Part shown: in pieces, positions 1 to 64,000 of the stretch
How the letters are laid out: each line of letters opens with the position of its first letter
Numbering within the stretch: position 1 is the stretch's first letter
Assembly (NCBI RefSeq): GCF_000372725.1
Contig: NW_005201298.1
Span: 249,393 to 313,392, forward strand
DNA: 64,000 nt
Origin: Emiliania huxleyi CCMP1516
Taxonomy: Eukaryota
Reading direction: 5' to 3'
Position numbers and translations under genes: made by a program
Notes under the pieces: generated by a model
Told to the model about the DNA's origin: nothing
The model's input: the letters and a program-made list of their open reading frames with translations, nothing else
Database searches by the model: none

Positions 1-1795
<1,795 letters not shown>

Positions 1796-2183
1796 CGCGC
1801 CAGACGACACGGCGCGGCTATGTTTGGAAAAAAGAATTTATGGCTTTCCGCGCTGGACAGGCGGGGCGGCTGGCCGGCGTGGGACGGGCTGGCGAGCAAG
1901 ACGCCCATTGAGTGGTACGCCGCAGAGACGGGAGGCTACGTGTTCACGGGGTGAGGCCGTGGGCCGACAGTGCCCGTGGAATGGGTTATGACGCAACCGA
2001 TCGTCCACCTTCCTAGCTGGCCAGCTCGAGACGCACCAAGTACGTCACTATGACGCGCCGCAAAGCGTCACATGGCTCGGTCGCATGGCTCGGTCGCTAA
2101 CCGTCTCGTGTGACTTCATGAATGATGCAAAACAATGTGATTACTAAGAAAGTTAGTACGAAAATGCGCGCAAAACTCACTCA

Positions 2184-3027
2184 GAGAATTTTACAACAAA
2201 ACTCCCTCGCACAACACTGGGCACGGGACTGGCGCGCACTGGCACTCAGAGATCGCATGTGGGGGGGCGGGGACTTGCTCTCATCTAGGCTCCCATCTCG
2301 ACTCCTGCTCAGTGTGCTCACCTCTGTGTCTGTCGTCCTCTGTGCGTGAGAGGGGTGTCCGTTTATTGTTTATTTATCAGGCACTCTCAGAGCCCTACGC
2401 TCGCGCTACTCTACAGTAGAAGTACGCCAGCTGTGCCGCTCGCGATGGCCGCTTACGGTTACAGCGCGCCGTGTCTTGCCCTTGCCACTCTGGTATCTGC
2501 CGGGACGCTTGCATAACGCAGCATGGAAGAGCTGAGTGCCCCAGAGGGCACTCGAGCCGTGATGCCCCATCACCGTGAAATCGTCATTTTGTGTTTCCCC
2601 TAGCTACACACATCGTTGACAGTACAATGCCATCCCGCACAAAGATATACATGCATGGACGTTGCTATCTTCAGACCTATTTTGTAGCATAAACAAAACC
2701 TCCATCACGCATTCGACTTGTCGCCGTCATAGAGATGTGAATAAGATCGCACGAGGGCCTCTTCCTTGAGGGGTGCGTAGCTCGGGAACAAGCTGCGACG
2801 AGAGCAGCGGGCAAAGCATGGAAAGAGAGCCGTCCCGAGAGAGGCCCTCACGAAAGAGGTCCTCACGAAAGAGGTCCTCACGAGTGATAATGTGGGCTGC
2901 GGCTTCTGCCCCCCTTATTATTAGCTCCCGTGGGCGCACGTTGATACCTCGTGGTGTACCTGAGTTAGTGCCAGTGCGCGCCAGTCGTGCCCGGTGTCGT
3001 GAGAGGGAGCTTTGTTGTAAAATTCTC
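2184..3027. repeat. Pair of ~60 bp inverted copies of a dispersed GAATT-starting repeat enclosing ~720 bp (possible MITE/non-autonomous element)
   Basis: 2184-2246 GAGAATTTTACAACAAAACTCCCTCGCACAACACTGGGCACGGGACTGGCGCGCACTGGCACT matches the reverse complement of about 2967-3027. No TSD seen. Confidence 0.6.
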
Positions 3028-3781
3028 CGCTCCTCCCTCCATTCTCATCAAGAGAGAGGTCCTCAAAAGCAGACTGAGGACGTCTGTGAGGACCTCTGTC
3101 TGATGTGAGGACCTCTCTCCCGCCCACTCCCCACGGCGTAGCGGCCCAGCCATCCTACTCCATCCGCTGCGCCTTAGTTTGCGCTCAGACCGAGCGGGGG
3201 TACCAATCGCGACCTCTCCCTCTCTCTCTCTCTCTCTTGCATAGCTCCCCCTAATATAGGAGCTGTTGAGAGTCAGAACTACCGTCTTGTGTTGTGCAAA
3301 GAGCGTCTCTCTGATGTTGTGCAAATGCCATTCACCCACGTGTTTGTAACATCATCTTTGTTAAAAGGAGGGATGGGAGGACGGCACGCCGCCACCATGA
3401 ACTAAAGAGTGAGTAAAAAAGTTGAGGTCCTCACATCACATCCTCACCACTAAACCGCAAACGAACGAGAGGCTTTCTCTCCTAAAAAAAAGGTATCGCA
3501 CCCCGTATGCAGACGACACGGCGCCGCGCGCGGCTAGTTTGGAAGAGAAGAACAGGCGCGTCTCACAGCACACTTTGGTGCCGTGGACCCCCTAGGAGCC
3601 GGAACCCAGCCGCCAGCCGCCAGCCGCCAGCCGCCGCGGCGCGCGCGCACGCTGTTTTGCCCCTCGACACGGGCCTCGCCACCCGCCGCCGCTCCCAGTG
3701 GCGGCACGGGCTGGTTTCTTTATTCAAGAATAGGCACGATTGTGGCACGCTCGCTCACATTCCACCGAAGCCAAGCCGTGC

Positions 3782-4627
3782 ATGCTCTTCCTTCGCCGCT
3801 TGAGCACGCTCAGCGCCGCTGCGGTGCCCGCACAGACGCTCGGCGCTGCGCTGCCGGCCTCAAAGACGCTGATCAAGGTGCTGAGGGCGGGCTCAGGGCT
3901 GGACCGCCTCGGAGGAGTAGCTTCACCAGATCTCGCTGCGTTGGCACGGCACGCCGAGCGGTTGGCTCCTGAGCTCGCGTGGGAGGCTCGGCGCTCGCTG
4001 CTGAAGTGGCTCAGGATGGTGGGGTCTGTGGACCACGTGTCGCGCCATGAGGCTCGCGACCTCGCCAACCGGGCACGTGCTCTCGAGCCGGAACTCGGCG
4101 ATGCCGTGGCAGACCTCTTTGAGGAGCTCGCCGCCGTCAAGAAGGATCTCGGGCCGAGTCGCTCGCTCGCTCGCCAGATGCTGGCGGCCGAGCAGGCGGC
4201 CAAGCACCTCGAGGCGACGATCCACGCGCACGAGGCGCACGCGCTCAACCCTGTCTCGCAGCCGTCGGACGCGGCGGCAGTGGACTACGAGCGGCTGCGC
4301 GCGAGGCTGGCCGAGGAGGAGGAGGAGGAGCACGGCGGCGGTCTCGTGGGCGCGGTGTCGCGGATCCGCGTGCGGCACCAGCAGCACGCCCGCGCGATGA
4401 AGGAGCAGGAGGGCCTGCGCGCGCTGACCGCCCTGCTGCTGGAGGAGGAGGTGGAGGAGGTCAAGGCGGCGGACGGCGACAGCCGACTGGTCGAGTTCGC
4501 GGTGGCGGACAGGGAGGCGAAGCTTCAACGGGAGCTGGCCGAGGTCGTGGAGCGGCTCGAGGCCGTCTCGCTGCGGCTGTTGGTCGAGGAGCGAGAGGAG
4601 GCGGACAACCTGGAGGCGCTGTGGTGA
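3782..4627 (+). CDS. Hypothetical coiled-coil protein with possible mitochondrial presequence
   Basis: Single ORF starting MLFLRRLSTLSAAA, strong GC3 bias, E/A/L-rich helical C-terminal half. No family recognised. Confidence 0.6.
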   Translation: MLFLRRLSTLSAAAVPAQTLGAALPASKTLIKVLRAGSGLDRLGGVASPDLAALARHAERLAPELAWEARRSLLKWLRMVGSVDHVSRHEARDLANRARALEPELGDAVADLFEELAAVKKDLGPSRSLARQMLAAEQAAKHLEATIHAHEAHALNPVSQPSDAAAVDYERLRARLAEEEEEEHGGGLVGAVSRIRVRHQQHARAMKEQEGLRALTALLLEEEVEEVKAADGDSRLVEFAVADREAKLQRELAEVVERLEAVSLRLLVEEREEADNLEALW

Positions 4628-4650
4628 CCAAGGCACCACGCGAGCGACCT

Positions 4651-4775
4651 GAAAAATAAGTAAATAATAAAATGGGCCCTCACGAGGAGATGGGTGAAAA
4701 GGTAGGAACAGGTCCCCGCCCGACCTGAGACGCGAGCGGATTGGCAGGGCTAAAGTTGTTGGCTGAGGCGGCTAG
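4651..4775 (-). mobile_element. Retroposon 3'-tail fragment (family B)
   Basis: Reverse complement reads GGGCGGGGACCTGTTCC..TTTTCACCCATCTCCT..GAGG followed by a (TTTA)-like tail, matching 42779-42841. Confidence 0.55.
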
Positions 4776-5007
4776 TTCCCCGCTGGCGCCCATGTGAGAG
4801 AGCGAGCCTACTCAGGTTGCGATATACCAAAGATAGTCCACCACGCGGTTCCGGTGTGTTAACGTTTCCGGATGAAATGATTTGAGATATCGAGCTGTAT
4901 CACAGACAGTGATCAGTGTCGAGCGTGTGAGACAACCTCACAACCAACCGTCGAGACAAGACGTGTCGAGCGAGAGTGTGAGTGTGCGCTCGCCTGCCCG
5001 CCTAGGC

Positions 5008-5751
5008 CTACATCACCATGTTGCCTGTGGCATAGTAGCGAGCGGGGCCGACCTGCGTGCACCAGAACCGGCCGCCCGTCACGCGCTCAGGGTAGCCTCT
5101 CGTCTCCTCCCACCAGCCTGGACCCGGCATTGCGCCGCCACCATCGTGGAAGAGCGTCTCCGCCTCCTGACCAAAGCAGGCTGCCACAGCCGCCGAGTCC
5201 GAGTCGGTGGGGCTGATGCAGTGCAGCGTCTGCACAGCGCCCGCCGCCGAGTCGTCTCTCAGCCGGTGCAGCAGCGCCGCATGAGGCGGTGGCGGCATGG
5301 CAGCGCCGCAGAGGACCGCAAATTTGATCCGCGGCCCTTCGCCCAGCGCAGAGCGTGCGGCGACAATCGCGGCCAAGGTCGCCCCCTGTTCGTGCCCTAC
5401 GATCCCCACCGCAGCCTGCTCGACGAGCGCTCGTTCCACAGAGGCGACCGACTTCTCGAGGCCCTTCCCGTCGTCACCCGTCCACCAGCTGCCGTCGTCT
5501 GTGCCCGCGTCGAGGGCGTGGTACTGCCAGTTGGGAGGGATGGAGGCGCCGGCATCAGCGCGGCGCGGCACGCCGGCGAGAAACCTCTTTGCGCCAGAGG
5601 CGGTCGGCGAGTTTACAAACGCGCCCGCGCTCGTGCCGGACCCGTGCAGCAGCAGCATGCGCCGGCTGCTCTCAGCGCCGATGCTCGCAGCGCCGATGCT
5701 CATCGCAGCCGCGGCATTCGCAGCGAGGCACAGCAGAAGACATCGCAGCAT
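5008..5751 (-). CDS. FSH1/DUF341-like alpha/beta serine-hydrolase-fold protein with signal peptide, catalytic residues altered
   Basis: MLLLHGSGTSAGAF, VGIVGHEQGATLAA, FAVLCG, TLHCIS and LFHDGGGAMP follow the FSH1 motif order. N-terminus MLRCLLLCLAANAAAA. Confidence 0.7.
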   Translation of the reverse strand: MLRCLLLCLAANAAAAMSIGAASIGAESSRRMLLLHGSGTSAGAFVNSPTASGAKRFLAGVPRRADAGASIPPNWQYHALDAGTDDGSWWTGDDGKGLEKSVASVERALVEQAAVGIVGHEQGATLAAIVAARSALGEGPRIKFAVLCGAAMPPPPHAALLHRLRDDSAAGAVQTLHCISPTDSDSAAVAACFGQEAETLFHDGGGAMPGPGWWEETRGYPERVTGGRFWCTQVGPARYYATGNMVM

Positions 5752-5842
5752 CGTGGGACCCCCTACCCGGGTATCGGTAGGAGCCGGAATCCTACGCCGG
5801 TTCTCGAGGTTCTCGAGGTGGATATCCTTTACGCCGGCGCCC

Positions 5843-6019
5843 GGGTTCGGACTTTTTTGCGGGGTATGGTAGCCTCCGGCTACCCACCTCGAGATCATAT
5901 CCCCCCGCCTGCTGTCAGACCCAGCCTCCCGGAGACCGGGGATGGGCGGTCAGGACCATACCCCCCCACCCTTTGGGCCGCGTGAGTACCATACCATACC
6001 CCGCAAAAAGTTGGAACCC
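5843..6019. repeat. ~28 bp inverted repeat with ~120 bp spacer
   Basis: GGGTTCGGACTTTTTTGCGGGGTATGGTA (5843-5871) versus TACCATACCCCGCAAAAAGTTGGAACCC (5992-6019). Confidence 0.7.
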
Positions 6020-6152
6020 CTCCGGGGATTTCGCAAAAAAGAATCACCGGCACGACAAAGGGCGCAGACTGCAGGCGCGGACTGGCACACACACCGGCAC
6101 ACCACCGGAGCCGCACCGTGCACAATGCCGCTCTCCCCGCATGCTAGCTCGT

Positions 6153-6380
6153 TTACCGTCTGCCACTGCCGCGCCCTTTGACCAAACTGAGCAGCCCGGG
6201 CTCCGTGTTGCCGAAGCGGACATACGCCCCCTTCCAGCCGAGCCCTCCGTCCTTGTCCGTGCTCGAAAGCGAGCTCGTGAGCTTCAGATCGGCAACAAGG
6301 CGCCTGTTCCCTTTGCCGATGTTTGCCGCCGCCACGTCAGGTTGTTTTGGGTTAGAGCCTGTCGAGGACTGGGGCTCCAC
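6153..6380 (-). mobile_element. Remnant of a restriction-like (PD..DxK) endonuclease domain of a non-LTR retrotransposon
   Basis: PDVAAANIGKGNRRLVADLK...GAYVRFGNT has PD-(x)n-D-x-K spacing. Isolated, lower GC, next to a gag remnant. Confidence 0.4.
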
Positions 6381-6845
6381 TCGAGGTCATGTTCATAGAT
6401 TCCAAAGCATTGTTAATAGCAAAGGGGGGAAAAGGTACCCTCGACCCTCGCCCTCGGCTTCCGCCGGGGCCGGACCATCGTCCACAGTACGAGTTGAGAC
6501 AACCGAACTCAGCGCTGACTCCAAAACTCTGTCACTGGGACGAACGACTACCACATACGACGCACCAAACACACGACCACCACCAGGGGAGGAGACGCCT
6601 GCCTCGCCCTGGTGTGGGGGAGGAGAGGCGCCACCACCTCTGTGAGGTGGAAACACAGAAAAACGCCGGGCTGCCCGGGCGGGGATCAGAGAAGGAGCCA
6701 CCCTGTTAAGGGCGTCGGCTCTCCCTTCATGAGCCCGGGCTGCAACGGCGCGGTGGGGCGCCTCACCGTCCCGAGCCCCGCCCGCGGCGCGTGAGTGTCA
6801 CGCGGAGCGAGCGGGGCAAGGCGGTGGGGCTAGGTCCCGCGGGCG

Positions 6846-7260
6846 TCAGTTGCCCTTCTTGACCTTCGGCAAATCGGCTTTGAAGACGGGGCAGTCAGGC
6901 TTGACGTGCCCCTCCTCGCCGCACCAGAAGCAGGTCTTGGCGCCCGACTTGCCCGACCGCTTCGCCTCCTCGGCGGCCCGCTGGGCCTCCGCCGCAGCCG
7001 CCTCCGCCTTGGTGACGCGCTTGGCGAGCTCGGCCAGCTCCTTCTTGAACGACTCGACTGACCTCTCATGCTCGCGGTAGACGTCGTCGCGAAGGATCCG
7101 GTCGAGCGGCAGCTCCGGCAGGCCGCGCCCCGGGTACTTGCGGAAAAATCGCTCGATGTAGGTGAAGAACTGCTTGCGACTTGGACGACTTCTTCACCAG
7201 CAGCGAGTGCAGGTGCGGATTCGCCTCGAGGCAGTGGTACGCGTGCAGCAGCTGCTCCAA
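6846..7260 (-). mobile_element. Gag/ORF1-like remnant with coiled coil and CCHC zinc knuckle
   Basis: Manual translation ...SFKKELAELAKRVTKAEAAAAEAQRAAEEAKRSGKSGAKT-CFWCGEEGHVKPDC-PVF...KGN*. CX2CX4HX4C motif; 5' part frameshifted. Confidence 0.7.
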
Positions 7261-7662
7261 GAGACCTCGAGAGAGCGTGCGTGTGCCAGGTGTGTCACAA
7301 AAAGATTAACAACGAAGGCGCAAAAAAAAATACTCGGGCTGTTGCCATCCCAAACTGTCACTCCCCTTTCTCCCGGCCGGGGTGGGGCGCGCGCGGGGGC
7401 GGCGGGTGTGAGGGATGTCTGTGAGCCCGAGAGCGATATGCCATGTCCGCCTTGCGTGTTTTCATAACATCGAAGGCTAAGCTCAAAAAAAAAGAATTCA
7501 TCGCTCGTCCTGGACATGGCATTCGCTCCTCCGCCACCTTTCGCCTCGGCCTCGACCGCGCTCGCATCGCGCGCCGCACCTGCATCCTCCCGCATCGGTG
7601 GAAAGCACGCGTGCTCCAGCGGCTGCGCGGCGACGCGAGCTCGGCTTGCGCGATCGCCCGCC

Positions 7663-10600
7663 ATGACGCTGGCAAACTCACTCGCTCTCACGCTGCTGGC
7701 GGTTTCCTCTTCCTCGGCGCGCCTCGTCCCGCTCGCGCTCCTTCTTCTGGCGGGTCGCTGCGAGGCCGGGGGCACGGTCTGCGACAACAACGTGCCATGC
7801 TCCGGCTGCCTACCGGCGTGTACGGCACGTCGCTGTGCGACGGCACCTACACGGGCACCTGGGTGTATCTGTCCAACCCAGGGCTGTCGCAGCTGCAGGA
7901 GCTTGACCGACGGCACGGTTATCTGTCCAACCGAGGGCTGCTGTCGGGGACGATCCCTCCGCAGCTGGGCGACATATCGCAGCTGCAGGAGCTTGATCTG
8001 GGCAGCAACTCCATCTCGGGCACCATCCCTCCGCAGACGAGCAAGCTCTCGCAGCTGAAGAATCTTAGACTGAACGACAATGACATCTCCGGCACCGTGC
8101 CGTCGCAGCTCAAGAACCTGCCGCTGACGTCCTGCGAGCTGGGCGGCACCAACCACTTTGCCTGCCCCCTGCCCGCCCTTCCCAACGTCTGCACCTCGGG
8201 AAGTATTTTCGATGTACTTGCAGGCATGACTGGCAGGACGGGGGTGGGCTCGGACTCCCTTCCTGAGTGCAACTACCCGCCGCCCTCGCCGCCCTCGCCG
8301 CGGCCCTCGCGGCCGACCTCGCCCTCACCGCCGCCCTCGCCGCCCTCGCCGCCGCCTACGCGCGACTTCTGCGGCTACGCGCCCGCGATTTGCGACGGCA
8401 CATACACCTACAATACTCTGGACCTCTCGGGCCGCGGCCTCACAGGCTCGATCCCAAAGCAGCTCGGGAGCTTCGCTTTGACTCGGATCGAGCTGGAGGG
8501 CAACGACTTTTTGTACCCAAGCGACGCGGCTAGTTTGGACGGCTTGCAAGCTGCCCTGCAGCGCTGCCGAAGCGGCGAGGCGACCTGCACCGGCGTGCCG
8601 CCAAAGTCCTGCACAGCCTTCGCAGGCCTCTGGGAAGTAAACATCAAAGACACTTTCGAGTGCGTCAATTGCGACTCCTTTCGAGAGTCTATGACTGCCG
8701 CCATCGCCGGCATCGCCGCCCTGGCATTGGTGGCGCTAGCTGCGCTCGGGTGGTTTGCAGCGCGCATTCTCCGCCACCCGACAGCGATGAAGCGGTGGGT
8801 GTCGACCGTCGCCATCTTTGTCAATCACGTGCAGATGGTGTCCCTCATCGGCTCGCTCCACCTAGAGTGGCCGCGGTCTCTCGAGATCATCATCGAGATA
8901 CTGCGGCTGCACATCATTGCTCTGCCGGACGCGAGCTGCCTCGTCTCGCCCGACGTAGTATTGACGCTCTACGCGGCCATCATGATCGCTATCATGTCGC
9001 TTATGCTGGCCCCGCTGGTTGTCAATTATGCTGCTGAGCTGGCCCTCCTCCTTTGCCAGGCGATCCTCCTCCTCCTTCACGAGGCTGGCCTATTCGTGGT
9101 CGTTTCTTTGCTGTGCGTTGCGGACTTTTGTGCGAGGGTCATGGGTCACGCGGGTTTCGACAGCTGGCGGCTGATTGCTCGTGGCTTGAGGACTGTCAAG
9201 TCAGGCATTGACAGAGCCTCAGCGAGCCTATCAGCCCACCGGCTCGCCTTGCGCCACAGCGGATTCCGCGACAGCGCCGAGCTCGTGCACAGCATCGCCT
9301 TTGCCGTCCTGCTCACCTCCAGCTGGAGCGTCATCATGGACGTCCTCTCCTTCTACATCCCCGACCCGCTCAGCCGCCGGTGGCACCCCGACACGCTGGA
9401 CTCGCATCAGGCGGTGTTTGCGTCGCTCATAGTCCTCGTCTGCGTCGAGCCCTTGCTTGCCTACCGGCTCTTTCAAAACGTGATTAGCTTCCGGCGAGGT
9501 CTCGACAGCGGCGAATGGCGCTCGCCTCCCGTCATCTCGTGCTCATGTGCGGCCCGTGAGCTAATCTTCCCTCGCCGCCTTGAGCGGCAGGTTGCTTTCC
9601 TCACGAGCCGCTTCGCCGGCCATGCCAGCAGCTGGCAGCTCACGATCTGGAGGCGTCAGCTGGTCATCTTCTCCCTCGCGGTTGGTAGCCGGGTTTCGCG
9701 GGACCATGTCGAGTCTGCAACGCTCGAGGCCGCCTTGCCGTATTGCTTCGCGTCCGCCGCCATCGCCGCCATCCTCTTCTTCTGGCACGAGCACGAGCGG
9801 GCCCAGCCGTTTGTCTACCTGTTTCAGAACGCCCTCGAGTCCTGGCTCTTTCGCTCCAACGTGCTGCTGCTCGTGCTCGCTTGCGTCTACACCGCGCTTC
9901 CCGGCGACCGGGTCGCCCACATCGTTCTCGAAATCCTCCTCGCCGCCGTTCTGCTCGGAGGCCTCGTCGCCGGCGGCGTGTACGCCGTCCGGCAGCTGCG
10001 GCGCACCAAGGAAGTGCTCGCCTCTATTGACTTCACCGCCGCGCTGGCCTCCGCGGACAGCGTTATCGACGCCATGCTGAAGGAGCGCCTTGACGATGGC
10101 TCGATCCGGCTGGTCAGCGGCAGCTGGATGCAGTCGCCGGAGGCGGACGCGAGCCTTGCACGCGACGACAGCGGAGCGGTCATCATGCGCCGTCGACAGG
10201 AGCTTCCTGAAGACGCTTTCGTCCCGTGCGATGAGGCGGTGGCGTTGCTCGAGCGAGGCGACCGGTCTATCGTAGTCCTCTCTTACGGATGGCTGACGGC
10301 GCTGCACCCGGATCCGCACGGCACCACGCTCGCCTCTGTCCGCCGCTTTCTTGAGTCTGACGCGGCCACGCAGGCGGCGAAACGAGTGTCTCCGAGGAGC
10401 CTCGAGCAGAATCCGTGGAATGTGCCTGCCACGAGCGAGGGAGCCGAGGCAAGCGATGTCGGGCTCTTTTGGGACTTTGCGAGCCTCCCTCAGAAGGGCC
10501 CAAACGGGGAGGAGAAGACCGAGGAGGAGAAGAGCATATTCGGGCGAGGCCTCAAAGTGATGGGGAACTTCTACGCGAGCGTGACCGGCACGGCGGTGAT

Positions 10601-11315
10601 CCAGCAGCGCAACATCGACCTCCCGCCAGGCGCGACCACCGGGTTCGGGCCGGGGGAGTACAACCCAACGCCGTACGAGGGCGAGGGCGGCCGCGGGTGG
10701 TGCATCTTCGAGCAGGGCGTAGCGATGACGGTGCTGGCGCACCTGACAAAGGCGAGGCAGGAGGCTGAGGCGCGAGGCAGCGCGCTGTCGGATCGCTTCC
10801 AGAGGGCGGAGTCGAGCCGCGCAAAGGTGTACGACATTAGTAGTGCGGCGGCACCAGTGGCGCGGGAGTGTGAGAGGAGGCCGCTAGAGGTGCTCGATGA
10901 GGCGTGCGCAGAGATCGCAAAGGCGCGCTTCACGGGCACGGCGGACATGGACACGGTGCCGCATATGCTGGCGGAGTTCGAGTGGACAGTGCGCAACGCC
11001 GCCTTTCAGGCGCTCGAGCAGAACCCGGCCTCGACGGGAGTCACTGTCGATCTCCAGGGTCTCCTGCCTGCGAACGCGGGGGGGCGTGGCACGCTGCTGC
11101 AGCGCAGTCTCGCTCGCGCGCGATCTCTCTCCCGAAAGCTGCCGGGGACGCGTGTCCGCCGAGGGGCCGAGAGAGGCATAGCCTGGCTGGAGATGGCTGA
11201 GGTACGCTTGAGCACTGCAAGTGCCAGCCAAGGCCGCGCAAGCAGCAAGCATGACGAGACGGCCGCACCTGATCGGCGCCGGCCGCACGTGATGGATCAG
11301 AGCTTGTACGTGTGA
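7663..11315 (+). CDS. LRR ectodomain / multi-pass membrane / cytoplasmic HET(TIR-like) domain receptor; frameshift near 7810
   Basis: Signal peptide from ATG 7663. Plant-type LRRs (LSGTIPPQLGDISQLQELDLGSNSISGTIP), Pro-rich linker, many hydrophobic segments, then VLSYGW..HPDP..LFWDFASLPQ..MGNFY..RGWCIFE. Confidence 0.8.
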
Positions 11316-11461
11316 GACCTAGGTCCTAGCGAGCGACGAGTGCCCCAGCCTCCGGAACGAGCATAAGTGCTCGCAAGCGACGAGCGAGTTTGTTTCGGGC
11401 AGTGAGCTAGAGTGCTAGTGGGTTCTTGGAACTCTCAGAAAGAAAGGAGAAGTCGGATTTT

Positions 11462-11690
11462 TCAGAAAGAGTTATTACCGGTCGCTTGGCCACTACTAAA
11501 TCTAAAGTCCGCGTCGCCGCCGCGGCTCGCCTCGCGCTCGCGAAGGGCGGCCAGCTTCGCGCGCAGCGCCGCCAGGCCGCCGCCACCCTCCCTGGACTCG
11601 GGCCCCGCCGCCGCCGCGCCAGGCTCCGAGGCCGCCGCCGTCGCCGCGTCGCCACTCGCACCTCCTCCTCCTCCTCCTCCTCCTCCGCCT

Positions 11691-11773
<83 letters not shown>

Positions 11774-12193
11774 TCCTCCGCCGCCGCCGCCGCGCGCTGC
11801 CCTCGCTGGCGCAGGCGCGTGCTGCGGCTTCTCCCAGCTCGTCTCGCCCGACTGCTCGTTCCAGTAGTACGTGCGGCCGCTCTCCTTGTCCAGCGCGGCG
11901 CGCCACGGCGAGGGGGTGTCGGGCGGAGGGCCGCGCGAGGGCGGGGAGGGGGCGCCACCGCGCGCGCTGCCGCCGCGCGCGGACGCCTCCTCGCGCGCGG
12001 CGCGGGAAGGGAGGGGAGGCAGCAGCGCGCGGCCGCGCGCGGCGAGCGACGAGGCGTTGAGAGCGCGCGGCCTGCGCCGGACCTCCGCCTGAACGACCGC
12101 CCGCTCCGCCGCTGCGCCTGCCGCCTTGCCCGCCGCCTGGCCTGCCCCCGCGTCGGCTGCCTCGTCCGTCGCACGCACCGCCGCCCAATCCAC
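11462..12193 (-). CDS. WW-domain protein with poly-Gly tract (ends uncertain)
   Basis: PSPWRAALDKESGRTYYWNEQSGETSWEKP is a canonical WW domain; (GGC)n at about 11660-11790. Confidence 0.6.
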
Positions 12194-12519
12194 CTTCCGG
12201 CCGCGTTGCGGCGCCGCCTCGCCGAGTTAGAGGCGGCTCCGACTCGGCCGCGGAGCGCCCGCCGTCCCGCCGCCTTTGGTTACCCGCGACGGCGCCGCTA
12301 TGCCGCTCGGCGGCGATCGACTGCAGAATGACACGCCGCCCATGCTGCTCGGTCCGCCGCCTCTGGCTACCCGCGATGGCTCCGCGTTGTAATCAAGTCG
12401 ATGCAAGTCAAGGCTCGCGAGCAAGCCCCCCACTTGTGCTCAGGTTCTGCCTTCTGAATGCACTCTCCCTTCCCCGCGCTTTCGCAGGTCCATCCCACAT
12501 GGGCCCCGCGGGGGAGGCG

Positions 12520-12760
12520 CCGGCGGTGGTGACAGAGGCGCAGGGCTGGCGGCTGCACCTCTCGAGTCGCAGCAGCACCGGCTACGCAGGCGTGCGCAAG
12601 CAGGAGCAGGCGTCGGGCTCGCGCGGCCGCCGACTTCCCTCTGGGCGTCGGGCCGCTTCGCGGCGTACCACACGGTGGACGGACGACGGGTCTACGACGG
12701 CTCTTCGACTCGGCGGTGGAGGCGGCGGTGGCACGCGCGGGCGGAGGGGTCGGTGGACGG
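12520..12760 (+). pseudogene. Degenerate AP2-like DNA-binding domain fragment
   Basis: EAQGWRLHLSSRSSTGYAGV...GRFAAYHTVDGRRVY..FDSAVEAAVA.R can be read only across frameshifts. Confidence 0.55.
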
Positions 12761-13350
12761 ACAGGTCGCCGCCCGCCGGGCGCGAGGTGCGCTAGACTGG
12801 GAGACCACCTCACTAAGGAGCCTGGACCCAGTTCTCATGATTGTACATGACTAGCGATGTGTTATAGTTCCTCTTGTGTAAGTAAGACGCGATCCCGCCC
12901 AAGGGGCGTCTACTTGGGTTTGTCCGCGACACATCGCGGGAGATACATGCCCAAGTCTCGCGGCACGGGGAAACCCGCAAATCCATCCCCGCCGGGGCGT
13001 AAATCGGTCCAGGGCAACCCTCGTCTCACAACGAATCTCGCCGGCCTCACCGGCCCCCACCGGCTTTCGTCGCCCATGCTCGGTCTCGACTTGAGTGCCG
13101 CTCGACTGGCCGATGAAGAGCGACCCGTACGACGCGCACTTGTCGTCCTCCCTCCTCGCCACATGACGGCCGCCCCCCGACACCGACAGTCGCGCTCCGC
13201 ACGCCTTCGAGATCAGCTGCGGCCGAGCGACGATGGGCTCCGATCGCTGGGCGCGGTCACTCTCCAGCCCATCACCCGCCTGCCGATCACCTGTCCGCCT
13301 CGCCGCGCGCGGGCCGCTCGCCTGCTCGCCACCGCCGCCACGCGTCCCCG

Positions 13351-13665
13351 CGCCGCCACGCTTCCCTGTGCACCTGACGGCGCTGCGCAGACGGCGCGCT
13401 CTGGCAGACAGAGCAGCGGCCGCCCAGGCGGTCGCTGCTCCGCCCCGTCCGAATCCGTCCGCCCGCGCGTGCTGCTGCCGCCGCCGCCGCCGCCACCGCC
13501 GCCGCGTTTCCCCGCGCCGCCACGCTTCCCCGCACCTGACCGCGCGAGCTGCGCAGGCAGACGGCGCGCTCTGGCAGACAGAGCAGCGGCCGCCCAGGCG
13601 GTCGCTGCTCCGCCCCGTCCGAGTCCGGCCGTCCGCGCGTGCTGCTGCCGCCGCCGCCGCCGCTC
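13351..13665 (+). repeat. Two direct copies of a ~150-165 bp GC-rich unit
   Basis: GCAGACGGCGCGCTCTGGCAGACAGAGCAGCGGCCGCCCAGGCGGTCGCTGCTCCGCCCCGTCCGA occurs at about 13387 and 13557. Confidence 0.85.
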
Positions 13666-13840
13666 TACCCGGTGCCCGTGTGTCGTGAGTGAGAGTTGCT
13701 TTGTGTATGTGTATCTGTATGTCGTATATGTGTGTGGACTTATGTCACGCAGCTTGAGCCTCTATCTATGATTAGTAGACCGGTCTCGGGTTTGGATGGT
13801 AGCGGGGGGCCCCGCCGGAGGCTGGTTACTGATCCTTCAA

Positions 13841-13950
13841 CCTTCTGTACATCCTTCTGTACACCTTCTGTACACCTTCTGTACACCTTCTGTACACCTT
13901 CTGTACACCTTCTGTACACCTTCTGTACACCTTCTGTACACCTTCTGGAC
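13841..13950 (+). repeat. 11 bp tandem repeat (ACACCTTCTGT)n
   Basis: Directly visible array of about 10 units. Confidence 0.95.
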
Positions 13951-14364
13951 TGCACATTCTGTACATCTCTGGACGCTCCACAAACCCCATTAGAATTGTC
14001 ACCGCCAGTGAGTGCGAGATAGGGCTAGCGGCTGGCGGCTAGCCTCTGAGGAGAGTGACCAGAGACACCTCACACGACCCCACACACGGTCTAGTCCGGC
14101 CTCGCGGTCGGCGGAGATTGCTAGAGGACGAGCAAGCCTGCTCTAGCCTCACGCGCTCGCCCCTGTCGTCTGTTGTGTTGTTGTGCCCTTGTTTGTTCCT
14201 TCGGCACCTTGGCTGGGGGAGGCGACAGGGGGGGGGCGCGGCCTTGAGTTATGTGTACGCCAACTCAGGGTGTGTGGCAGCCAGCTGGCTGTGTGTCTTG
14301 TGAGCTTGTTGGTGTCTGTGTGTCGCTCGTGCGTGTCGTCATCATCTGTCTTGCGTCCACCCAT

Positions 14365-14423
14365 ACCGCGTTGGTGTCCAGTCCGAGCCTGACTGTTGTT
14401 CATCTTTCTACATACATACATAC
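14365..14423 (+). mobile_element. Short retroposon 3' tail (family C)
   Basis: TGTCCAGTCCGAGCCTGACTGTT.TTCA.CTTTCTAC plus tetranucleotide tail. A second copy lies on the minus strand at 43331-43388. Confidence 0.55.
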
Positions 14424-14519
14424 AGCCTCTGCGCTGTCTGGCGGACGCCTGTATGCCATGCACGCGGACCACGCTTGCGTGGGTACGTGGCTGGCAGGCT
14501 GACCCGTGAGCGGGGTAAC

Positions 14520-14900
14520 CAGCGCACGGGGAAGCTTCACGGGTTCGAGCCGTCAAACATTGAGCAGCGGAGGTGTGGTGAGATCGGCAAGCTGCTTAGG
14601 CAATGTGCCTGTCACACGGTGCGAGATGACCCAGAGGCCCCGCAGCTCCGTAAGCCTGCTTATTTCTTTCGGAATCTCGCCCGCGCCCGAGATCCTGACC
14701 TCATCGACCTTGGCGCCGGCGCACCTCACGCCTCTGATGTTGGCGGTTCCGCTGCAGAGGCTGATGTTGCGCTCGAGGAAGCGGCTTAGTTGGTACGGAG
14801 TGGCCTCCAGCACGGCCGCGTTGCGAGTCTCTCCTCCAGGACCAGCTCGCACGCGCTGCTGGACGCGCGCGCCTGGCATGTACGTGCCGCTCGACACGAC
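14520..14900 (-). pseudogene. LRR gene fragment
   Basis: GEIPKEISRLTELRGLWVISHRVTGTLPKQLADLT followed by an early stop. Confidence 0.5.
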
Positions 14901-15067
14901 CTCGAGGCCACGTCCTGTAGACTGTTGCGTGCGTCCCGAACTTGATTTGAGCGCGAGGTGTGGGCCAGTGCTTAAAAAAGAATTCTTCGATTGTATCGGC
15001 CTTTGGAGCCGTCCTCCGATCCGGCGGCCTGCTTATTTCTTTTTCGAGCCATATAGCACATCCACAC

Positions 15068-18000
15068 ATGTATATGCGACTTCACGCGAGCATCCTCGCC
15101 GCGTTCCACCTCCTCCGGCGCTGGCTCACGCGGGTCGTTGGCCCGCGCGCTGCGGCACTACTCCGCCACGTCCACGCTGCCACCGAGCCCCGCGCCGCTT
15201 CGATCGCTGGCCGGCTTGGCCGCATGTTTGTGCGGGTCATGGGACCGAGCGCCGCAGTGGCCGCTCATCACGTGCCCGAGGCGCCCGAGCGGGAGCACAG
15301 CGCGGAGCGGCTCGCTGCGCAGTCGCACCTTCGCCGGTCGATCATTCCGAGCACAGTCACGCGCCGGATCTCTGACGGGCGCTGCGACCCTCGCCGGAGC
15401 AGCGGCCTGCGTCGCCTCCGCCACTCTGAGCCGCCACTCGCCGCCGCCGCAGGCCAATCACGATTGGCGTCTGCTGCATGGCCAAGAAGGCCAAGTCGGG
15501 GCCGATGCTCGAGACGCTGGACCGACTGCAGGCCTTCCGCGGAGAGAGATCGCCGAGAGATCGCCGAGAGGCAGCCGAGCCGAGAGACGGCCGAGAGACA
15601 GCCGAGAGATAGCCGAGAGATAGCCGATAGATCGCCGGGAGATCGCCGAGAGATCGCCGAGAGATCGCCGAGAGATCGCCGAGAGATCGCCGAGAGATCG
15701 CCGAGAGATCGCCGAGAGGCAGCCGAGAGGCAGCCGAGCCGAGAGACGGCCGAGAGACAGCCGAGAGATAGCCGATAGATCGCCGGGAGATCGCCGAGAG
15801 ATCGCCGAGAGATAGCCGAGAGGTGGCCGAGAGACAGATGCAAGAGGACCGGCTGCAGGCCTTCCGCGCCGACGGGCACGCCGAGTTCGCGGTCGTGTCC
15901 TTCGACGAGCGCATGCTGCTCGAGGAGCCGGTCGAGTCGTGGCCCGTGTGCGAGGCGGGTTAACTAGTTATTAATTAGTTATCCGTTATTGAGTAGTGAC
16001 TGATTAGAATTCGTCGTGGCCCGTGTGCGAGGCGCTGATCGCCTTCCTTCTCAGCGGGTGAGTCAGTGATTAATTCAGTGATTAATTAGTGAATTAACTC
16101 CTCCTGGATTAGGCGCTGATCGCCTTCTTCTCCGCGGGGGAGTCAGTGATTAATTAGTGAATTAACTCCTCCTGGATTAGGCGCTGATCGCCTTCTTCTC
16201 GGCGGGCTTCCCGCTGCAAAAGGCGCAGGCGTACGCCACGCTCCGCAAGCCGTTCGTGTTCAACGACCTGCAGATGCAAGAGGCGCTCTTCGACCGGCGC
16301 CTGAATTAATCACTGCCGTCAATGATTAACGAGTCAATATCGCCGTTCATGAATTACTAAGGTGCTCTTCGACCGGCGCGCCATCTACGCAAAGCTCGAG
16401 GGGGTAGGGGTGCCCGTTCCGAAGCACGTCGTGCTCGAGCCGGGCAGCGCTGTGGTCGACGAGCAGGAGGACTACATCGAGGTGGACATGTCCGAGACAT
16501 GTCCGAGACATGTCCGAGACATGTCCATAGGAGGACTACATCGAGGTGGACGGCGCCAGGCTGCAGAAGCCAATCGTCGAGAAGCCAATCTCAGGCGAGG
16601 AGGAAGTGATTAGCTAATCAGCGAATTAACTGGTAGCAGACGCCAATCGTCGAGAAGCCAAGCTCAGGCGAGGACCACGACATCCGCATCTACTACCCGC
16701 GCTCCGCCGGCGGCGGCTCGAAGCGGCTCTTCCGCAAGGTTGGCGACAAGGCGTCCCAGTTCTACCCCGACGAGCATGAGTCGCGCGCCACGTCGGGCGA
16801 GGCGTACATCTACGAGGAGCTGCTTCAGACCGAGGGGACGGACGTAAAGGTGCACGCACACCAGGAGTACGCCCAGCACCGACCACCCGCAGTCACACCT
16901 CCATTCACAGCCTTGTTATTCACACATGGACAGGTGTACGCGGTCGGCCCGGAGTACGCGCACGCCGAGGCGCGCTAGCCGGCCGTCCTCGTTCGCACTC
17001 CTCCGTGTGAACGCATGCTCGTGTGGCGTCTGGTCAGGCGCGCAAGTCGCCGGTCGTGGACGGCAAGGTGATTCGCAACGCGCGCGGCAAGGAGCTGCGC
17101 TACCCGCTCATCCTCAACAACGACGAGAAGGAGATCGCGCGAAAGGTGGTCCTCGCCTTTGGCCAGACGCTGTGCGGGTTCGACCTGCTCCGATCGGAGG
17201 GCCGCTCGTACGTCTGCGACGTCAACGGCTGGTCCTTCGTCAAGGACTCGCACAAGTTCTGGGCCGACTCGGCCAACCTCCTCCGCCAGTACTGCCTGCA
17301 CGCCATCTGCGCGGGAGGTAGATGTCTGGACGAGAGACGCGGCCAGCCTCTGGCCAGCCTGCTCAGTCAGGATCTCTCGCCGGACCAATGTCGAGTGCTT
17401 GCCCGGCACGCCACGCCACGCCACCCCTGCAGCGCACACCGCGTGGAGACGCGCTCCTGCCGGCAGAAGGGCGTCTCTTCACAGCCGTTGCTGTGAACAG
17501 GCCCGCACCACGTGGAGAGGCACCCGCAAGGCGCGCCTCAGGTGCCGCCGCCCGACGCCGCCATTCAGCCGTCTGCCACTCCACAAGCAGACACCGCCCA
17601 CCGTCCCCTCCCCTGCACGCCTCGCAAGGTGCCGCCGCCCAACCGGACGATAAGAGACTCGGTGCTGCAAGACGTGGTGCCGCCCCGCGCCTCGCTGCAA
17701 GCGCCGACCGGCGCCGAGGAGTCGGAGCTGCTCTGCGTGATCGGGCTGACGAGGCACGGCGACCGGACGCCGAAGCAGAAGCTAAAGATGAAGACCACGG
17801 AGCCGCGCCTGCTCGCGCTGCTCGGCAAGAACAAGGACGCGCGCGCGGAGCTGAAGATCAAGAAGATCCGCGCCATGGAGGAGCTCACCCAGATCGTCTC
17901 GCGGCTTGTGGAGGAGAAGCTGCGCGCGGCGGACCCGTCCTCGGACAGGCACGAGGAGGACCTCGACAAGCTCCTCACGCTGACTGTGTGGTAGTAACTG

Positions 18001-21000
18001 CCGGTGCCTCCTCCTCCAGGTACGAGGAGGACCTCGACAAGCTCCTCACGGTGCAGCAGGTGCTGCAGTCGCACCCGTTCTCCGGCATCAACCGCAAGGT
18101 CCAGATCAAGCCCTCGAAGTGGGCTGCTGTACCGGAGGCGGGCTCAGCGGACGGCGGCGCCGCGCCCCCAGCCTCGCGCGAGGTCGCAGTAGAGGCGCTC
18201 TTCATCCTCAAGTGGGGAGGCGAGCTGTGAGCAGCGTCTCTTCACACCTGCAGCTGTGAACAGGCGCTCTTCATCCTCAAGTGGGGAGGCGAGCTGACGG
18301 CGCTCGGGGAGGCGCAGGCCGAGTACCTTGGCGCCAAGTTCCGCAACTCGCTCTACCCGGGGGACGAGGTTGGCGGCGGGGTGCTGCGGCTGCACTCCAC
18401 CTACAGGCACGACCTCAATCAATTAAGGGTCAGTTACGGTTGATGAGGGGTTAATTCAGAGTCACTCCACCTGCAGGCACGACCTCAAGATCTACTCCTC
18501 GGATGAGGGGCGCGTGCAGACGACGGCCGCCGCCTTCACCAAGGGCTTCCTCGACCTCGAGGGCGCCCTCCCCCCCATCCTCGCCTCACTCGTCTCCAAG
18601 GACAAGTCGGCGACGGCCATGCTCGACGACACGAACGAGCAGGGCCGCCTCGGCATGGACAGATCAAAGGCGGTCATCTCGCAGCTGCTCAACTGCCCGC
18701 AGACTACCGCAGGGGCCATCGCCGCGCAAGAGTCGTCCCGCCCCCCCTCGCCGAGCAGCAAGCAGCCGCGCGGACTCGAGCGCGGACTCGAGCATGGCCA
18801 GATCGTGGCGCAGGCATACCCCCCCCCACACATACCTCCCCCGCATCTCCCCCACATCTCCCCCACATCTCCCCCACATCTCCCCCACATCTCCCCCACA
18901 TCTCCCGCGCCAGGCGCCCTCGACGGCGGCGGAGGGCGGCCTCGCCTCCGACTCCCTCCTCTCCGCCTGGCTGAGCGAGAATGCAAAGGCGCCGCGCCAG
19001 GCGCTCGAGCGGCTGCACCAGCTAGTCGAGGAGCTCGAGCGGGAGCTACGCGGGGAGATATGGGGAGATGTGGGGAGATGTGGGGAGATGTGAATAGGAG
19101 CTCGTGCGGGAGCTACGCGCGAGGAGCAGCGCGGGCGGCGGCGCGTCGAGCATCGGCATCCTCGGGCTGCTAGTTCATAGTGAATCACTCATCGAGCAAT
19201 GCATTAATAGGCGCGTCGAGCATCGGCATCCCTCGAGTCCCTTCTCGCGACGTGGCTGTCTCGTCGGGCAAACTTTCCTCCAAGGTTGCGGCACTTGTTC
19301 ACAGCTAGAGGTGTGAAGAGACGATGTTCACAGGCCCTCTCTCCTCCAAGGTTGCGGCACCGCTGATGGTGAGGCTGTCTGCTCGCTGATAGTGAAGAGT
19401 GACCTCTCTCCTCCAAGGTTGCGGCACCGGCGAGGCATTCCGCAGCCAACGGCAAGACGCCGCACCTCCAGCTCGGCCTAAGGAAGGGTGAATTAGGGGC
19501 GAGTTGGGTGTGAGTTAGGCGAGACGCCGCACCTCCAGCTCGGCCGGTGGGCGCAGCTGCACAAGGACCTGTACAGCTCGCGCAAGGAAGTGTTTGACAC
19601 CTCAAAGGTGCCAGACATCTACGACAATGCGCTGTACGACATGGTCCACAACGAGCACCTCGGGCTGCAGGCCCTAGCCGCGCCGGCTCCGAGAAGGGTG
19701 CGAGAGGGCTCCGAGGCGGTCCCGTCACTTCGGTGCGTTGCTGCAGGCTTTGCCGCGCTTGTTCCGCGCCTCGCGCACGCTCGCGTCGTACGTGGTGCCG
19801 CAGGAGTACGGCATCGAGCCGGAGGACAAGGTGACGGTCGGCCTGCAGATCGCGTGGCAGATGCTCGCCAAGCTGCTGCAGGACATGCTTGAGAACGGAG
19901 GAGCGGTTGCCTAGTAATGAGCTGCTGAGGAGGATCGCCCACCTGCCGTAGGACATGCTTGCCGGCATGGACGCAGAACGACACATGGAGGAGACGCGTG
20001 CCTCCGACCGCCCCCCCCCCCTGACATGTCCGAGACATGTCCGAGACATGTCCATAGGAGCGCATGCCTCCGACGCCCCCCTCCGAGGAGCCTTCCGAGA
20101 GCCTTCCGCTCGAGCCTTCTTCGAGAGCCTTCCCCGTAGGAGCGCGCGCACGAGCTGGACCATACCTCCCCCACATCTCCCCCACATCTCCCCCACATCT
20201 CCCCCACATCTCCTCCCCCACATCTCCCCCACATCTCCCCCACATCTCCCCCACACCTCCCCCACACCTCCCCCACATCTCCCCCACATCTCCCCCACAT
20301 CTCCCCCCTGCCTCCCCCGCATCTCCCCGTAGGAGCGCGTGCACGAGCTCGACCCGTCCGCCTTCACCGACGTCAAGTCGAGCTCGCGGCATGTCCGCAC
20401 GCGCCTCTACTTCACGTCCGAGGCGCACATCCTCTCCCTCTTCAGCGACATGTCCGAGACATGTCCGAGACATGTCCATAGGTCCGAGTCGCACCTCCTC
20501 TCCCTCTTCAGCGACATGTCCGAGACATGTCCGAGACATGTCCATAGGTCCGAGTCGCACATCCTCTCCCTCTTCAGCGACATGTCCGAGACATGTCCGA
20601 GACATGTCCATAGGTCCGAGTCGCACATCCTCTCCCTCTTCAACGTGCTGCGCTACGGCCACGAGGTGCTCGCCGCCACCCAGGGGGAGAGGGCGAGCCG
20701 CGGCGTGCAGTGCATCTTCAGCGACGAGGCGCAGATTCCCCGAGATTCCCCGAGATTCCCCGAGATTACCCGAGATTACGGCGTGCAGTGCATCGCAAGC
20801 GACGAGGCGCTCGTCAAGCTCGAGAAGCTCGGCTTCCCCGAGATTCCCCGAGATTACCCGAGATTACCCGAGATTGCGAGAGTACCCGAGAGTACCCGAG
20901 ATCAGGCGCGCGTCAAGTTTGAGAAGCTCGACGTCGGCTACCTCTCGCACATCGTCTTCCGCGTGCTCCACAAGAAGAACGCAGACCCGCAGGTGCCCTC

Positions 21001-21492
21001 CTCGTACGCGGTGCAGGTGCACAGCCGGTGAAGTAGATCTCGTCAGTCGAGCACTGAGCGAGCGCCTGTGTTGACTGACGTGCCCATGACGCGTGGTCGA
21101 CGTCTCGTCAGGTGCTCGTCTCGCAGGGCGTCAACCAGAACATGTCCGCGCCGTCGCGAGGCGGGCCGTGCCAGGCCGAGTGGCACGAGAGGCCGGAGCT
21201 GCTGCCGAGCGACATGTTCATCTCCTCGCGCGACGACCTCACCCTCGAGGACGTCGACTGCTTCTTCTCGTACTTCCTGCGCAGCACGCCGCTCGGACAG
21301 ACCAAGGCGGCGCCGCAGCGGCAGAGCAGCACTCCGTCGGCTAGCAGCACGACACTTAGCTCGGCCCTCGCGTCGGAGAGCTCTATGCAGGCGCGCGCCT
21401 CGCGCGCGCGCCGCGCTTCGGGGCCGCTCGTGCCGGAAGGGGAGGCGACGCCGTGCGTGGTGTCGCGGCGCTGCGCCGGGTCGGAGAGCTGA
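15068..21492 (+). CDS. VIP1: Inositol hexakisphosphate / diphosphoinositol-pentakisphosphate kinase (VIP1/PPIP5K), many exons; start uncertain
   Basis: [135 protein letters not shown]. Confidence 0.95.
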
Positions 21493-21687
21493 TGGGGCCA
21501 TTCGCGACTGAGAACTGCGGTATTTCGTCGATCGATACTTGGAGTGCGAACACCGTGTTTACTTAATTTTGATTGATGCACTACACCGAACTCCCCCTCT
21601 TCGCGTGCGTGTGTGTGTGCGGGACGCCTGCATGTCGTTCTCGTTGAAGCTCCCGCCCGCATCAGTTCAATCTAACACATTCAATCT

Positions 21688-21961
21688 TCAAAAGTACTCC
21701 TCCTCGTCCGCCACCTTGGCGGGAGCGGCGGCGGTGGGGTTCGAAGGGCGCCGCTTCACACCTCCGCCAAACTTGGCCATGATGGCCGCGCGCCTTGCCC
21801 CCGCCGTCTGCGCAACATCCTCCATCTCGCGCCGCGTCTGCTGCTTCCTCGCCGCGACCACCTGAGGGTAAGGTCTAAATACTAAAAGTAAGGGGAGGGA
21901 CCCTCGGATAGGAGCACCATGGCTCTAAAAGTGCAAGGCCAAGTGCGTTGTGGTGTGTGTG

Positions 21962-22011
<50 letters not shown>

Positions 22012-24499
22012 GCGTGTTGTATGTTGTTGTGTGTGCGACCACCTTGGCCGACTTTGCCCACGCCGCGTCGGCCGCGACCTTCGCCTCAGCTGCCGCCTGC
22101 GCGTCCTCTTGCGACGGAGCAATCCCATCCGCCACGGTGGCGGCGTCCTGCGATCTCTGGGCCGACTGCCGGGCTGCATTCAGCCTCGCCGCCTCCGCCG
22201 CCGCCGCCGCCTCCACTGCCGCCCTCGCCGCCTCGGCAGCCACCGCAGCGGTGCGGGCAGCCTCGGCAGCGGCGCGGGTAGCCTCGGCAGCGGCTGCCTC
22301 CGCCGCCGCCTCCTCGGCCGCCGCCGCTGCCGCCGCCTGCCGCTCTACCTCCTCCGACGCCGCCTTCTCGGCCTCGATCCTCGCCGCCTCGGCCGCCGCC
22401 GCCTCCTCCGCAGCCACCCTCGCCGCCTCCGCCGCCTCCGCCTTGACGTCGGCATTGACGGCCGCCTTGGCCCGCTCCTGCCGGCCTCGCGCGACCTCGC
22501 TCTCCTTCTTCCCGCCGCCCTCCTTCGCCGCCGCCGCATGCGCATCCATCTGCATCTCCTCCTCGCCGGGCCAAAGCCGCGGAACCACCGCGAGCATGTC
22601 GACGTCGGGTGCGGCAACGGAGACGGAAGCCACGGACGTCTTCCTCTGAAGGCGCCCTTTCGCCTGGAGCCGAAAGCAACTACCACCACTCCTGTGCAGA
22701 CGCCTCTGAAGACGCGCGCGAACGTGGTCGTGGAGCACCTTGGCCGCTTGGTGAGCTGTGAGAACGGCGTCGAGACTCGCCGGCACCCCTTTTTTCGGCA
22801 GCCCGTGCTCGTCCTTGTCCTCACCGCTTCCGGTGTGCGGCAAGAAGAGCTCAAACTCCGCAAGCATCCTAATGAGGAGCTGCCCCGCCTGGATCTCGGC
22901 GAGCTCCTGGCCCCAGCACCGTCGGGGGCCCGCGCCGAACGGCAGGAAAGCCGCGTGCTTCTCCTCGCGCGTCCGAAGGTGATCGTAGCGCTCGGGCTGG
23001 AACTCTAGTGGGTTGTCGAAGACGCGCGGGTTCTGGCCGATTGCAGTCTTGAAGTACGTGAGGTAGCACTTGGCGGGGATGCGGATCCGCGTTGGAGCCC
23101 GACCCCTTGGCCCCGGAACCTCCATCTGAATGCACTTGTGGATCTTGCGCGCCGAAAACGGGATCGTCGGGTGCAGGCGCAGTGCCTCGTAGAGCACATG
23201 CATCACATCCTTGCAGCCCCGAATGTCCTTCGTCGAGAGTCGTCCTTCAGGCGCCGCCTCCAGCGTGCGTCGCGCCTCCTTCGCGGCGATGCTCTGGCGC
23301 TCCGGGTCGTTCGCGAGCATCAGCATGCACTGCGCCACCGTGTGGGCCGTGCTCTCGAATGAGGCCGCGAGCATGAGCACGAGCTCGTCGTTGATCTCCC
23401 ACTCGCGCATCCCAGCGCTCTGGCGCATGAAGCCGGGAAGTGGCGCGTCGTCGTCGTCCTTGCACTTGAGCGCCATGTCACGGAGGAAGCCGAAGCCCGT
23501 CGTGAAGCTCCGGATGCGGGCGGGCTCGAGCCACATCCAAATTGGCTGATTCGTGCGGCGGGACACCTCGCCCGCGAAACTGTCGACCGCGGCGATTATG
23601 TCGCGTTTCTCCTCCTCTGTCTCGGGGCGCTTGTCGTATAGGTACAAGAACATCGTGTCGAGAGCCCAGCACTGGAGCTCGAAGCCCAGACAGCCGGCGC
23701 GGGCAACTCGTTCTCCCTCATCGTTCCTCCCGTCGTCCCCCGAGCCCCTCCGCCCCCTCCACCTCTGTAGCATCTCCCTCGCGACCGGGTCCACGCGTAG
23801 AGCATGTTGCAAAAGGCCTGTTCGTTCTTGATCTTGCTGATGGCGTGCCTGTTGCTCGAGTGGTGCGCACCCACCGGACACCCCATTAGGGACCCGGGCG
23901 TGATGGTCTTCGTTGGGCGGAGCGAGTCAAAGTCTCCACTGATCACGTCGTGAGGGACGTAATCCGTGTAGACAAAGGGCCGCTTGCCGAGCGGCATGTG
24001 CAGACGGAAGCAAGGTCCGAACTTCTCGTGCAGCTGCGTCAGTGTGTGGTGGCGATCGCCCCATCCGTTCGCGCAGAGATCGGGATAGTTGCCCCACAAG
24101 AAAGAAGGCTTTGGGCCAGGGATGTGTGCGAAGCGGCGGAACTCGCGCAAGCGCTCCACGACGAGTGACCCGATTGTTAGCACGGCGGCTGTCGTGATGC
24201 GCGTTCCAGAATCCCGTGATCAGCCGCGCAGCGTGAAGCGCCACGAACAGCGGGCCAACGACGAGAGCGGCGCCGTACCACAGCGTCCGCAGCAGGAAGT
24301 AGCTGTTTCGACAGGCGTACCGCACGTCCCCGCGAAGGAAGGTTGACGTCAAAATGGAACGCGGGTAGGCTAGCCACAGCGCTCGTGCGAGGGAGCAGGG
24401 CTTGATGCGGCTGCCGTCACAGCCTCCGTGAGCACCGTCGCTCGTTGGGAACGGCTGCCTCGCCAGGCTCGAACTCGGACGTCCAGCCGACAGCAGCAT
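21688..24499 (-). CDS. Cytochrome P450 with long Ala/Glu-rich C-terminal extension; apparent frameshifts near 23794 and 24200
   Basis: IPGPKP hinge, I-helix AASFESTAH, EALRLHP (ExxR), PERY, heme motif FLPFGAGPRRCWG. The last exon ends ADEEEYF* at 21688. The start is tentative. Confidence 0.85.
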
Positions 24500-24507
24500 A
24501 TTGCAAT

Positions 24508-26073
24508 ATGCCAGAGATGGGCGACGTGTTGCCCAGCGCGTCGAGCGTTTTCTGGCTGGGGCTGCTCGCGCTCTGGCTTCTCTTTGCCCTCTGTCTCCTC
24601 CTCCTCCTACTACTACTCGCCTACCGCCCGCCCACATTCGCGTGGCTCTGTCGCAACGGTCTGGCCGCCCTCCGCTGGGTTGGCCTCGGCGTGCTCCCGT
24701 TTTTCCGATTCGCCGTCTCAGCGTCGTGGAGATCCGCCTGCCTCGCTGCAGCCGTGCTCAAGGCGTGCGGCGTCACGTGGCCATTTTCGCGCACGTTCGA
24801 CGAAGTTTGCTTCTTTGCCGGCCGGATGGTACTGCGGTACGCGAGGGCGTGGCTCGCCATCTTCTGGACGCCGTATCACTACGTCTTTATGAGTGGCCTG
24901 CGCTCGCCTCAGCACTGGGATGGGCACAGGTCTCAAGCGGGCATCACCCTCACGCGCCATGTCCGCTACTCCGCGGCGCACCGCGACGAGACGTTGGACG
25001 TCATCCGGCCGGCGGCCCAGCCGGGCCCGACTCCACCGCCCTCGGCTCCGACGCCGATCGTGTATGTGCACGGCGGAGCCTTTGTCGCCGCGTCTTCTGA
25101 GCTTATGCTCCACGGCACATGCTTCCTCGGCCGAGCCGGCTTCACCGTCTTTTCTCTCGACTACCCGCTCTCGCCCGAGCACCGGCACCCAGTCGCGCTA
25201 GTCAGCGTTCTCCGCGGGCTTGCGTTTATACGCGCGGCGTACGGGGTCGAAAGGTGCCTCCTTTTTGGCGACTCGGCCGGCGGGAACCTTGTGTCGATGG
25301 CGGCAGCGATGCTAAGCAACCGAGGCTTGCTCGAGGAGCTCGCACGGCGGACGGGGGAGCCGCTGCTCGAGTTCAAGTACCCGGCAGTCGAGAGGGTGGC
25401 GCTGCTGTACGGCTTTCTCGACTCTGAGGCCCCGCTTGAGGGCGCGTCATGGGTTGTCTCCCTCGGCTTCCGCTTCGTCCTCGACTGCTACGCCCCGCGC
25501 GGCGTTGACTCGGACATGCCCTACACGTTCCTGGCGTTGCGCGACGGCATCGCCACCTTCCCGCCCACGCTCCTGCTGGCGGGCGAGGCGGACCCGATCT
25601 TCCCCTCAACGTACGCGTAGCAGCCCAGCGCTGCCGCGCGCCCCGTGAAGCTGCTACGCCCGTCCTTTAGGCTCCGAGCGCGCGACATGCTCGCTTCCAA
25701 GGGCGTCGATGTCATGTACCGCGCCTACCCAAGCACGCACGCCTTTTTGGGCTTTCCTCGCTCGTGGCCTCTGCCGAGCGAGTTCCAGCAGTCCTCCGCC
25801 GACGCGATGGCCGCCATCCTTGCCTTCGTGCGCGGCGAGCCGCTGAGCGACAAGCTCGCCCCGATCCCGGCGGTGCCTCTCCTCGACCGCTTCCTCGGGG
25901 TGTGGGAGGCGTCGCTCCTCGTCGGCCTCGCCCCCCTTTTGCTGCTTCTGGTGAGCGGCCCCTTGTTCCCGCTCACCTTGGTCCTGTGCTGCTTCCTCCT
26001 AGTACTGGTGGGGCCTGTCGGCGGCAACCTCCTTTTTCGACAGATGCACGGCAAGTTCCCCGAGCATTGGTGA
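24508..26073 (+). CDS. Membrane-anchored GDXG/HSL-family lipase/esterase; intron 25611-25670
   Basis: VYVHGGAF, LDYPLSPEH, GDSAGGNL, AGEADPI, STHAF; hydrophobic N- and C-terminal segments. Confidence 0.9.
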
Positions 26074-26521
26074 TCGTGAAGGGGGAGCTGAGTCTCCTGA
26101 GACGAACGTGTAAAGAAGAATTCAAGAAAAAGAACTCTCTCGCACAGCACACAGGTTCGAAGAAGAATTGTCCACAAAGAGAAAGGTCGCACACGGATTA
26201 CAAGGGAGGGGCATCCAGTATGCATAATGCAATAACAACAAGCGTTCTGCATAATGCAATAACAACAAGCGTTCTTCGTTGTTGTTATAAAACAAACACA
26301 CACCCGCGGGCCCGGGTAGTAAAAAAAGAAAGACAAACGCAATCGACGACGGCGGCGGACAGGATGAAACAGCAGGAGAGAGAACGACGAGAGTGAGAAG
26401 ACCGCGAGGCGGCATGAAGCAATGATGGTCGCTGCGAGAATGGGCGAGAAGCTGTGGAGAGAGATAGCCTCCAGCAGCACCCCCCCCCCCCCCTCGGTGC
26501 ACAAGTGATAGTGTCTCCGGC

Positions 26522-29377
26522 TCACGCGTTCTCCGTTCGAGAGCTCCCCGAGAGCGACGCCAGGCCCGGGGCGCCGTCGAGGAGCGCCGCCCCACCTCCT
26601 CCCGCCTCACCTCCTCCCGCCCCACCTCCTCCCGCCCCACCTCCCGCCCCTGCTCCCGCCCCTGCTCCCGCTCCTCGCCCGGCCGGGAGGGAGGAGGATG
26701 CCTCCGGGCATGGAGGCGCCGCCGCCGCGTCTCGCCCCGCGCAAATGAGGGGCGAGGCGCGAGGCAGCGGCGGCGGCAGCATGGCGCAAGCGGCGAGGGG
26801 CGGCGAGAGGGAGAGCTGGAGAGGCAACTCGGCATTCGGCGAGGAGGAGAGGCGCGGGGAGAGGCGGGGCGAGAGGCGCGGGGAGAGGCGGGGAGAGAGG
26901 TGGGGAGAGAGGTGGGGAGAGAGGTGGGGAGAGAGGTGCGGGGAGAGGCGAGCTGATGGCGTCCCAAACGGCGGCTCGAACGCGCCGAAGGGAGGCGCGC
27001 TGCTGGTCGGCGAGCCGCCCGACCGGCCGCACGAGCCCGGCCGGCTGCACGAGCCCGACCGAGTGCCGCGCGCAACGCTGCTCGCCGCGCCGATCGAGAT
27101 TGGGGCGGAGCCGCTGCCGCACTGCGGCGGCGTGGCGTGCGACGCCGTCGGGCGGGGAGGGCGGGCGGCGAAGCTCGGCGACGGCGCCGCGGAGAGCTGC
27201 GCGGGCGAGGCGGCGAGGGCGGCGGGCGAGTTGGCGGGAGGGTGGTGCGCTGGAGTGGCGGGGAGGGAGGAGAAGGTTCGGCGGAGGGAGTCGAGCTGCT
27301 CGGAAAAGTCGTCCACTGAGCGGGCGAGCGGCGAGGTGCCCAGCAGGTCGTCGGAGGGGTCGGGCCTGCTCACGAGTAGGGGTGAGTGATGGAGCGGTCG
27401 GACGGGAGAGAAGACTCGGGCCCTCGGTGGTGTGTGTTCCTCGAAAAGAGCTGCAGCGACGGCGCGTGCGATACCTCGAGAAGACACGAGGACGTGTCAC
27501 CATCATCACCGACGAGTCTCACTCTCATTCTCGTGCGAGCGCCTCGTCCAGGAAGGAGCCGAGCACAGCCTCGTGTCTCGTGGAGGCAGCCAGGCTGCCG
27601 CACTGCGACGCGCCTGCTGCGGCGGCGCCGCCGCCTCCCTCCGCCTCGCCCGCCTCGCCCGGCGCTCCTTCCTCGTCCATCAAGAAAGGGAGCTCGTCGA
27701 GCTGCCTAGCAGCAGCAGGACACGCCCGCACTCAACTTGCCATTCTTCCTCCGGAGCGGCGGCAGGGACGCTGATCCAGGCTGCCTCACGCCGCCAGAGA
27801 AGGAGGTGGAGCGGCGCCCGCCTGCCCGCCCGCCGTCCACGCTGCCCGCACCGGCGGCGGCCTCCAGCGCGCGCGGCGACCCCGCCACGCCCCCGCACGC
27901 CCCCGCCACGCCCCCGCACACACCGCCGAAGACGTCGATCACGGGCGGCGGCTCAGGCGCGCCGCGCCCAGAGGCGCAGAGTGCGGCGGCGGAGGGGGGT
28001 GCGGCGGAGGGGGAGGAGGTCACAGGCTTGGCCGAGGCGCTCGGCGGCCCCGCGGGGCTGGAGGCGAGCGAGCAGTCGGCGGCGGCGGCGGCGTTGCTGC
28101 TGCTGCCGCCGCCGGCGGCGGCGGCGGCGCTGCTGGCGGCGGCGCTGCTGGCGGCGGCGGCAGTGTGCGGCGCGTGCATGGAGGCGGCGGCGTGGATGGC
28201 GGCGAGTTCGGCGTTGGAGGAGCCTACGAGCTGGGCAGGCCAGCCTCAGGGAGCGGTGCCTCGTGCAGAGTGTTCGGAGCACCGCGTGGGTAGTAGCGAG
28301 GTAGTGGCGAGGTAGTAGGGAGGCGAGTACAGCGGACTGCGTGGTCTCGCGAGCGGCAGTGTGGAGACGAGGAGGAGGAGGCGGTGTTGGGGCTTCTAGG
28401 GTGCGAGAGGAGCCTCCGCTGAGCTCCGCGAGTGTGAAGGGCGAGCCAGGCCCTCCCTCTGCGGGAGAGTGCCGGGCAAGCGGGCCGGTTCCATGGCCGC
28501 TGGAGGAGGGCGGCGGCACGACCGGCACCGGTGGAGACGGCGCGTGCGGCGCCGAGGCGGGGCGAGGGAGGAGGCCGAAGCGAGGGTTGGAGCCGTCTGC
28601 GCCGAGGGCGGCCTCGTCGAGCGTGGCGACGGCGGGCGGCTGCCTCGCCCCCTCCGTCGGCAGGTAGTTTGCGATGAGCGCCGCGCTCATCATCCGATCG
28701 GAGGAGCAGCGGACGGCGGCAGCGGCCGGCCGAGCAGTGCGGGTGAAGAGGGAGGGGGGGCGGTACGAGACGGCAATGCGGAGCTTGCCGTGGGTGGAGT
28801 CGGGAGGCGAAAAGGCGTGCTGCTGCGGGCTCACCCCCGCCGCAAAGTCGAGCGGCGCCGCCTCGGGGCTGGCCTCGGAGCTGCGTCCGCCGTGCGGCCC
28901 GCCGATGCAGACGCGGAAGCCGAGCGCTGGCGCGTCGGAGGCGTGTCCGAGGCGGCCGAGGGAGGAGGCGAGGCGGTGGGCGGGCATGAGGCGGAGGAAG
29001 GCGGCGAGCGAGCGGAGCAGCACCATGAACCGCTTGTAAAACGTCGGCCACCCGATCGCCTCCGGCGCGTGCGGTGCCGGCTCGTAGCGCAGTGTCCACC
29101 GCTCGAGAAGCACGAGATTAGGCTCGTTGGGCTGGGCGCCGACGGCAGCGCGCACCGCGGAGGAGGACGTGTCGATGAAGATGTCGAGCTGGAGCGGCTG
29201 CGAGATGCGCTGCTTCCACCCCTCGAGCCGGTCACGGACGCAAGCGACCTCCTCCGACTCGAGGTTGAACCAGTGGTTTGGAGTGCCGCGTCCGAGAGGC
29301 ACACGCGCACGCAGGACGAGCTCGAGCGTCTTCTGGACGCAGTTTCGCACAACGAGCTGCAGCTTCTGCGCCTCCAT
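26522..29377 (-). CDS. ATG13: Autophagy protein ATG13 (HORMA domain plus disordered tail), multi-exon
   Basis: KTLELVLRAR, NHWFNLE, PLQLDIF, VLLERW, FYKRFMVLLRSLAAFLRLMPAHRL, then an S/P/A-rich tail containing DELPFLMD. Confidence 0.85.
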
Positions 29378-29466
29378 GCGCGCGGCCGGCCACAAGGGCG
29401 GGCGGGCAGGGCTTAGCGGGATGAGGCGCACGGTTTTCTTTTTCCACGGCCTCCCACCCCACCGCC

Positions 29467-29517
<51 letters not shown>

Positions 29518-29760
29518 ACCGCCTCCTTCTCCACCGCCTCTATTCGGTCAACCTCGCGGCGCATGCGGAAGCTGCTCGACAGGCGACTTCATTGCGATGA
29601 TTCACGAGAAAACTCCCTCGCAGGGGGGAAAAGATATTAACAATGAAGGCGCTCTCAAAAAGACTGCACTCCAAGTGCTCCAAGTGCTCCAAAAAGAATT
29701 TTACGAAAGAACTCTCTCGAAAAAAGAATTTTTCATGACGCGGCTCCGTAGCTTGTCCGG

Positions 29761-29855
29761 CGGCTAGCGCATCACACACCTCTCCTTAAAATCCCTGTGT
29801 GGTGGCGGCGTGCCGTCCTCCCATCCCTCCCTTGGTTGTCCGTTTTCTTTCTTTC
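29761..29855 (+). mobile_element. 5'-truncated non-LTR retroelement tail (family A)
   Basis: Near-identical to 50662-50760 and ends in (TTTC)n. No clear TSD. Confidence 0.8.
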
Positions 29856-30558
29856 GCTCGGCGGGAGCTCCGCCGCCACCAACGCCGAAGCACGCCGACG
29901 CGCCAAGGTCTCGTCCGACGCAGCGCGCAAGGCGGCGTTCCACGCCCGCGGCTCGCAATACTTCATCTCGAGCCCCGGCGTCAGATACTCCTACGAGTGG
30001 CTCCGCCCCTGGGCCAATAACGAGGCAGCCAAAGCTGTCGACGCCGAGTTCGGCAGCCGATTCGCCTTAGTTACAACTGAAGGAGGGGGCGCGGCTCGGA
30101 GATGGCAAGGCACGGCGAGGGCAAACGTGCGCGGCTATTATGACGCTTTTAGGGGCTCCAAAATCTCCTTTTCAGTGGTAAGCGCCACCTGGCACCTCGC
30201 GCCGTGCCCCCCAGCCGCGTGTGCGATCGCCCACGGATCCGGGGCGGGGGATGGGAGCCCGAAACGTCCACGCGCAAGTATGCTCGGAGGCTCGTCAGAA
30301 TGGTTTTTCAAGCGTTGTGACTTGTGTCATCGTGCCACAAAACGACCCCTGGAATTGCGACTCGCCGCTCGTTTCCTCTCCCGCTGTGATTCTGTTGCGT
30401 GTGTGGAGAAGTTTACCTTACCTTACCTTACCTTTTACGACTACGTATGGCGTTTGAGCGCGCGCTCTATAGTCTCGAGAGTGTAAGGCGTTATAGTCGC
30501 TCACTGACAGCCTCAGGTGGCACACTCTCCCAAAATTGCCAGCGAGGGCCGCCGGCAC

Positions 30559-32398
30559 TCACTGACTCGGTCCCAGCGGCGCCAGCCAAGGGGAGAGATG
30601 CCCCTCCGCCATCTCCCAGACGCGGCGGCCAAACGCCTCGTCGCGGGCGGCGGGCGCGCACGCGACGGGCGCGCACCGCTCGAGGTAGGCGCCGCGCAGC
30701 GATGAGACCTGTTCACAGCCAGCGGCGTGAAGAGACGCCGTTTACAGCAGTCTGGCAGTGTCTAGGAAGGAGACGTCGTCGCTGCCGGCAAAGACGACTG
30801 TCTAGGAAGTGTCTAGGAAGTGTCTAGAGGTGTCTAGGAAGCGTCTAGGGGCGGGGAGGAGACGTTGTCGCTGCCGGCGGCGAAGACGGTCGTCGCGGCC
30901 CCGTCGGCGAGGGGCGGCTGGAGGAAGCGGAAGAGGGGCGAGGCGACGGCGTAGAGCAACCGGACGGGCGCGGGGAAGTTGCGAGTGACGTCGGTGAGTG
31001 CGTTGGCCTAAGACTTGTCCTCAGGCTGACTGGACCAGCCCTCCCTCCTCGCGTCACGGCGGTGAGGGCGCCGGCCGGGTGCAAGCTCACACACACCACG
31101 CCGCTCGCGCCCTCGCGCCGCTGCAGCTCCGCCGTCAGGGCGACCTACTCCCGGCGCGACCTCGGCGCGTTCTCGGCGTGCTCCCGCGCGTCTGCAGCTC
31201 AGCAGTCCGGGCCCGGCCTGCGCGAGCTTTGAGCGCGCGTACGCGGGGAAGAGCGAGTAGGAGGCCTCGCTCATCGGGTCGGCGAGCAAGGTGGCGGGGT
31301 CTCCGTAGTGGTGCAGACAGGAGGCGACCTGCGAGCATGGGCTCGGGCGATCTCGGGAGATCTCGGGCGATCTCGGGAGAACTCGGGTGATCTGAGGTCA
31401 TCCCCGGGTGATCCCGGGAGATCTCGGGAGATCTCGGGAGATCTCGGGAGATCTCGGGAGATCTCGGAAGATCTCGGGTCCGTGGCGGCGACCGAGACGA
31501 CGCGGCCTCGCGAGCGGCGCAGCAGCGGCAGCAGCAGGCGGGCGAGGAGGTGGTGGCCTAAGGTCATCAGCTCGCTGAGAACTCATCGACTAGTTCATAC
31601 GCAGCAGCAGCAGGGCGAGAGAGGTCGTGGCCGAGGGCGTGGCAGGCGAGGTTGGCTTCCCAGCCGTCGCGCGTCACACGCCTCTCTGGGTGCATCGCCC
31701 CCGCGTTGCAGATGAGCGCGTCGCACCTCCCGCCGGTAGCGAGGAGCTGCGCGGCGAAGGCTCGCACGGAGGCGCAGCTCTCCAGGTCGAGAGCGAGGAA
31801 GAGCGCGCGTTCGGGCGGCGCACCCGAGGCGCTGCAGGCGGCGCGGCACGCGGCGCGGCCTCGGGCCTGCTCAGCAAAGTAGCTCGTTGATGGACACACA
31901 GCTTGCAAGGCGGCGAGGCAGCGCGCCTCGCTGCGGCAGGCCAATATAACACATAATAAATGTAATATAGCGCGCCTCGCTGCGGCAGGCAAAGATGACT
32001 GTCGCGCCGCGCTCCAGCAGCTGCTCCGCCGTCGCGAGCCCGAGGCCGGCGGAGCTGCCCGTCACCACGACTGTACGGCCAGTGAGTGGCGGAAGCGGAG
32101 GCAGAGGGATGCGGACGAGCAGGCGGTGGGTCGCGAGGCAGGCGAGCCCACCCGCGGCGCCCAGCAGGGCCTCGTGCCCAACTGCGGCCGGCGCCACACG
32201 AGAGAGGTACAGCAACGAGCCCGTGGCCACGACGGCGACCGCGGCCCGCCTGGCGCCGGCCTCGCCCGAGACGGCGCTAAGCAGGAAGACGCCCAGCGCG
32301 TAGAGAAATGCGAGGAGGCAGGCGGCTGCTGCTGGCTTCGCGGCGACGCCGAAGAACGTCACGGCGAGGGCGAGGGCAACGACGAAGTCGAGCTGCAT
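30559..32398 (-). CDS. Short-chain dehydrogenase/reductase (retinol-dehydrogenase-like) with N-terminal TM segments, multi-exon
   Basis: VVVTGSSAGLG, LDLESCASVRAFA, LICNAG, LGHHLL, YARSKLAQ (YxxxK), VSLHP, GAYLERC. Confidence 0.9.
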
Positions 32399-32686
32399 CG
32401 GTCGGGCAAGGCTGGGGAGAATTTTACCATGCAAGCCCTATCACAGCAGACTGGCTCGGACTGGAGGACCACTGGAGAAGTGGATTCGGGCCTGGAACAA
32501 AGAATTCTTTACCTAGGTGGATATCATTTGGTGGCCGCGTTGGGTAGCGAGGATTGGTGTGACGCGATCCACGCAGGCGTGTTTTCTGACGGCCGACCGT
32601 CAGTGCACGGAGTTGCCCCTTCTCCGACTGCCCCGGCTAGTTCCCGAGGTCGCGCGGGGCTGACCCCTGGCCCTGCGTCCCCCAAA

Positions 32687-32790
32687 AGAAAGAAAGAAAA
32701 GAGACAACCCAAGGGAGGGATGGGAGGACGGCACGCCGCCACCACACAGGGATTTTAAGGAGAGGTGTGTGGTGCGCTAGCCGTCGCCCA
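32687..32790 (-). mobile_element. 5'-truncated non-LTR retroelement tail (family A) with ~15 bp TSD
   Basis: Matches 50655-50760 in reverse and is flanked by CCTGCGTCCCCCAAA at 32672-32686 and 32791-32805. Confidence 0.85.
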
Positions 32791-33120
32791 CCTGCGTCCC
32801 CCAAAGAATTCATCGAGGCCAAGTAAATTTCTCGCTCGACATTAGGCACGGGACTGGCGCGCACTGGCCCTAACACAGGTAAAGAATTCGTGCTGATCTA
32901 AAGACGGTTTTTCATTCGCGAGCGTGTGTCCCCCTGGAGCCTGGTGTCCCCGCTCGCGCCGCATGGCGCCTTAGCCCTTCGTACACATGCGGCCCGCATT
33001 TATGGCTTCGACGCGATAAAGAGTCGGGTACAACCATAAACTACGCTGAGTCTCGAACATCAATGTCCCACCCCGGCTCCGACCCGCACGGCGGCACGCC
33101 CACGAGCCTGGACTACGCGC

Positions 33121-33777
33121 TTAAAACGGGCCGATTTGCAAGCCCGCCGCCTCGGAGATGACAGGCACCTGGTCGGGCAGTTCGCCGCGCGCGTTCGAGT
33201 AGAGCGCGTAGGTGACGACCAGCGCCATCGTGTAAAAGACAAAGTTTGAGCCGAGGATGGCGACGGAAGAAGGGACCATCCCGGCGGCGCCCGAGAAGAG
33301 CGACGGGATGATGAGCAGGATGTCGAGGACGAGGGCCTGCTGGATGTTGAAGCGCACGAAGCGCGAGAGGCCCGAGTCGGGGCGCGTGAAGAAGGAGAGC
33401 CCGATGAAGAAGATGATGCCGGAGAAGGGCAGCGAGTTGAAGGCGACCACGAGCGGCAGCACCGCCTCCGCAAAGCCGACGCCGCCGGGCACGTTGTTGA
33501 AGACGTACAGCCCGTACTGGAAGCCGTCCAGGAAGGGAAGCACGTACGGCAGCGTCGCAAACACACGCTCCACCGCCGGTGGCTCTCCCGACATGCGCGC
33601 CGCCGCTCGCGGCGGAGCGGCAGCAGCGGCTCTGCACCTGGCCAGCGGCGCCGTGCTCGAGCCCGGCGTGCGGGCAAAGGACGCAGCGCTGCGGGAAAAG
33701 GAGGCAGCGCTGCGGGAAAAGTGCGACGGCGAGAAGGCCACGCTGAGCGAGCACAGCGCAGCGTGAGCGAGCGCCAT
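33121..33777 (-). CDS. TIC20: Tic20-family plastid import protein with bipartite targeting signal
   Basis: ERVFATLPYVLPFLDG, LSRFVRFNIQQALVLDI; N-terminus MALAHAALCSLSVAF plus an S/R/A-rich transit peptide. Confidence 0.85.
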   Translation of the reverse strand: MALAHAALCSLSVAFSPSHFSRSAASFSRSAASFARTPGSSTAPLARCRAAAAAPPRAAARMSGEPPAVERVFATLPYVLPFLDGFQYGLYVFNNVPGGVGFAEAVLPLVVAFNSLPFSGIIFFIGLSFFTRPDSGLSRFVRFNIQQALVLDILLIIPSLFSGAAGMVPSSVAILGSNFVFYTMALVVTYALYSNARGELPDQVPVISEAAGLQIGPF

Positions 33778-34019
33778 ATGCCAAGGCAGAGAAAAAGCTG
33801 CCCGCCTTGACCCAACATAGAGGGCGTTGTGTAGCCTAGCTTTTGGGTAAAATAAAAAAGCTGCGGTAAGATTCAATCATCGAAATAATCGAAATCGAAA
33901 ATATAAAAGTCCCAGTGGTTTCTTCCCGTGCTAACCTTGGCCTCCTGTGTGGTCCGCCACTGTCGGCAAGTGGCTCAAGCTCGGCCGCGGGCTGCTGCAG
34001 GCTTCCGCGTCGCCGCCGG

Positions 34020-37000
34020 ATGTCCGGCCTACGCGTGCGCACGCCCAAGAAGGCGCGCGCGCGCCCTCCAGTGCCGCTGCCACGCTGCCGACCGCGCGCG
34101 GGCCTCGGTCGCTCACCGCCGCCCGCCCTCTCCCGCAGGCAAAGGACAACTACGACGAGGCGATCGAGGAGTACGAGCGGGAGCAGAACCCCAAGGCGAT
34201 CAAGAATCGCGTGCGCAAGGCGCAAAAGGCGGCGGAGCAGGCGCTCGTGACGGGCGACAAGATGGCGCGCTGCGGCGCGGCGCTCAAGCTGCTCGGCTTG
34301 CGCGACGACGCGTACTGGTTCCAGGAGCCGGTGCCGGTGGGCGAGGTGCCCGACTACCTGGACATCGTCGAGGAGCCGATGGACTTCCGCACCATCGCCG
34401 GCCGCCTCGCCGGCGGCGAGTACGGCGACGACGCGCTCGCGTTTGCGTCGGACGTGCGGAAGGTCTTTACGAACGCCGTCAAGTACAACTGGTCGCCCGA
34501 CCACCCGTGCAACATCGCTGCGCGGGCGGGGCTGCGCGAGTTCGAGCAGCTCTTCGCGCGCGCGAACGGCAACGGCTCCGCCCCCAAGCCGCCCCCGCCC
34601 GCCGCCCAGCCGCACAAGAAGCGCCACCGCGATGGCGGAGGAGGAGCCGTGGCCGGCAGCAGCAGCGGCGCGTCGGCGGCGGCGGTCGTCGGCGGCGGCG
34701 GCGGGGCGTCGGCGGCGGGCGGGGGCGGAGGCGGAGGGGGCGTCAAGCGTGCGCGCATGCGCGGCTCTGCCTCCGAGGCTGGCTCGGCGGACAGAGACCG
34801 CGAGCCGACCGGGCGCCGTCCACGAACCTTCTCGGAACCTTCCGGTAGGCTGGGTCGGCGGACAGAGACCGCGAGCTCATCGCGGGTCTGGGCGAGTACC
34901 TCGTGTCGTGCGGCGGCGCGGAGGGGCTGGTGGACGGCTGGTACACCCGGACGGAGGTCCGCAAGGGAGGGGGCACGGCCGGCACGTTCGACACGTACTT
35001 CTTCACGCCCGCCGGGAAGCGCTTCCGATCTCGCGCCGAGATCGCGCGGTTCTTCCAGCTCGAGGCGGCGCCGGCGAAGTCTGCCAAGTCGCAGGACGCC
35101 GAGGAGAGGAAGGCGCTGAAGAGCGCCGAGCGCGAGGCGAAGAAGCAGCAGAAGGAGGAAGCTGCGGCGGCGCGCCAGGCGCAGCTCGACGCGGAGAGGG
35201 CGCTGCGAGAGCGGTGCGCAGTCCGCCGGCGAGGCGCTGTTGGCTGGTCAGTGTGGGTAGCGGCGCATTGTGAATGAACAGGTACCCCGTCCCCGACGAG
35301 CGGCTGGCGGAGGAGGAGCCGCACGAGCCTCCTCTCGGCCCTCGCCCGACACCGCTGCCAGCAGGAACCGGCGCCGTGCCCGCCTCGGCTGTCGGCGACT
35401 TGCTGCAGGAGACGCGTCCCAGTCCGCTCCCCAGACACCGGGCAGGCCCTTCCCCAGACACCGGACAGGCCCTTCCCCAGACACCGGGCAGTCCCTTCCC
35501 CAGACACCGGACAGGCCCTTCCCCAGACACCGGACAGGCCCTTCCCCAGACACCGGGCAGGCCCTTCCCCAGACACCGGACAGGCCCTTCCCCAGACACC
35601 GGACAGGCCCTTCCCCAGACACCGGACAGGCCCTTGCCCAGACACCGGACAGCCCTCTCGGCCTGCTGCAGGTTTGCGACTTCCTGCGCGCACTCGGCCC
35701 CCAGCTGCAGCTGCCCTCGTACTCGCCTTCGGAGCTCGCGGCGGCACTGGTCGCGTCGGAGGGCGAGGCTGATGAATAGCTGAGTAACAGCTGAGTAACA
35801 GCCAGCGAATTAATGACAGGTCGAGTCGGAGGGCGAGCCGAACCCGAAGCTCGCTGACCTGACGCAGGCTTGCACTCTTGTGTGGTAGGACAGTGTATTG
35901 CAGCATCTCATAGCCGGCTTGGCGCAGGCTTGCACTCTGCCTTGCAGCAGCGATCATAGCTGGCCGGCCTGCCGCAGGCGCTGCTGCAGCTCGTGCTGAC
36001 CGACAAGTCGCTCGGCGAGTGGTGGGGCGTGCGGGAGGCGCCGAACGGGCCAAAGGCGGCCTTTGCGAGGGCGTCGTCCGACTCGAAGAAGGTCAAGTGG
36101 TGGGAGGCGGACGCGAAGCCGCTGCTCAAGGTCGACCTCGAGGCGATCCTCGCGTCGAGCGAGCCGACGTCGCGCACTCGCCGCTGGGTGGCGCAGCTCG
36201 AGACGGTTGCTCCGATGCGCACAAACACCGGCGTCCCGATCCGGCAAGCGCTGGTTGCGGCGAGGGCCATCTCCTCCGACGGCGAGGTGCGGAGGTACCT
36301 CGACCGCGCAATCTCGCACTGGAAGGGCAACGCCGCGGGCACGACAAAGTTCGCCGCTCTTTGGCTCGCGGCCCAGGTCCGGCGGAGCCGGCCGCAGATC
36401 TTCACGGCGGAGGGGATGGCGGCGGTCGAGGCGGAGGAGGACGGCGGCGTGGACACGTCCTTGGACACGTCCGAGGACGTGCCCCCGCCCGAGGAGGAGG
36501 AGGACGGCGCCTCGGAGCTCGCGCCGTCGGAGGTTGCTAATTAATATTAATTAGCTATTAATTAGCCTCGGAGCTCGCGCCGTCGGAGGTTGCTCCGTCG
36601 GAGTTAATTAATAGCTCATTTTTAGCTCTGTGATCGTTAGTAGCTCATTGCTTGATTACAGGCTGCTCCTTCGGAGCTAATTAATAGCTCATTACTAGCT
36701 CATTGATCGCTCATTACTAGCTCACTGCTTGATTACAGGCTGCTCCGTCGGAGCTAATTGATAGCTCATTACTAGCTCATTGATCGCTCGTTAGTAGCTC
36801 ATTGCTTGATTACAGGCTGCCCCCTCGGAGCTAGTTGATAGCTCATTACTAGCTCATTGATCGCTCATTAGTAGCTCATTGCTTGATTACAGGCTGCCCC
36901 CTCGGAGCTAGTTGATAGCTCATTACTAGCTCATTAATCGCTCATTATAGTTCATTGCTTGATTACAGGCTGCCCCCTCGGAGCTGCCGGACGAGCTCGA

Positions 37001-40000
37001 GGAGGAGGACAAGGGCGAGGAGGGCGAGGCGGGCGGCGAGGAGGGCGACGAGGGCGACGAGGGCGGCGAGGAGATCCAGGCGACCGACGAGATCGACGGG
37101 CGGCTCTGGACGGGCGCTGCCGCGGAGGGGTGGGTGGTGCGCGCCAAGGGCAAGACGGGCCAGAAGTGGGGCAACTGGATCTACGTCGGCCCCTCCGGCA
37201 CAAAGTACCACTCCAAGGTTGCCGCCTTCGAGGCGCGAGACGCGGAGGCGCACCGCGCGGCCGACACGGACTCCGTCGCCCTCTCGCGCCTCAAGAGCGA
37301 GGCGGGGCCGCCAGAGGCGCTCGTCGGCGCGCGCGTGTCCGTGTTGTGGTCGGAGGAGGGCGGGGCGGGGGCGTGGTACCCGGGGCAGCTGTGGGCCTTC
37401 GACGCGGCGACGCGCGAGTACCACATCCTCTACGACGACAACTCGGAGGAGCGGCTCGACCTCACAAAGGTCAAGCACCGGCTCGTCTACCAGCTGCAGC
37501 CGCCGCACCTGCTGCGCTCGCGCAACCCGCCCGCGCCGGAGGTGGGGCCGACGTCACCGCCTACTCGTGGCCGCCTACTAGTGATTACTAATTATGAATA
37601 TGAATTACAGGTGAGCGACGTCACCGCCTACTCGTGGCCGCCGCTGCTCGCCGCGGTCGCGTTGCGCCTCCTCCGCCACTGGGACCCGGCGTGCGTCATC
37701 GACGACACGCCCCCCGACCCACACGCCCCACCCGGCCAACCTCACGGCGACAGCGCGGGCGGCGCTGCGCCGTCCGCCTCTTCGCCCGCCGAGCTTGCGC
37801 CGCGCCTGCAGCCAGCGCAGCCCTCGGCTGGCGGCGCCTCCGCACGCAAGAGCGACCCCATGGAGGCAGCTCGGCTCGCGCAGTGCCGCGACACGTCCGG
37901 GACACGTCCGGGACATGTCCGGGACATGTCCGAACAGGTGGAGGCCGCGGCCCCGGCCTCGACCTCGCCGGCCTGCGGCGGCGGCGCGGCTGTCGCCAGC
38001 CCCGGCGGCGGCGGCGGCTTGGCCGTGTCCGTGCAGGCCGCAGGTCGGGCGAGCGCAGAGGGAGGAGGCTGCCCCGACCCCGCCCCCTCGCCGCGCGCGC
38101 GCGTCAAGCGGCAAGGCTCGAGAGTAGCCGAGAGGAGCCGAGAGGAGCCGAGAGTGGCCGAGGTGAGCCGAGGTGAGCCGAGGTGAGGCCGAGGTGAGGC
38201 CGAGAGGAGCCGAGAGGAGCCGAGAGTGGCCGAGAGTGGCCGAGAGTGACCGCCCTCCAAAGCCAACAACGCGTTCCTGCGGCTCTTCCGCCCCTCTAGG
38301 CTCGCTCGGCGGCCTGCCGCCCCGCTCCCACCTCTACTGCATCTCCTCTCCACCTCGGCTCCACCTCCGCCCCTCCAGGTTCGCTCGACGGCCTGCTGCC
38401 AACCTCGCCCCCCTCGAAGCCGCTCTCGTCCGGCGGTGACGCCTCCGCCCTCGCGCTGCCCTCGGCCTGCGGCGGAGCGAGCCAGCTGGAGCCCGCCATC
38501 CGCGCGCTGCTGGGCCAGTCGCCGTCGCTCGCCCACGAGGTCTACAGCCGGCTGCCGCCGCTGCAGAAGCTGGGCTTGCTGCGCGTGCTCGTCGACGGCG
38601 CGTGCGACTCGCCGCACACCGCCAAGGCGGTGGACGAGGCGATGGCGAGGCGGAGGGGGGTGCTGGAGCGTGAGGAGGAGGCGGAGAAGGAGAAGAGGCG
38701 CGAGACGCGCACGCTGCGCGACGAGGCGCGGCACGCGCTGCGCGAGCAGCTAGCAGAGCAGCGCGAGGCGGCGGGCGAGGAGGGGGAGCAGCTCTTGCCG
38801 GCCGAGGTGAGTGAGGTTGCGGTTAGCCTCGAGGTGCAGAAGCGGCAGGAGGCGCTAGCGTGCGGCGGGCAGGTGGAGGCCCTCTCGCGCGAGGCGCTTC
38901 CTTCACGACTCCCTCCCCATCTCTCATTCCTCCATGGCAGGTGGAGGTGCTGTCGCGCGAGGCGCTGCAGCAGGCGGAGTCCGACCTCTCGCCATCGAGC
39001 TCGAGTTGTTAATTAATCAGTTAGGTAATCATAATTAATTAATAGGCGGAGTCCGACCTCGCTGTCGAGCTCGAGCTGCTAATTAATCAGTTAGGTAATC
39101 ATTTAATTAATTAATAGGCGGAGTCCGACCTCGCTGTCGAGCTCGAGTTGTTAATTAATTAGTTAGGTAATCATAATTAATTAATAGGCGGAGTCCGACC
39201 TCGCTGTCGAGCTCGAGTTGTTAATTAATTAGTTAGGTAATCATTTAATTAATTATTAGGCGGAGTCCGACCTCGCTGTCGAGCTCGAGCTGCTAATTAA
39301 TCAGTTAGGTAATCATTTAATTAATTAATAGGCGGAGTCCGACCTCGCTGTCGAGCTCGAGTTGTTAATTAATTAGTTAGGTAATCATTATTAATTATTA
39401 GGCGGAGTCCGACCTCGCTGTCGAGCTCGAGCTGCAGGCCGCGAACGGGATCGACTCCGACGGACGCGACTTCTCGGCCGCCGATCGGGAGTGGCACCGT
39501 CAAAGAGTCACGGCTCAATGCGCGACTCTCGCTCTCCATGAGTTAGGCCGCCGACTTGGAGGGCATCGTTGCGCGGCGCGACCTGATCAAGCACCGGCGG
39601 GACACCTTTGGCCCAGCGCGCGACGCGGCGCAGTAGAGGGCTTGCGAGGGCCGCGCAGTCTCGCGCAATCTCGCCCACTCTCGCCTCGCTTGTGGCGTGT
39701 AGGCGCAGGAGGGTCTGCGGGCCGCAGCCTCGTCCGGGGACGCCGCGGTGATGGAGGCGCGAGATGTGGGGAGATATGGGGAGATATGGGGAGATATGAG
39801 GACGCCGCGGTGATGGAGGCGCGAGATGTGGGGAGATATGGGGAGATATGGGGAGATATGAGGACGCCGCGGTGATGGAGGCGCGAGATGTGGGGAGGTA
39901 GCGGGAGATATGGGGAGATATGGGGAGATATGAGGACACCGCGGTGATGGAGGCGCGAGATAGGGGGAGATAGGGGGAGAGATAGGGGGAGATCGCGGTG

Positions 40001-40983
40001 ATGGAGGCGCGCGCCGCGCAGGGCCGGATTCGGTGAGAGGATGCCGAGTCACCGCCCTCGCTCTGCGGTTCCCTTAGGCTGCGCTCGAGGCGGCGCGTGC
40101 GGCCGCCCTCGAGGGGGATTGCGACGAGGACGGGATCGGGCCGGGCGGGCGGTGGGTGGCGGCGGAGACGCGGGACGTGTACACCGCGCTGCACGAGATG
40201 CACAAGTACCGCGACGAGAGGGTCGCCGAGGGGAGGCGCCAGCTCGAGCTCTCACAGACCATCGTCCGCACCGCGCCGCTCGGGCGAGACCGGTATGGCC
40301 GGCGGCACTGGCTCGTACAGCCGCTTGAGGCGCGGGACAATCGCCCCCGACGCACCTCGGCCGCACCTCGGCTGCACCTCGGCTGCATCTCGGCCGCACC
40401 TCGGCTGCACCTCGGCTGCATCTCGGCCGCACCTCGGCTGCACCTCGGCTGCACCTCGGCTGCACCTCGGCTGCACCTCGGCCGCACCTCGGCTGCACCT
40501 CGGCTGCACCTCGGCTGCACCTCGGCTGCACCTCGGCTGTACCTCGGCTGCACCTCGGCCGCACCTCGGCTGCACCTCGGCTGCACCTCGGCCGCACCTC
40601 GGCTGCACCTCGGCTGCACCTCGGCCGCACCTCGGCTGCACCTCGGACGCACCTCGGCCGCACCTCGGCTGCACCTCGGCCGCACCTCGGCTGCACGTCG
40701 GGGCTAGGAACCGCGGGACCAGCCGCACGTCTGGTGCGAGCCGCGCTCGAGCGAGCTCGTCGGCGGCATCGTCGAGCCGCCGCGCGAGGCGAGCAGGGCA
40801 GCAGACGGCGGCGAGTCGCGGCCGTGCGGCAAGAGGGACTGGCAACACTTTGTGGGGGAGTCCGCCTGTGCCGCGCTCGCCGCGTCGCTCGACGAGCGCG
40901 GCGAGCGGGAGAGCCACTTGCGCGCCTCCCTCGAGCGCACCCTCCGCTCGCGCCAGCTACAGCGCCTGGCGGCCTCCGGCTGA
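34020..40983 (+). CDS. Bromodomain-MBD-DDT-Tudor-WHIM chromatin protein (BAZ/ACF-like), many exons
   Basis: Bromo [75 protein letters not shown]; Tudor-like [25 protein letters not shown] motifs [34 protein letters not shown]. Confidence 0.85.
36533..36968 (+). repeat. Intronic tandem array of ~60-75 bp units (exon-start copy, AT-rich filler, TTACAG)
   Basis: GCTGC(T/C)CC.TCGGAGCTA.TT.ATAGCTCATT...GATTACAG repeated about 5 times. Confidence 0.9.
38974..39401 (+). repeat. Intronic tandem array of six 70-72 bp units
   Basis: Units start at 38974, 39046, 39118, 39188, 39260 and 39332 with GCGGAGTCCGACCTC..; each ends in TAG; coding resumes at 39402. Confidence 0.95.
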
Positions 40984-41000
40984 GAGTGGGGGGGGGGGGG

Positions 41001-41075
<75 letters not shown>

Positions 41076-42611
41076 GGGGAAGGTCCTGCTGGGCCCCGGG
41101 GGGCATCCATGCCGCCATGCTTCACTGATCACTGATCAGCCGTGATTGACGACCGCGCTGGCGGCCGCGCCGTCGCGAGCATGGAGAGAACAACCTTTGG
41201 AGTTTGGAGAGACCGGCGGTACGTGACGCGCGGCGTTTGAGGGAGATGTAAACGGGGGGGGGGGGGGGGCTTCCAGAAAGCGGCTTCCAATCTATCTTGT
41301 AGAATGTAGAGAGAACGAGCGCAGCCGACACAGCAGCTGCGCGCGGTAACCGCTATCGGACTCTGCCACGGTGTGGGCCGGCGCGGGGCCCCCCGGAGGC
41401 ACCGTGCGCCGCGCCGCAGTGCGGAATCCGGAAACGGGGCCCCGGCGCTCAGAGTCGCTCAGAGCACCGACTTCCCGAATGATTACGGTTGATTAGAGGG
41501 CAGATTTGGAGAGATCTCGAGGAGTACATACAGATAGACCCTCCAACCATCAGAAACCTCCAACCTGATCGGTCGTACTGACCGCGACAGATCACTGCAG
41601 ACAGCAAACAGGCCGACGTCTGCACGCGGCCGGCCGGGCGAGAGGCTTGACACGATCCGACTCTGCGACCCTGACGCTGCTACTCTAGCTATCAGACGTG
41701 CACTGCTGACTGCTGCCACCATGTGCGACCGGTGCTGGCCCACTTGGTGGCCTTCCCGGTCAGTGGTGAGGCGCAGTTCAGAGCTGTCGATGGCGCGATG
41801 CCGCACTGGTCCCACATTGGTGACACGATACCACCAAGTTTGCCGGTCCAAGAGAGAGGCACCGGCGCTGTCCTGAGAAGGTGCGTGGTCCCTCTTGACT
41901 GCCCATGCGCGCGAGGCTGTGTAGGCATAGCCTCGAGAGTGCCAGCAGCCAATCCGAGGCAGTTTGTGACGCGCATTGCGATTTGCGTCAGAAGCGTGCA
42001 CGCGCTGGAAGGACACCTTCCTACTGGCCGCAGGATCAGGTCGTCACTGAATGCTTGATACTAAGGCCGCGAGCTATGCAGGTGATCAATTGTGCATCAT
42101 GGCACGGTCAGCAGCGCCGACTAGCATGAAAACAAGTGGCCGCAAGAACGCCGAATTCCGTAGAATTTAAACAAAACAACTCTCTCTCACAGCAGACAGG
42201 CTCGACACAGGTGCGAACTGGCGCGTGCTAGTACTATCACCGGCACACCACCGGAGCCGCCTAAGCGATTCCGTAGAAAACAAGTAAAAAATCGAGAAAA
42301 AAGAAAAAATGAAAAAAGCGGCGCCTGCGGCGGGCCATGGAGCCCCATCTCCCCCCCGCAAGGGGCGTGCGCGAGACAGGGCTCGGGGCCCTTTTCTGTG
42401 AGCAGGGATTCCCTCCCGGCGGGGGTTGTGGCGGGCGGAGAGCCGGCATGGGAATCGCCGGCCCCCACCCAGGGGGTGCCCCTGCCAGGCGCCGCAAGCG
42501 GTGCCCGGCAGGTGCCCGGCAGGAGCGGGTGCCCCCACCCCTAGCAAAGCAAGAAATCGCGCGTTTACGCACCCGGCAAAAAGTCGGGCCTGGGCAAAAG
42601 CAGGTGCCCGG

Positions 42612-42841
42612 GAGGGAGCAGGACGTTGCGGAGATCAGCAGGAGGATGTACGAAGAGATTAGGAGCAGCAGGGACCCGAGGGACCATGTGGAAGACGGCT
42701 AGTGCTAGTCCCCCATCGGGAGGACGACCCCGGCTAGCCGCCGACCACACCCACAAAGAACCCTGCACAAAGACCGCAGGGCGGGGACCTGTTCCTTTTT
42801 ACCCATCTCCTAGTAGAGGTGTCCGTTTTATTTATTTATTT
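42612..42841 (+). mobile_element. 5'-truncated non-LTR retroelement tail (family B) with probable 10 bp TSD
   Basis: ORF end ..DPRDHVEDG*, 3' UTR and (TTTA)n tail, flanked by AGGTGCCCGG at 42602-42611 and 42842-42851. That motif is also locally repeated, which weakens the TSD call. Confidence 0.65.
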
Positions 42842-42984
42842 AGGTGCCCGGCAAAAGCAGGTGCCCGGCAACTCCATGGCCCATAGAGCAGCCCCTCTTC
42901 GACTCCGACGACGATGTGCTCAACCGGCACATCGTGCGCATGGGCGGCGGCTCCGTCTTCATCAAGCTGTGCAAGGGGAGCAAG

Positions 42985-43092
42985 CGCTGGAGGATGGCGA
43001 CGAGGCGGCCGGCGACGAGGACGGCGATGCGGTCAGAGAGGAAGGAGGCCTCCTCCATGAGGTGGGTGGTGAGGATCATGCCTCGGCCGGAG
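42985..43092 (-). pseudogene. Orphan exon of an ABCA-type transporter nucleotide-binding domain
   Basis: CAG|VIHEMRSGRGMILTTHLMEEASFLSDRIAVLVAGRL contains the H-loop. No other ABC exons in the window. Confidence 0.7.
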
Positions 43093-43468
43093 CGCATCTC
43101 GTGGATCACCTGTTTGGGGGGGGGGGGGGTTGGTGGAGGCGGCGGAGGAGGTGGTGGTGGTGGAGAGAGAGGAAGGGAAGGGGTGGATGGGTCATTGAAA
43201 AGAGAATAAGAGGAGGAAGCAGAGCGCGCGGATTCACCAGAGCCGCAGACGACGCGAGATGCATCTTGGACACTTGGAGCACTTGCCTGTATGCCTGAAT
43301 GGAGCACTTGGAGTGCGGTCATCAACCACAGGTAGGTAGGTAGAAAGGTGAAGAACAGTCAGGCTCGGACTGGACATCAGCGCGCTATCTTGTTCCCGCG
43401 AATTCTTTTTCAAACACTGGCGCCACTTAACCACCTCGCACCTGCCGCTAAGCGCTCCCCATCCCCCG

Positions 43469-44045
43469 ATGGCTGATGGAATCACCAGTGTGATGACGTA
43501 CTCGTCCAAGAGGGATGATTACGTGGAGGTCTTCAGCTTCGACCGCGCTAAGGACCCGCGCCTCGCATCTCTGCCGGCAACGGTGCGTTTTGAGAAGGAG
43601 GCCTACACGAAGCATGTGCATGCTCCCGCCCTCGGGGGACAGGCTGAGATCGAGTTCGAGCAGCGTTGCGACTGCAAGTCCGCCGAGAAGTTCGTGGAGC
43701 ATATGAAGGGGAGCCAGAGATGCCTTATCGGCGCCGAGGTCACGATTTGGAAGATTGTGCCTCGTGGGGGTGGGCGGTACGCGGTCACGCTGCGGCTCCC
43801 GGCTCCGCCGCCGCAGCCGGAGGCGGTCCCACCGCCGCAGGCGACCCCGCAGCCGCAGGCGACCCCGCAGCCGCAGGCAGCTGCACAGCCGCAGGCGACC
43901 CCGCAGCCGCAGGCGATCCCGCAGCCGCTGCCGCAGCAGCAGCACGCCGCCGGCAGCTCCGCCGAGCACGCTGGCAAGAGGCCGCTGGACGCCGCGTCGA
44001 GCGGGCCGCCGCCCCTGCCCCCGGCTCATCGGGCGCATCTGCAGA

Positions 44046-44093
<48 letters not shown>

Positions 44094-47000
44094 AGCCGCC
44101 GCCGCCGCCGCCGCCGCCGCAGCAGCCGCAGCAGCAGCAGCAGCAGCAGCAGCAGGCCAGCAGCAGCCTGCCGCCGCCGCAGCAGCCGCGGCCTCCGCCG
44201 CCACAGCAGCAGCCGCCTCTGCAGCAGCTTCAGCCCCTAGAGCCGCCGCCGCCGCAGCAGCAGTCCCGGCCGCGGGTGAGTGAGCTCGAGGCCGCGCAGC
44301 GGCTGCAGCAGTGGCCGAGGGGAGGGGTCGCGCTGCGGCCGGACGGGGGAGGGACGCTTGGCAAGCCCGTCCGGCTCTTCTCCAACTTCTCGCCCGTCCG
44401 CGTGAGGGAAGGCGGCGTGGAGGTGCACCAGTACTCGCTGGCGTACCTCAAGGGCGAGGGAGAGGAGCTCGAGCTCCGGACAACGCAGCGGCGGCGCGAC
44501 GTGCTCCTCGAGTTCAAGGACAACATCGACGTCGCTTTTGGCGTCCGCGAGGGGGCAGCGTGGGTGTGGGACGGGGACAAGATCTTCATCTCGACGCGGC
44601 GGATCGACAGCCTCTCGATGGAGCGGCCCGGCCTCAAGCTGACGTGGCAGTACGCGAGGTCGCTCCGGCTCGAGGGCGACCACCGGGAGGTGTACCAGGC
44701 GCCGTCGCTGCTCTGTCCCAACCCCTCTGCGCGCTATTGCAATAGAACCCCCCCCCCCCCCCCCCCGACTGGACAGGTGTACGACCTCGTGCTGCGGCAT
44801 GAGCAGTCGATGATGTTCAAGGCGGTCGGCAAGGCCATCTTCAACCCGGACCGGCAGACCTGGCGAGACAGGTTCCAGAACCTGAACAAGACGCTGTGGC
44901 TCGGCCACCGGCAGAGCGTTGTCCGCGGCGAGGGCGGCACGCCTATGCTGCTCGTCGACAAGGCGGTCACTTGCGTGCTGCGGCCGGTTAAACTCATCGA
45001 GTTTCTCTGCGTCGAGCTCGGGCTGCGGCAGCACCGCAAGCTGAGCACGCAAGAGCTGGCCGCCGAGCTGCGCAAGCCAAAGGTGCTCGCCGACGTCCGC
45101 AAGCAGCTCAACAAGCGCAAGGCGAGCCCCCTCCGCCTCCGCGCCCCCACCCCTCCTCCCTCCGCCTCTGTCTCCACCCCCGCTCCACCATCTACCCACC
45201 GCGCCGCCTCATTCGCAGGTGACGCACCGCCACCCGCAGTACGCGGAGTGGAGCCAGCGCTGGGAGGAGCACAAGCGCAAGGGCAAGAGCGGCATCGGTC
45301 CGAGCCGCCCCCTCACCGACGTGAGCGACAAGCTGCCGCGCGAGCACTTCTTCGAGACACCCCAGGAGCTGCGGCAGCAGCACCCCGCGGCTGAGATCTC
45401 GGTGCAGGACTTCTTTCGGCTGCGGTACGGCATCGAGCTGAAGCACCCCGAGCTGGTTCTGGTCGGGTTTGGGAAAGGCGGCCGTAACCTCGTCCCGATG
45501 GAGCTGTGCGACTTCGTCGGGGGCGAGGCGGCGCGGCTGGCCACGGCGGATGAGCGCTCCAAGCTGGTCAAGGAGACCTCGCAGCCTCCGGCGCAGCGAC
45601 TCGAAGAGATTCGGACATTGCAGAGAGACGTCGGCCGCGACGCCACTTGCCGCGCGTTCGGGCTCGAGGTCGGACCGCTGCTGGACAACGTGCCCGGCCG
45701 CGTCCTTCCGGTGATGAGCCTCGGGTACGGGCCCGAGAACAACCCGCGTGTCGCGATTCCAGAGGCGGGCGGCAAGTTCCGCGGCAACTGGCGCACCCCG
45801 CCCGGCGCCACGTACATCCGACCTGGAAACGTGCAGCGGTGCGTGGTGGGCCTTTTCCCGCCATCCGGCAAGGATCACCAGCACTTCCTCGACGTGGGCG
45901 GGCTGCAGCGTGGGCTCAGCGGGCTGATTGCGGATGCGGGGAAGCTGGGCCTGAATCTCGACTTTGGGCCCCTCGTCCGCCTCGAGGGGAGGGAGGTCCG
46001 GCTTCAGGACCCCTCGCTGCTGATGTGCCTCCGGGACACGTCCAGCGCCGAGGAGGTGGAGCAGGAGCTGGCGCGCGCCTTTGGCGAGCTGGGGGACAAT
46101 GTCTTGCTGCTGGCGATTATCCCTGACCAGAACAATAACGCGCGCCCCTTCTTGTCCGCGGCGCCCCAACGCACGAGACTCCCACCGTCCCTCCCTTTTG
46201 TCTCACGTAGGCGTGGCAGCACCCCATCCGGGCGACCAACAAGGCGCTCTGCTCGCGCATCGGCATCGCGGTGCAACACTGCAAGGTGAACAAGTTCAAG
46301 TCGCCTCCGCCGGTTTAAGCGCTCCGCTCCTCGCCGCTTCTCTTGCGCTCTCTTAGACCCGACTTCCGGCTACAGGGCTACTGGAGCAACCTGCTGGACA
46401 AGCTCAACCTCAAGGCGCTCGGCACAAACTACTACCCGCTGTGCGAGGTGCCCGGCGGCGGCTTGCAGCCCGGCTTGCAGCTGCTGCGGGAGTGCCCGAC
46501 GTTGCTGCTCGGCTGCGATGTCCACCACGCCGCGCCCGGCTCGAGCAGGCCCTCCTACGGCGCGCTGGTCGGCACGGTGGACAAATTCTTCTCTTCCCAC
46601 TACACCGAGGTGCGGGCAATGACTGGCCGGCAGGAGTGCATCCCGGTAGACGACATGCAGAGCATGGTGCGCGAGCAGCTGAAGGCCTTCTACCGGTACA
46701 ACGGCATACCTCCCCAGCGCATCATCTGCTATCGCGACGGCGTGGCGCACAACCAGTTCGAGGAGGTGCACGAGGTCGAGATACACGCGATTGAGCGGGC
46801 GTGCCACGCGATTGAGCAGGGGTACCAGCCTCAGATCGTCTTCATCGTGGAGCAGAAGGGCGGCGGCGCGCGCTTCTTTGCGAACGAGAATGGGCGCGTG
46901 CCCGGCCAGCAGATGGGCAACCAGCCTCCTCTCACGGTGGTCGACACTGTGGTGGTGGACGAGTCGACCTTCAGCTTCCACTTGACCCCTCACCACGGCA

Positions 47001-47281
47001 TGAAGGGGACGTCTCGCGGCAACCTGTACTCTGTGCTGCGCAACGACCCCAACCTCTCCTCCGACGACCTGCAGCGCTTCACGAGCCAGCTCTGCCACCT
47101 CTTCCAGCGCTGCAAGAAGATCGTCTCCAAGGTTGCCCCAAACTACAACGCTCACCTCGCTGCGGAGATGTGGGGGCTCAAGGAGGAGCGCGAAAGCTTC
47201 TCCGACACGGCCTCGGTCAGCAGCGACGCCGCCGCATGCGACGTGCACGAGCGCCTGAAGACGCGTCTCTTCTACACATGA
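43469..47281 (+). CDS. AGO: Argonaute (PAZ, MID, PIWI) with extra N-terminal domain and P/Q linker; introns include 44699-44776 and 45122-45218
   Basis: GTLGKPVRLFSNF, SVQDFFRLRYGIELKHP..VPMELC, KLNLK, LGCDVHH, RQECI, PQRIICYRDGV, HHGMKGTSR, LCHLFQRC, YNAHLAA. Confidence 0.95.
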
Positions 47282-47643
47282 ACGCATGGGCCGGGCGCGT
47301 TTGTTTTGATCTCTCGAGATACGTTACCGGTTCTCTCGTAGAGGGGGGGAGTTTGGTCGAAGAACCGAGGACACGCACCGAAGTGCGAAGAAGTCACCGA
47401 AGGCGGGGCCAGGGCGGGGCGGCCGGGGGCGGGCGGCGGGGCCCGCTCCACCGGGGGCGGACACGCACACGACCGGTTTACCATACTCTCTCGACCCACG
47501 AGACCCTCCGCCCTCCGGCGGTCTCGTCTTGAACTCTTGATTACGATTACGAAACCTCGAGAGGCACGAGACGACACACACCAGTCGACTCGCACATACA
47601 CACTCACATACAAACTGGCCCGCTCACAACCCACATCTCCCGC

Positions 47644-49805
<2,162 letters not shown>

Positions 49806-49918
49806 GAAAAGGTTTATGCATAAAAAAAACCAGCAGAGAAACTATTGTTTTTATTCCCGCTGAAAATCGCTTCGAAAAAGAATATACAATCGGAAGAATA
49901 ACGTATAAAGGCCAACCC

Positions 49919-50760
49919 ACGACAAAATAGCGCCCGTGATTGCCTGCACGCTACCCGCACTCACGGAATCCATACCCGAAAGAAAGAGAGGGGAGCTCGC
50001 GGGCGGGAGAGGTGACGAGTGAACTACAGGTAGTGGGGAAGGCAGCCTCGATTGCCATACAGACATGGGTGCGGAACAACGACAAGACCAAGGCACGGGC
50101 AGAGGAACGAGAGAAGAATATAGGGTGGATAAAGCGCCTGTTCACGGCATGGAGGGTGAGCCACACCGAACGTACCGAACGTAGAGCTGAGCGGAAGGCA
50201 GCGGGGGAAGACGACTCCGAGGAGGACGAACCAGTGGAAATTCAGTTGTCAGATGTCACGATGCATCCGAAGGGGACCCCAGCGCCGGCATCATCCGTAG
50301 AGGCACGAGTGTTCGAAGAGAGAGTGGACCTGAGCAACAACATGACCTGCAGGCAAATGCTCGGAGTGGGAGTCAGAAATGTGGTCCTTGCGCGAGGGGA
50401 GCTCGATAGACTCGAGGGGCCAGGATACGCCGCGAGGAGGACGGAGTTGCGCCGAAAGGCGAAAGAAGCCGCGAGAACAAGGGACCGGCAGGCGGCGGCG
50501 TCGCAGGACGAGACAGAAGAGAACGACGCGACAGAGGAGGAAATGACAAGGGAGAGAACGACGAGAGTGGGACGACCGCGAGGTGGCATGAAGGTTGCAG
50601 CGAGAAGCGGCGAGAGACTGCGAAGAGAGATAGGAAGAGGCGGACGCCCAAGGGTGGGCGACGGCTAGCGCATCACACACCTCTCCTTAAAATCCCTGTG
50701 TGGTGGCGGCGTGCCGTCCTCCCATCCCTCCCTTGGGTTGTCTGTTTTCTTTCTTTCTTT
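49919..50760 (+). mobile_element. 5'-truncated non-LTR retrotransposon (family A, ~840 bp) with 11 bp TSD
   Basis: Purine-rich ORF ending RVGDG* at 50668, shared 3' UTR and (TTTC)n tail; AAGGCCAACCC at 49908-49918 and 50761-50771. Confidence 0.85.
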
Positions 50761-50909
50761 AAGGCCAACCCGTGCAGTCGAAGACGAAGAGAAGTAAAGA
50801 GAAAAAGAAAAGTTAAAAAAACAGGAAAAGTAAATGGGAGCGGAACAAAAATAGAAAAAAAAAATCCCGCTGTGCACGGCGTGCCAACCTCCTGCACCCC
50901 CCCCAGTCT

Positions 50910-53900
50910 ATGTTCGCCGTTCTCACCCTCGTGCCGGCGGCACCGGCGGCGACTGAGCCGTGCACCTGTGCTTTGAATTGGACGGATCCAGACAGCGGCC
51001 ACGCTTGCAGGGAGCCGCAGTTCGGTTGCCCGCCGGTTGCGTGCGACGGACCGTACCCACCGTGGTGCGTCGTCGAGTCGCTGCCGTGCGCCGACCCTGA
51101 CCCTGACTCAGGCATCAACACTGGCTTGTACGGCGGAAATTGGATTCATTGCGAGCCGGAGTATTCGCCAACGCCGCCGAGTTATCCGCCGCCGCCGCCC
51201 TTTGCAGTTGTGCGAATCGGCGCCCTCTTGCCGCGGCAGCTGCCAAGCGGCGAGTTGATGCACCTGGGTCGGGCAGAGGAGCTGACGTCCGTGCTCATGG
51301 CAATCGAGGAAATCAACAACAAGACAGACGGCGTGGCGGACGATCTGCTTCCAAACACGCAGCTTTTGCTCGCACACCGCGACTCGCGCTGCGACCCGGC
51401 ATTCGGCAGCGACGCGGCCTACCAGCTACTGCACCACGCGTTCGACGGCGCCGGCTGCGACGCGCTGGTTGGTGCATACTGCTCAAGCGCGTCCATCCCC
51501 GCTGCGAGGCTGGCGGAGCTGACGGCCACCCCGCAGGTACTCACTCTAAGAGGACCGTGTGAGTGTTGCTTATGCAGTCTATAACGGTTGCTGACTCAAC
51601 TGCTATTAGGTCTCTCACTCCTCTCAGAGCCCGGAATTGAGCGGCGACGACTTTCCCTTCTTTGCGCGGGTTGTCACCTCTGACTCCCTCATGGCTGTGG
51701 CTTTGGCTGAGGCCACTCGAAATCTCCTCGGCGTCAAGCGCGTGGCCACCATTGCGTGCACGGACGCATACTGCACCGCCGGCGTGGCGGCCTTTGAGGC
51801 GGCTGCGTCTGCTCAAGGAATCACCATCATTGAGTCCGTCCGCTTCGAAAACGGTCAGAGCAACCTCGGCGAGCCCCTCGGTGCTTTGCGCGCCTCGTGT
51901 GCGACCGTCTTTGTCGCCATTGCTCTTGCAGAGGATGCAGATCGCCTTTTGGAGCAAGCCCTCGGTGCACGGCTCGTCGGCCCTGAATTCACCTGGGTTG
52001 GCGACATCGGTCTGTTCGAAGGGCTGGGCTCGCTGGCCGGCCGTGGCCTCCCCGTGGACGATTTCCGCGGAATACTCGCGATCACAAACTCAATCGCGCC
52101 AAGCGTGGCGTACGACGGCTACGCCTCTCGCAAGCGCGCACGGCCATCCACGCTCGGCGACGGGACAAATTGCGACCCGGCAGACGACGACGAGGGGCAC
52201 AAACTCTGGTCAGTTGATACGGATGAGGATAGAGCGCCACGCTGCTTCGGTGCCAACAATCAGTTTCCCGAGAGCGTCTATGCCCCGAGAGCTTACGATG
52301 CTGTGTACGCTGTGGCGCACGCAGTGCAAGCGCTGGTGGACGACCCGTTGGTTCAGCGTATCGACGGCGACGCTCTGATGGCGGCCCTTCTCGCCGTCCG
52401 GTTCGACGGCGTGACGGGCAAAGTCTCCTTCTCGTCCGAGCCGGCCACCCTCGGCGACCGCGCGGGTGGCGTCCTTTACGATGTGATGAACGTGAACGCG
52501 TCAGGCGCGTGGGTCAAGCTTGGCACCTGGCAGCCAGCCGACAACTGGGAGCAGAGCTTTGCCGGCAACGGTCAGGCGCTGACGAGGCCAACGCCCGACA
52601 ACAGCAAGCCGCCAGAACTCGTGGGCGACACGCTGCGCGTCGGAGTCTTTTGTGATGATCATGTTGGCGAGTCGGAGTGCCAGCATGTGATGCACATCAT
52701 TGACCGGATCAATGACAAGAAGGACGGCTTCCTAGACGACTTACTTCCGGATCACACGCTCTTCTACTCTATGGTTCAGACAGGGACCACCGGCTGTGCC
52801 GAGTCTGAGGCCATTCGACGCCAGTTCGATCAGCTGTACTCCGACTTGAATGGAGTAGTCGCCACCATCGGCCCGTTCTGTTCGGATGACGTGGCTGCTG
52901 TGACAGCCGCCGAGTGGCGCGCTGGAGCCGACATCTCTACCGTCGTGCTCTCGCCGTCGTCGACGGCTCCGATCTTGGCGAACGTGGGCGCATACCCGAA
53001 CCTGTTGCGCCTCTCGAGCAACGACAAGCACGTCACGTCCGCCGTTGCAGCACTCGCAGAGCGGCTGGGATGGCAAGCCATTTGCGTGCTCCATGACGAC
53101 GGTCTATGGGGACGCGGGGTCATGCAGTCTTTCACCTCAATCTTTGAGAGCTCAGGTGGGAAAATCGTAAACAATGGCACGGCGGAATTTTCCAAGGCAG
53201 CTTTTGACGGCGGCAACTTGACAGGGAGCGACCTGCTCGACCAGCTCGAAGACTGCCAAATCATCCTCCTCGTCGCCTACCCGGATGCGCAGCGGGCTGT
53301 GTTTGCTGCCTCCTATGACGAAGGTCGGCTTTGGGGGCCGGGCTACGCTTGGCTCAACGCGTATCCGGCTGAGGAAGCCCTCTACAATGCAGATGGCTCG
53401 GTGAACTCGTCCGCTGTGCATGGCTCGGAGGGGTGCTCGGAGTCATCGAGTCATCCGGCGTGAGCAGCGCCTCCGACCTCAGCCTAAAGTATCAGGCGCT
53501 GTGGGATGAGGTGTCGAGCAGTCAGGGCTGCACCAACATGAGCCCGCAGTCCCGACCCTTCTGCGACCACGACGACGACGCCTCGACGCTTCCCGATTAC
53601 ACGGCAATGTACGTGGATGCAGTGATCAAGCTCGCAGTCTCTGCCGATGCTGCGATCCGCAACGGCTCACGGCCAGGAGACGCAGATGCGCTGTACGCGA
53701 CGATGCTGGCAGCTGACACCGTGACGGGGCTGAGCGGGCCTCTTGTTTTCGACGACAGCGGAGATCGACTCGGTACCTTGGAGGTGCTCAACTACCGGCT
53801 GCTCACCGAAGCCTCTCAGTCAGGGCGCCGCCTTAGCTCGGTACTTCTGCCGCGTTCGTTGCTTGAGTTCTCAATCGTGGGCAGCTACTCTACCGCAACC

Positions 53901-55707
53901 TCGACACTGCAGCTGCCAGACGTTGGCGCTCTCGTCTTCTCCGGGGGATCGACGGAGGTGCCACAGCACTCCTCCCCTCCTCCACCGCCTCCGCCGCCAG
54001 CACCTCCTCCTGAGCCGCCGTTGAGCACTGGCGTACTCGTCGTGATCGTCTTGCTTTCGGTAATGACACCCGTCGTCGTGATTTGGGTCGCCGTTCGAGA
54101 GTGGCGCCGTCGGCGGGAGCGCGAGCACGAATGGACAAGACAGCAGTGGCTGAGATATCTCTCAACGGGCCAGCCCGTGCAGCTGGAGCCGCTCACAGAC
54201 GGCAACAAGTACCATCTCTTTCTGTCCCATTCGTGGCTTTCCGGACAGGATATGCATAAGGACGCTGTCCGAGTGATGAAGGAACGGCTGCTCAATCTCT
54301 TGCCGGACACGAAGATCTTTCTCGACGTGGACGACTTGGCGTCCGGGCGAGGCGCAGCCGAAGTTGCTATGTCCAAGATTCTCGTCGTCTTTTTGTCGGA
54401 TGGCTACCTCACGCGCCCCAACACCGTGCGCGAACTGCTTCGGGCGATGAGCCTGCAAAAAATCGTTATCACCGTCTACGATGAGCGCAGCGTCTACATG
54501 GACAAAGGTGTGCTCCGAGCAGCGATCGAAGCAGCTTGCCTGAACCTTTCGAGGTGGGGTCTCGACGGCGACTTGGCGGCCTGGGGCGCAGAGGTCCCGA
54601 CCACGGCCGACATCTTTGCTGCGCTGACAGCACAGCCTCTCCTGTGGACTCGTGTCCCAGCTTTCATGAACGTCACTTTGCAGGCGTGCGTGACACCGCT
54701 GGTTCAGCCCAAGGCGCCCATGTTGCGACCAAGCGCAGACGGGAAAGCGAATCTCTCCCCGGAGGCGCTCCAGCGCACAGTCGAGATGCTGGTTCAGCCC
54801 AAGGCGCTCATCTTGCAATCTGTCCCGTCTTGGGCGCAGAAGGGGCTTGGTCGCGCAGACGGGAAAGCGAGTCTCTCCCCGGAGGCGCTCGAGCGCGCAA
54901 TCGAGATGATGCAGGCTGCTGCTGAGCCTGGCGCGGCGGCTTCGACGAGGCTGTACACGCGAGCCGGCATTGGCTTCACCTGGCAGAGGCTCCGCGCTGG
55001 AGAGAGATTTCGAATCTACGCCAGCCCACACAACCCCGGCGCGCTCGAGCTCACCCAGGAGCTGTCTTGCCTGCTGCAGCACCTCGACATAGAGCTCGAA
55101 GTGACGACCTCCGTCGCCGACCTCACGGCCTGCAGCCACATGCTGCTGTACCTCGACAAGCGCACCTGGGTGTCGACGGAGAATGACCAGCGGATAGCCG
55201 CGCTCTCAAGCGACGTGAAGGCCGCCCTGGCCGGGCGCGTTCACCTGCTTCCGGTTCACGAGAGCGAGCCGTTTGAGTACATGGCGGGCAGCCACGCCGG
55301 CGTCAAGTTCGACGACCTCCTCGACTGCGTGGATGGCGCGACCCCCATCGAGCTGCTTCAGCGACAGGTGAGTCCCCGCGCTCCCGCTGCATCATCAGCG
55401 CGTAGCATAGTGCCGTCGACTCGCCTCCACCTCTGTCTCTCAGGTCTACGCGGAGGTTGCGGTGCCGCTCAAAGAAGGCATCTATCGGCCCGCAAGCCTG
55501 CTGCTGCTCGCACGCGCTGTCGGCGACCAGACGCGGACTTCGGCGCTGCGGCAGCTCACTTTTTCCTCCAAAGAGCTGCGCCTGCCCTCTATGACTTTGG
55601 CGGAGGGCAGTGCGAGTCTGATGAGCCGGACGAGCAAATATTGCCGCTCTCTCTCGAGCCGGCAGAGCACACCACACGGACGCAGGAGGGCGCTCCCTCC
55701 TCTCTGA
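50910..55707 (+). CDS. Receptor with Cys-rich N-terminus, two Venus-flytrap (ANF-receptor type) domains, one TM, TIR and a second TIR-like domain; introns 51537-51609 and 55368-55443; frameshift at 53430-53433
   Basis: VFT1 MAIEEINN..LLPNTQL..DSRCD..VGAYCSS..FPFFARV..AYDAVYAVAHA; VFT2 IGPFCSD..YPNLLRL..LGW; TM GVLVVIVLLSVMTPVVVIWVAV; TIR YHLFLSHSW..IFLDVDDL..VVFLSDGYL..VREL. Confidence 0.85.
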
Positions 55708-56327
55708 GGGTTGGATGGTCCGGACCTGCCCGGCATTTGGGTACCACTTTGCCCACGCTGCAGTCGCGCTGCCAAGGCCTGCTAGCATCTTTGGTACCAC
55801 GCGTGCCGTCGTCCTCTGTCGTCCTCTGTCGTCCTACGTAGAGATAATGTACAATTGCAATACGGTATCTTGTAGTACGGCCTTATAGCTAGTAGTGCAG
55901 TTACTGCACACTGCACTCGCATGAACTGCCTTGTTAAACATAAAGAGACGAAGGCGCTCACACTCGAAACGCTGCGATCGCGGTGTCGGCAGCGTGACGA
56001 AGCCGCCCACAAAACACGCAAGCACACACACAGGCACAAGCACATACACACAGGCGTCTCCATAGGTGTGCTATGAATCAGCAGCCAGACCTGGCCCATC
56101 TCTCAAACGTCCAGCCTCCCCCCCCCGCCCCCGCCCCGGGCTACCCCCCCCCCCCCCTCCCCCTCCTTCCGTACGCCGCCCGTCTCTGGCACCCCCCCTT
56201 GCCAGCGGTGGCCCGGCTCGGCCGCCCTGCTGGCACACGCACCCCCTCCCCGCCCGCGCCTCTCTCCGGAGGGACACAACTGCGGCGCGTCGACGAAGCT
56301 GCGAGATTCCCCGAGATTGCCCCGCGA

Positions 56328-59300
56328 CTACCGGAGGACGAACTGCGACGTGTCGACGAGGCACGCCGCCTGGACGGCCGCCGGAGTCAGCGGCGCATCG
56401 ACGTGCAGCGGAGGCTGCTTGGACGCGTCTCCCGCGTCGGCGCGCGCCGCGAGGATCGCGGCGCGTGCGGCGAGGAAGGCGGCGGCGGCGAGCGCCATCG
56501 GCGGCTCCGCAGACGCCTTGGAGTGCAGCGTCGCGCCCGGGGCCGGGTTGGGCGCGCGCGGCAGGAAGGAGACGTTGAGCTCAAGGGGGATGTCGTGCAC
56601 AGCCGGCACCTGTGCTCCCCCCGCGCCGAGCGTGGGGAATCGGAGGTGTCTCGGAGGTGTCTCGGAGGTGTCTCGGAGGTGTCTCGGAGGTGTCTCGGAG
56701 GTGTCTCGGAGGTGTCTGGGAGGTGTCTGGGAGGTGTCTCGGAGGTGTCTTGGAGGTGTCTCGGAGGTGTCTCGGAGGTGTCTCGGAGGTGTCTCGGAGG
56801 TGTCTCGGAGGTGTCTCGGAGGTGCACCTTGTACTCCCACGTGCCGAGCGTCGTCGGCGCGCCGCTCGGCGAGTGGGAGACGACCTCGGGGAAGAGAGAG
56901 CAACGCCGGTTAATGACAGGGAATGATGGAGAGGAATCGCTCGGCGGGCGGGAGACGGCCTCGGAGAAGAAGAGGCCGAGCGCCATGACGAAGCCCCCCT
57001 CGACTTGCCCGAGGTCGATCTCCGGGTTGAGGGGCGTCCCCTGGTCCATGAGCAGGTCGGCGCGCAGGATGCAGGTCTCGCCAGACAGCGCGTCGATCTC
57101 GACCTCGCAGATTAATCAGCACTACTCAGCACTACTCGGCACTGGGTCACCGACGGCGGGTCGCGCTCTCCGCCTCGCAGCACGCCACGCCCGAGGTTGC
57201 GTAGTCGAACTTGGGCACCCCCTCGGGCGCGGCCCCGCCGAACCAGCCGCTCGCCGCGAGGGACACGCCTACTCACACCCTCCCCCTTCCCCGCGGGCGC
57301 CTTTCCCTCCACCCCAGCCGCTCCCCCCACGAGGGAGTCGCCCGCGTCGGTCGCCGCTTTGACTGTGGCCTCCCACGCGCCCTCCCCCGCCGCGCCAGCC
57401 GCCGGCCGGAAGGGGAGCAGGCGAGCGTTGAGCGTCTCCGCCGCGTCCAGCACCGCCTTGGCGACGCACTCCGGGGTGTGAAGGGAGGGGCTGGTCAGGC
57501 GCTAGTCAAGCGTCCAGCAGCGCGCCTTGACGACGCACTCCGAGGTGGCAGAGCCGCCCGTGTCGGCCGAGCCGGGCGTGGCGAGCGACGAGGTGTCCGA
57601 CACAGACACGCCGCCGAGCGGGCAGCCGAGGGCGAAGGCGGCCGCCTGCGCCGCCTTAGTGTGGATGCCCTGCCCTAGCTCGCACCCTCCGTGGGCCAGC
57701 CGGACGGACCCGTCCGCCAGCACGCCGAGCGAGCAGCCCTCCTTGTACGCGCCTCCGTTGTCCTCGATGCCGTACTTGACGGGGACCATCCTCAGCCCGC
57801 GCTTGCGCCACCGGTTGGAGCGGTTGAACGCCTCCACCTGCTCACGCCAACCAATGCGAATCAATGCTGGCCAATGCGAATCCATGCCGAGGAATGCGAA
57901 TCCATTGTGAGTAATGCGAGTCCATGGCGAGTAATGCGAGTCAATGCGATTGCAATAGGTTGGGGCGCGGTTTTCGAGCCCCCGCCTGCTCGCGCCGCGC
58001 CGCAACCTCCCACCGCGCCTTCGCGGACTGCCACATCGCCGGCAGGTTCCAGTTGAAGCCGTTCTCGCCCACGGTGACGCCGCAGAGGGCCGCGTCCCCC
58101 GTGGCGTACAGGTTGGCCTCGCGCACCGCGTCCGCCGGCAAGCCGACCGCCTCGGCCGCAGCCTCCATCGCCAACTCGTGCAGCGGGATGGTCTGCACGA
58201 CGCCGGGAGCTCGGCACGCGGTGCTGCCTACGTGTGGGACGAGGCGAGATTGCGCGAGACTGCCCGAGACTGCACCACCCCCCCGGGGAAGCGCGCGGCG
58301 CTGCCTACGACGCCGGAGTTGTAGAACGAGCCGTGCACCGCGAAGTCGTCGGCGCGGTACGCGTTGTCCGCCCAGCAGACTCCCATCGTCAGGTCGCCTG
58401 TCGAGCACCAATTAATTAATTACCAATTTTAATTAATTAATTAATTATAATCAATACTCCCATCGTCAGGTCGCCTATCGAGCACCAATTGACTGACTGT
58501 TCGTCCTTCGCCACGAATCAGAGCAGGCGCCCGTCGTCAGGTCGCCTGTCGAGCACCAATAATAATAAATAATAATAATATAATATAATATAACTCCCGT
58601 CGTCAGGTCACCTGCGCCGCCGTCGACGACGCCAGAGTCGAACGCCGCGGTGAGCTCGATTGACGAGACGACGCCGCCTGTCGGGACATGTCGCGGACAT
58701 GTCCCGGACGTGTCGCGGCGCTGCGGGGAGCTCGAGAGGGGATGGTACGCCACCCTGGTCCACCGCGAGCCGGAAGGAGCCCTCCATCGGCGGCCGGCCG
58801 CCCGTCGACGCCATGTCGTCCGAACGGTCGTTGTGCAGCCGCACGGGGCGGCCGTGCTTGGCGGCGGCGACGGCCGCGGCGATGGCCGTCGGGAGGTGCG
58901 CGTTGAGCTTGCCGCCGTACGCGCCGCCGATACGGCGCACGCGCACGTCCACCGTGGCGAGGGGGAGGCCGAGCGCGCCTAATCTCGGGTAATCTCCGGT
59001 AACCTCGGGCAATCTCGCCGTCCACCGTGGCGAGGGGGAGGCCGAGCGCACCCGCCACCGCCGTCTGCGTGCGGGTTGGGTTCTGGTTGGCGCAGGTGAT
59101 GGAGAGGCCGCCTCCCTCGACCTACAATAATGAACGGGCTCCTCTTAACGAACTGATCGGTATCGGTGATGGAGAGGCAGCCTCCGTCGACCGGCAGGGC
59201 GAGCGCGGTGTTGGTCTCAAGGTAGAAGTGGCGCTGGCCTGGTATGGACCAGTGAACCCATTAGTAATCAGCGTCTTGCGGGTCACCATAGGAGGACACA

Positions 59301-62300
59301 GTGGCGCTGGCCCCCGATGCGGAGCTTGCCCTCCACGGCGGCCTTGCCCTCCGCCGCCGCGCGAGACCACCACTCGCCCGCCTAAGTTCCAATTCAACCA
59401 GTCAGCCCCCAGTGTGTGACCGGCTGGACTCACCTCCTTGTCTGAGTGAACGCTCGCTCGCCTGCCGCCCGCGCACAATGCTCGAGTGGTGATCGTCCTC
59501 CTTCACCTCCTGCGCGCCGCCGTCGCCTCCGCCTCCGCCTCCGCCTCCGCCTCCGCCTCCGCCTCCGCCCTCGCCTCCGCCTCCGCCTCCGCCCTCGCCT
59601 CCGCCTCCGCCTCCGCCCTCGCCTCCGCCTCCGCCTCCGCCGCCTCCGCCCGCCGCCTTCGCCTTGCGCGTCTCCTCCTGCAGCCGCTCGAGCCGGATCC
59701 CGTTCCGCCGCGCGAACCCAGAGGAGCGGAGCTGCTCGAAGGCCGCCGCCACACGCGCGGCGTCGGGCGGACTCCGGCGCGAGGTGGGAGGGGGCGGGGG
59801 GGGGGCTTGCTTGAGGAGCCCCGCCGAGTGGCTGAGCCTGAGCACGGCCAGCTGCGCGCCTAGTCGGCCGGCCACAGCTCGCTCAACGCGCGAACGGCCG
59901 AAGCGTTGACGAGGCGTGAGCGGATGGCTGCGCGCCACGCCGCGCGTGCGAGAGGGAGTCGGCGAGGACGACGGCGACCGGCGCGCCGACGCATGGGAGC
60001 GGCGACCCGACCGGGTGGAGGTAGAAGGGGTAGCAGTTCGAGTCGGCGGCGGCGGTGGCGTTGGCGGCGGGGTTCGGGAAGTCCGCCGCGCTGACGACGT
60101 CGACGACGCCGGGGGAGGCGAGGGTGGCGCTCCAGTCTGCCCCGCAGAAGGAAGCGCCGGCAGAGCCGTCCGGCGCGAGGACGAAGGCGCCTAGTATGGA
60201 GTGGTGAGCTGAGCGCTCCTCGGTCGGCGGCAGAGCCGTCCGGCGCGAGGACGAAGGCGCCTAGTATGGAGTGGTGAGCTGAGCGCTCCTCGGTCGGCGG
60301 CAGAGCCGTCCGGCGCGAGGACGAAAGCGCCGCAGAGCTCGCCCGCGACGGCTGGCTCGTCGGAGGAGTAGAGCGCCTCGCCCGACGCCTGAGTAGCGCA
60401 CTCCTTCCTGCACTCGTGATGAATACTGCATGAGTAGACCGCCCTCCCCCCGACGCCTGCAGCAGCGAAGTGAGCTTGGGCAGCGGCAGCGAGACGGGCG
60501 CCTACAGGAAAGGTCCAGGAAAGGTCCAAGAAAGGTCTAGGAAAGTGAGCTTTGGGCAGCGGCAGGGAGACGGGCGCCAGCGACGCGTCGCTCACGCCGA
60601 TCGACTGGGTGCCGCACGAGACGGGCCTGCTCTCAGGAAGTAGCCTCGTCATTGACTAGCCATTCCTTGTGAAAGGGCCGCACGAGAGACGGGCCGGTCG
60701 GCGGCGGCGGCGAGCGAGCCGGCGACGGCGGACGCGAGGCGGGGGGGGAGGGGCGAGCCCTGCGCGGAGAGGAGCAGCTTGTACGCAAACGAGGCGACGA
60801 GGGAGAGGCGGTACTCGTGCGGCGCGAGGTGGCCGATGTCCGAGGCGGAGCCCGCGTCCGACTCGACGGCCTTGGCCGCCTGCTGAGGGACGCGTCCATG
60901 AGAGTGACTTCCTTCACAGGGAGGTACACGGACCGGCCTTGGCCGCCTGCTGCACCAGCTCGGCGACGAAGCCGCGCATCGCGGCCGCGTCGGATGGGGC
61001 GGCACCTACGGACGACCTTGCTAATCAATTAATTATTAATTAATTGATTAATTGATTAATTGATTATTCATCAGGGCGGCGCCTACGGGTGATCTCGCGG
61101 CGAGACTGCGACGAGACTGTCCGAGGTTGCACCGCGACCGATGCTCGGCGCCGACGAGACGGGACGCGGCGGAGGGTGGGACCGCCCACGTGCCGCTCGA
61201 GACGAGGCCGCCAAAGGCTCCGCCCACCGCCGCGACGGCGCCGCCCTTGCCTGCGGGGCATGTCCACGACAGTCCGGGACATGGCCCAGCCGCCGGCCGG
61301 CGACATGCCCCCCCGCCAGTGCGCAGCGCGAGGCAGCAATTGAGCAGCGCGTGGCTGTTGGCGTGGCGCGACGAGACCTTGTCGGCGAAGCAGGCGGCGA
61401 GCGAGCCCGCGCGGCCGCCCGCCGACGCGAGAGGGAGGCGCAGCGCCACGATGAGCAGCGAGGCTGCGGAGCGAGGGCCGCAGGAGAGGTACCTGAGGGA
61501 GGTGTCGCGGAGGTGTCTCGGAGGTGTCTCGGAGGTGTCTCGAGGACCGCAGGAGAGGTGCCTGACTCAGCAGCGCGAATGTGGTGAGTGGAGTGGGGGC
61601 GTGGGCCGCGGTGCGAGGCCCAGACAGCGGTACTCGGACACGCTCACTGTGCGGAGGCCGCCGCCGCCGCCGCCACGGCGAAGGCCGGTGCGGTCGATGA
61701 CCGTGAGAGAGGCACCGACGCCAACGAGGAGCACCGCCACGTCGGAGGGGAGGGCCGGGTGGGCTGCGGCGAGGGCAAGGTTGCCAGCCCACGACCCGAC
61801 GGCGCGCACCTGAAGGAGGTGTCTCGGAAGTGCCTCGGAAGTGCCTCGGAAATGTCTCGGAAGTGCCTCGGAAGTGCCTCGGAAATGTCTCGGAAGTGCC
61901 TCGGAAGTGCCTCGGAAGTGCCTCGGAGTTGTCTCGGAAAGTGCCTCGGAAGTGCCTCGGAAGTGCCTCGGAAATGTCTCGGAAGTGCCTCGGAGGTGTC
62001 TCGGAAGTGCCTCGGAAGTGTCTCGGAAGTGTCTCGGAGGTGTCTCGGAAGTGCCTCGGAAGTTGTCTCGGAAGTGCCTCGGAAGTGCCTCGGAGGTGTC
62101 TCGGAAATGTCTCGGAAGTGTCTCGGAAGTGTCTCGGAAGTGTCTCGGAAGTGTCTCGGAGGCTGGCCGCCCACGAGCCCTCTGCGCGCACCTGAGTCGT
62201 CGCCACGCGGCCGAGATGGCGGGCGAGGGCTGCGGCGGCGGGTGCGGCGGCGCCTCCGCGCTGCTCGGAGGCCCAGGGCGGCCCCCCTCCCCTCCCGTCC

Positions 62301-63271
62301 GAGAGAGGGGCCTCGGCCGCCGCGGCGAGAGCGCTGCGGAGAGCCTCGAGCGTCTGCGCGGCGCCGGCAGAGAGCTCCCCGCTGGCAGGGTGGAACGCGG
62401 GCGCCGCTGCCAGCTCCGGCACGCCGCTCACGTCGACCAGCGCGGCGTTTGCTTGCGGCGGCAGCCCGCCCGCCGTCGGGCCGCGGGGAGTGTAGTACTT
62501 TCCGACCCCCATGCCCGTGTTTCCACAGTGCAGCAGCGCGGCCGGCTCGCGCCGCAGCAGCTCGACCTAATTAGCCAACAAGCTTCCTCTGAAGTGACTG
62601 GTTGAGGTAGGCGGAGAGCTCGCGCCGCAGCAGCTCGACCAGACCCTCGAGCGAGGCTGGCCGCGAGTAGCTCAGCCCGCTGCCTGAGGGAAGTGTCTCG
62701 GAAGTGTCTCGGAGGTGTCTCGGAGGCTGGCCGCGAGTAGCTCAGCCCCGCTGCCCTCGTCTTCATACCGCAGAGAGACGGGCGCCCGCGCGCGCGCCGC
62801 GACCGCCGCCGTCGGCGAGACCAGCCGCAGCGCCCTGTCGCACTCGCGCCTCGCCGCCGCCCTCCGGCCCGCCTCGCCGTTTGAGAGAGAGGACGCCTGC
62901 AGCGCCGCGTCGCACCTTCGGACCGGACGGCGTGGCTGTGGCCCTTCCGAGACACCTCCGAGACACCTCCGAGAAGGTTCGCACCGGCGGCCGCACGGCT
63001 TGCCCGTGGCGACGTCGTGGCACGGCGCGCACGTCTCGAGGTCGGTGATGCAGGAAGAGTCGTCGTGGGCAAAGGCGCGCTTGAATGCCTGCAGTACGAG
63101 GGAGTGACTGCCGTCACGGTGTGTGACGTGCTGTCAAGGCGTTCTCGCGGTCCTCGAGGGTGAGGGTGAGGGTGAGGGTTAAGTTAGGGTGACGGTTAGG
63201 TTAGGGTGAGGGTGAGGGGTGAGGGGTGAGGGGTGAGGGGTGAGGGGTGAGGGTGAGGGTGAGGGTGAGGG

Positions 63272-63304
<33 letters not shown>

Positions 63305-64000
63305 AGAGGGGGAGGGGGCGGGGCCTGGAGGATGGGCCGGTAGCCGGTGCAGCGGCAGAGGTTTCCATCCAGGCTCTCCTCGATCTCCTTGGCAGTGAGG
63401 TGCGCCGCGCCGCGCGCCGCCGCCCCGCCCAGCAGCGCCGACATGGCAGTCACCCAGCCGGGCGTGCAGAAGCCGCACTGGCTGCCTTGCCCCTCGGCGA
63501 TCGCCTTCATCACCTGCGAGTACCCGGCGCCTTGCGAGCCGAGCCCCTCGACAGTCGTGAGCGCGAGCCCGTCGCAGCCGCAGAGGAGGCGGAGGCACGC
63601 GTTGATCGCCCGCGGGTGGCCGTCCGACCCGACGGCGATCACCTACTTCTCCCACCACACTCAGGCGAGGGGTGGCCGGCGGCAGTTCCACCCCCAAAGG
63701 GCGGCCGACGGCACCGTGCACGCGCCGCAGCCGCCCTCGGCGCACCCAATCTTGGTGCCGGTGAGGCCCTCGGAGCGGAGCCACTCGGCGAGGGTGAGGG
63801 AGGGAGGCGGGTCGACGAGTCGCCGCTCCCGCCCGTTCAGGCTGAAGACCAGCTCCCGGCTCGGCGCGTCGGCCAGTCGAGCGAGCGGGTGGGACGGCGC
63901 GATGGCGCGTCGGGACCAGCGCTGCCGGGCGAGCAGCGCAGCTAGGACCGCGGCAGCGAAGACCGCGACGCTTCTCGCGTGCGGGATGTCTTGGCAAACT
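56328..64000 (-). CDS. Aldehyde oxidase / xanthine dehydrogenase family molybdo-flavoenzyme, many exons, start beyond the window
   Basis: GTKIGCAEGGCGACTV, SQCGFCTPG, GNLCRCTGYRPIL, QASGEALY, GQRHFYLET, RRIGGAYGGK, GCELGQGIHTK, DLGQVEGGFVM, SKASAEPP. GGAYGGK and CRAPG resemble aldehyde-oxidase rather than XDH motifs. Confidence 0.93.

What the first reader, a model, noticed from the sequence alone, without database searches (positions are those of the whole stretch)
7663..11315. LRR / multi-pass membrane / HET-like domain receptor
Seen: signal peptide, two LRR blocks each preceded by a CDGTYT cap, a Pro stalk, roughly 8-10 hydrophobic segments by eye, and a C-terminal domain with SYGW, FWDFASLPQ, M..FY and RGWCIFE. 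Established: this motif series matches HET domains, which are TIR-related cell-death effectors of fungal allorecognition. Inference: an algal surface immune or cell-death receptor. With the VFT-TIR gene it suggests a modular receptor toolkit.
Basis: partly seen in the sequence, partly recalled or inferred. Interest (0 to 1): 0.72.

Follow-up and report, generated by a model that had tools for sequence, protein, structure and literature searches.

The report
Algal nine-pass Toll-like receptor family
This gene belongs to an algal family that joins leucine-rich repeats, a predicted nine-helix membrane core and a predicted inner domain distantly like TIR/HET immune domains, so it likely senses something outside the cell and would cut NAD+ inside, although this copy has a one-base frame break after its signal peptide.

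Summary
The motifs are real, but the gene as assembled is not one frame. The signal peptide (ATG 7663) is out of frame with the LRR-membrane-domain ORF, and paralog contigs carry one more base at 7808; assembly error versus broken copy is unresolved. The architecture is a conserved family, with named relatives in Emiliania, Chrysochromulina and Haptolina. Family hydropathy and charge alternation predict nine helices and a cytosolic C-terminal domain. That domain matches no Pfam HET or TIR model. Its confident model (pLDDT 93) nevertheless follows TIR strand-helix order, and its best, weak fold match is a TIR (Z 4.9). Three of its four motifs align in register with a true HET protein (4 of 1000 shuffles reach the score). 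Its Glu (149 of 151) sits on the invariant TIR Glu. Relatives fuse the domain to NACHT-LRR, kinase, NUDIX, Tpt1 and PBZ. Best reading: a surface receptor with a HET/TIR-like NAD+-cleaving output; not a Pfam HET member; cell death and immunity untested. Multi-pass TIR genes without LRR are published for G. huxleyi, and this scan noted an LRR-nine-helix-TIR layout in another protist.

The parts
7663..7809 (+). Start codon, predicted signal peptide and start of the Cys-rich cap, in a frame that ends at 8056-8058
   Evidence: signal peptide judged by eye, no predictor run
7808..7810 (+). One-base frame break between signal peptide and the rest (assembly error or broken copy)
   Evidence: frames; table 4 (paralog contigs have one more C); (no exact contig spans it)
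7812..8277 (+). Ectodomain block 1: CDGTYT cap (7836), about 3 LRRs with a 57-base in-frame extra piece (7883-7939) that paralog contigs skip, Cys cap
   Evidence: table 5
8278..8360 (+). Pro/Ser stalk
   Evidence: sequence
8361..8700 (+). Ectodomain block 2: CDGTYT cap (8391), about 2 LRRs, family-conserved Cys cap next to the membrane
8703..9989 (+). Predicted nine-helix membrane core, N-terminus out and C-terminus in; no family name found
9024..9230 (+). 69-residue, partly hydrophobic insertion after helix 3, absent from the 8 homologs aligned
   Evidence: exact contigs cover 8670-9237 without a gap (table 8)
10050..11018 (+). HET/TIR-like alpha/beta domain (core about 10266-10868) with SYGW, FWD, MxxFYAS and RGWCxxE motifs
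10710..10712 (+). Conserved Glu (E221 of the domain), the predicted catalytic residue
   Evidence: 149 of 151 sequences covering the column; aligns with the invariant TIR Glu
11019..11315 (+). C-terminal tail and stop; 82-90% identical to transcript protein P0003

Best explanation
This is a member of an algal family that joins LRRs, a predicted nine-helix membrane core and a predicted cytosolic HET/TIR-like domain, which likely works as a surface receptor whose ligand binding would switch on NAD+ cleavage at the conserved Glu; this copy is frame-broken as assembled and may not be functional. Shown: domain order, family conservation, Glu conservation, fusion partners, the frame break. Predicted: topology and fold. 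Inferred: ligand binding by the LRRs, clustering of the inner domains, NAD+ cleavage giving an ADP-ribose-type signal or NAD+ loss, and a role in non-self sensing (viruses, bacteria, other cells).
For: Same order in homologs: 57 of 58 membrane-profile hits among 314 fetched proteins also hold the domain, and 23 of the 57 have an LRR motif upstream (set gathered largely through the domain, with redundant cluster members). L001 holds the whole architecture in one frame with a signal-like start. Lys/Arg per loop alternate 3.0 in, 0.7 out, 3.1 in, 1.2 out, 11.6 in, 0.9 out, 1.8 in, 0.8 out, 3.9 in the tail. Domain model pLDDT 93, pTM 0.91, with alternating strands and helices and WCxxE opening the third core helix. 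Top fold match is the SpbK TIR (Z 4.9, rmsd 3.1, 98 aligned); 10 of 50 rows are TIR/SEFIR and 7 are nucleoside deoxyribosyltransferase/MilB. The best local profile match to 31 TIR domains is WCxxE on the invariant Glu, and a permissive alignment is colinear from first to last strand. Against one Pfam-confirmed HET protein: 2.2 bits, 4 of 1000 shuffles reach it, WxD, MxxxYxS and RxWxxxE in register. Glu kept in 149 of 151. Fusions to NACHT and NACHT-LRR, NUDIX, Tpt1 and PBZ. Protist TIRs can be active NADases (bioRxiv 10.64898/2026.04.20.719644, passages).
Against: No Pfam HET or TIR hit for the domain in any scan. All fold matches are under Z 5; about 20 of the 50 rows are GT-B glycosyltransferase-type folds tied within 1 Z of the top. 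Profile scores are marginal: P 0.025-0.037 with 1 of 60 shuffles higher for TIR, P 0.055-0.069 for HET by hhalign, and hhalign did not place SYGW on the HET protein's own first motif. HET activity itself is unknown (PMC10890737, PMC10197012, passages). No expression or infection data for this family; EMIHUDRAFT_195665 is not in the two supplement files of PMC12489294. The frame break may make this copy inactive.
Confidence: 0.58

Rival explanations
1. The domain is a Glu-dependent enzyme of the same broad fold but acts on another substrate (nucleotide N-glycosidase like DNPH1/MilB, or a glycosyltransferase-like reaction), giving a receptor-enzyme with a different messenger.
For: 7 of 50 fold rows are deoxyribosyltransferase/MilB and about 20 are GT-B type, tied with TIR; the second look ranks TreT and a deoxyribosyltransferase first. 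The domain is about 320 aa, with an extra N-terminal part and long insertions.
Against: Sequence motifs line up with HET and TIR. It occurs in NACHT-LRR proteins and beside ADP-ribose-related domains. No glycosyltransferase family hit in Pfam.
Confidence: 0.17
2. The domain is TIR-like but acts mainly as a protein-binding adaptor, as in animal Toll-like receptors, in non-immune sensing such as prey, mate or colony recognition.
For: Many TIR rows are adaptor TIR/SEFIR domains (MyD88, MAL, TRIF, IL-17R). Relatives carry kinase and PDZ modules. No immune phenotype is known.
Against: Near-invariant Glu, Trp and Gly (149, 148 and 147 of 151) fit an active site better than a binding surface.
Confidence: 0.15
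3. This particular copy is a non-functional recombinant paralog (a pseudogene), whatever the family does. This can be true together with the best explanation.
For: Frame break after the signal peptide; short LRR blocks with a 57-base extra piece; a 69-aa membrane-loop insertion and a 26-aa domain insertion absent from homologs; identity to P0003 jumps from 16-60% to 82-98% near 10200.
Against: 1167 codons without a stop. The copy keeps 47 of the 50 columns that are at least 80% conserved, and its private changes are mostly conservative, with 24 of 28 in the first 110 columns, which fits mosaicism rather than decay. Exact contigs exist in four runs of one study. The break is a short C run, a common assembly slip (own knowledge), and 49 possible GT-AG introns could also bridge the frames (none supported by a joint).
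Confidence: 0.4

Closest known systems
Fungal HET domain (Pfam PF06985), e.g. Podospora HET-E/D/R/B
   Same: Motif series WxD, MxxxYxS, RxWxxxE in register with a PF06985 protein; occurs in NACHT receptors; remote TIR link; HET homologs already noted in Haptophyceae (PMC4986451, passages).
   Different: Below Pfam detection; about 320 aa; C-terminal and behind an LRR ectodomain and nine predicted helices instead of N-terminal in soluble proteins; no cell-death evidence.
Gephyrocapsa (Emiliania) huxleyi TIR genes of Shaler et al. 2025 (PMC12489294)
   Same: Haptophyte TIR domains with the Glu kept, some behind multiple membrane helices and expressed during virus infection (section 20). Table S9 lists a gene with a 100-aa TIR, the value 7 beside 'Transmembrane', and a top AlphaFold hit labelled HET (column heads not seen).
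   Different: The paper states those genes have no LRR or NBS; their domains are 76-128 aa and pass HHsearch to Pfam TIR; the family here has LRRs and a much longer domain. I did not test sequence homology to their genes.
Animal Toll-like receptors (LRR-TM-TIR)
   Same: LRR outside with Cys caps, TIR-like domain inside (TLR layout from own knowledge).
   Different: Nine predicted helices instead of one; few LRRs; divergent domain with a kept Glu; most likely assembled independently (inference).
Enzymatic TIR domains (SARM1, plant TNL, ThsB, SpbK)
   Same: Strand-helix order, WxxxE helix, best fold match SpbK.
   Different: Z under 5, no Pfam match, large insertions, activity untested.

Membership tests
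HET domain (PF06985) | Score over Pfam gathering cut-off (22.5 bits) | tested here: not met
   No HET hit for the window domain (E up to 1), 9 members of A1, 75 hits (E up to 0.05), 9 long hits, or among the 25 of 47 families shown for the 74 members of A2. Sets overlap.
HET domain (PF06985) | Conserved motif blocks in the same order as in a true member | tested here: met
   One Pfam-confirmed member only: three blocks in register, 4 of 1000 shuffles reach the score. The first block matches by eye only.
HET domain (PF06985) | Induces cell death when expressed | not testable with these tools
   Needs expression.
TIR superfamily | Flavodoxin-like alternating strand-helix fold | tested here: inconclusive
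   Order fits; best match TIR at Z 4.9, rmsd 3.1, 98 aligned, tied with GT-B and deoxyribosyltransferase folds.
TIR superfamily | Catalytic Glu at the start of the third helix (WxxxE) | tested here: met
   E221 aligned with the invariant Glu of 31 TIR domains; 149 of 151 conserved.
TIR superfamily | Pfam TIR, TIR_2 or ThsB score over cut-off | tested here: not met
   No hit; a profile of 30 bacterial TIR_2 domains reports no score for the domain.
TIR superfamily | NAD+ cleavage and self-association | not testable with these tools
Toll-like receptor | Extracellular LRR with Cys caps | tested here: met
   outside location is predicted
Toll-like receptor | Single membrane helix | tested here: not met
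   Nine predicted helices.
GPCR / rhodopsin-like or TRP-like membrane core | Sequence or fold match of the membrane core | tested here: inconclusive
   No Pfam family for the core. Fold searches gave only generic helical-bundle scores.

The most novel reading that the evidence does not exclude
Haptophyte algae carry a large, Pfam-invisible class of enzymatic Toll-like receptors, built independently of animals: a shuffled LRR sensor, an unnamed nine-helix membrane core and a HET-type NADase that is also swapped into NACHT-LRR receptors. It is the surface arm of algal immunity against giant viruses, and it offers a tractable proof that HET-type domains are NAD+-cleaving enzymes.
Probability: 0.35. 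Interest if true: 0.85.

Novelty: new variant of a known kind. Interest (0 to 1): 0.6.

Why it matters
How bloom-forming haptophytes sense viruses and bacteria is largely open. The one paper found on their TIR genes reports none with LRRs, so a conserved LRR-nine-helix-TIR-like family that domain searches miss would add a candidate surface receptor class. The domain has 1487 clusters at 50% identity and one predicted catalytic Glu. That makes it a direct test of the open question whether HET-type domains cleave NAD+.

Tried and rejected
Searches with no useful match: Pfam and NCBIfam gave no name for the domain or the membrane core. PDB sequence search with A2 gave 2 chance hits. Foldseek gave nothing at E 0.001 for the domain in PDB or viral models, nor for the membrane core. 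The VIA search of the core gave best Z 8.3, generic bundles including several microbial rhodopsins, so no fold is assigned. ESM Atlas gave only unnamed, mostly haptophyte clusters and no named hit. Bacterial relatives of the domain were not found by pattern scan or in 401 sampled genomes; this is not absence. Viral contigs were not scanned (one search did not complete for that alignment). A bridge search with distant member P0279 found 1 protein. HET reference set: 0 of 401, 1 of 401 and 1 of 81 genomes, the same single gene, so the HET comparison rests on one sequence. Complex prediction for self-association was not available. An intron that would bridge the frames: 49 candidates, none supported by contig joints. 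The 69-aa insertion as an intron: not supported, exact contigs run through it, but the kind of runs X1-X4 is not on record. The long branch of this copy as decay: rejected in favour of mosaicism. Paper searches found no description of this LRR-multi-pass-HET-like family; subscription journals are mostly outside the library and bioRxiv supplements are closed. Passages of 10.64898/2026.09.21.753143 and PMC12480563 held nothing relevant.

Full report
Observation. The + strand holds a stop-free frame from 7425 to 11315. Pfam finds only LRRs. The signal-peptide-like start at ATG 7663 is in a different frame, which stops at 8058. Contigs of four runs of one study were laid on the gene. All contigs covering 7808 at 85% likeness carry one more C there, but they are paralog-like, and at 97% no contig spans 7650-7808. 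Exact contigs exist for 7560-7649, 8379-9237 and 11096-11296. The break is therefore either an assembly slip in a short C run or a real lesion. No whole genome was held, so paralogs could not be counted.

Family. A whole-protein search gave 8 relatives over the membrane and C-terminal parts, among them Emiliania huxleyi EMIHUDRAFT_195665 and a transcriptome protein; the other 112 of the 120 listed cover 25% of the query or less and carry LRR families. The C-terminal domain alone has 1487 cluster representatives at E 0.001 (best 150 listed). Named relatives are haptophytes: Emiliania, Chrysochromulina tobinii and Haptolina brevifila; Atlas clusters are mostly Haptophyta on few records. That the window is a haptophyte is inferred from this. 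Among 314 fetched proteins, 201 hold the domain, 58 hit the membrane profile, 57 hold both, and 23 of these have an LRR motif upstream (redundant, often truncated, and biased by how they were gathered). Metagenome locus L001 has the full architecture in one frame.

Topology. Averaged over 18 aligned proteins, hydropathy gives 10 peaks. Reading one as an outside amphipathic segment, as the short helices of the model suggest, leaves nine helices whose loops alternate between Lys/Arg-rich and -poor, ending with a basic tail. This predicts LRRs outside and the C-terminal domain inside. The core has no Pfam name and no clear fold match. This copy adds 69 partly hydrophobic residues after helix 3.

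The inner domain. It matches no Pfam HET or TIR model. Its model is confident (pLDDT 93, pTM 0.91), with strands at SYGW, FWD and TAV alternating with helices, and RGWCxxE opening the third core helix. The best fold match among 48,161 chains is the SpbK TIR (Z 4.9, rmsd 3.1, 98 aligned). Of the 50 rows, 10 are TIR/SEFIR, 7 deoxyribosyltransferase/MilB, and about 20 GT-B type; all are under Z 5 and the top rows are tied. Against an alignment of 31 TIR domains (30 bacterial TIR_2 plus the window's VFT-TIR), the best local match is WCxxE on the invariant Glu (P 0.037). A permissive alignment is colinear, and 1 of 60 column shuffles scores higher. One Pfam-confirmed HET protein was obtained. The family profile scores it at 2.2 bits, reached by 4 of 1000 shuffles and above the best TIR sequence (1.6; 23 of 31 were reported), with WxD, MxxxYxS and RxWxxxE in register. 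The Glu is kept in 149 of 151 sequences covering that column. The domain is thus best placed as a distant member of the HET/TIR continuum, not as a Pfam HET member; each line of evidence is weak alone.

Context. Relatives fuse the domain to NACHT and NACHT-LRR, NUDIX, TCAD9, Tpt1, PBZ, kinase, PDZ and EF-hand modules, several of which handle ADP-ribose (own knowledge). In a tree of 47 selected domains, the three NACHT proteins nest among membrane-linked ones with weak support (subset of the 94 of 202 with at least 75% of the domain). The window copy is a mosaic: 16-60% identical to P0003 before about 10200 and 82-98% after. It keeps 47 of 50 strongly conserved columns. This supports module shuffling among paralogs.

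Mechanism. Most likely (0.58) the intact family members bind an outside ligand through the LRRs and the membrane core brings the inner domains together. The Glu then cleaves NAD+ to give an ADP-ribose-type signal or NAD+ loss. The domain order and conservation are shown; topology and fold are predicted; ligand, clustering, chemistry and immune role are inferred. Rivals are a different Glu-dependent nucleotide or sugar chemistry (0.17) and a non-enzymatic adaptor (0.15). Separately, there is about a 0.4 chance that this copy is non-functional.

Literature. PMC4986451 (passages) links HET to TIR and notes HET homologs in Haptophyceae. PMC10890737, PMC10197012 and PMC12881547 (passages) describe HET as a cell-death domain; the first two state that its mechanism or activity is not established. 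PMC12489294 (passages, section 20 and supplement searches) reports 15 virus-responsive G. huxleyi TIR genes, some with several membrane helices and none with LRR or NBS; two Table S9 genes have a HET-labelled AlphaFold hit. bioRxiv 10.64898/2026.04.20.719644 (passages) shows active TIRs in protists. Eight paper searches found no account of the LRR-multi-pass-HET-like family.

Verdict. A real, conserved and apparently undescribed receptor architecture: a new variant of known TIR/HET receptor logic. The HET label is softened to HET/TIR-like, and this copy carries an unresolved frame break. Interest 0.6.

Noticed in passing
L123:6345-14241 (G719:C36): A bacterial gene with Pfam HET over cut-off (47.9 bits) lies on the same strand directly after a Thoeris-like run: metallophosphoesterase, CHAT, ThsB-like TIR, ThsA (SIR2-STALD), ThsB TIR, HET. 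One genome only; a hint that HET domains work in NAD+-linked defence.
   Followed up: partly
window 50817-55841 +: Gene with two ANF_receptor (VFT) regions, Pro stalk, one membrane helix and a TIR-like domain with Glu kept. No Pfam TIR hit, but 11.8 bits against a 30-sequence TIR_2 profile, 0 of 500 shuffles. It resembles the leucine-binding-TM-TIR gene described in PMC12489294.
   Followed up: partly
P0308, P0140, P0278: The same domain sits in soluble NUDIX-domain-kinase-like-NACHT proteins, with C-terminal LRRs in Chrysochromulina tobinii P0308. They nest among membrane-linked copies with weak support (77, 70).
   Followed up: partly
P0271-P0277: Relatives in which one copy of the domain is inserted into a loop of the membrane core and a second, split copy follows, some ending in a protein kinase, PDZ or PBZ domain.
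   Followed up: partly
window 7948-8084: The LRR unit draws summed contig depth in the thousands against 8-24 for contigs exact to this copy, suggesting a large LRR family sharing this module; depth is not a copy number.
   Followed up: no
window 45045-47278 +: Argonaute gene pieces (PAZ, Piwi) in separate frames, probably split by introns.
   Followed up: no
window 6846-7193 -: Short ORF with a CCHC zinc knuckle just upstream of the gene, possibly a retroelement remnant.
   Followed up: no
window 11462-12226 -: WW-domain ORF with a run of about 50 Gly codons directly downstream.
   Followed up: no
window 56387-57115 -: Fragment resembling a molybdenum hydroxylase C-terminus (family recalled; bacterial matches), interrupted by a short tandem repeat.
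   Followed up: no
P0010, P0126, P0142, P0151, P0193, P0271, P0272, P0275, P0276: Weak RRM-like matches in several relatives, in P0010 and P0126 inserted between the third strand and the RGWC motif of the domain.
   Followed up: no

What the first reader, a model, noticed from the sequence alone, without database searches (positions are those of the whole stretch)
15520..15868. Introns built from a duplicated exon junction plus filler: candidate ongoing intron-birth mechanism
Seen: the 22-mer GACCG(A/G)CTGCAG|GCCTTCCGCG occurs at both ends (15520-15541 and 15847-15868) of intron 15532-15858. The first copy supplies the GC donor, the second supplies the AG acceptor, and an 11-mer satellite fills the gap. 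The same design, where the intron start copies the next exon's start, recurs in BiP, VIP1, P450, SDR, the BAZ-like gene, the ankyrin gene and the aldehyde oxidase. Established: duplication of an AG|GY motif and repair of staggered breaks are proposed intron-gain routes. Inference: this genome makes introns routinely this way, which would also explain the excess of GC donors, since donors are borrowed from GC-rich codons.
Basis: partly seen in the sequence, partly recalled or inferred. Interest (0 to 1): 0.85.

Follow-up and report, generated by a model that had tools for sequence, protein, structure and literature searches.

The report
Algal introns carrying long birth scars
In several genes of the bloom-forming alga Emiliania huxleyi, most introns are bracketed by two copies of the same short stretch of the gene with repetitive filler between them, a scar that likely records how each intron was made and would explain why this alga's introns so often start with GC instead of the usual GT.

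Summary
Observation confirmed and general. The 22/23-nt copy brackets intron 15532-15858 of a VIP1/PPIP5K gene whose tested exon matches E. huxleyi at 100%. Transcript-derived proteins show all 24 VIP1 introns removed. Of 45 introns so confirmed in three genes, 23 carry an ungapped junction copy, against 0 of 1980 mismatched pairs. Copies are 13-39 nt; copy plus filler is about 70 nt. Fillers fall into shared families in both orientations and often bring their own AG. Different units stack on one junction and copy intronic bases, so copying is at DNA level. A conspecific metagenome contig has an extra 66-nt unit with a perfect 25-nt copy, but all 15 intron positions compared are shared: new positions arising now are not shown. 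Donor GC share (0.68) equals that of coding sequence after AG (0.67). The P450 example is not confirmed. Best reading: insertion at staggered cuts with a long target duplication, filtered by splicing. It works like Introners and Daphnia break-repair introns but fails their short-TSD and TIR tests. New variant; not found in ten literature searches; two key papers were unavailable.

The parts
15519..15541 (+). First junction copy (13 nt exon end + 10 nt intron start); holds the CAG|GC donor
15532..15858 (+). Focal intron, 327 nt (189 nt in L001), GC-AG most likely
15542..15845 (+). Filler, 304 nt, mostly an 11-nt satellite (15544-15834, 25.5 copies)
15846..15868 (+). Second junction copy; holds the CAG acceptor and the start of the next exon
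15068..21492 (+). VIP1/PPIP5K gene, 24 introns confirmed by transcript-derived proteins, 14 with an ungapped copy scoring >=12
15955..16180 (+). Compound intron: one upstream-type unit (77 nt) plus two tandem downstream-type units; L001 has one unit fewer
16829..16853 (+). Empty site: L001 carries here an extra 66-nt unit (25-nt perfect copy spanning the donor of intron 16850-16933 plus 41-nt AT-rich filler)
17472..17500 (+). 29-nt filler module ending in the acceptor AG (sense copy 1)
18235..18263 (+). Same module (sense copy 2) in the 69-nt intron 18195-18263 with a perfect 35-nt copy; L001 has this unit twice
19294..19323 (-). Same module inserted antisense, its end again abutting the junction copy
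19991..20332 (+). Three different units stacked on one junction; the first copies the start of the second (intronic bases), the third copies the exon start; each ends in TAG
30560..32400 (-). SDR gene; introns read by eye, 4 repeat pairs, among them a 49-nt unit stacked on a donor, and the 29-nt module at 30709-30737
34020..40985 (+). Bromodomain/MBD/DDT (BAZ-like) gene; 8 introns confirmed, more from a 59% relative; tandem unit arrays at 36587-36985 and 38972-39431
47860..49780 (-).
56328..64000 (-). Aldehyde-oxidase/xanthine-dehydrogenase-type gene; 13 introns confirmed, 18 repeat pairs
56263..56360 (-). 63-nt unit whose copy spans the stop codon; the transcript proteins read through the first copy, so it needs no splicing
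1..1795 (-). HSP70 (BiP-like) gene, 5' part; units at 53 (72 nt) and 290 (66 nt, perfect 22-nt copy, hairpin filler); introns read by eye

Best explanation
These introns are spliced insertions of about 70 nt made of a 13-39-nt copy of the gene's own junction plus filler, and they likely arise when a staggered DNA break is repaired with a piece of filler copied from existing intron-type sequence. Step 1 (inferred): staggered cutting and fill-in duplicate the target and trap a filler, in either orientation. Step 2 (shown for the end state): the first copy gives the donor (G|GC, G|GT or G|GA taken from coding sequence) and the acceptor comes either from an AG in the second copy or from a YAG at the filler's end, so splicing restores the message. 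Step 3 (inferred): insertions in coding sequence survive only if spliceable and at least about 64 nt long; those that land on an existing junction or past the stop survive anyway and can be shorter. Step 4 (shown as differences between haplotypes, mechanism inferred): the long copies let whole units gain or lose copies and satellites slip. The GC excess would follow because donors are sampled from 70%-GC coding sequence by a spliceosome that accepts GC as readily as GT. About 0.75 for birth as insertion with target duplication; about 0.45 that the enzymes are those of break repair and not a retro-element or transposase.
For: Junction copies in 23 of 45 confirmed introns against 0 of 1980 null pairs. 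Sharp copy/filler borders, filler GC 0.47 against 0.71, unit length median 70 (IQR 67-75) in 52 hand-curated units. Filler is not an in-register copy of flanking sequence (0.29). Stacked units copy intronic bases, so the template of the copy is DNA or pre-mRNA (also 31920, 35863, 36509). A 66-nt unit with 25 of 25 identical copies is present in L001 and absent from the window at about 1.5% divergence; the NCBI model P0001 also reads on from that donor without it. A 63-nt unit of the same build spans a stop codon and needs no splicing. Units under 64 nt (49, 56, 60, 62, 63) are all stacked, tandem or unspliced, while the shortest confirmed intron is 64. 23 of 1326 filler pairs score above the shuffled maximum, 5 of them in opposite orientation. 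AG at the filler's 3' border in 25 of 52 against 10.6 expected. Donor statistics as for coding sequence. Independent assemblies show the same copies, so they are no assembly artefact. PMC3174169 (passages) reports no detectable intron conservation between E. huxleyi and other eukaryotes; in one short stretch of a distant relative 0 of 3 positions match.
Against: No intron position differs between the window and L001/L002 (15 of 15 shared); the segregating unit sits on an old donor and is not polarised by an outgroup. Gain and loss of tandem units can refresh copy identity, so the 23 of 52 perfect copies do not prove youth, and trimming by score favours perfect copies. 17 of 45 introns show no direct copy even with gaps (three of these are compound introns with internal copies), and six predicted introns in two other genes show none (coordinates guessed by eye). 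Units are nearly absent from 37 kb outside the six intron-rich genes (borders drawn after seeing the repeats), which random breaks do not predict. Fillers with a fixed end in both orientations and a weak AG excess on the opposite strand (17 of 52 against 11.0, P 0.03) fit a defined mobile element as well. The copies are longer than the 4-12 bp in Daphnia. The copy/filler anticorrelation (rho -0.72) is partly arithmetic, and the search was limited to 40-110 nt. The sample is three genes in one window; there is no read-level evidence.
Confidence: 0.6

Rival explanations
1. Target-primed reverse transcription: a non-LTR retro-element enzyme nicks the target and primes on the 3' end (YAG) of excised intron RNA or a SINE-like RNA, leaving a 5'-truncated piece with a long variable TSD.
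For: Long variable copies; filler ends in AG sharing G or AG with the target; one 29-nt module ends at the copy border in sense and antisense; short tandem repeats would fit template slippage (own knowledge).
Against: No poly(A) tails seen in 52 fillers; several fillers are fold-back hairpins (12 of 52 with an inverted repeat at P<=0.05); near absence outside intron-rich genes; no partner element was looked for, as no genome was held; no Rfam match in the window.
Confidence: 0.2
2. Remodelling of old introns: the positions are old, and copy-plus-filler units were added at existing junctions, where they are harmless, later replacing the old intron sequence.
For: Stacking is common and the only segregating novel unit is on an old donor; 15 of 15 positions shared between haplotypes; units keep to intron-rich genes.
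Against: Many introns are one clean unit with nothing older beside it (18195, 19141, 19452, 59051); replacing an old intron precisely needs a second step with no repeat to guide it (inference); 40 of 45 downstream exons begin GC or GT and donors lack any intronic consensus; published lack of position conservation (which rests on gene models of doubtful quality).
Confidence: 0.12
3. Ordinary DNA-transposon Introners (MITE-like) that carry the acceptor and co-opt the donor from the TSD.
For: Shared filler families in both orientations with their own AG; five E. huxleyi Introner families are listed in the supplement of PMC9860276, two of mean length 70.
Against: Copies 13-39 nt and variable against 3-9 bp described; terminal inverted repeats of 10 nt or more in only 2 of 52; that supplement calls TSD/TIR '?' for four families and N/N for one.
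Confidence: 0.06
4. Pure tandem duplication of a 64-80-nt exon segment holding AG|GY, whose middle was later overwritten by satellites.
For: In a subset the duplicated AG|GY gives both sites, the focal intron among them; route described in PMC3443670 (passages).
Against: Filler-to-flank identity is at background; the segregating unit already has a 41-nt foreign filler between perfect copies; in 12 of 52 units the target lacks the A of the AG at the filler border.
Confidence: 0.02

Closest known systems
[quoted passage not shown]
   Same: Insert between direct repeats of the target; variation within a species; repeated events at one site.
   Different: Daphnia repeats are 4-12 bp (33 cases in that data set); here 13-39 nt, in over half of the introns tested, with total added length near 70 nt and recurring filler families.
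Introners/ILEs that carry the 3' site and co-opt the 5' site from the TSD: Symbiodinium, Polarella classes 4/5 and 6/8/10, Aureococcus (bioRxiv 10.1101/2020.10.14.339549, part 1 of 4; PMC9860276, passages)
   Same: Donor recruited from duplicated gene sequence, many GC and GA donors, both orientations, families of related introns.
   Different: Those have fixed 4- or 8-nt TSDs and mostly TIRs; here the copy is long and variable, TIRs are rare, fillers are satellites or AT-rich quasi-palindromes, and different units stack on one junction.
E. huxleyi Introner families 1-5 in Supplementary Table 6 of PMC9860276 (rows read)
   Same: Same species; 653 elements, 82% in genes; two families of mean length 70.
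   Different: TSD and TIR left undetermined or called absent; the main text has no occurrence of Emiliania. Whether they are these filler families was not tested (their sequences were not seen).
Tandem genomic duplication of an AGGT-containing exon segment (PMC3443670, passages)
   Same: A duplicated AG|GY gives donor and acceptor with no change to the message.
   Different: Only about a third of each unit is copy; the rest is foreign filler.
GC-AG majority in E. huxleyi (PMC4028052, passages)
   Same: GC donors 56-65% there, 28 of 45 (62%) here; GA about 4% there, 4 of 45 here.
   Different: That paper ascribes the shift to genomic GC content; the passages seen do not mention junction copies.

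Membership tests
DNA-transposon Introners (IE/ILE) | Related intron sequences at unrelated sites | tested here: met
   23 of 1326 filler pairs above shuffled maximum, across genes; one module at four sites; similarity is partial and repeat-based, not end to end
DNA-transposon Introners (IE/ILE) | Target duplication supplies a splice site | tested here: met
DNA-transposon Introners (IE/ILE) | Short TSD (3-9 bp) of fixed length | tested here: not met
   13-39 nt, SD 6.4, in 52 units; definition
DNA-transposon Introners (IE/ILE) | Terminal inverted repeats | tested here: not met
   2 of 52 with >=10 nt, 4 of 52 with >=5 nt; many published families also lack TIRs
DNA-transposon Introners (IE/ILE) | Insertion in both orientations | tested here: met
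DNA-transposon Introners (IE/ILE) | Presence/absence of intron positions among isolates | tested here: inconclusive
   0 of 15 positions differ, one novel unit on an old donor
DNA-transposon Introners (IE/ILE) | Autonomous partner; nucleosome-linker bias | not testable with these tools
   no genome held
Break-repair intron gain (Daphnia type) | Direct repeat of adjacent gene sequence at the two ends | tested here: met
   longer than the 4-12 bp reported
Break-repair intron gain (Daphnia type) | Insert unrelated to a mobile family | tested here: inconclusive
   some fillers have no partner in the window, others recur with a fixed end
Break-repair intron gain (Daphnia type) | Derived allele segregating in the species | tested here: inconclusive
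   one unit, unpolarised, not a new position
Break-repair intron gain (Daphnia type) | Dependence on end-joining enzymes | not testable with these tools
   needs experiment
Tandem genomic duplication | Whole intron is a copy of flanking exon | tested here: not met
   in-register identity 0.29
Tandem genomic duplication | Duplicated AG|GY gives both splice sites | tested here: met
   for a subset, the focal intron included
Non-LTR target-primed insertion (features recalled, from no call) | Variable, long TSD | tested here: met
Non-LTR target-primed insertion (features recalled, from no call) | Fixed 3' end with variable 5' truncation | tested here: inconclusive
   one module of four copies fits; too few members
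Non-LTR target-primed insertion (features recalled, from no call) | Autonomous element sharing the 3' end | not testable with these tools
   no genome held

The most novel reading that the evidence does not exclude
E. huxleyi, and perhaps haptophytes widely, has rebuilt most of its introns through a still-active process without a dedicated transposon: the 3' ends of existing introns are written into new G|GY sites with a long target duplication, to a total of about 70 nt, and stacked units are removed one after another by recursive splicing. Introns would then seed introns at a rate visible within one species.
Probability: 0.2. Interest if true: 0.9.

Novelty: new variant of a known kind. Interest (0 to 1): 0.72.

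Why it matters
How new introns arise is an open question, because most gained introns show no trace of their origin (PMC3443670, passages). Here over half of the introns tested in a much-studied, polymorphic species keep a long, countable scar, and a unit differs between haplotypes 1.5% apart. With existing strain genomes this makes rate, direction and mechanism of intron birth testable. It offers a mechanistic account of the GC-donor majority that has so far been put down to base composition. It also has a practical side: public gene models of this species translate the intronic copies as duplicated peptides (P0001 against P0133), so its annotation is likely to be wrong at many such junctions.

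Tried and rejected
No whole genome was held, so nothing genome-wide was measured, and no reads were laid on the locus. Assembly artefact rejected: L001/L002 and the NCBI model show the same copies. Collapse of repeats in assembly as the source of the 'spliced' proteins rejected: copy-free introns are removed too. Conversion from spliced mRNA (aborted intron loss) rejected for stacked units, whose copies include intronic bases; not excluded for single one-sided units. Pure tandem duplication rejected. General TIRs rejected. A filler satellite motif had 0 matches in viral contigs; Rfam had 0 matches in the window. The combined count of 34 of 45 is not used: satellite self-matches inflate it. Dropped before the count of 45: two aligner calls in a Gly-rich stretch (P0148), two for P0154 (an in-frame 108-nt gap and a tail), and all introns known only from 59-63% relatives or by eye. 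Literature: ten searches listed no paper describing these copies; the 2013 E. huxleyi genome paper and the 2016 Introner paper were not held. I recall, from no call, that the former notes 10-11-bp repeats in introns, and its supplement may bear on novelty. The supplement file of PMC9860276 was cut when stored. PMC2784329 (passages) and PMC12130899 (passages) had nothing on junction copies; PMC3488318 and PMC11282704 were read in passages only. Three of four answered look-ups of earlier findings gave nothing relevant.

Full report
1. Observation. Between them lies an 11-nt satellite of 25.5 copies. The host gene is a VIP1/PPIP5K: one exon is 100% identical to E. huxleyi CCMP1516 EMIHUDRAFT_427613 and the full protein has PPIP5K2_N and His_Phos_2 domains. 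No whole genome was held, so all counts below come from this window and three fetched loci.

2. Are the introns real? The protein cluster holds proteins read from contigs of 3.6-4.0 kb, too short for the 6.4-kb gene, and one labelled as an MMETSP transcript; I take them as transcript-derived. A spliced aligner placed P0133 on the window with 1126 of 1129 residues identical and 24 introns, the focal one included; P0121 gave the same 24. The same method confirmed 13 introns in the aldehyde-oxidase-type gene and 8 in the bromodomain/MBD/DDT gene, after dropping four aligner calls in low-complexity or terminal stretches. For the focal intron the proteins cannot fix the junction within the copy: GC-AG and a GA-AG 12 nt upstream both work. 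In 14 of 23 copy-bearing introns, amino-acid differences between the copies do narrow the junction, for instance to four positions around a GC donor at 16283 and at 19452.

3. More than chance. Scoring each intron's donor context against its own acceptor context, 23 of 45 reach 12 or more without gaps; 0 of 1980 mismatched pairs do (maximum 11). With gaps, 28 of 45 pass the 99th percentile. A window-wide scan for non-satellite repeat pairs 40-110 nt apart gave 64 pairs in 26.6 kb of six intron-rich genes (arrays counted more than once) against 0-3 in ten shuffles, and 12 in the other 37.4 kb, which by eye are mostly coding repeats or low complexity, plus one true unit at a stop codon. The gene borders were drawn after seeing the repeats. 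The P450 has no such unit.

4. Anatomy. In 52 hand-curated units (arrays once; focal unit outside the size range), the copy is 13-39 nt (mean 25), the unit length has median 70 and IQR 67-75, and filler GC is 0.47 against 0.71 in the copies. 27 of 45 confirmed introns are 64-80 nt and none is shorter than 64; most of the longer ones are stacks of units or expanded satellites. The copy may lie after, before or across the junction. AG stands at the filler's 3' border in 25 of 52 units against 10.6 expected; in 12 the target lacks the A, so the filler supplies it, and in two of these no donor follows. Fillers recur: 23 of 1326 pairs beat the shuffled maximum, 5 in opposite orientation, and a 29-nt module occurs three times as an intron's 3' end and once antisense with the same end at the copy border. 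Terminal inverted repeats are rare (2 of 52 at 10 nt or more), 12 of 52 fillers hold an internal inverted repeat, and fillers do not continue the exon copy in register.

5. Stacking and variation. At 19991-20332 three different units follow each other; the first copies the start of the second, which is intronic. Units stacked on donors at 31920, 35863 and 36509 also copy intronic bases and are 49-60 nt. A 63-nt unit spans the stop codon of the oxidase gene and needs no splicing. So the unit is a product of mutation at DNA level, not of splicing alone (inference). Two metagenome contigs of a near-identical genotype (L001, 54 mismatches in 3682 aligned; L002) share all 15 intron positions they cover (13 in L001, the last cut by the contig end; 2 in L002). 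They differ in content: the focal intron is 189 nt, one array has a unit fewer, two introns have a unit more, one donor is GT where the window has GC, and a new 66-nt unit with 25 of 25 identical copies sits on the donor of intron 16850. The NCBI model lacks that unit too, which favours gain, but there is no outgroup.

6. GC donors. Donors are 28 GC, 13 GT, 4 GA, in line with 56-65% GC in PMC4028052 (passages). The donor dinucleotide equals the start of the next exon in 33 of 45; positions +3 to +7 show no U1-type consensus; GC/(GC+GT) is 0.68 among donors and 0.67 after AG in the coding sequence of these genes (0.79 after G alone). Borrowing thus accounts for the ratio if the spliceosome treats GC and GT alike. 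Nine donors differ GT/GC from the exon copy, five one way and four the other, so donors also drift after birth.

7. Mechanism. Best: staggered break, fill-in and capture of filler copied from intron-type sequence, then selection for spliceable units of at least about 64 nt, then gain and loss of units through the long copies (0.6). Shown: the end state, the splicing, the copying of intronic bases, the haplotype differences. Inferred: the break, the filler source, the enzymes. Rivals: target-primed copying of intron 3' ends (0.2), remodelling of old positions (0.12), MITE-type Introners (0.06), pure tandem duplication (0.02). Unexplained under all: why units keep to certain genes, and why unconstrained units are also near 50-77 nt.

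8. Known systems. It works like Introners that co-opt the donor from a TSD and like Daphnia break-repair introns, but fails the short fixed TSD and TIR tests, and its copies are about three times longer than Daphnia's. An automated survey lists five E. huxleyi Introner families with TSD/TIR undetermined or absent (supplement rows). PMC3174169 reports no detectable conservation of E. huxleyi intron positions with other eukaryotes (passages); in L003, a relative at 79% identity, one window intron is absent and two boundaries lie where the window has none. L003 also has tandem arrays of exon end plus donor (period about 151, 4.6 copies) and of 103-nt units ending at an acceptor.

9. Verdict. A real, spliced and abundant feature; a new variant of intron gain by target duplication; not found in ten searches of the held library, with the species' genome paper and the 2016 Introner paper unseen. 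'Ongoing' is shown for units, not for new positions. Interest 0.72.

Noticed in passing
window 23780-23900 (-) and L002 about 3200-3300: The P450 reading frame shifts in the window but is open in L002, which has a 20-nt tandem copy and a further small indel here: a broken allele or an assembly error in the window.
   Followed up: partly
window 19270-19417: The intronic copy keeps the residues found in P0121, while the window's exon has two others: the exonic copy has diverged or the junction has slid inside the copy.
   Followed up: partly
L003 2793-3194 and 3353-4072: A distant relative has arrays of 103-nt units before an acceptor and of about 151-nt exon-end-plus-donor units with AT-rich filler, a hint that junction-copy arrays are not confined to this species.
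   Followed up: partly
P0001, P0137, P0145, P0153 (NCBI models): Public models translate intronic copies or read into introns, giving duplicated or spurious peptides compared with transcript-derived proteins.
   Followed up: partly
window 19882-19951 and 37542-37610: P0127 and P0154 end by reading into these introns (the first has a GA donor): retention, or mis-assembly through the copy.
   Followed up: no
window 290-377 (-): The filler of this 66-nt HSP70 intron is a near-perfect hairpin with terminal arms of at least 12 nt, so it would offer TAG in either orientation.
   Followed up: partly
window 43470-47280 (+) and 50910-55500 (+): An Argonaute-like gene (named by eye, not scanned) and a receptor-like gene have a few predicted introns of 60-100 nt with GY donors but no junction copy; several other long ORFs have no introns.
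   Followed up: partly
L001 110-2490; L002 5537-5690: The flanks break synteny with the window within about 1 kb upstream of VIP1 and at 26102, although the gene itself is 98.5% identical.
   Followed up: no
window 12267-12385: A 32-nt repeat pair 87 nt apart near an unannotated minus-strand gene may be one more unit.
   Followed up: no

What the first reader, a model, noticed from the sequence alone, without database searches (positions are those of the whole stretch)
17471..30738. A shared 30 bp hairpin cassette supplies the acceptor of unrelated introns
Seen: GCGTCTCTTCAC-N7-GCTGTGAACAG at 17471-17500 and 18234-18263 (VIP1 intron 3' ends), at 30738-30709 (minus strand, SDR intron 3' end) and inverted at about 19296-19323. 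The TTCAC(A)/(T)GTGAA arms pair while the middle varies. Inference: a tiny mobile or templated donor sequence, introner-like, that carries a splice acceptor.
Basis: partly seen in the sequence, partly recalled or inferred. Interest (0 to 1): 0.7.

Follow-up and report, generated by a model that had tools for sequence, protein, structure and literature searches.

The report
Mobile splice-acceptor cassette builds algal introns
In the alga Emiliania huxleyi, a 40-base repeat that carries a ready-made intron end usually sits between two copies of about 25 bases of exon, forming an intron of about 68 bases; it likely spreads by being copied into DNA breaks, which would help explain how this alga gains introns and why most of them start with GC.

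Summary
Four copies lie in the window (0 by chance) and 123+ loci in marine metagenomes. The window is Emiliania huxleyi. The unit is about 40 bp, not 30, with 11-bp direct terminal repeats and no longer parent. It ends in AG (141/148), is followed by GT/GC (115/137; baseline 16%), and usually sits between two copies of about 25 bp of exon at a period of 59-78 nt. The upstream copy gives the donor and the cassette the acceptor (AG precedes the donor in only 19/67). RNA contigs confirm splicing in VIP1; the inverted copy is spliced through the duplication's own AG|GT. The same duplication-plus-filler build marks 22/27 VIP1 intron units, and two non-cassette ones differ in presence between strains. 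Best reading: templated insertion at staggered breaks, filtered by splicing and NMD (in-frame stops in 17/18 3n introns). A DNA, RNA or Replitron-like carrier is unresolved. The hairpin is no stronger than shuffles. Introner screens probably listed the family as 37-nt introns, without the long duplication. New variant of a known kind.

The parts
15478..21492 (+). VIP1/PPIP5K gene (inositol pyrophosphate kinase; true start lies upstream of 15478), about 27 intron units
   Evidence: Pfam RimK and His_Phos_2; exon 100% identical to EMIHUDRAFT_427613; RNA contig offsets constant over 17040-19673
17309..17500 (+). 192-nt GC-AG stacked intron: an older part plus a 69-nt duplication-plus-cassette unit at 17432-17500
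   Evidence: 39 nt between RNA pieces 17308 and 17627; P0002 matches this model; duplication 17/21
17471..17500 (+). cassette copy 1 (left repeat degenerate); supplies the acceptor AG, since the upstream exon ends in CT
18195..18263 (+). 69-nt GC-AG intron = 33-nt copy of the next exon's start (donor) + cassette
   Evidence: RNA joint 18192 to 18262; 33/33 identity
18224..18263 (+). cassette copy 2, full 40-bp form with both 11-bp direct repeats
19295..19334 (-). cassette copy 3, inverted relative to VIP1, inside intron 19285-19350 whose splice sites both come from the duplicated AAG|GT
   Evidence: transcript-derived protein P0002 keeps the first copy's codons
19351..19417 (+). 67-nt duplication-plus-filler intron without the cassette; absent from DNA runs X2 and X3
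   Evidence: DNA joint 19335 to 19403 in 2 of the 3 non-RNA runs laid
16829..16852 (+). empty site: L057 carries a duplication-plus-filler insert here, and X2 and X3 contigs break here; the window and X1 lack it
30709..30748 (-). cassette copy 4, acceptor of the last intron (about 30709-30774, 66 nt) of the SDR gene; preceded by a piece of the neighbouring intron's 11-bp repeat
   Evidence: RNA piece starts at 30703
30559..32434 (-). short-chain dehydrogenase gene
   Evidence: Pfam adh_short in two exon frames; ORFs

Best explanation
The 40-bp cassette is a multicopy intron 3' end that sits between two copies of about 25 bp of exon and makes a spliced intron of about 68 nt, and it is likely copied from an existing cassette intron into a staggered DNA break by host repair. 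Shown: fixed AG end, loose 5' end, exon duplication starting at G|GY, donor from the duplication and acceptor from the cassette, splicing in VIP1, and strain presence/absence of sibling introns. Inferred: the break duplicates the exon piece, and templated synthesis fills the gap from a neighbouring or distant intron tail, sometimes with a few bases of the donor's flank. Selection then keeps inserts that splice cleanly at 60-78 nt and that stop translation if retained. The cassette would spread because it frees the process from needing AG|GY in the exon: any G|GY will do. TTCAC 20 nt before the AG fits a recalled branch-point consensus (untested).
For: Duplication in 92/135 copies at score >=10 vs 0.8% in swapped controls; all 95 periods fall in 59-78 though 42-150 was searched. 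G at -1 in 62/67 but AG in only 19/67; duplication and insert lengths anticorrelate (rho -0.84) around a 68.6 +/- 3.5 nt total. The same build with unrelated fillers (AT-rich, 10-11-bp repeats, unique) marks 22/27 VIP1 units vs 6.6% of random positions, and 57 of 144 period-60-80 events in the loci lack the cassette. This points to a host process. Neighbouring copies share flank bases (L028, L030, L031) and cluster: 19/111 loci hold a second site, 1 per 5.2 kb. In-frame stop on retention in 17/18 3n vs 13/25 other introns, p=0.003. Two presence/absence differences in 3 kb. Staggered-break neointrons are known in Daphnia, with 4-12-bp repeats (PMC4202315).
Against: Three copies judged antisense (window 19295, L028, L091), where splicing cannot select the cassette's end, still end at or within 1 nt of its AG. 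This suggests an intermediate with a defined end, though my search pattern hides 3'-truncated copies. Same-locus copies are overall no more alike than random pairs (24 pairs, p=0.53), so most copying is not local. About 25 bp is longer than the repair repeats reported in Daphnia. No cassette-bearing site was seen empty in another strain (0 of the 3 VIP1 sites in X2, X3, X4). Gain versus precise loss between the repeats is not polarised. Reading frames come from a crude codon model (51 of 67 called).
Confidence: 0.5

Rival explanations
1. RNA carrier: the 3' tail of an excised intron (free end at AG) is reverse-transcribed at a nick by a LINE/Penelope-type or repair RT. The second nick about 25 bp away gives the duplication and 5' truncation gives the loose end. 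Every filler family would be some intron's tail.
For: Fixed 3' end and loose or truncated 5' end. Extra 5' bases traced to a neighbour's intron. Other fillers in VIP1 also share their last bases at the AG across different sites. Non-LTR elements make variable, sometimes long duplications (PMC9977147). Antisense copies keep the precise end.
Against: No poly(A) tail and no RT among 31 window ORFs. Copying would have to pass the branch point or use debranched RNA. Full-length 68-nt copies stacked on a new duplication are rare. AT-rich unique fillers look newly synthesised.
Confidence: 0.27
2. A non-autonomous Replitron-like (HUH Rep) micro-transposon: 11-bp terminal direct repeats, one precise end at a short target, one fuzzy end carrying parental flank, and a variable target duplication.
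For: These four signatures are those of Replitron-1 in Chlamydomonas (PMC10288648 section 9). Replitron proteins are reported from two other haptophytes. The family is dispersed with a few dominant variants.
Against: 40 bp is shorter than one 52-53-bp Replitron terminus. The hairpin is not significant. No Rep partner was found (window only; no genome held). It does not explain identical duplications around cassette-free fillers. Duplications and fuzzy ends are atypical of Replitrons outside Chlamydomonas.
Confidence: 0.15
3. No mobility: introns arise by plain tandem exon duplication, and the cassette is a convergent or gene-converted splice signal.
For: Tandem duplication at AG|GT is a known route (PMC3443670), and most VIP1 donors are preceded by AG.
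Against: 40 bp at 90% mean identity in 148 unrelated sites, inverted copies with no splicing role, and 48/67 sites lacking the upstream AG.
Confidence: 0.06

Closest known systems
Introners listed for E. huxleyi CCMP1516 (Gozashti 2022, PMC9860276 Table S6; 2025, PMC12130899 Dataset sd07)
   Same: Three 2022 families have mean length 37 and GC 54.05, 55.35 and 57.20%, mostly GT donors, 476 copies in all, 82-86% in genes. The cassette's inner GT..AG stretch is 37 nt with consensus GC 54.05%, so this is probably the same family. 2025 fam4 (n=45, 'LTR', co-opt both) and fam24 ('10bp terminal direct repeats', co-opt 5' carry 3') are also candidates.
   Different: No sequences were visible, so identity is inferred. 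Those tables give a 37-nt intron and no TSD, an unknown one, or one of 2-4 bp. RNA here shows a 69-nt intron with a 33-bp duplication.
Introners that carry the 3' site and co-opt the 5' site from a TSD (Symbiodinium; Gozashti 2022)
   Same: Same division of splice sites.
   Different: TSDs there are 3-9 bp with TIRs. Here the duplication is 25 +/- 7 bp, about a third of the intron, and the terminal repeats are direct.
Daphnia pulex neointrons from staggered double-strand breaks (Li 2014, PMC4202315)
   Same: Polymorphic new introns with an exon-derived direct repeat and AT-rich or unknown filler.
   Different: Repeats are 4-12 bp and the filler source is mostly unknown. Here repeats are longer, total length is fixed near 68, and one filler is a family of probably over a thousand copies.
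Intron gain by tandem genomic duplication (reviewed in PMC3443670)
   Same: Splice sites are drawn from a duplicated exon segment; applies to the inverted copy and most VIP1 introns.
   Different: A foreign filler lies between the copies and, for the cassette, supplies the AG.
Replitron-1/N1 of Chlamydomonas (Craig 2023, PMC10288648)
   Same: Terminal direct repeats, one precise and one fuzzy end, variable TSD.
   Different: 910-3600 bp, Rep-encoded, depleted in exons; not reported to make introns in the passages read.

Membership tests
Introner | Many similar copies at unrelated intron positions | tested here: met
   148 copies in 112 sources after dropping 12 duplicate loci, 90% mean identity. 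Similarity covers only the 3' 40 nt of the intron.
Introner | Insertion is spliced out without changing the mRNA | tested here: met
   RNA joint of 69 nt and constant offsets. Checked in VIP1 only; indirect for SDR.
Introner | Empty orthologous site showing recent insertion | tested here: inconclusive
   0 of 3 VIP1 cassette sites empty in X2-X4; two cassette-free sibling introns differ in presence.
MITE-type DNA transposon | Terminal inverted repeats and a short fixed TSD | tested here: not met
   Terminal repeats are direct; duplication length varies 10-42 bp.
Replitron | Short terminal direct repeats | tested here: met
   11-bp repeats.
Replitron | Rep HUH transposase in an element sharing the termini | not testable with these tools
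   No genome held; none among 31 window ORFs.
Replitron | Subterminal hairpin | tested here: inconclusive
   A stem can form but z is 0 to -1.3.
SINE / non-LTR retroposon | Poly(A) or simple-repeat tail and small-RNA-derived head | tested here: not met
   No tail; no Rfam match at E<=1 in 17400-19500.
SINE / non-LTR retroposon | Fixed 3' end, 5' truncation, variable TSD | tested here: met
Staggered-break neointron (Daphnia type) | Exon-derived direct repeat around an insert | tested here: met
Staggered-break neointron (Daphnia type) | Derived allele shown against an outgroup | not testable with these tools
   No eukaryotic outgroup genomes were available.

The most novel reading that the evidence does not exclude
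Most introns of E. huxleyi are young and made by one still-active process in which intron 3' ends behave as replicators. A 40-nt tail, carried as excised intron RNA or as a minimal Rep substrate, inserts with a roughly 25-bp exon duplication. It would be among the smallest intron-generating mobile elements, and it would explain the species' GC-donor majority, its 70-nt intron mode and its repeat-filled introns at once.
Probability: 0.3. Interest if true: 0.9.

Novelty: new variant of a known kind. Interest (0 to 1): 0.73.

Why it matters
The origin of new spliceosomal introns is a long-standing question, and clear cases are few. Here one gene shows about 20 introns with a birth scar, and two differ between strains, so the process can be tested in culture collections and mutation-accumulation lines of a globally dominant alga. 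Donors taken from GC-rich exon would account for the 56-65% GC donors that Feldmesser 2014 put down to base composition alone; cassette introns with matching donor copies show GC 29, GT 26, GA 3 of 67. It also matters in practice: the reference VIP1 model reads through these duplications (P0001 vs P0002), so gene models and introner calls for this genome are likely wrong at many such sites.

Tried and rejected
Viral contigs: 0 matches, so no sign of a viral vector. Rfam: 0. A functional hairpin was rejected; arm conservation is partly built in by the search pattern. A longer parent was rejected within 32 nt upstream and 15 nt downstream. A 29-bp satellite as general source has weak support: 4/148 copies repeat their own middle upstream vs 1.4 expected, p=0.04, and L067 holds 2.4 units. 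General local copying was not supported (p=0.53). Of the 6/23 pairs sharing flank, L003 and L004 are probably tandem-unit copies and L011 may be chance. I considered the inverted copy's own TTCACAG as acceptor (19268-19333) and rejected it because P0002 keeps the first copy's codons; one search used that placement, at the same period. Two of the 27 VIP1 units (16567, 19675) had approximate donors. The end counts are inflated by self-matches and are used only qualitatively. Summed contig depth (about 38,000 vs about 57 in X2) suggests over a thousand close copies but is not a copy number. The protein atlas did not answer. Earlier findings of this scan: none. Read et al. 2013 is not held.

Full report
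Observation. The motif occurs four times in the window, at the places given, against 0 in 100 shuffles. Three copies lie within 1.9 kb in a VIP1/PPIP5K gene and one in an SDR gene. A VIP1 exon is 100% identical to EMIHUDRAFT_427613, so the organism is Emiliania (Gephyrocapsa) huxleyi. No genome was held.

Anatomy. In 152 unique contexts the conserved unit runs about 40 bp: an 11-bp repeat, 18 bp, and the same 11-bp repeat ending in AG. Nothing is conserved beyond it except GY after the AG. After dropping 12 loci that repeat another locus or the window, 148 copies remain. Of these, 141 end in AG and mean identity to the majority is 90%. GT or GC follows in 115 of 137 usable copies, against 16% after CAG generally. 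The 3' end is fixed; the 5' end is loose, truncated in some copies and extended by a few to 20 bases in others. The arms can pair, but five folded sequences score z 0.0 to -1.3.

The missed feature. The bases after the AG are repeated upstream of the cassette in 92 of 135 copies (score >=10; 0.8% in swapped controls). All 95 periods at score >=9 fall between 59 and 78 nt although 42-150 was searched. In 67 clean primary insertions the duplication is 24.9 +/- 7.0 bp and the period 68.6 +/- 3.5. G precedes the first copy in 62, but AG in only 19. So the first copy gives the donor and the cassette gives the acceptor. A codon model called 51 of 67 frames: 43 sense, 8 antisense, most of the latter weak.

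Splicing. An RNA contig skips 18193-18261, equivalent to intron 18195-18263. A ten-intron model keeps a constant offset to that contig from 17040 to 19673 and matches the transcript-derived protein P0002, whereas the reference model P0001 reads through several duplications. Copy 1 ends a 192-nt stacked intron whose last 69 nt are an old duplication plus cassette. The inverted copy lies in intron 19285-19350, with both sites from the duplicated AAG|GT. The SDR copy ends a 66-nt unit, supported only by where an RNA piece starts.

The wider pattern. The window's repeat catalogue shows many exon repeats 66-82 nt apart with other fillers: AT-rich stop-laden stretches, 10-11-bp tandem repeats, unique sequence. 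22 of 27 VIP1 intron units carry a junction duplication against 6.6% of random positions; two units had approximate donors. Most of those donors are preceded by AG, so the cassette widens the usable targets from AG|GY to G|GY. Two cassette-free units differ between genomes. Intron 19351-19417 is absent from X2 and X3. An insert at 16829-16852 is present in L057 and indicated in X2 and X3, but absent from the window and X1. The three VIP1 cassette sites were filled in X2-X4. Direction is not polarised; the repeats also make precise loss easy.

Selection. Retention would meet an in-frame stop in 17 of 18 frame-preserving introns and 13 of 25 others (Fisher p=0.003). This is the pattern expected under nonsense-mediated decay (recalled knowledge). 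The cassette holds TGA in two frames. That TTCAC is the branch point is inference from a recalled consensus.

Mechanism. Shared scars around unrelated fillers point to a host process: a staggered break, templated fill, then selection for a spliceable unit near 68 nt (0.5). Neighbouring copies sometimes share flank bases, once in opposite orientation (L028, L030, L031), and 19 of 111 loci hold a second site. Against this, same-locus cores are not closer than random (p=0.53). Three antisense copies keep the exact end, which favours a defined intermediate: an excised intron tail copied by an RT (0.27) or a Replitron-like micro-element (0.15), whose reported signature is similar. No RT or Rep was seen in 31 window ORFs.

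Literature. Gozashti 2022 (PMC9860276; passages and supplement rows) lists five E. huxleyi introner families, three of mean length 37 and GC 54.05-57.2%. The cassette's inner GT..AG stretch is 37 nt with majority GC 54.05%, and 118 of 148 copies have both ends, so the family was probably caught as a mis-annotated 37-nt intron. Gozashti 2025 (PMC12130899; passages and supplement rows) lists three families, with 2- and 4-bp TSDs called for two. No sequence was found in its 14 text supplements; figures and external consensus files were not seen and may bear on novelty. Feldmesser 2014 (PMC4028052; passages) reports 56-65% GC donors and frequent retention, and ascribes them to GC content. Also read: Li 2014 (PMC4202315; passages), Yenerall 2012 (PMC3443670; passages), Craig 2023 (PMC10288648; one part of seven, passages and section 9), Lopez-Cortegano 2023 (PMC9977147; passages). 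PMC13344279 and bioRxiv 2024.05.26.595999 (passages) had nothing on this. Ten searches found no description of long exon duplications around E. huxleyi introns. Read et al. 2013 was not held; its report of 10-11-bp repeats in introns is recalled.

Verdict. Real, correctly read as an acceptor-bearing multicopy insert, and part of a broader intron-building pattern that I could not find described. It works like an introner; it fails the MITE and SINE tests and is untested as a Replitron. New variant of a known kind, interest 0.73.

Noticed in passing
window 15955-16180, 20416-20613, 36557-36941, 39032-39434, 39738-39990; L058: Whole duplication-plus-filler units are themselves tandemly amplified two to five times; RNA removes 226 nt in one skip at 15953-16178.
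   Followed up: partly
window 29744-29855, 32685-32792, 50632-50763: A separate dispersed repeat of about 110 bp, up to 98% identical in opposite orientations, with very high summed contig depth; possibly a MITE or SINE.
   Followed up: no
L066 223-300; L057 16-57: Fillers built from a 15-bp-period repeat of the same GCTGTGAA motif, suggesting slippage of the acceptor repeat.
   Followed up: no
window 17949 vs L058; window 16283 vs 16362: Donor copies read GC where the exon copy or another strain reads GT, so some GC donors arose after insertion.
   Followed up: no
window 16467, 19031, 19882, 19991, 20140: Five VIP1 introns appear to use GA donors.
   Followed up: partly
window 16480-16530, 20020-20057, 20445-20613: One 11-bp-repeat filler with the same last bases recurs at three different VIP1 sites, suggesting local spread within a gene.
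   Followed up: partly
L056 794-866; L078 36-102: Another shared non-repetitive filler motif at two unrelated loci.
   Followed up: no
window 45045-47278 (+): Argonaute/Piwi gene (PAZ and Piwi domains).
   Followed up: no
window 63159-63335: Telomere-like G-rich degenerate repeat inside the window.
   Followed up: no
window 16640-16745: Further structural differences in X2 and X4 (joint going back 35 nt; piece ending at 16745), possibly more polymorphic introns.
   Followed up: no

Follow-up and report, generated by a model that had tools for sequence, protein, structure and literature searches.

The histidine-phosphatase-like region of a PPIP5K/VIP1 gene of Emiliania huxleyi is interrupted by an intron composed of three closely similar units of 66 nt, in which an acceptor is directly followed by a donor at each inner boundary. 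This arrangement raises the questions of how the units are removed from the RNA, whether they serve to vary the protein, and by what process an intron of this kind is made and multiplied. In the current analysis these questions are addressed with DNA, RNA and protein records, with other introns of the window (the whole stretch of 64,000 nucleotides that was analysed, about 65% GC) and with VIP1 loci of other organisms.

Host gene

The array is intron 21 of a gene with 23 introns, which has been modelled as follows.

15478..21492, + strand: PPIP5K/VIP1 gene, modelled between an internal ATG and the stop codon, with 23 introns and 1069 aa; the true start lies further upstream (RNA and protein alignment)

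The exons in the window match PPIP5K2_N, RimK and His_Phos_2, and PPIP5K2_N and His_Phos_2, the domains of PPIP5K/VIP1 membership, are thus both present. In P0008, which belongs to the cluster of the database protein P0001, PF18086 and PF00328 are assigned with E-values of 1.8e-34 and 4.2e-44. The motif of the exon following the array aligns to YFTKESHIYTLLN in the PDB entries 9gro/9grn, and a Diacronema homolog is found among the 7 protein matches. Fourteen of the introns come from listed RNA joints and intron 21 from the joint in the RNA contig X15; five others derive from letters-between rows or contig pieces, and three (1, 16 and 18) were placed by hand. The resulting model agrees in length with X15 at 11 of 11 checkpoints, and its protein aligns with P0001 over 985 aa with zero gaps and 4 substitutions.

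Organisation of the array

The features of the array and its flanking exons are given below.

20333..20415, + strand: upstream exon (ERVHELD...RLYFT), ending in CAC (RNA contig X15, 20331-20415 joined to 20614; gene model)
20416..20481, + strand: unit 1, exon-start copy at 20416-20444, 11-bp filler at 20447-20477, CATAG; GT donor at 20416
20482..20547, + strand: unit 2, built as unit 1; TAG/GT junction at 20481/20482
20548..20613, + strand: unit 3; TAG/GT at 20547/20548; the terminal acceptor CATAG ends at 20613
20614..20728, + strand: true exon, histidine-phosphatase-like domain (RNA joint, gene model, P0001 alignment)

The first-pass annotation had recognised three 66-nt units starting at 20416, 20482 and 20548, with the exon at 20614. 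Repeat analysis agrees with this, reporting a tandem repeat at 20416-20642 with a period of 66, 3.4 copies and 98% matches. All three units show the composition then described, namely a 29-nt copy of the exon start, about three 11-bp GACATGTCCGA repeats and CATAG. The copy matches the exon in 28 of 29 nt in the array; unit 1 differs from the exon by a G at unit position 8 (G8) and unit 2 by a C at position 14 (C14), and unit 3 is identical to the exon over the 29 nt. About 37 of the 66 nt are repeat filler that is common to other loci. An acceptor immediately followed by a donor had been claimed for every junction. This holds for the two inner ones, 20481/20482 and 20547/20548, which read CATAG/GTCCGAG; the first donor follows CAC, the sequence being CAC/GTCCGAG.

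The unit, 66 nt long and open in the coding phase, is a stop-free multiple of three as had been noted, and reading through the array stays in frame without stops, adding 22 residues per unit. The earlier placement of these residues inside the RLYFTSESH motif has to be corrected. The 22 extra residues of a retained unit fall after LSLF, downstream of RLYFTSE(S/A)H, and the motif is kept whole because an exon copy opens every unit. The read-through peptide gave chance matches only against PDB. The pattern of filler plus acceptor has no match in viral_contigs or genome_contigs, as expected for a eukaryote, and the four inverted pairs that were found do not include one at the unit ends. In RNA folding a single unit has a z of -1.5 and the whole array a z of -5.1; the latter value was discounted as evidence and is attributed to repeated palindromes that are destroyed by shuffling. 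As a repeat the array is far above chance, yet it is ordinary for this genome.

Unit number in DNA and RNA sources

The sets of units were read from contig breakpoints and depth in two DNA runs (X1, X2) and one RNA run (X10). In X1 unit 1 is matched without additional letters. A contig of this run reaching to 20459 carries G8 at a depth of 38.8, a bubble carries C14 at 32.1, the junction shared by them has 77.9, and a further contig runs unbroken from 20597 to 20732 (depth 44.7). X1 is therefore read as two units, G8 and then C14, with no unit 3. Contigs with C14 are also present in X2, where the C14 units have a depth of 157, the junctions 99 and the flank 38, which corresponds to about 3-4 units. 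X2 has no cover over 20625-20732, a gap to which no meaning is given because the records are filtered. X10 has at least two units that bear neither G8 nor C14, and the unit-3 type is present in it. Intron 21 is found in X1, X2 and X10, and an allele of this organism without the intron was not encountered in them.

The comparison of copy number that the first-pass annotation had proposed thus reveals differences in both the number and the marks of the units among X1, X2, X10 and the window; the unit, which contains the splice boundary, is present twice in X1, three times in the window and about 3-4 times in X2. An assembly artefact of one 66-nt intron, which that annotation had allowed for as the reading fatal to the array, is hardly credible. 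In favour of an artefact, X1 has no unit 3 and none was observed in X2, but the unit marks and the unit-to-unit junctions recur in both of these DNA runs, and unit-to-unit words occur in the RNA run X10. Since unit-to-unit junctions are present in two DNA runs, the array is not an invention of the assembly. The artefact reading is already refuted for at least two units and leaves the third copy at most doubtful; the window may owe its third unit to strain variation or to an error of assembly. The array itself is real, and its copy number is likely to vary among sources.

A common intron build in the gene and the window

The array had been presented as a singular feature. It is one instance of an intron build that is common in the gene and in the window, as exon copies (of the start or the end of an exon) occur in 14 of the 23 introns of the VIP1 gene and five of its introns (2, 16, 20, 21 and 22) are stacked. 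Besides the array, the following stacked and single-unit introns have been tabulated.

15955..16180, + strand: stacked intron 2, units of 77, 81 and 68 nt with GC donors; the filler is AT-rich and contains stops (RNA joint)
16467..16530, + strand: intron 4, a single unit of 64 nt with a GA donor, an exon copy of 21 nt, GACATGTCCGA filler and a CATAG end
19285..19417, + strand: stacked intron 16, a 66-nt and a 67-nt unit, AAG/GT junction, differing fillers (hand-placed; length and P0001 agree)
19991..20332, + strand: stacked intron 20, units of 67, 82 and 193 nt, GA donors, three filler families
20729..20905, + strand: stacked intron 22, with a 78-nt and a 99-nt unit; a copy of the upstream exon precedes one of the downstream exon; in frame, stop-free (RNA joint)
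36589..36968, + strand: predicted stacked intron of another gene with five units, 73-77 nt long and none a multiple of three, stops in all phases (sequence)
38974..39401, + strand: predicted stacked intron with six units, 70-72 nt long, TAG/GC joints, stops in all phases (sequence)
58393..58540, + strand: predicted stacked intron, a 77-nt unit joined to one of 71 nt by CAG/GT (sequence)
60191..60330, - strand: predicted stacked intron, two 70-nt units, TAG/GC joint (sequence)

Thirteen of the 23 introns begin with the start of the next exon (score at least 8), against 1 of 506 cross pairs, and four of the 23 end with a copy of the end of the previous exon, against 2 of 506. Copies are present at both sides in introns 1, 5, 12, 16 and 19, with AG/G lying within the duplicated segment. 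The copies at intron starts are of variable length, 10-33 nt. The donors of the gene (GC 14, GT 5, GA 4) equal the first two bases of the next exon in 21 of the 23 introns, all four GA donors included; the permutation mean is 9.5, and 0 of 100000 permutations reach 21.

The spacing of the copies in the whole window points to a preferred unit size. Of 57 non-periodic short direct repeats spaced 35-400 nt, 41 lie 60-81 nt apart, 27 of them outside VIP1; some rows of this census derive from a single array. For 34 pairs preselected at 60-81 nt the spacing is 71 +/- 4, with a slope on copy length of 0.09 +/- 0.10, which changes to -0.25 +/- 0.30 when pairs spaced by up to 120 are included. A seamless G..AG cut is possible in 33 of the 34 pairs (null mean 20, max 30 in 2000 draws). 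A search for AG/G sites with an upstream copy had 58 matches, including repeated and mirrored ones, whereas five Markov resamples had 0-1.

The filler is likewise shared. Filler of the GACATGTCCGA type occurs also in the 64-nt unit of intron 4 and in the 67-nt unit 1 of intron 20, neither of which is a multiple of three, and the latter ends in CATAG as in intron 21. Along the length of these introns (4, 20, 21) and of other loci, likeness of the kind expected of Introners is confined to the low-complexity 3' part. Contigs of many other loci match the filler plus CATAG/G and then diverge. Their depths add up to tens of thousands, compared with about 38, a total that gives no copy number; the filler end therefore constitutes a genome-wide family.

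VIP1 loci of other organisms

A motif scan of metagenomes returned 41 loci, of which 10 unrelated ones were dropped; the remaining 31 are of VIP1 type and none is from the organism of the window. The site of intron 21 is uninterrupted in all 31, a set of loci that holds no close relatives and may include some transcripts. One of them (L018, a 26-kb contig) has no intron across the aligned region.

Introns of the exon-copy build are present in L021, L030/L035 and L012, with other fillers that include telomere-like CCCTAA runs, and stacked units occur also in L021 and L030. A copy of at least 10 matches was found in 10 of 14 hand-placed introns (L021, L030, L012), one of which, L030 182-291, has no open translation. 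The introns of L021 and L030 were placed by hand, as the automated repeat census missed most of the copies where repeat fillers dominate. Intron positions 20, 22 and 23 are common to the VIP1 gene and L021 and L030/L035.

Removal of the array from the RNA

In an RNA contig of 3439 nt (X15) base 20415 is joined to 20614, with 198 bases skipped and the borders GT..AG. This is the sole joint listed for four runs on 20331-20732, which consist of assembled contigs and are blind to splicing intermediates. Seven letters at the joint fit both sides, which admits a second placement.

20423..20620, + strand: alternative placement of intron 21 with a GAG/GC donor and a GAG acceptor, giving the same mRNA (7-letter ambiguity)

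This placement requires the G8 allele, and the strain of X10 is without G8. The mature RNA lacks the 198-base intron 21.

In the RNA run X10 the exon contigs, with depths of 247 and 270, are interrupted precisely at the copy, and the unit contigs have depths of 71 and 79. Bin arithmetic, which presumes two small unlisted contigs, yields a depth of about 22 from exon into unit, 34 from unit into unit and 360 into the true exon. Such depths are compatible with RNA that is for the most part spliced, together with a fraction that is unspliced and has two or three units. The units of this run carry no marks, and an intermediate is therefore indistinguishable from pre-mRNA.

One reading of the array is that of a selected alternative-acceptor device, by which VIP1 isoforms lengthened by 22, 44 or 66 residues would tune the phosphatase domain. 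The stop-free 66-nt unit would permit this, the unit contigs of X10 reach depths of 71-79 beside 247-270 for the exons, and the protein record P0019 begins with the Met that the last unit encodes. We consider such a device very improbable. Among the 15 listed of 23 members of the P0001 cluster, nine records cover the motif; eight of these are fully spliced, P0019 being the ninth, and none of the nine holds a full-length 22-residue insert. In X10 the passage from the upstream exon into a unit is small against that into the true exon (about 22 against 360 depth units). Three further listed records of the cluster read into introns 3, 12 and 19, which is in line with the pervasive retention described in the accessible part of PMC4028052, where reads throughout the intron are given for 89% of 535 inspected E. 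huxleyi introns. Of eight stacked arrays compared for frame two, those of introns 21 and 22, stay open in the coding phase and six are out of frame or have stops; selection of 22-residue isoforms is unlikely because keeping the frame is not general. The earlier suggestion that partial splicing inserts 22-aa repeats thus finds little support, the more so as the 64- and 67-nt units share the filler. The array is more likely to reflect a way of gaining and multiplying introns that is little described than a regulatory switch.

The arrangement of the sites suggests another possibility, recursive splicing as the normal route. The first donor would pair with the nearest CATAG, CAC/GTCCGAG would be regenerated and the step repeated; alternatively, the inner TAG/GT donors would remove units from inside. 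Every unit is a complete intron of the size usual in this genome (about 70 nt) with the signals of the used acceptor, and the three acceptors of the array are identical over the upstream 37 nt. The inner donors have the AG context that precedes 19 of the 23 donors of the gene, whereas the first donor has CAC. The inner AG/G is retained in stacked introns whose units have different fillers (16 and 20), and recursive lariats are known in short human introns according to the text available from PMC10156609. The same text indicates, however, that conventional lariats are favoured in short human introns, and the part available of PMC1557585 describes the repeated donor copies of human F7 intron 7 as silent. 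Moreover, the full joint stands alone among the listed joints, which are those of contigs, the inner sites are not conserved in orthologs (0 of 31) and vary in number, and introns of 190-340 nt occur in the same gene. The sequence before the inner AG, GACATGTCCAT, has no polypyrimidine run of the kind in the consensus Y5+N0-4YAGGT (PMC10156609, accessible part), which weighs little here because the used acceptor is also without such a run. Considered together, recursive splicing may well be the normal route, though we lean slightly against it. It is compatible with an origin of the units by duplication and concerns the route of removal only.

Origin of the array

The 66-nt unit probably arose by duplication of the exon start with repeat filler between the copies and was then multiplied by slippage or by unequal exchange between copy and exon. 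A staggered break or a similar event would duplicate 10-40 nt of the exon, and the gap would be filled with a 10-11-bp repeat. The duplication would survive if the copy gives a donor starting with G and either the filler or the copy gives the AG. As the copy could supply any donor that starts with G, GC and GA donors would result as well. Units would be kept near 70 nt, probably a spliceable size, and the direct repeat formed by copy and exon may drive the gain and loss of whole units and refresh the copy. In its make-up unit 3 is a hybrid of copy and exon, with the exon letters at positions 8 and 14 and the sequence of the units beyond position 29.

The stack is likely to be neutral because every order of unit removal yields one mRNA, and stepwise splicing may arise as its by-product. 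The neighbouring intron 22, which is likewise in frame and stop-free, and the start of P0019 in the last unit are counted against this neutral view. The mechanism of birth, the source of the filler and the neutrality of the stack are inferred.

The main rival for the origin is renewal in place. The copies would be old intron ends partly overwritten by spliced message in an abortive cDNA-templated loss, or a duplication spanning a splice site would have been followed by loss of the older intron. In 15 of 34 copies the splice junction lies no more than 3 nt from the edge of the copy (null mean 4.3, max 13), but copies starting at the junction are predicted equally by selection for seamless splicing. 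The introns at positions 20, 22 and 23 are shared with other organisms in which they bear copies of their own exons, and renewal of old introns therefore fits these positions as well as fresh gain does. An intron-exon border duplication in potato has given a new intron with an exon-derived donor, as reported in the accessible part of PMC4974935. Renewal is nevertheless unlikely. Site 21 is empty in 31 of 31 VIP1-type loci, the both-side copies of introns 1, 5, 12, 16 and 19 would need two events where one duplication suffices, and the three filler families of intron 20 require a source of filler from outside.

Going beyond this locus, it is conceivable, though somewhat less likely than not, that several haptophyte-like algae make and renew introns by an undescribed routine. 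In such a routine 10-40 nt of exon would be copied, and short-repeat filler would be added up to a fixed unit, here about 70 nt. This would explain the GC and GA donors, the stacks of stepwise-spliced zero-length exons and a built-in capacity for precise self-duplication and loss.

Significance

The birth of introns is an open question with few caught cases. Taken alone, the array is a variable repeat within an intron, and the wider exon-copy pattern matters more. More than half of the introns of one gene keep a duplication scar at a fixed unit size, and similar scars are present in the VIP1 loci of others. The pattern offers a concrete and testable cause for the GC and GA donors of E. huxleyi, the donor being the start of the next exon. 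For a short intron, the units marked by G8 and C14 could serve as a natural reporter of whether splicing is stepwise or occurs in one step. Gene models are also liable to be misled by sliding junctions and in-frame units of this kind.

Comparison with known systems

In the portions of the literature that were covered, which did not include the 2013 genome paper on E. huxleyi or the supplementary material to it, exon-copy or stacked introns of haptophytes were not found described. The style appears to be little described, and its novelty is provisional. The 2013 genome paper is said to report abundant 10-11-bp intronic repeats, and its supplements could bear on the novelty.

For E. huxleyi, the accessible part of PMC4028052 gives donors as GC 56%, GT 40% and GA 4% in a genome of 65% GC, with frequent retention, and attributes the GC donors to the genome GC content; the mix of donors in the VIP1 gene resembles this. 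That part has no mention of exon copies or stacked units, and the build of introns is not treated in the accessible parts of PMC12480563, PMC11347835, PMC10290126 and PMC12130899.

Gain of introns by tandem duplication, as presented in the text available from PMC3443670 and, for potato, PMC4974935, shares several features with the build described here. The flanking exon is repeated at the ends of the intron, copied exon provides the donor and the coding sequence stays as it was; the potato intron, too, consists of an exonic piece and the 3' end of an intron. In E. huxleyi, in contrast, non-exonic 10-11-bp filler lies between the copies and the unit is about 70 nt regardless of copy length. The donors are mainly GC and GA, units are stacked without exon between them, and more than half of the introns of a gene are concerned instead of a rare case. 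At the array the two splice sites do not both come from a duplicated AG/GT, as the upstream exon ends in CAC and the AG stems from the filler, and the shared filler (about 37 of 66 nt) means that the intron is not made of duplicated local sequence alone.

The Introners that take their donor from a target-site duplication (bioRxiv 10.1101/2022.06.06.494994, in the text available) are comparable in that the filler gives the acceptor, the duplicated target gives the donor and the 3' end recurs at many loci. They differ in having duplications of 4-8 bp, against variable ones of 10-33 nt here, and in their terminal inverted repeats, which are lacking in the present units. The body of the array is low-complexity repeat, a class that was filtered out in that study according to its available text, and the words 'huxleyi' and 'haptophyt' are absent from its main text. 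Known filler insertions with flanking direct repeats, as far as the available descriptions extend, likewise have filler between repeats; their repeats are short, against 10-40 nt here, and the present build differs further in its genome-wide filler families and in the recurrence of units at one junction.

Recursive sites or ratchet points, in the accessible part of PMC10156609, share with the array YAG/GT inside an intron and an exon of zero length. Unlike them, the sites of the array are without a polypyrimidine tract or conservation, and they lie in a 198-nt intron, for which the one joint listed is the full one. The nearest variable array, by analogy, is the 37-bp VNTR of human F7 intron 7 (PMC1557585, accessible part), which is likewise a repeat of variable number that copies a splice site into an intron. 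The F7 repeats, as described there, carry donors only, whereas the unit in E. huxleyi is a whole intron with both acceptor and donor.

Donors and exon starts in the VIP1 gene

In 21 of the 23 introns of the VIP1 gene (window 15478-21492), the donor has been found to be identical to the start of the next exon. The GA-AG introns of this gene (introns 4, 14, 19 and 20) are each followed by an exon that starts with GA (4/4).

Within window 19276-19417, intron 16 contains copies of the edge of the upstream exon that read CTC, as against CTT in the present exon, and these copies may therefore preserve an older state of the exon.

Protein records and the 5' end

Four database records of this protein (P0009, P0011, P0014 and P0019) start or end within the retained introns 3, 12, 19 and 21. 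At the 5' end of the gene (window 15209-15477) the records P0008 and P0009 disagree. Stops are present in the frame of the window upstream of ITIGVCC, and this region probably comprises an additional intron or an alternative start.

Other features of the window

13313-13663: 170-bp tandem duplication of 2.1 copies, with no obvious filler (short-repeat stretch)
about 22600-23500, minus strand: reading frame containing FLPFGAGPRRC, a cytochrome P450 heme motif
39738-39993: 62-bp array in which what looks like a copy of the upstream exon is combined with GGGGAGATAT filler; an AG|G junction is not clearly evident on the plus strand

Filler sequences

The CTCCCCCACAT and GGGGAGATGT fillers are near reverse complements of each other and each is sense-oriented in introns of the same gene (window 18836-18906, 19052-19092 and 20166-20328). 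A GAGGGT run is located at window 63156-63323. Telomerase-type addition at breaks could be a source of the intron fillers, and is suggested here as a lead. The introns of like build in VIP1-type metagenome loci of other organisms (L021 and L030/L035) have fillers made up of telomere-like CCCTAA/TTAGGG runs.

What the first reader, a model, noticed from the sequence alone, without database searches (positions are those of the whole stretch)
50910..55707. Tandem Venus-flytrap / TM / TIR receptor: a small-molecule sensor wired to a TIR domain
Seen: Cys-rich N-terminus, two complete periplasmic-binding-type domains (about 51205-52540 and 52630-53970), one TM helix (about 54030-54095), a TIR domain with the conserved Glu (NTVRELL) and a second TIR-like block (MLLYLDKRTW..DVKAAL..LLPVHE). 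Established: VFT domains usually feed class C GPCRs, ionotropic receptors or guanylyl cyclases, and Glu-bearing TIRs can be NADases in immunity and cell death. Inference: a ligand-gated TIR signalling receptor, an architecture I do not know as characterised.
Basis: partly seen in the sequence, partly recalled or inferred. Interest (0 to 1): 0.8.

Follow-up and report, generated by a model that had tools for sequence, protein, structure and literature searches.

The report
Algal flytrap receptor with twin TIRs
A bloom-forming alga has a spliced gene for a membrane protein with two outer 'Venus flytrap' domains and two inner TIR-type domains, which likely turns a chemical cue in seawater into an NAD-derived signal; a similar one-flytrap receptor was already predicted in this alga, but no ligand or enzyme activity has been tested for either.

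Summary
Architecture confirmed. The three-exon gene encodes a Cys-rich N-terminus, two Venus-flytrap (VFT) domains, one TM helix, a TIR domain and a second, degenerate TIR-like domain. The first TIR models onto SARM1 (Z 14.0), and its alphaC Glu is kept in 163 of 163 aligned sequences. All 7 covering runs carry the extra base, one only in part. The public model P0171 (EMIHUDRAFT_454995) hides the break with a doubtful 74-nt intron. One RNA contig spans VFT1 to the second TIR. The cytoplasmic module belongs to a large family (1,432 clusters at 50% identity; named members are haptophytes), mostly multi-pass TM-TIR-TIR' receptors with exchangeable ectodomains. VFT1 is 37-39% identical to VFTs of class C GPCR-like proteins. 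Shaler et al. 2025 already predicted a one-VFT/TM/TIR protein in this alga, so the basic idea is in print. The tandem VFT, the second TIR-like domain and the sensor swapping were not found in my searches. Best reading: a ligand-gated TIR NADase receptor (~0.5), untested.

The parts
50910..51536 (+). Exon 1: short hydrophobic N-terminus (signal peptide not tested), Cys-rich ~70-aa module (50958-51161), Pro-rich spacer, first lobe of VFT1
   Evidence: no Pfam match for the Cys-rich part; Atlas hits 0.88-0.89 to unnamed clusters, leads only
51537..51609 (+). Intron 1, GT..AG, 73 nt
   Evidence: spliced in X4 and X5 contigs
51207..52620 (+). VFT1 (ANF_receptor), class C GPCR-like lineage
   Evidence: Pfam; mGlu6 E 1.5e-21 for P0001; 39% and 37% identical to the VFTs of 7tm_3 proteins P0169 and P0170
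52630..53972 (+). VFT2 (ANF_receptor), different lineage, 20% identical to VFT1
   Evidence: GABA-B1 E 3.8e-06
53426..53433 (+). 1-nt frameshift in the window only (assembly error or allele of this strain)
   Evidence: extra base in 7 of 7 covering runs, X1 partly; the segment skipped by the public models is coding in P0002-P0004
53973..54029 (+). Pro-rich stalk
54030..54098 (+). Single TM helix, followed by a basic cytoplasmic stretch and a juxtamembrane motif shared with the multi-pass family
   Evidence: hydropathy 2.95; motif in 78 of 123 family members vs 17 of 372 control windows
54210..54700 (+). TIR domain 1; candidate catalytic Glu at 54432-54434 on helix alphaC; the window allele has a 12-nt insertion at ~54252
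   Evidence: insertion absent in X1, X2, X4, X5, X7, X9
54701..55004 (+). Low-confidence linker with a 90-nt tandem duplication (copies at 54699 and 54789)
55005..55520 (+). Second, degenerate TIR-like domain (TIR'), split by intron 2 (55368-55443); Asp at the alphaC position
   Evidence: hhalign to TIR1 profile prob 83.7, E 8e-06; alternating beta/alpha order in both models; no Pfam match
55444..55707 (+). Exon 3: last strand and helix of TIR', then tail to the stop

Best explanation
The gene encodes a single-pass membrane protein with two Venus-flytrap domains before the TM helix and a TIR plus TIR-like pair after it, and it likely works as a small-molecule-gated TIR enzyme receptor. Shown: domain order, splicing, one transcript-type contig across all domains, TIR fold, invariant alphaC Glu, and conservation of the layout in relatives down to about 58% identity. 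Inferred: (1) the VFTs face outward and close on a small carboxylate or amino-acid-like ligand, since both keep the Ser and Asp of the class C binding motif and VFT2 the Thr; (2) closure re-orients or clusters receptors, as in VFT-TM-kinase and VFT-TM-cyclase receptors; (3) clustered TIR1 domains cleave NAD+ to ADPR or a cyclic ADPR messenger; (4) TIR' is a non-catalytic or weakly catalytic partner that scaffolds or restrains TIR1. It is one of several VFT-bearing members of a large haptophyte TM-TIR-TIR' receptor family whose sensors have been exchanged.
For: TIR1 fold: the top VIA rows are TIR domains, SARM1 first (Z 14.0, rmsd 2.4, 128 aligned); Foldseek on relative P0022 gives RUN1, RPP1 and SARM1 TIRs (E from 1.7e-05). 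Glu in 163 of 163 rows filled at that column (165 rows aligned), while neighbours vary (Asn 141 of 163, Arg 137 of 163). The TIR' equivalent is Glu in 99 and Asp in 33 of 153 rows, Asp in the window. Same layout in P0002 and P0004 (two VFTs), P0003 and P0187 (one VFT seen), and with a separately placed TIR in P0102. Binding motif: Ser and Asp208-like in both VFTs, Thr in VFT2 of 4 of 4 proteins, Tyr in VFT1 (motif from PMC2680970 section 21). VFT1 shares a lineage with class C GPCR-like P0169/P0170 and with Prymnesium VFT-7TM-TIR P0020. Precedent for VFT-TM-enzyme receptors activated by L-Arg: PMC2680970. Protist TIRs can be NADases: bioRxiv 10.64898/2026.04.20.719644.
Against: No ligand, enzyme or localisation data. 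[quoted passage not shown] The Asp318-like residue is absent from both VFTs, and the window's VFT1 has Gln at the Thr position (Thr in P0004 and, read by eye, in the X4 allele). The N-terminal signal is weak (hydropathy 1.23). The window's own copy is frameshifted, and both named public models skip the same segment, so a real null allele in that strain is not excluded. Glu conservation is measured on hits chosen by similarity to the query. The Glu was placed on alphaC by secondary-structure order, not by residue-level superposition on SARM1 E642.
Confidence: 0.5

Rival explanations
1. Scaffold receptor: the ligand-bound VFTs cluster the TIRs, which recruit TIR adaptors (TLR/IL-1R style); NADase activity is absent or incidental.
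For: IL-18Rbeta, IL-1RAcP and MAL TIRs score Z 12.3-13.2, within about 1-2 of SARM1; low hit rate of protist TIRs in the E. coli assay (4 of 29); family members carry PDZ, C2 or RING tails.
Against: Glu invariant in 163 of 163, whereas most scaffold TLR/IL-1R TIRs lack it.
Confidence: 0.2
2. Pattern or danger receptor: the VFTs bind a virus, bacterial or damage-derived macromolecule or peptide rather than a free metabolite, and trigger TIR-mediated defence or death.
For: 7 of the 15 infection-responsive TIR genes in Table S9 of PMC12489294 carry this family's W-x-x-G-Q-D motif (read by eye); cogent1101_i1 (PBP1/EGF/TM/TIR) is induced early in infection; natriuretic peptide receptors use VFTs for peptides (recalled). 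Among 77 displayed variant sites VFT2 had 19 amino-acid-changing vs 8 silent, TIR1 6 vs 9 (crude, biased subset).
Against: This gene's TIR is not among the 15, and its accessions are absent from the two supplements searched. The ectodomain is not faster-evolving than the TIRs against P0004 (VFT1 77%, VFT2 69%, TIR1 71%, TIR' 68%). Small-ligand pocket residues are kept.
Confidence: 0.2
3. In this strain the copy is a frameshifted allele that gives only a truncated, TM-less 826-aa VFT protein or nothing; the receptor is intact only in other strains.
For: Frameshift in the window; both public models P0001 and P0171 skip the same segment; X1 shows the extra base at only 24.4 of 44.7 depth.
Against: 7 of 7 covering runs carry the extra base; the P0001 model also drops the TM by an in-frame intron that no frameshift forces, so these models skip coding sequence anyway. 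This rival concerns the allele, not the architecture.
Confidence: 0.25
4. Artefact: a chimeric gene model joining a VFT gene and a TIR gene.
For: The frameshift lies between the two halves; Pfam TIR is below cut-off.
Against: Continuous VFT-TM-TIR ORFs in P0002, P0003, P0004, P0187 and P0102; one spliced RNA contig; X7 record 16 spans 53000-54507.
Confidence: 0.02

Closest known systems
G. huxleyi cogent1101_i1 (Shaler et al. 2025, PMC12489294)
   Same: Periplasmic-binding type 1 ectodomain, one TM, TIR with conserved Glu and the same W-x-x-G-Q-D TIR motif; same species; proposed receptor-like role.
   Different: One PBP plus EGF-like domain there, against two VFTs of different lineages plus a Cys-rich module here; different TIR sequence; no second TIR-like domain is mentioned in section 20 or Table S9; it is virus-induced, while this gene is not listed.
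Venus kinase receptors (PMC2680970) and natriuretic peptide receptors
   Same: VFT - single TM - cytoplasmic enzyme; amino-acid motif partly kept; oligomeric activation as the model.
   Different: Output is TIR-TIR', not a tyrosine kinase or guanylyl cyclase; tandem VFTs.
Class C GPCRs (mGlu, GABA-B1, T1R3)
   Same: Best solved-structure sequence matches of both VFTs; VFT1 is 37-39% identical to VFTs of 7tm_3 proteins P0169 and P0170.
   Different: No 7tm_3 domain; one TM.
SARM1 and plant TNL TIR NADases
   Same: TIR fold and alphaC Glu.
   Different: Those are intracellular, with ARM-SAM or NB-LRR regulators; here TIR1 is longer (extra helices at model residues 109-150), membrane-tethered and followed by a degenerate TIR-like domain.
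Toll-like and IL-1 receptors
   Same: Ectodomain - one TM - TIR.
   Different: No LRR or Ig domain; VFT sensors; tandem TIR module.

Membership tests
TIR NADase (SARM1/plant type) | TIR fold | tested here: met
   (Z 14.0, rmsd 2.4, 128 aligned)
TIR NADase (SARM1/plant type) | Glu on helix alphaC (TIR1) | tested here: met
   Glu85 of the model on helix 80-91 after strand 65-72; 163 of 163; not superposed residue by residue
TIR NADase (SARM1/plant type) | NAD+ cleavage and product | not testable with these tools
   needs an assay
TIR NADase (SARM1/plant type) | Self-association of TIRs | not tested
TIR domain (second block) | TIR-like fold and homology | tested here: inconclusive
   hhalign to TIR1 prob 83.7; beta/alpha order fits; Atlas: 7 of 30 hits in a set led by a cluster with TIR_2 on 15% of members; no Pfam hit; not folded or searched alone
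TIR domain (second block) | Catalytic Glu | tested here: not met
   Asp in window, P0001 and P0002; Glu in 99 of 153 family rows
Amino-acid-binding VFT (class C motif) | Ser165-, Asp208-, Thr188-, Tyr236-like residues | tested here: inconclusive
   Ser and Asp208 in both VFTs; Thr in VFT2 only (Gln in window VFT1); Tyr in VFT1, Trp in VFT2. Mapped through the mGlu6 alignment; the mGlu6-to-mGlu1 equivalence is recalled
Amino-acid-binding VFT (class C motif) | Asp318-like residue | tested here: not met
   Ile (Asp one place earlier) in VFT1, Tyr in VFT2; Asp in P0169, P0170, P0020
Class C GPCR | 7tm_3 domain | tested here: not met
   one TM; no 7tm_3 in P0171
Toll-like receptor | LRR ectodomain | tested here: not met
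Venus kinase receptor / natriuretic peptide receptor | Kinase or guanylyl cyclase domain | tested here: not met
G. huxleyi PBP1-TM-TIR receptors (Shaler 2025) | PBP type 1 ectodomain, one TM, Glu-TIR | tested here: met
G. huxleyi PBP1-TM-TIR receptors (Shaler 2025) | Induction by EhV infection | tested here: inconclusive
   not among 15 DE TIR genes; accessions not found in 2 supplements; their TIR search could have missed this sub-threshold TIR; the sequence file s001 could not be read

The most novel reading that the evidence does not exclude
Haptophytes have a receptor superfamily, over a thousand sequence clusters deep, in which one-pass and multi-pass membrane receptors carry a built-in TIR/pseudo-TIR NADase in place of G-protein, kinase or cyclase output. 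GPCR-type Venus-flytrap sensors have been plugged onto it repeatedly, so seawater metabolites or infochemicals would directly gate cADPR-type signalling, and the tandem VFT form would integrate two different ligands.
Probability: 0.3. Interest if true: 0.82.

Novelty: new variant of a known kind. Interest (0 to 1): 0.55.

Why it matters
If the mechanism holds, this would be an extracellular small-molecule-gated TIR enzyme, a coupling for which I found no characterised example in 8 literature searches, in an alga whose blooms are ended by viruses and shaped by chemical cues. It gives a direct test (soluble VFTs for ligand screens, TIR1 Glu mutant) of how coccolithophores sense infochemicals. 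It also shows that the infection-responsive TIR genes reported in 2025 belong to a much larger modular receptor family that Pfam mostly misses.

Tried and rejected
No whole genome was held, so no paralogue count and no check of the P0001 locus. Pfam alone does not call the TIR. A profile of the cytoplasmic module against PDB sequences gave NELF-C/D at E 0.003 (rejected: partial match with a long gap, not seen in the fold searches) and TIRs only at E 0.15-0.89. Viral fold search: 1 hit at E<=0.001, a Chrysochromulina ericina virus TIR protein (2.6e-06, rmsd 19.7), taken as a generic TIR match. X16 raw reads gave 0 reads, no test. An apparent stop from one displayed variant at 53374 is likely part of a three-base codon change (Ser in P0002); the third base was not among the rows shown. 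The variant count (77 shown sites; 306 and 39 rows hidden) is too biased for a selection claim. The TIR tree is a quick tree of 160 of 165 rows (5 short rows dropped): the window's clade of 8 has 96 support and P0102 falls elsewhere, but a single origin of VFT-1TM is not excluded and test_one_clade was not run. In the VFT trees long branches meet. The two VFT-based homologue searches returned only 4 and 6 proteins among ~8,000 capped candidates, so VFT partners are under-sampled. Earlier-findings look-ups were empty. Literature searches with no relevant new paper.
Full report
Gene and observation. The region is a eukaryotic three-exon gene on the + strand: 50910-51536, 51610-55367 and 55444-55707. 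Intron 1 is spliced in contigs of X4 and X5, intron 2 in X5 and X9 (X4 and X5 are RNA by guess, X9 by record). Exon 2 changes frame at about 53428. Eight of 16 listed runs were laid. Seven cover the site and all seven carry one extra base there, X1 at 24.4 of 44.7 depth and the rest at full depth; X16 gave no reads. The public protein P0171 (EMIHUDRAFT_454995, Emiliania huxleyi CCMP1516 by its source) equals the window's exons letter for letter if a 74-nt intron is placed over the break. The skipped segment is coding in P0002, P0003 and P0004, so that intron is likely a predictor's patch. A second public model, P0001, skips the same segment and also the TM. Read with X at the break the protein has 1,549 residues. 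One 3,849-nt RNA contig (X9 record 26) runs from 51627 to 55667, through VFT1, VFT2, TM and both TIR blocks. A contig is not proof of one transcript, but unbroken VFT-TM-TIR ORFs in P0002, P0003, P0004, P0102 and P0187 agree.

Ectodomain. Pfam finds ANF_receptor on exon 1 (E 2.2e-09) and twice on exon 2a (E 1.8e-51). The best PDB sequence matches are mGlu6/8/7 for VFT1 and GABA-B1 and T1R3 for VFT2. The two VFTs are only 20% identical, so this is not a recent duplication. VFT1 is 37-41% identical to VFTs of two 7tm_3 proteins (P0169, P0170), a tandem-VFT one-TM protein (P0168) and the Prymnesium parvum VFT-7TM-TIR protein P0020. Of the five alpha-amino-acid-binding positions named in PMC2680970 (abstract, section 21 and passages read), both VFTs keep the Ser and the Asp208-like residue. 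VFT2 keeps the Thr, VFT1 keeps the Tyr, and neither keeps the Asp318-like residue (mapping to mGlu1 numbering is partly recalled). This fits a small carboxylate ligand that need not be a standard amino acid. The Cys-rich N-terminal module has no Pfam match and only unnamed Atlas look-alikes under 0.9.

Cytoplasmic module. Pfam TIR scores are below cut-off (E 0.086 and 0.099). AlphaFold2 with a 77-sequence alignment gives pLDDT 81.4 and pTM 0.75. Residues 10-175 align to SARM1 TIR (Z 14.0, rmsd 2.4, 128 residues), followed by IL-18Rbeta, TIR-1, IL-1RAcP and plant TIRs; a model of relative P0022 gives the same class by Foldseek. The Glu of NTVRE lies on the helix after the third strand and is present in 163 of 163 filled rows. 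The second block has the same alternation of strands and helices and aligns to the first (hhalign 83.7, E 8e-06). It lacks the first-strand and second-strand motifs, and at the Glu position has Glu in 99, Asp in 33 and other letters or gaps in 21 of 153 rows, Asp in the window. I treat it as a degenerate TIR, not proven by a fold search of its own.

Family. The module has 1,432 relatives among 50%-identity clusters at E<=0.001 (483 at 1e-10). The three named hits are E. huxleyi (2) and P. parvum, and Atlas clusters for TIR' are mostly Haptophyta where known (12-14 members each); the true range is not established. Of 167 proteins held, 45 have at least 450 residues before the TIR: 38 have four or more hydrophobic segments there, 4 have one and 3 none. 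Ectodomains include Ephrin_rec_like, beta-helix, MAM and VFT; tails include PDZ, C2 and RING (20 + 36 proteins scanned). A juxtamembrane motif is shared by one-pass and multi-pass members (78 of 123 vs 17 of 372 control windows), which suggests that last helix, linker and TIR pair move as a unit. The window's TIR sits in a clade of 8 (support 96, quick tree). Within it P0003 has one VFT behind a different N-terminus. P0187 (cluster of P0022) has a VFT 18% identical to the window's VFT2 but 38% to that of P0102, whose TIR lies elsewhere in the tree. Sensor exchange is the simplest reading; it was not tested with a topology test.

What is in print. PMC12489294 (abstract, passages, section 20, Table S9 and supplement searches read; Fig. 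S9 and file s001 not seen) describes cogent1101_i1 of G. huxleyi. It has a periplasmic-binding type 1 and EGF-like ectodomain, one TM and a TIR with conserved Glu, is induced early in EhV infection and is proposed as receptor-like. Seven of its 15 TIR genes carry this family's motif (by eye). This gene is not among them. bioRxiv 10.64898/2026.04.20.719644 (abstract, passages, first third of Results; supplements closed) shows NADase activity for some protist TIRs, 4 of 29 tested; its Table S4 might include a haptophyte TIR of this family. bioRxiv 10.64898/2026.10.11.758280 (passages) added nothing on this architecture. Searches for Venus flytrap or ANF_receptor with TIR, for TIR with Emiliania and NADase, with Prymnesium, with Gephyrocapsa and with 7TM (listings only for other papers) found no tandem-VFT TIR receptor, no TIR-TIR' module and no assay. 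The library lacks most subscription papers.

Mechanism and verdict. Most likely, ligand closure of the VFTs re-orients or clusters the receptor, and TIR1 then cleaves NAD+ to a messenger, with TIR' as scaffold or brake (0.5; every functional step inferred). The rivals are a TLR-style scaffold (0.2) and a pattern or danger receptor (0.2); separately, this strain's allele may be null (0.25). The architecture is real and conserved. The one-VFT version is already predicted in print; the tandem sensors, the degenerate second TIR and the family-wide sensor swapping are additions. New variant of a known kind; interest 0.55.

Noticed in passing
P0019 (EMIHUDRAFT_201153) vs cogent2074_i1 in Table S9 of PMC12489294: The TIR and 5' end printed for cogent2074_i1, a core resistance gene called cytoplasmic with 0 TM in the paper, match P0019 by eye. 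P0019 has 6 predicted TM segments before the TIR and a C-terminal RING, so the transcript may be a 5'-truncated multi-pass receptor of this family.
   Followed up: partly
cogent2900_i1 in Table S9 of PMC12489294: Its printed 5' sequence reads by eye like the second lobe of a VFT, before one TM and a TIR of this family: possibly another VFT-TM-TIR gene that the paper annotated as TIR only.
   Followed up: no
P0020 (Prymnesium parvum), P0168: P0020 is VFT - Cys-rich - 7 hydrophobic segments - TIR - TIR', a GPCR-like layout with TIR output. P0168 is another tandem-VFT one-TM protein whose cytoplasmic part looks out of frame.
   Followed up: partly
window 45045-47281 (+): Argonaute gene: PAZ E 3.8e-09, ArgoL2, Piwi E 5.4e-52, in two frames meeting near 46290-46320 (intron or frameshift not checked).
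   Followed up: partly
window 50600-50780: Very high-copy repeat just upstream of the gene (summed contig depth 263,928 in X1 against 6-105 in the gene), overlapping the end of a 242-codon open frame at 49940-50668 with no Pfam match.
   Followed up: no
window ~56300-59200 (-): Intron-rich gene whose pieces look like a xanthine dehydrogenase/aldehyde oxidase molybdopterin domain (by eye, recalled motifs), with tandem 12-nt repeats at ~56640-56825.
   Followed up: no
window 54252 and 54307-54310: In-frame indel polymorphisms in loops of TIR1: 12 nt extra in the window, about 27 nt extra in X7, with a similar insert in P0004.
   Followed up: partly
P0055, P0140: Family members with no predicted TM: ankyrin repeats before the TIR pair in P0140, and what looks by eye like a further TIR-like domain at the N-terminus of P0055.
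   Followed up: no
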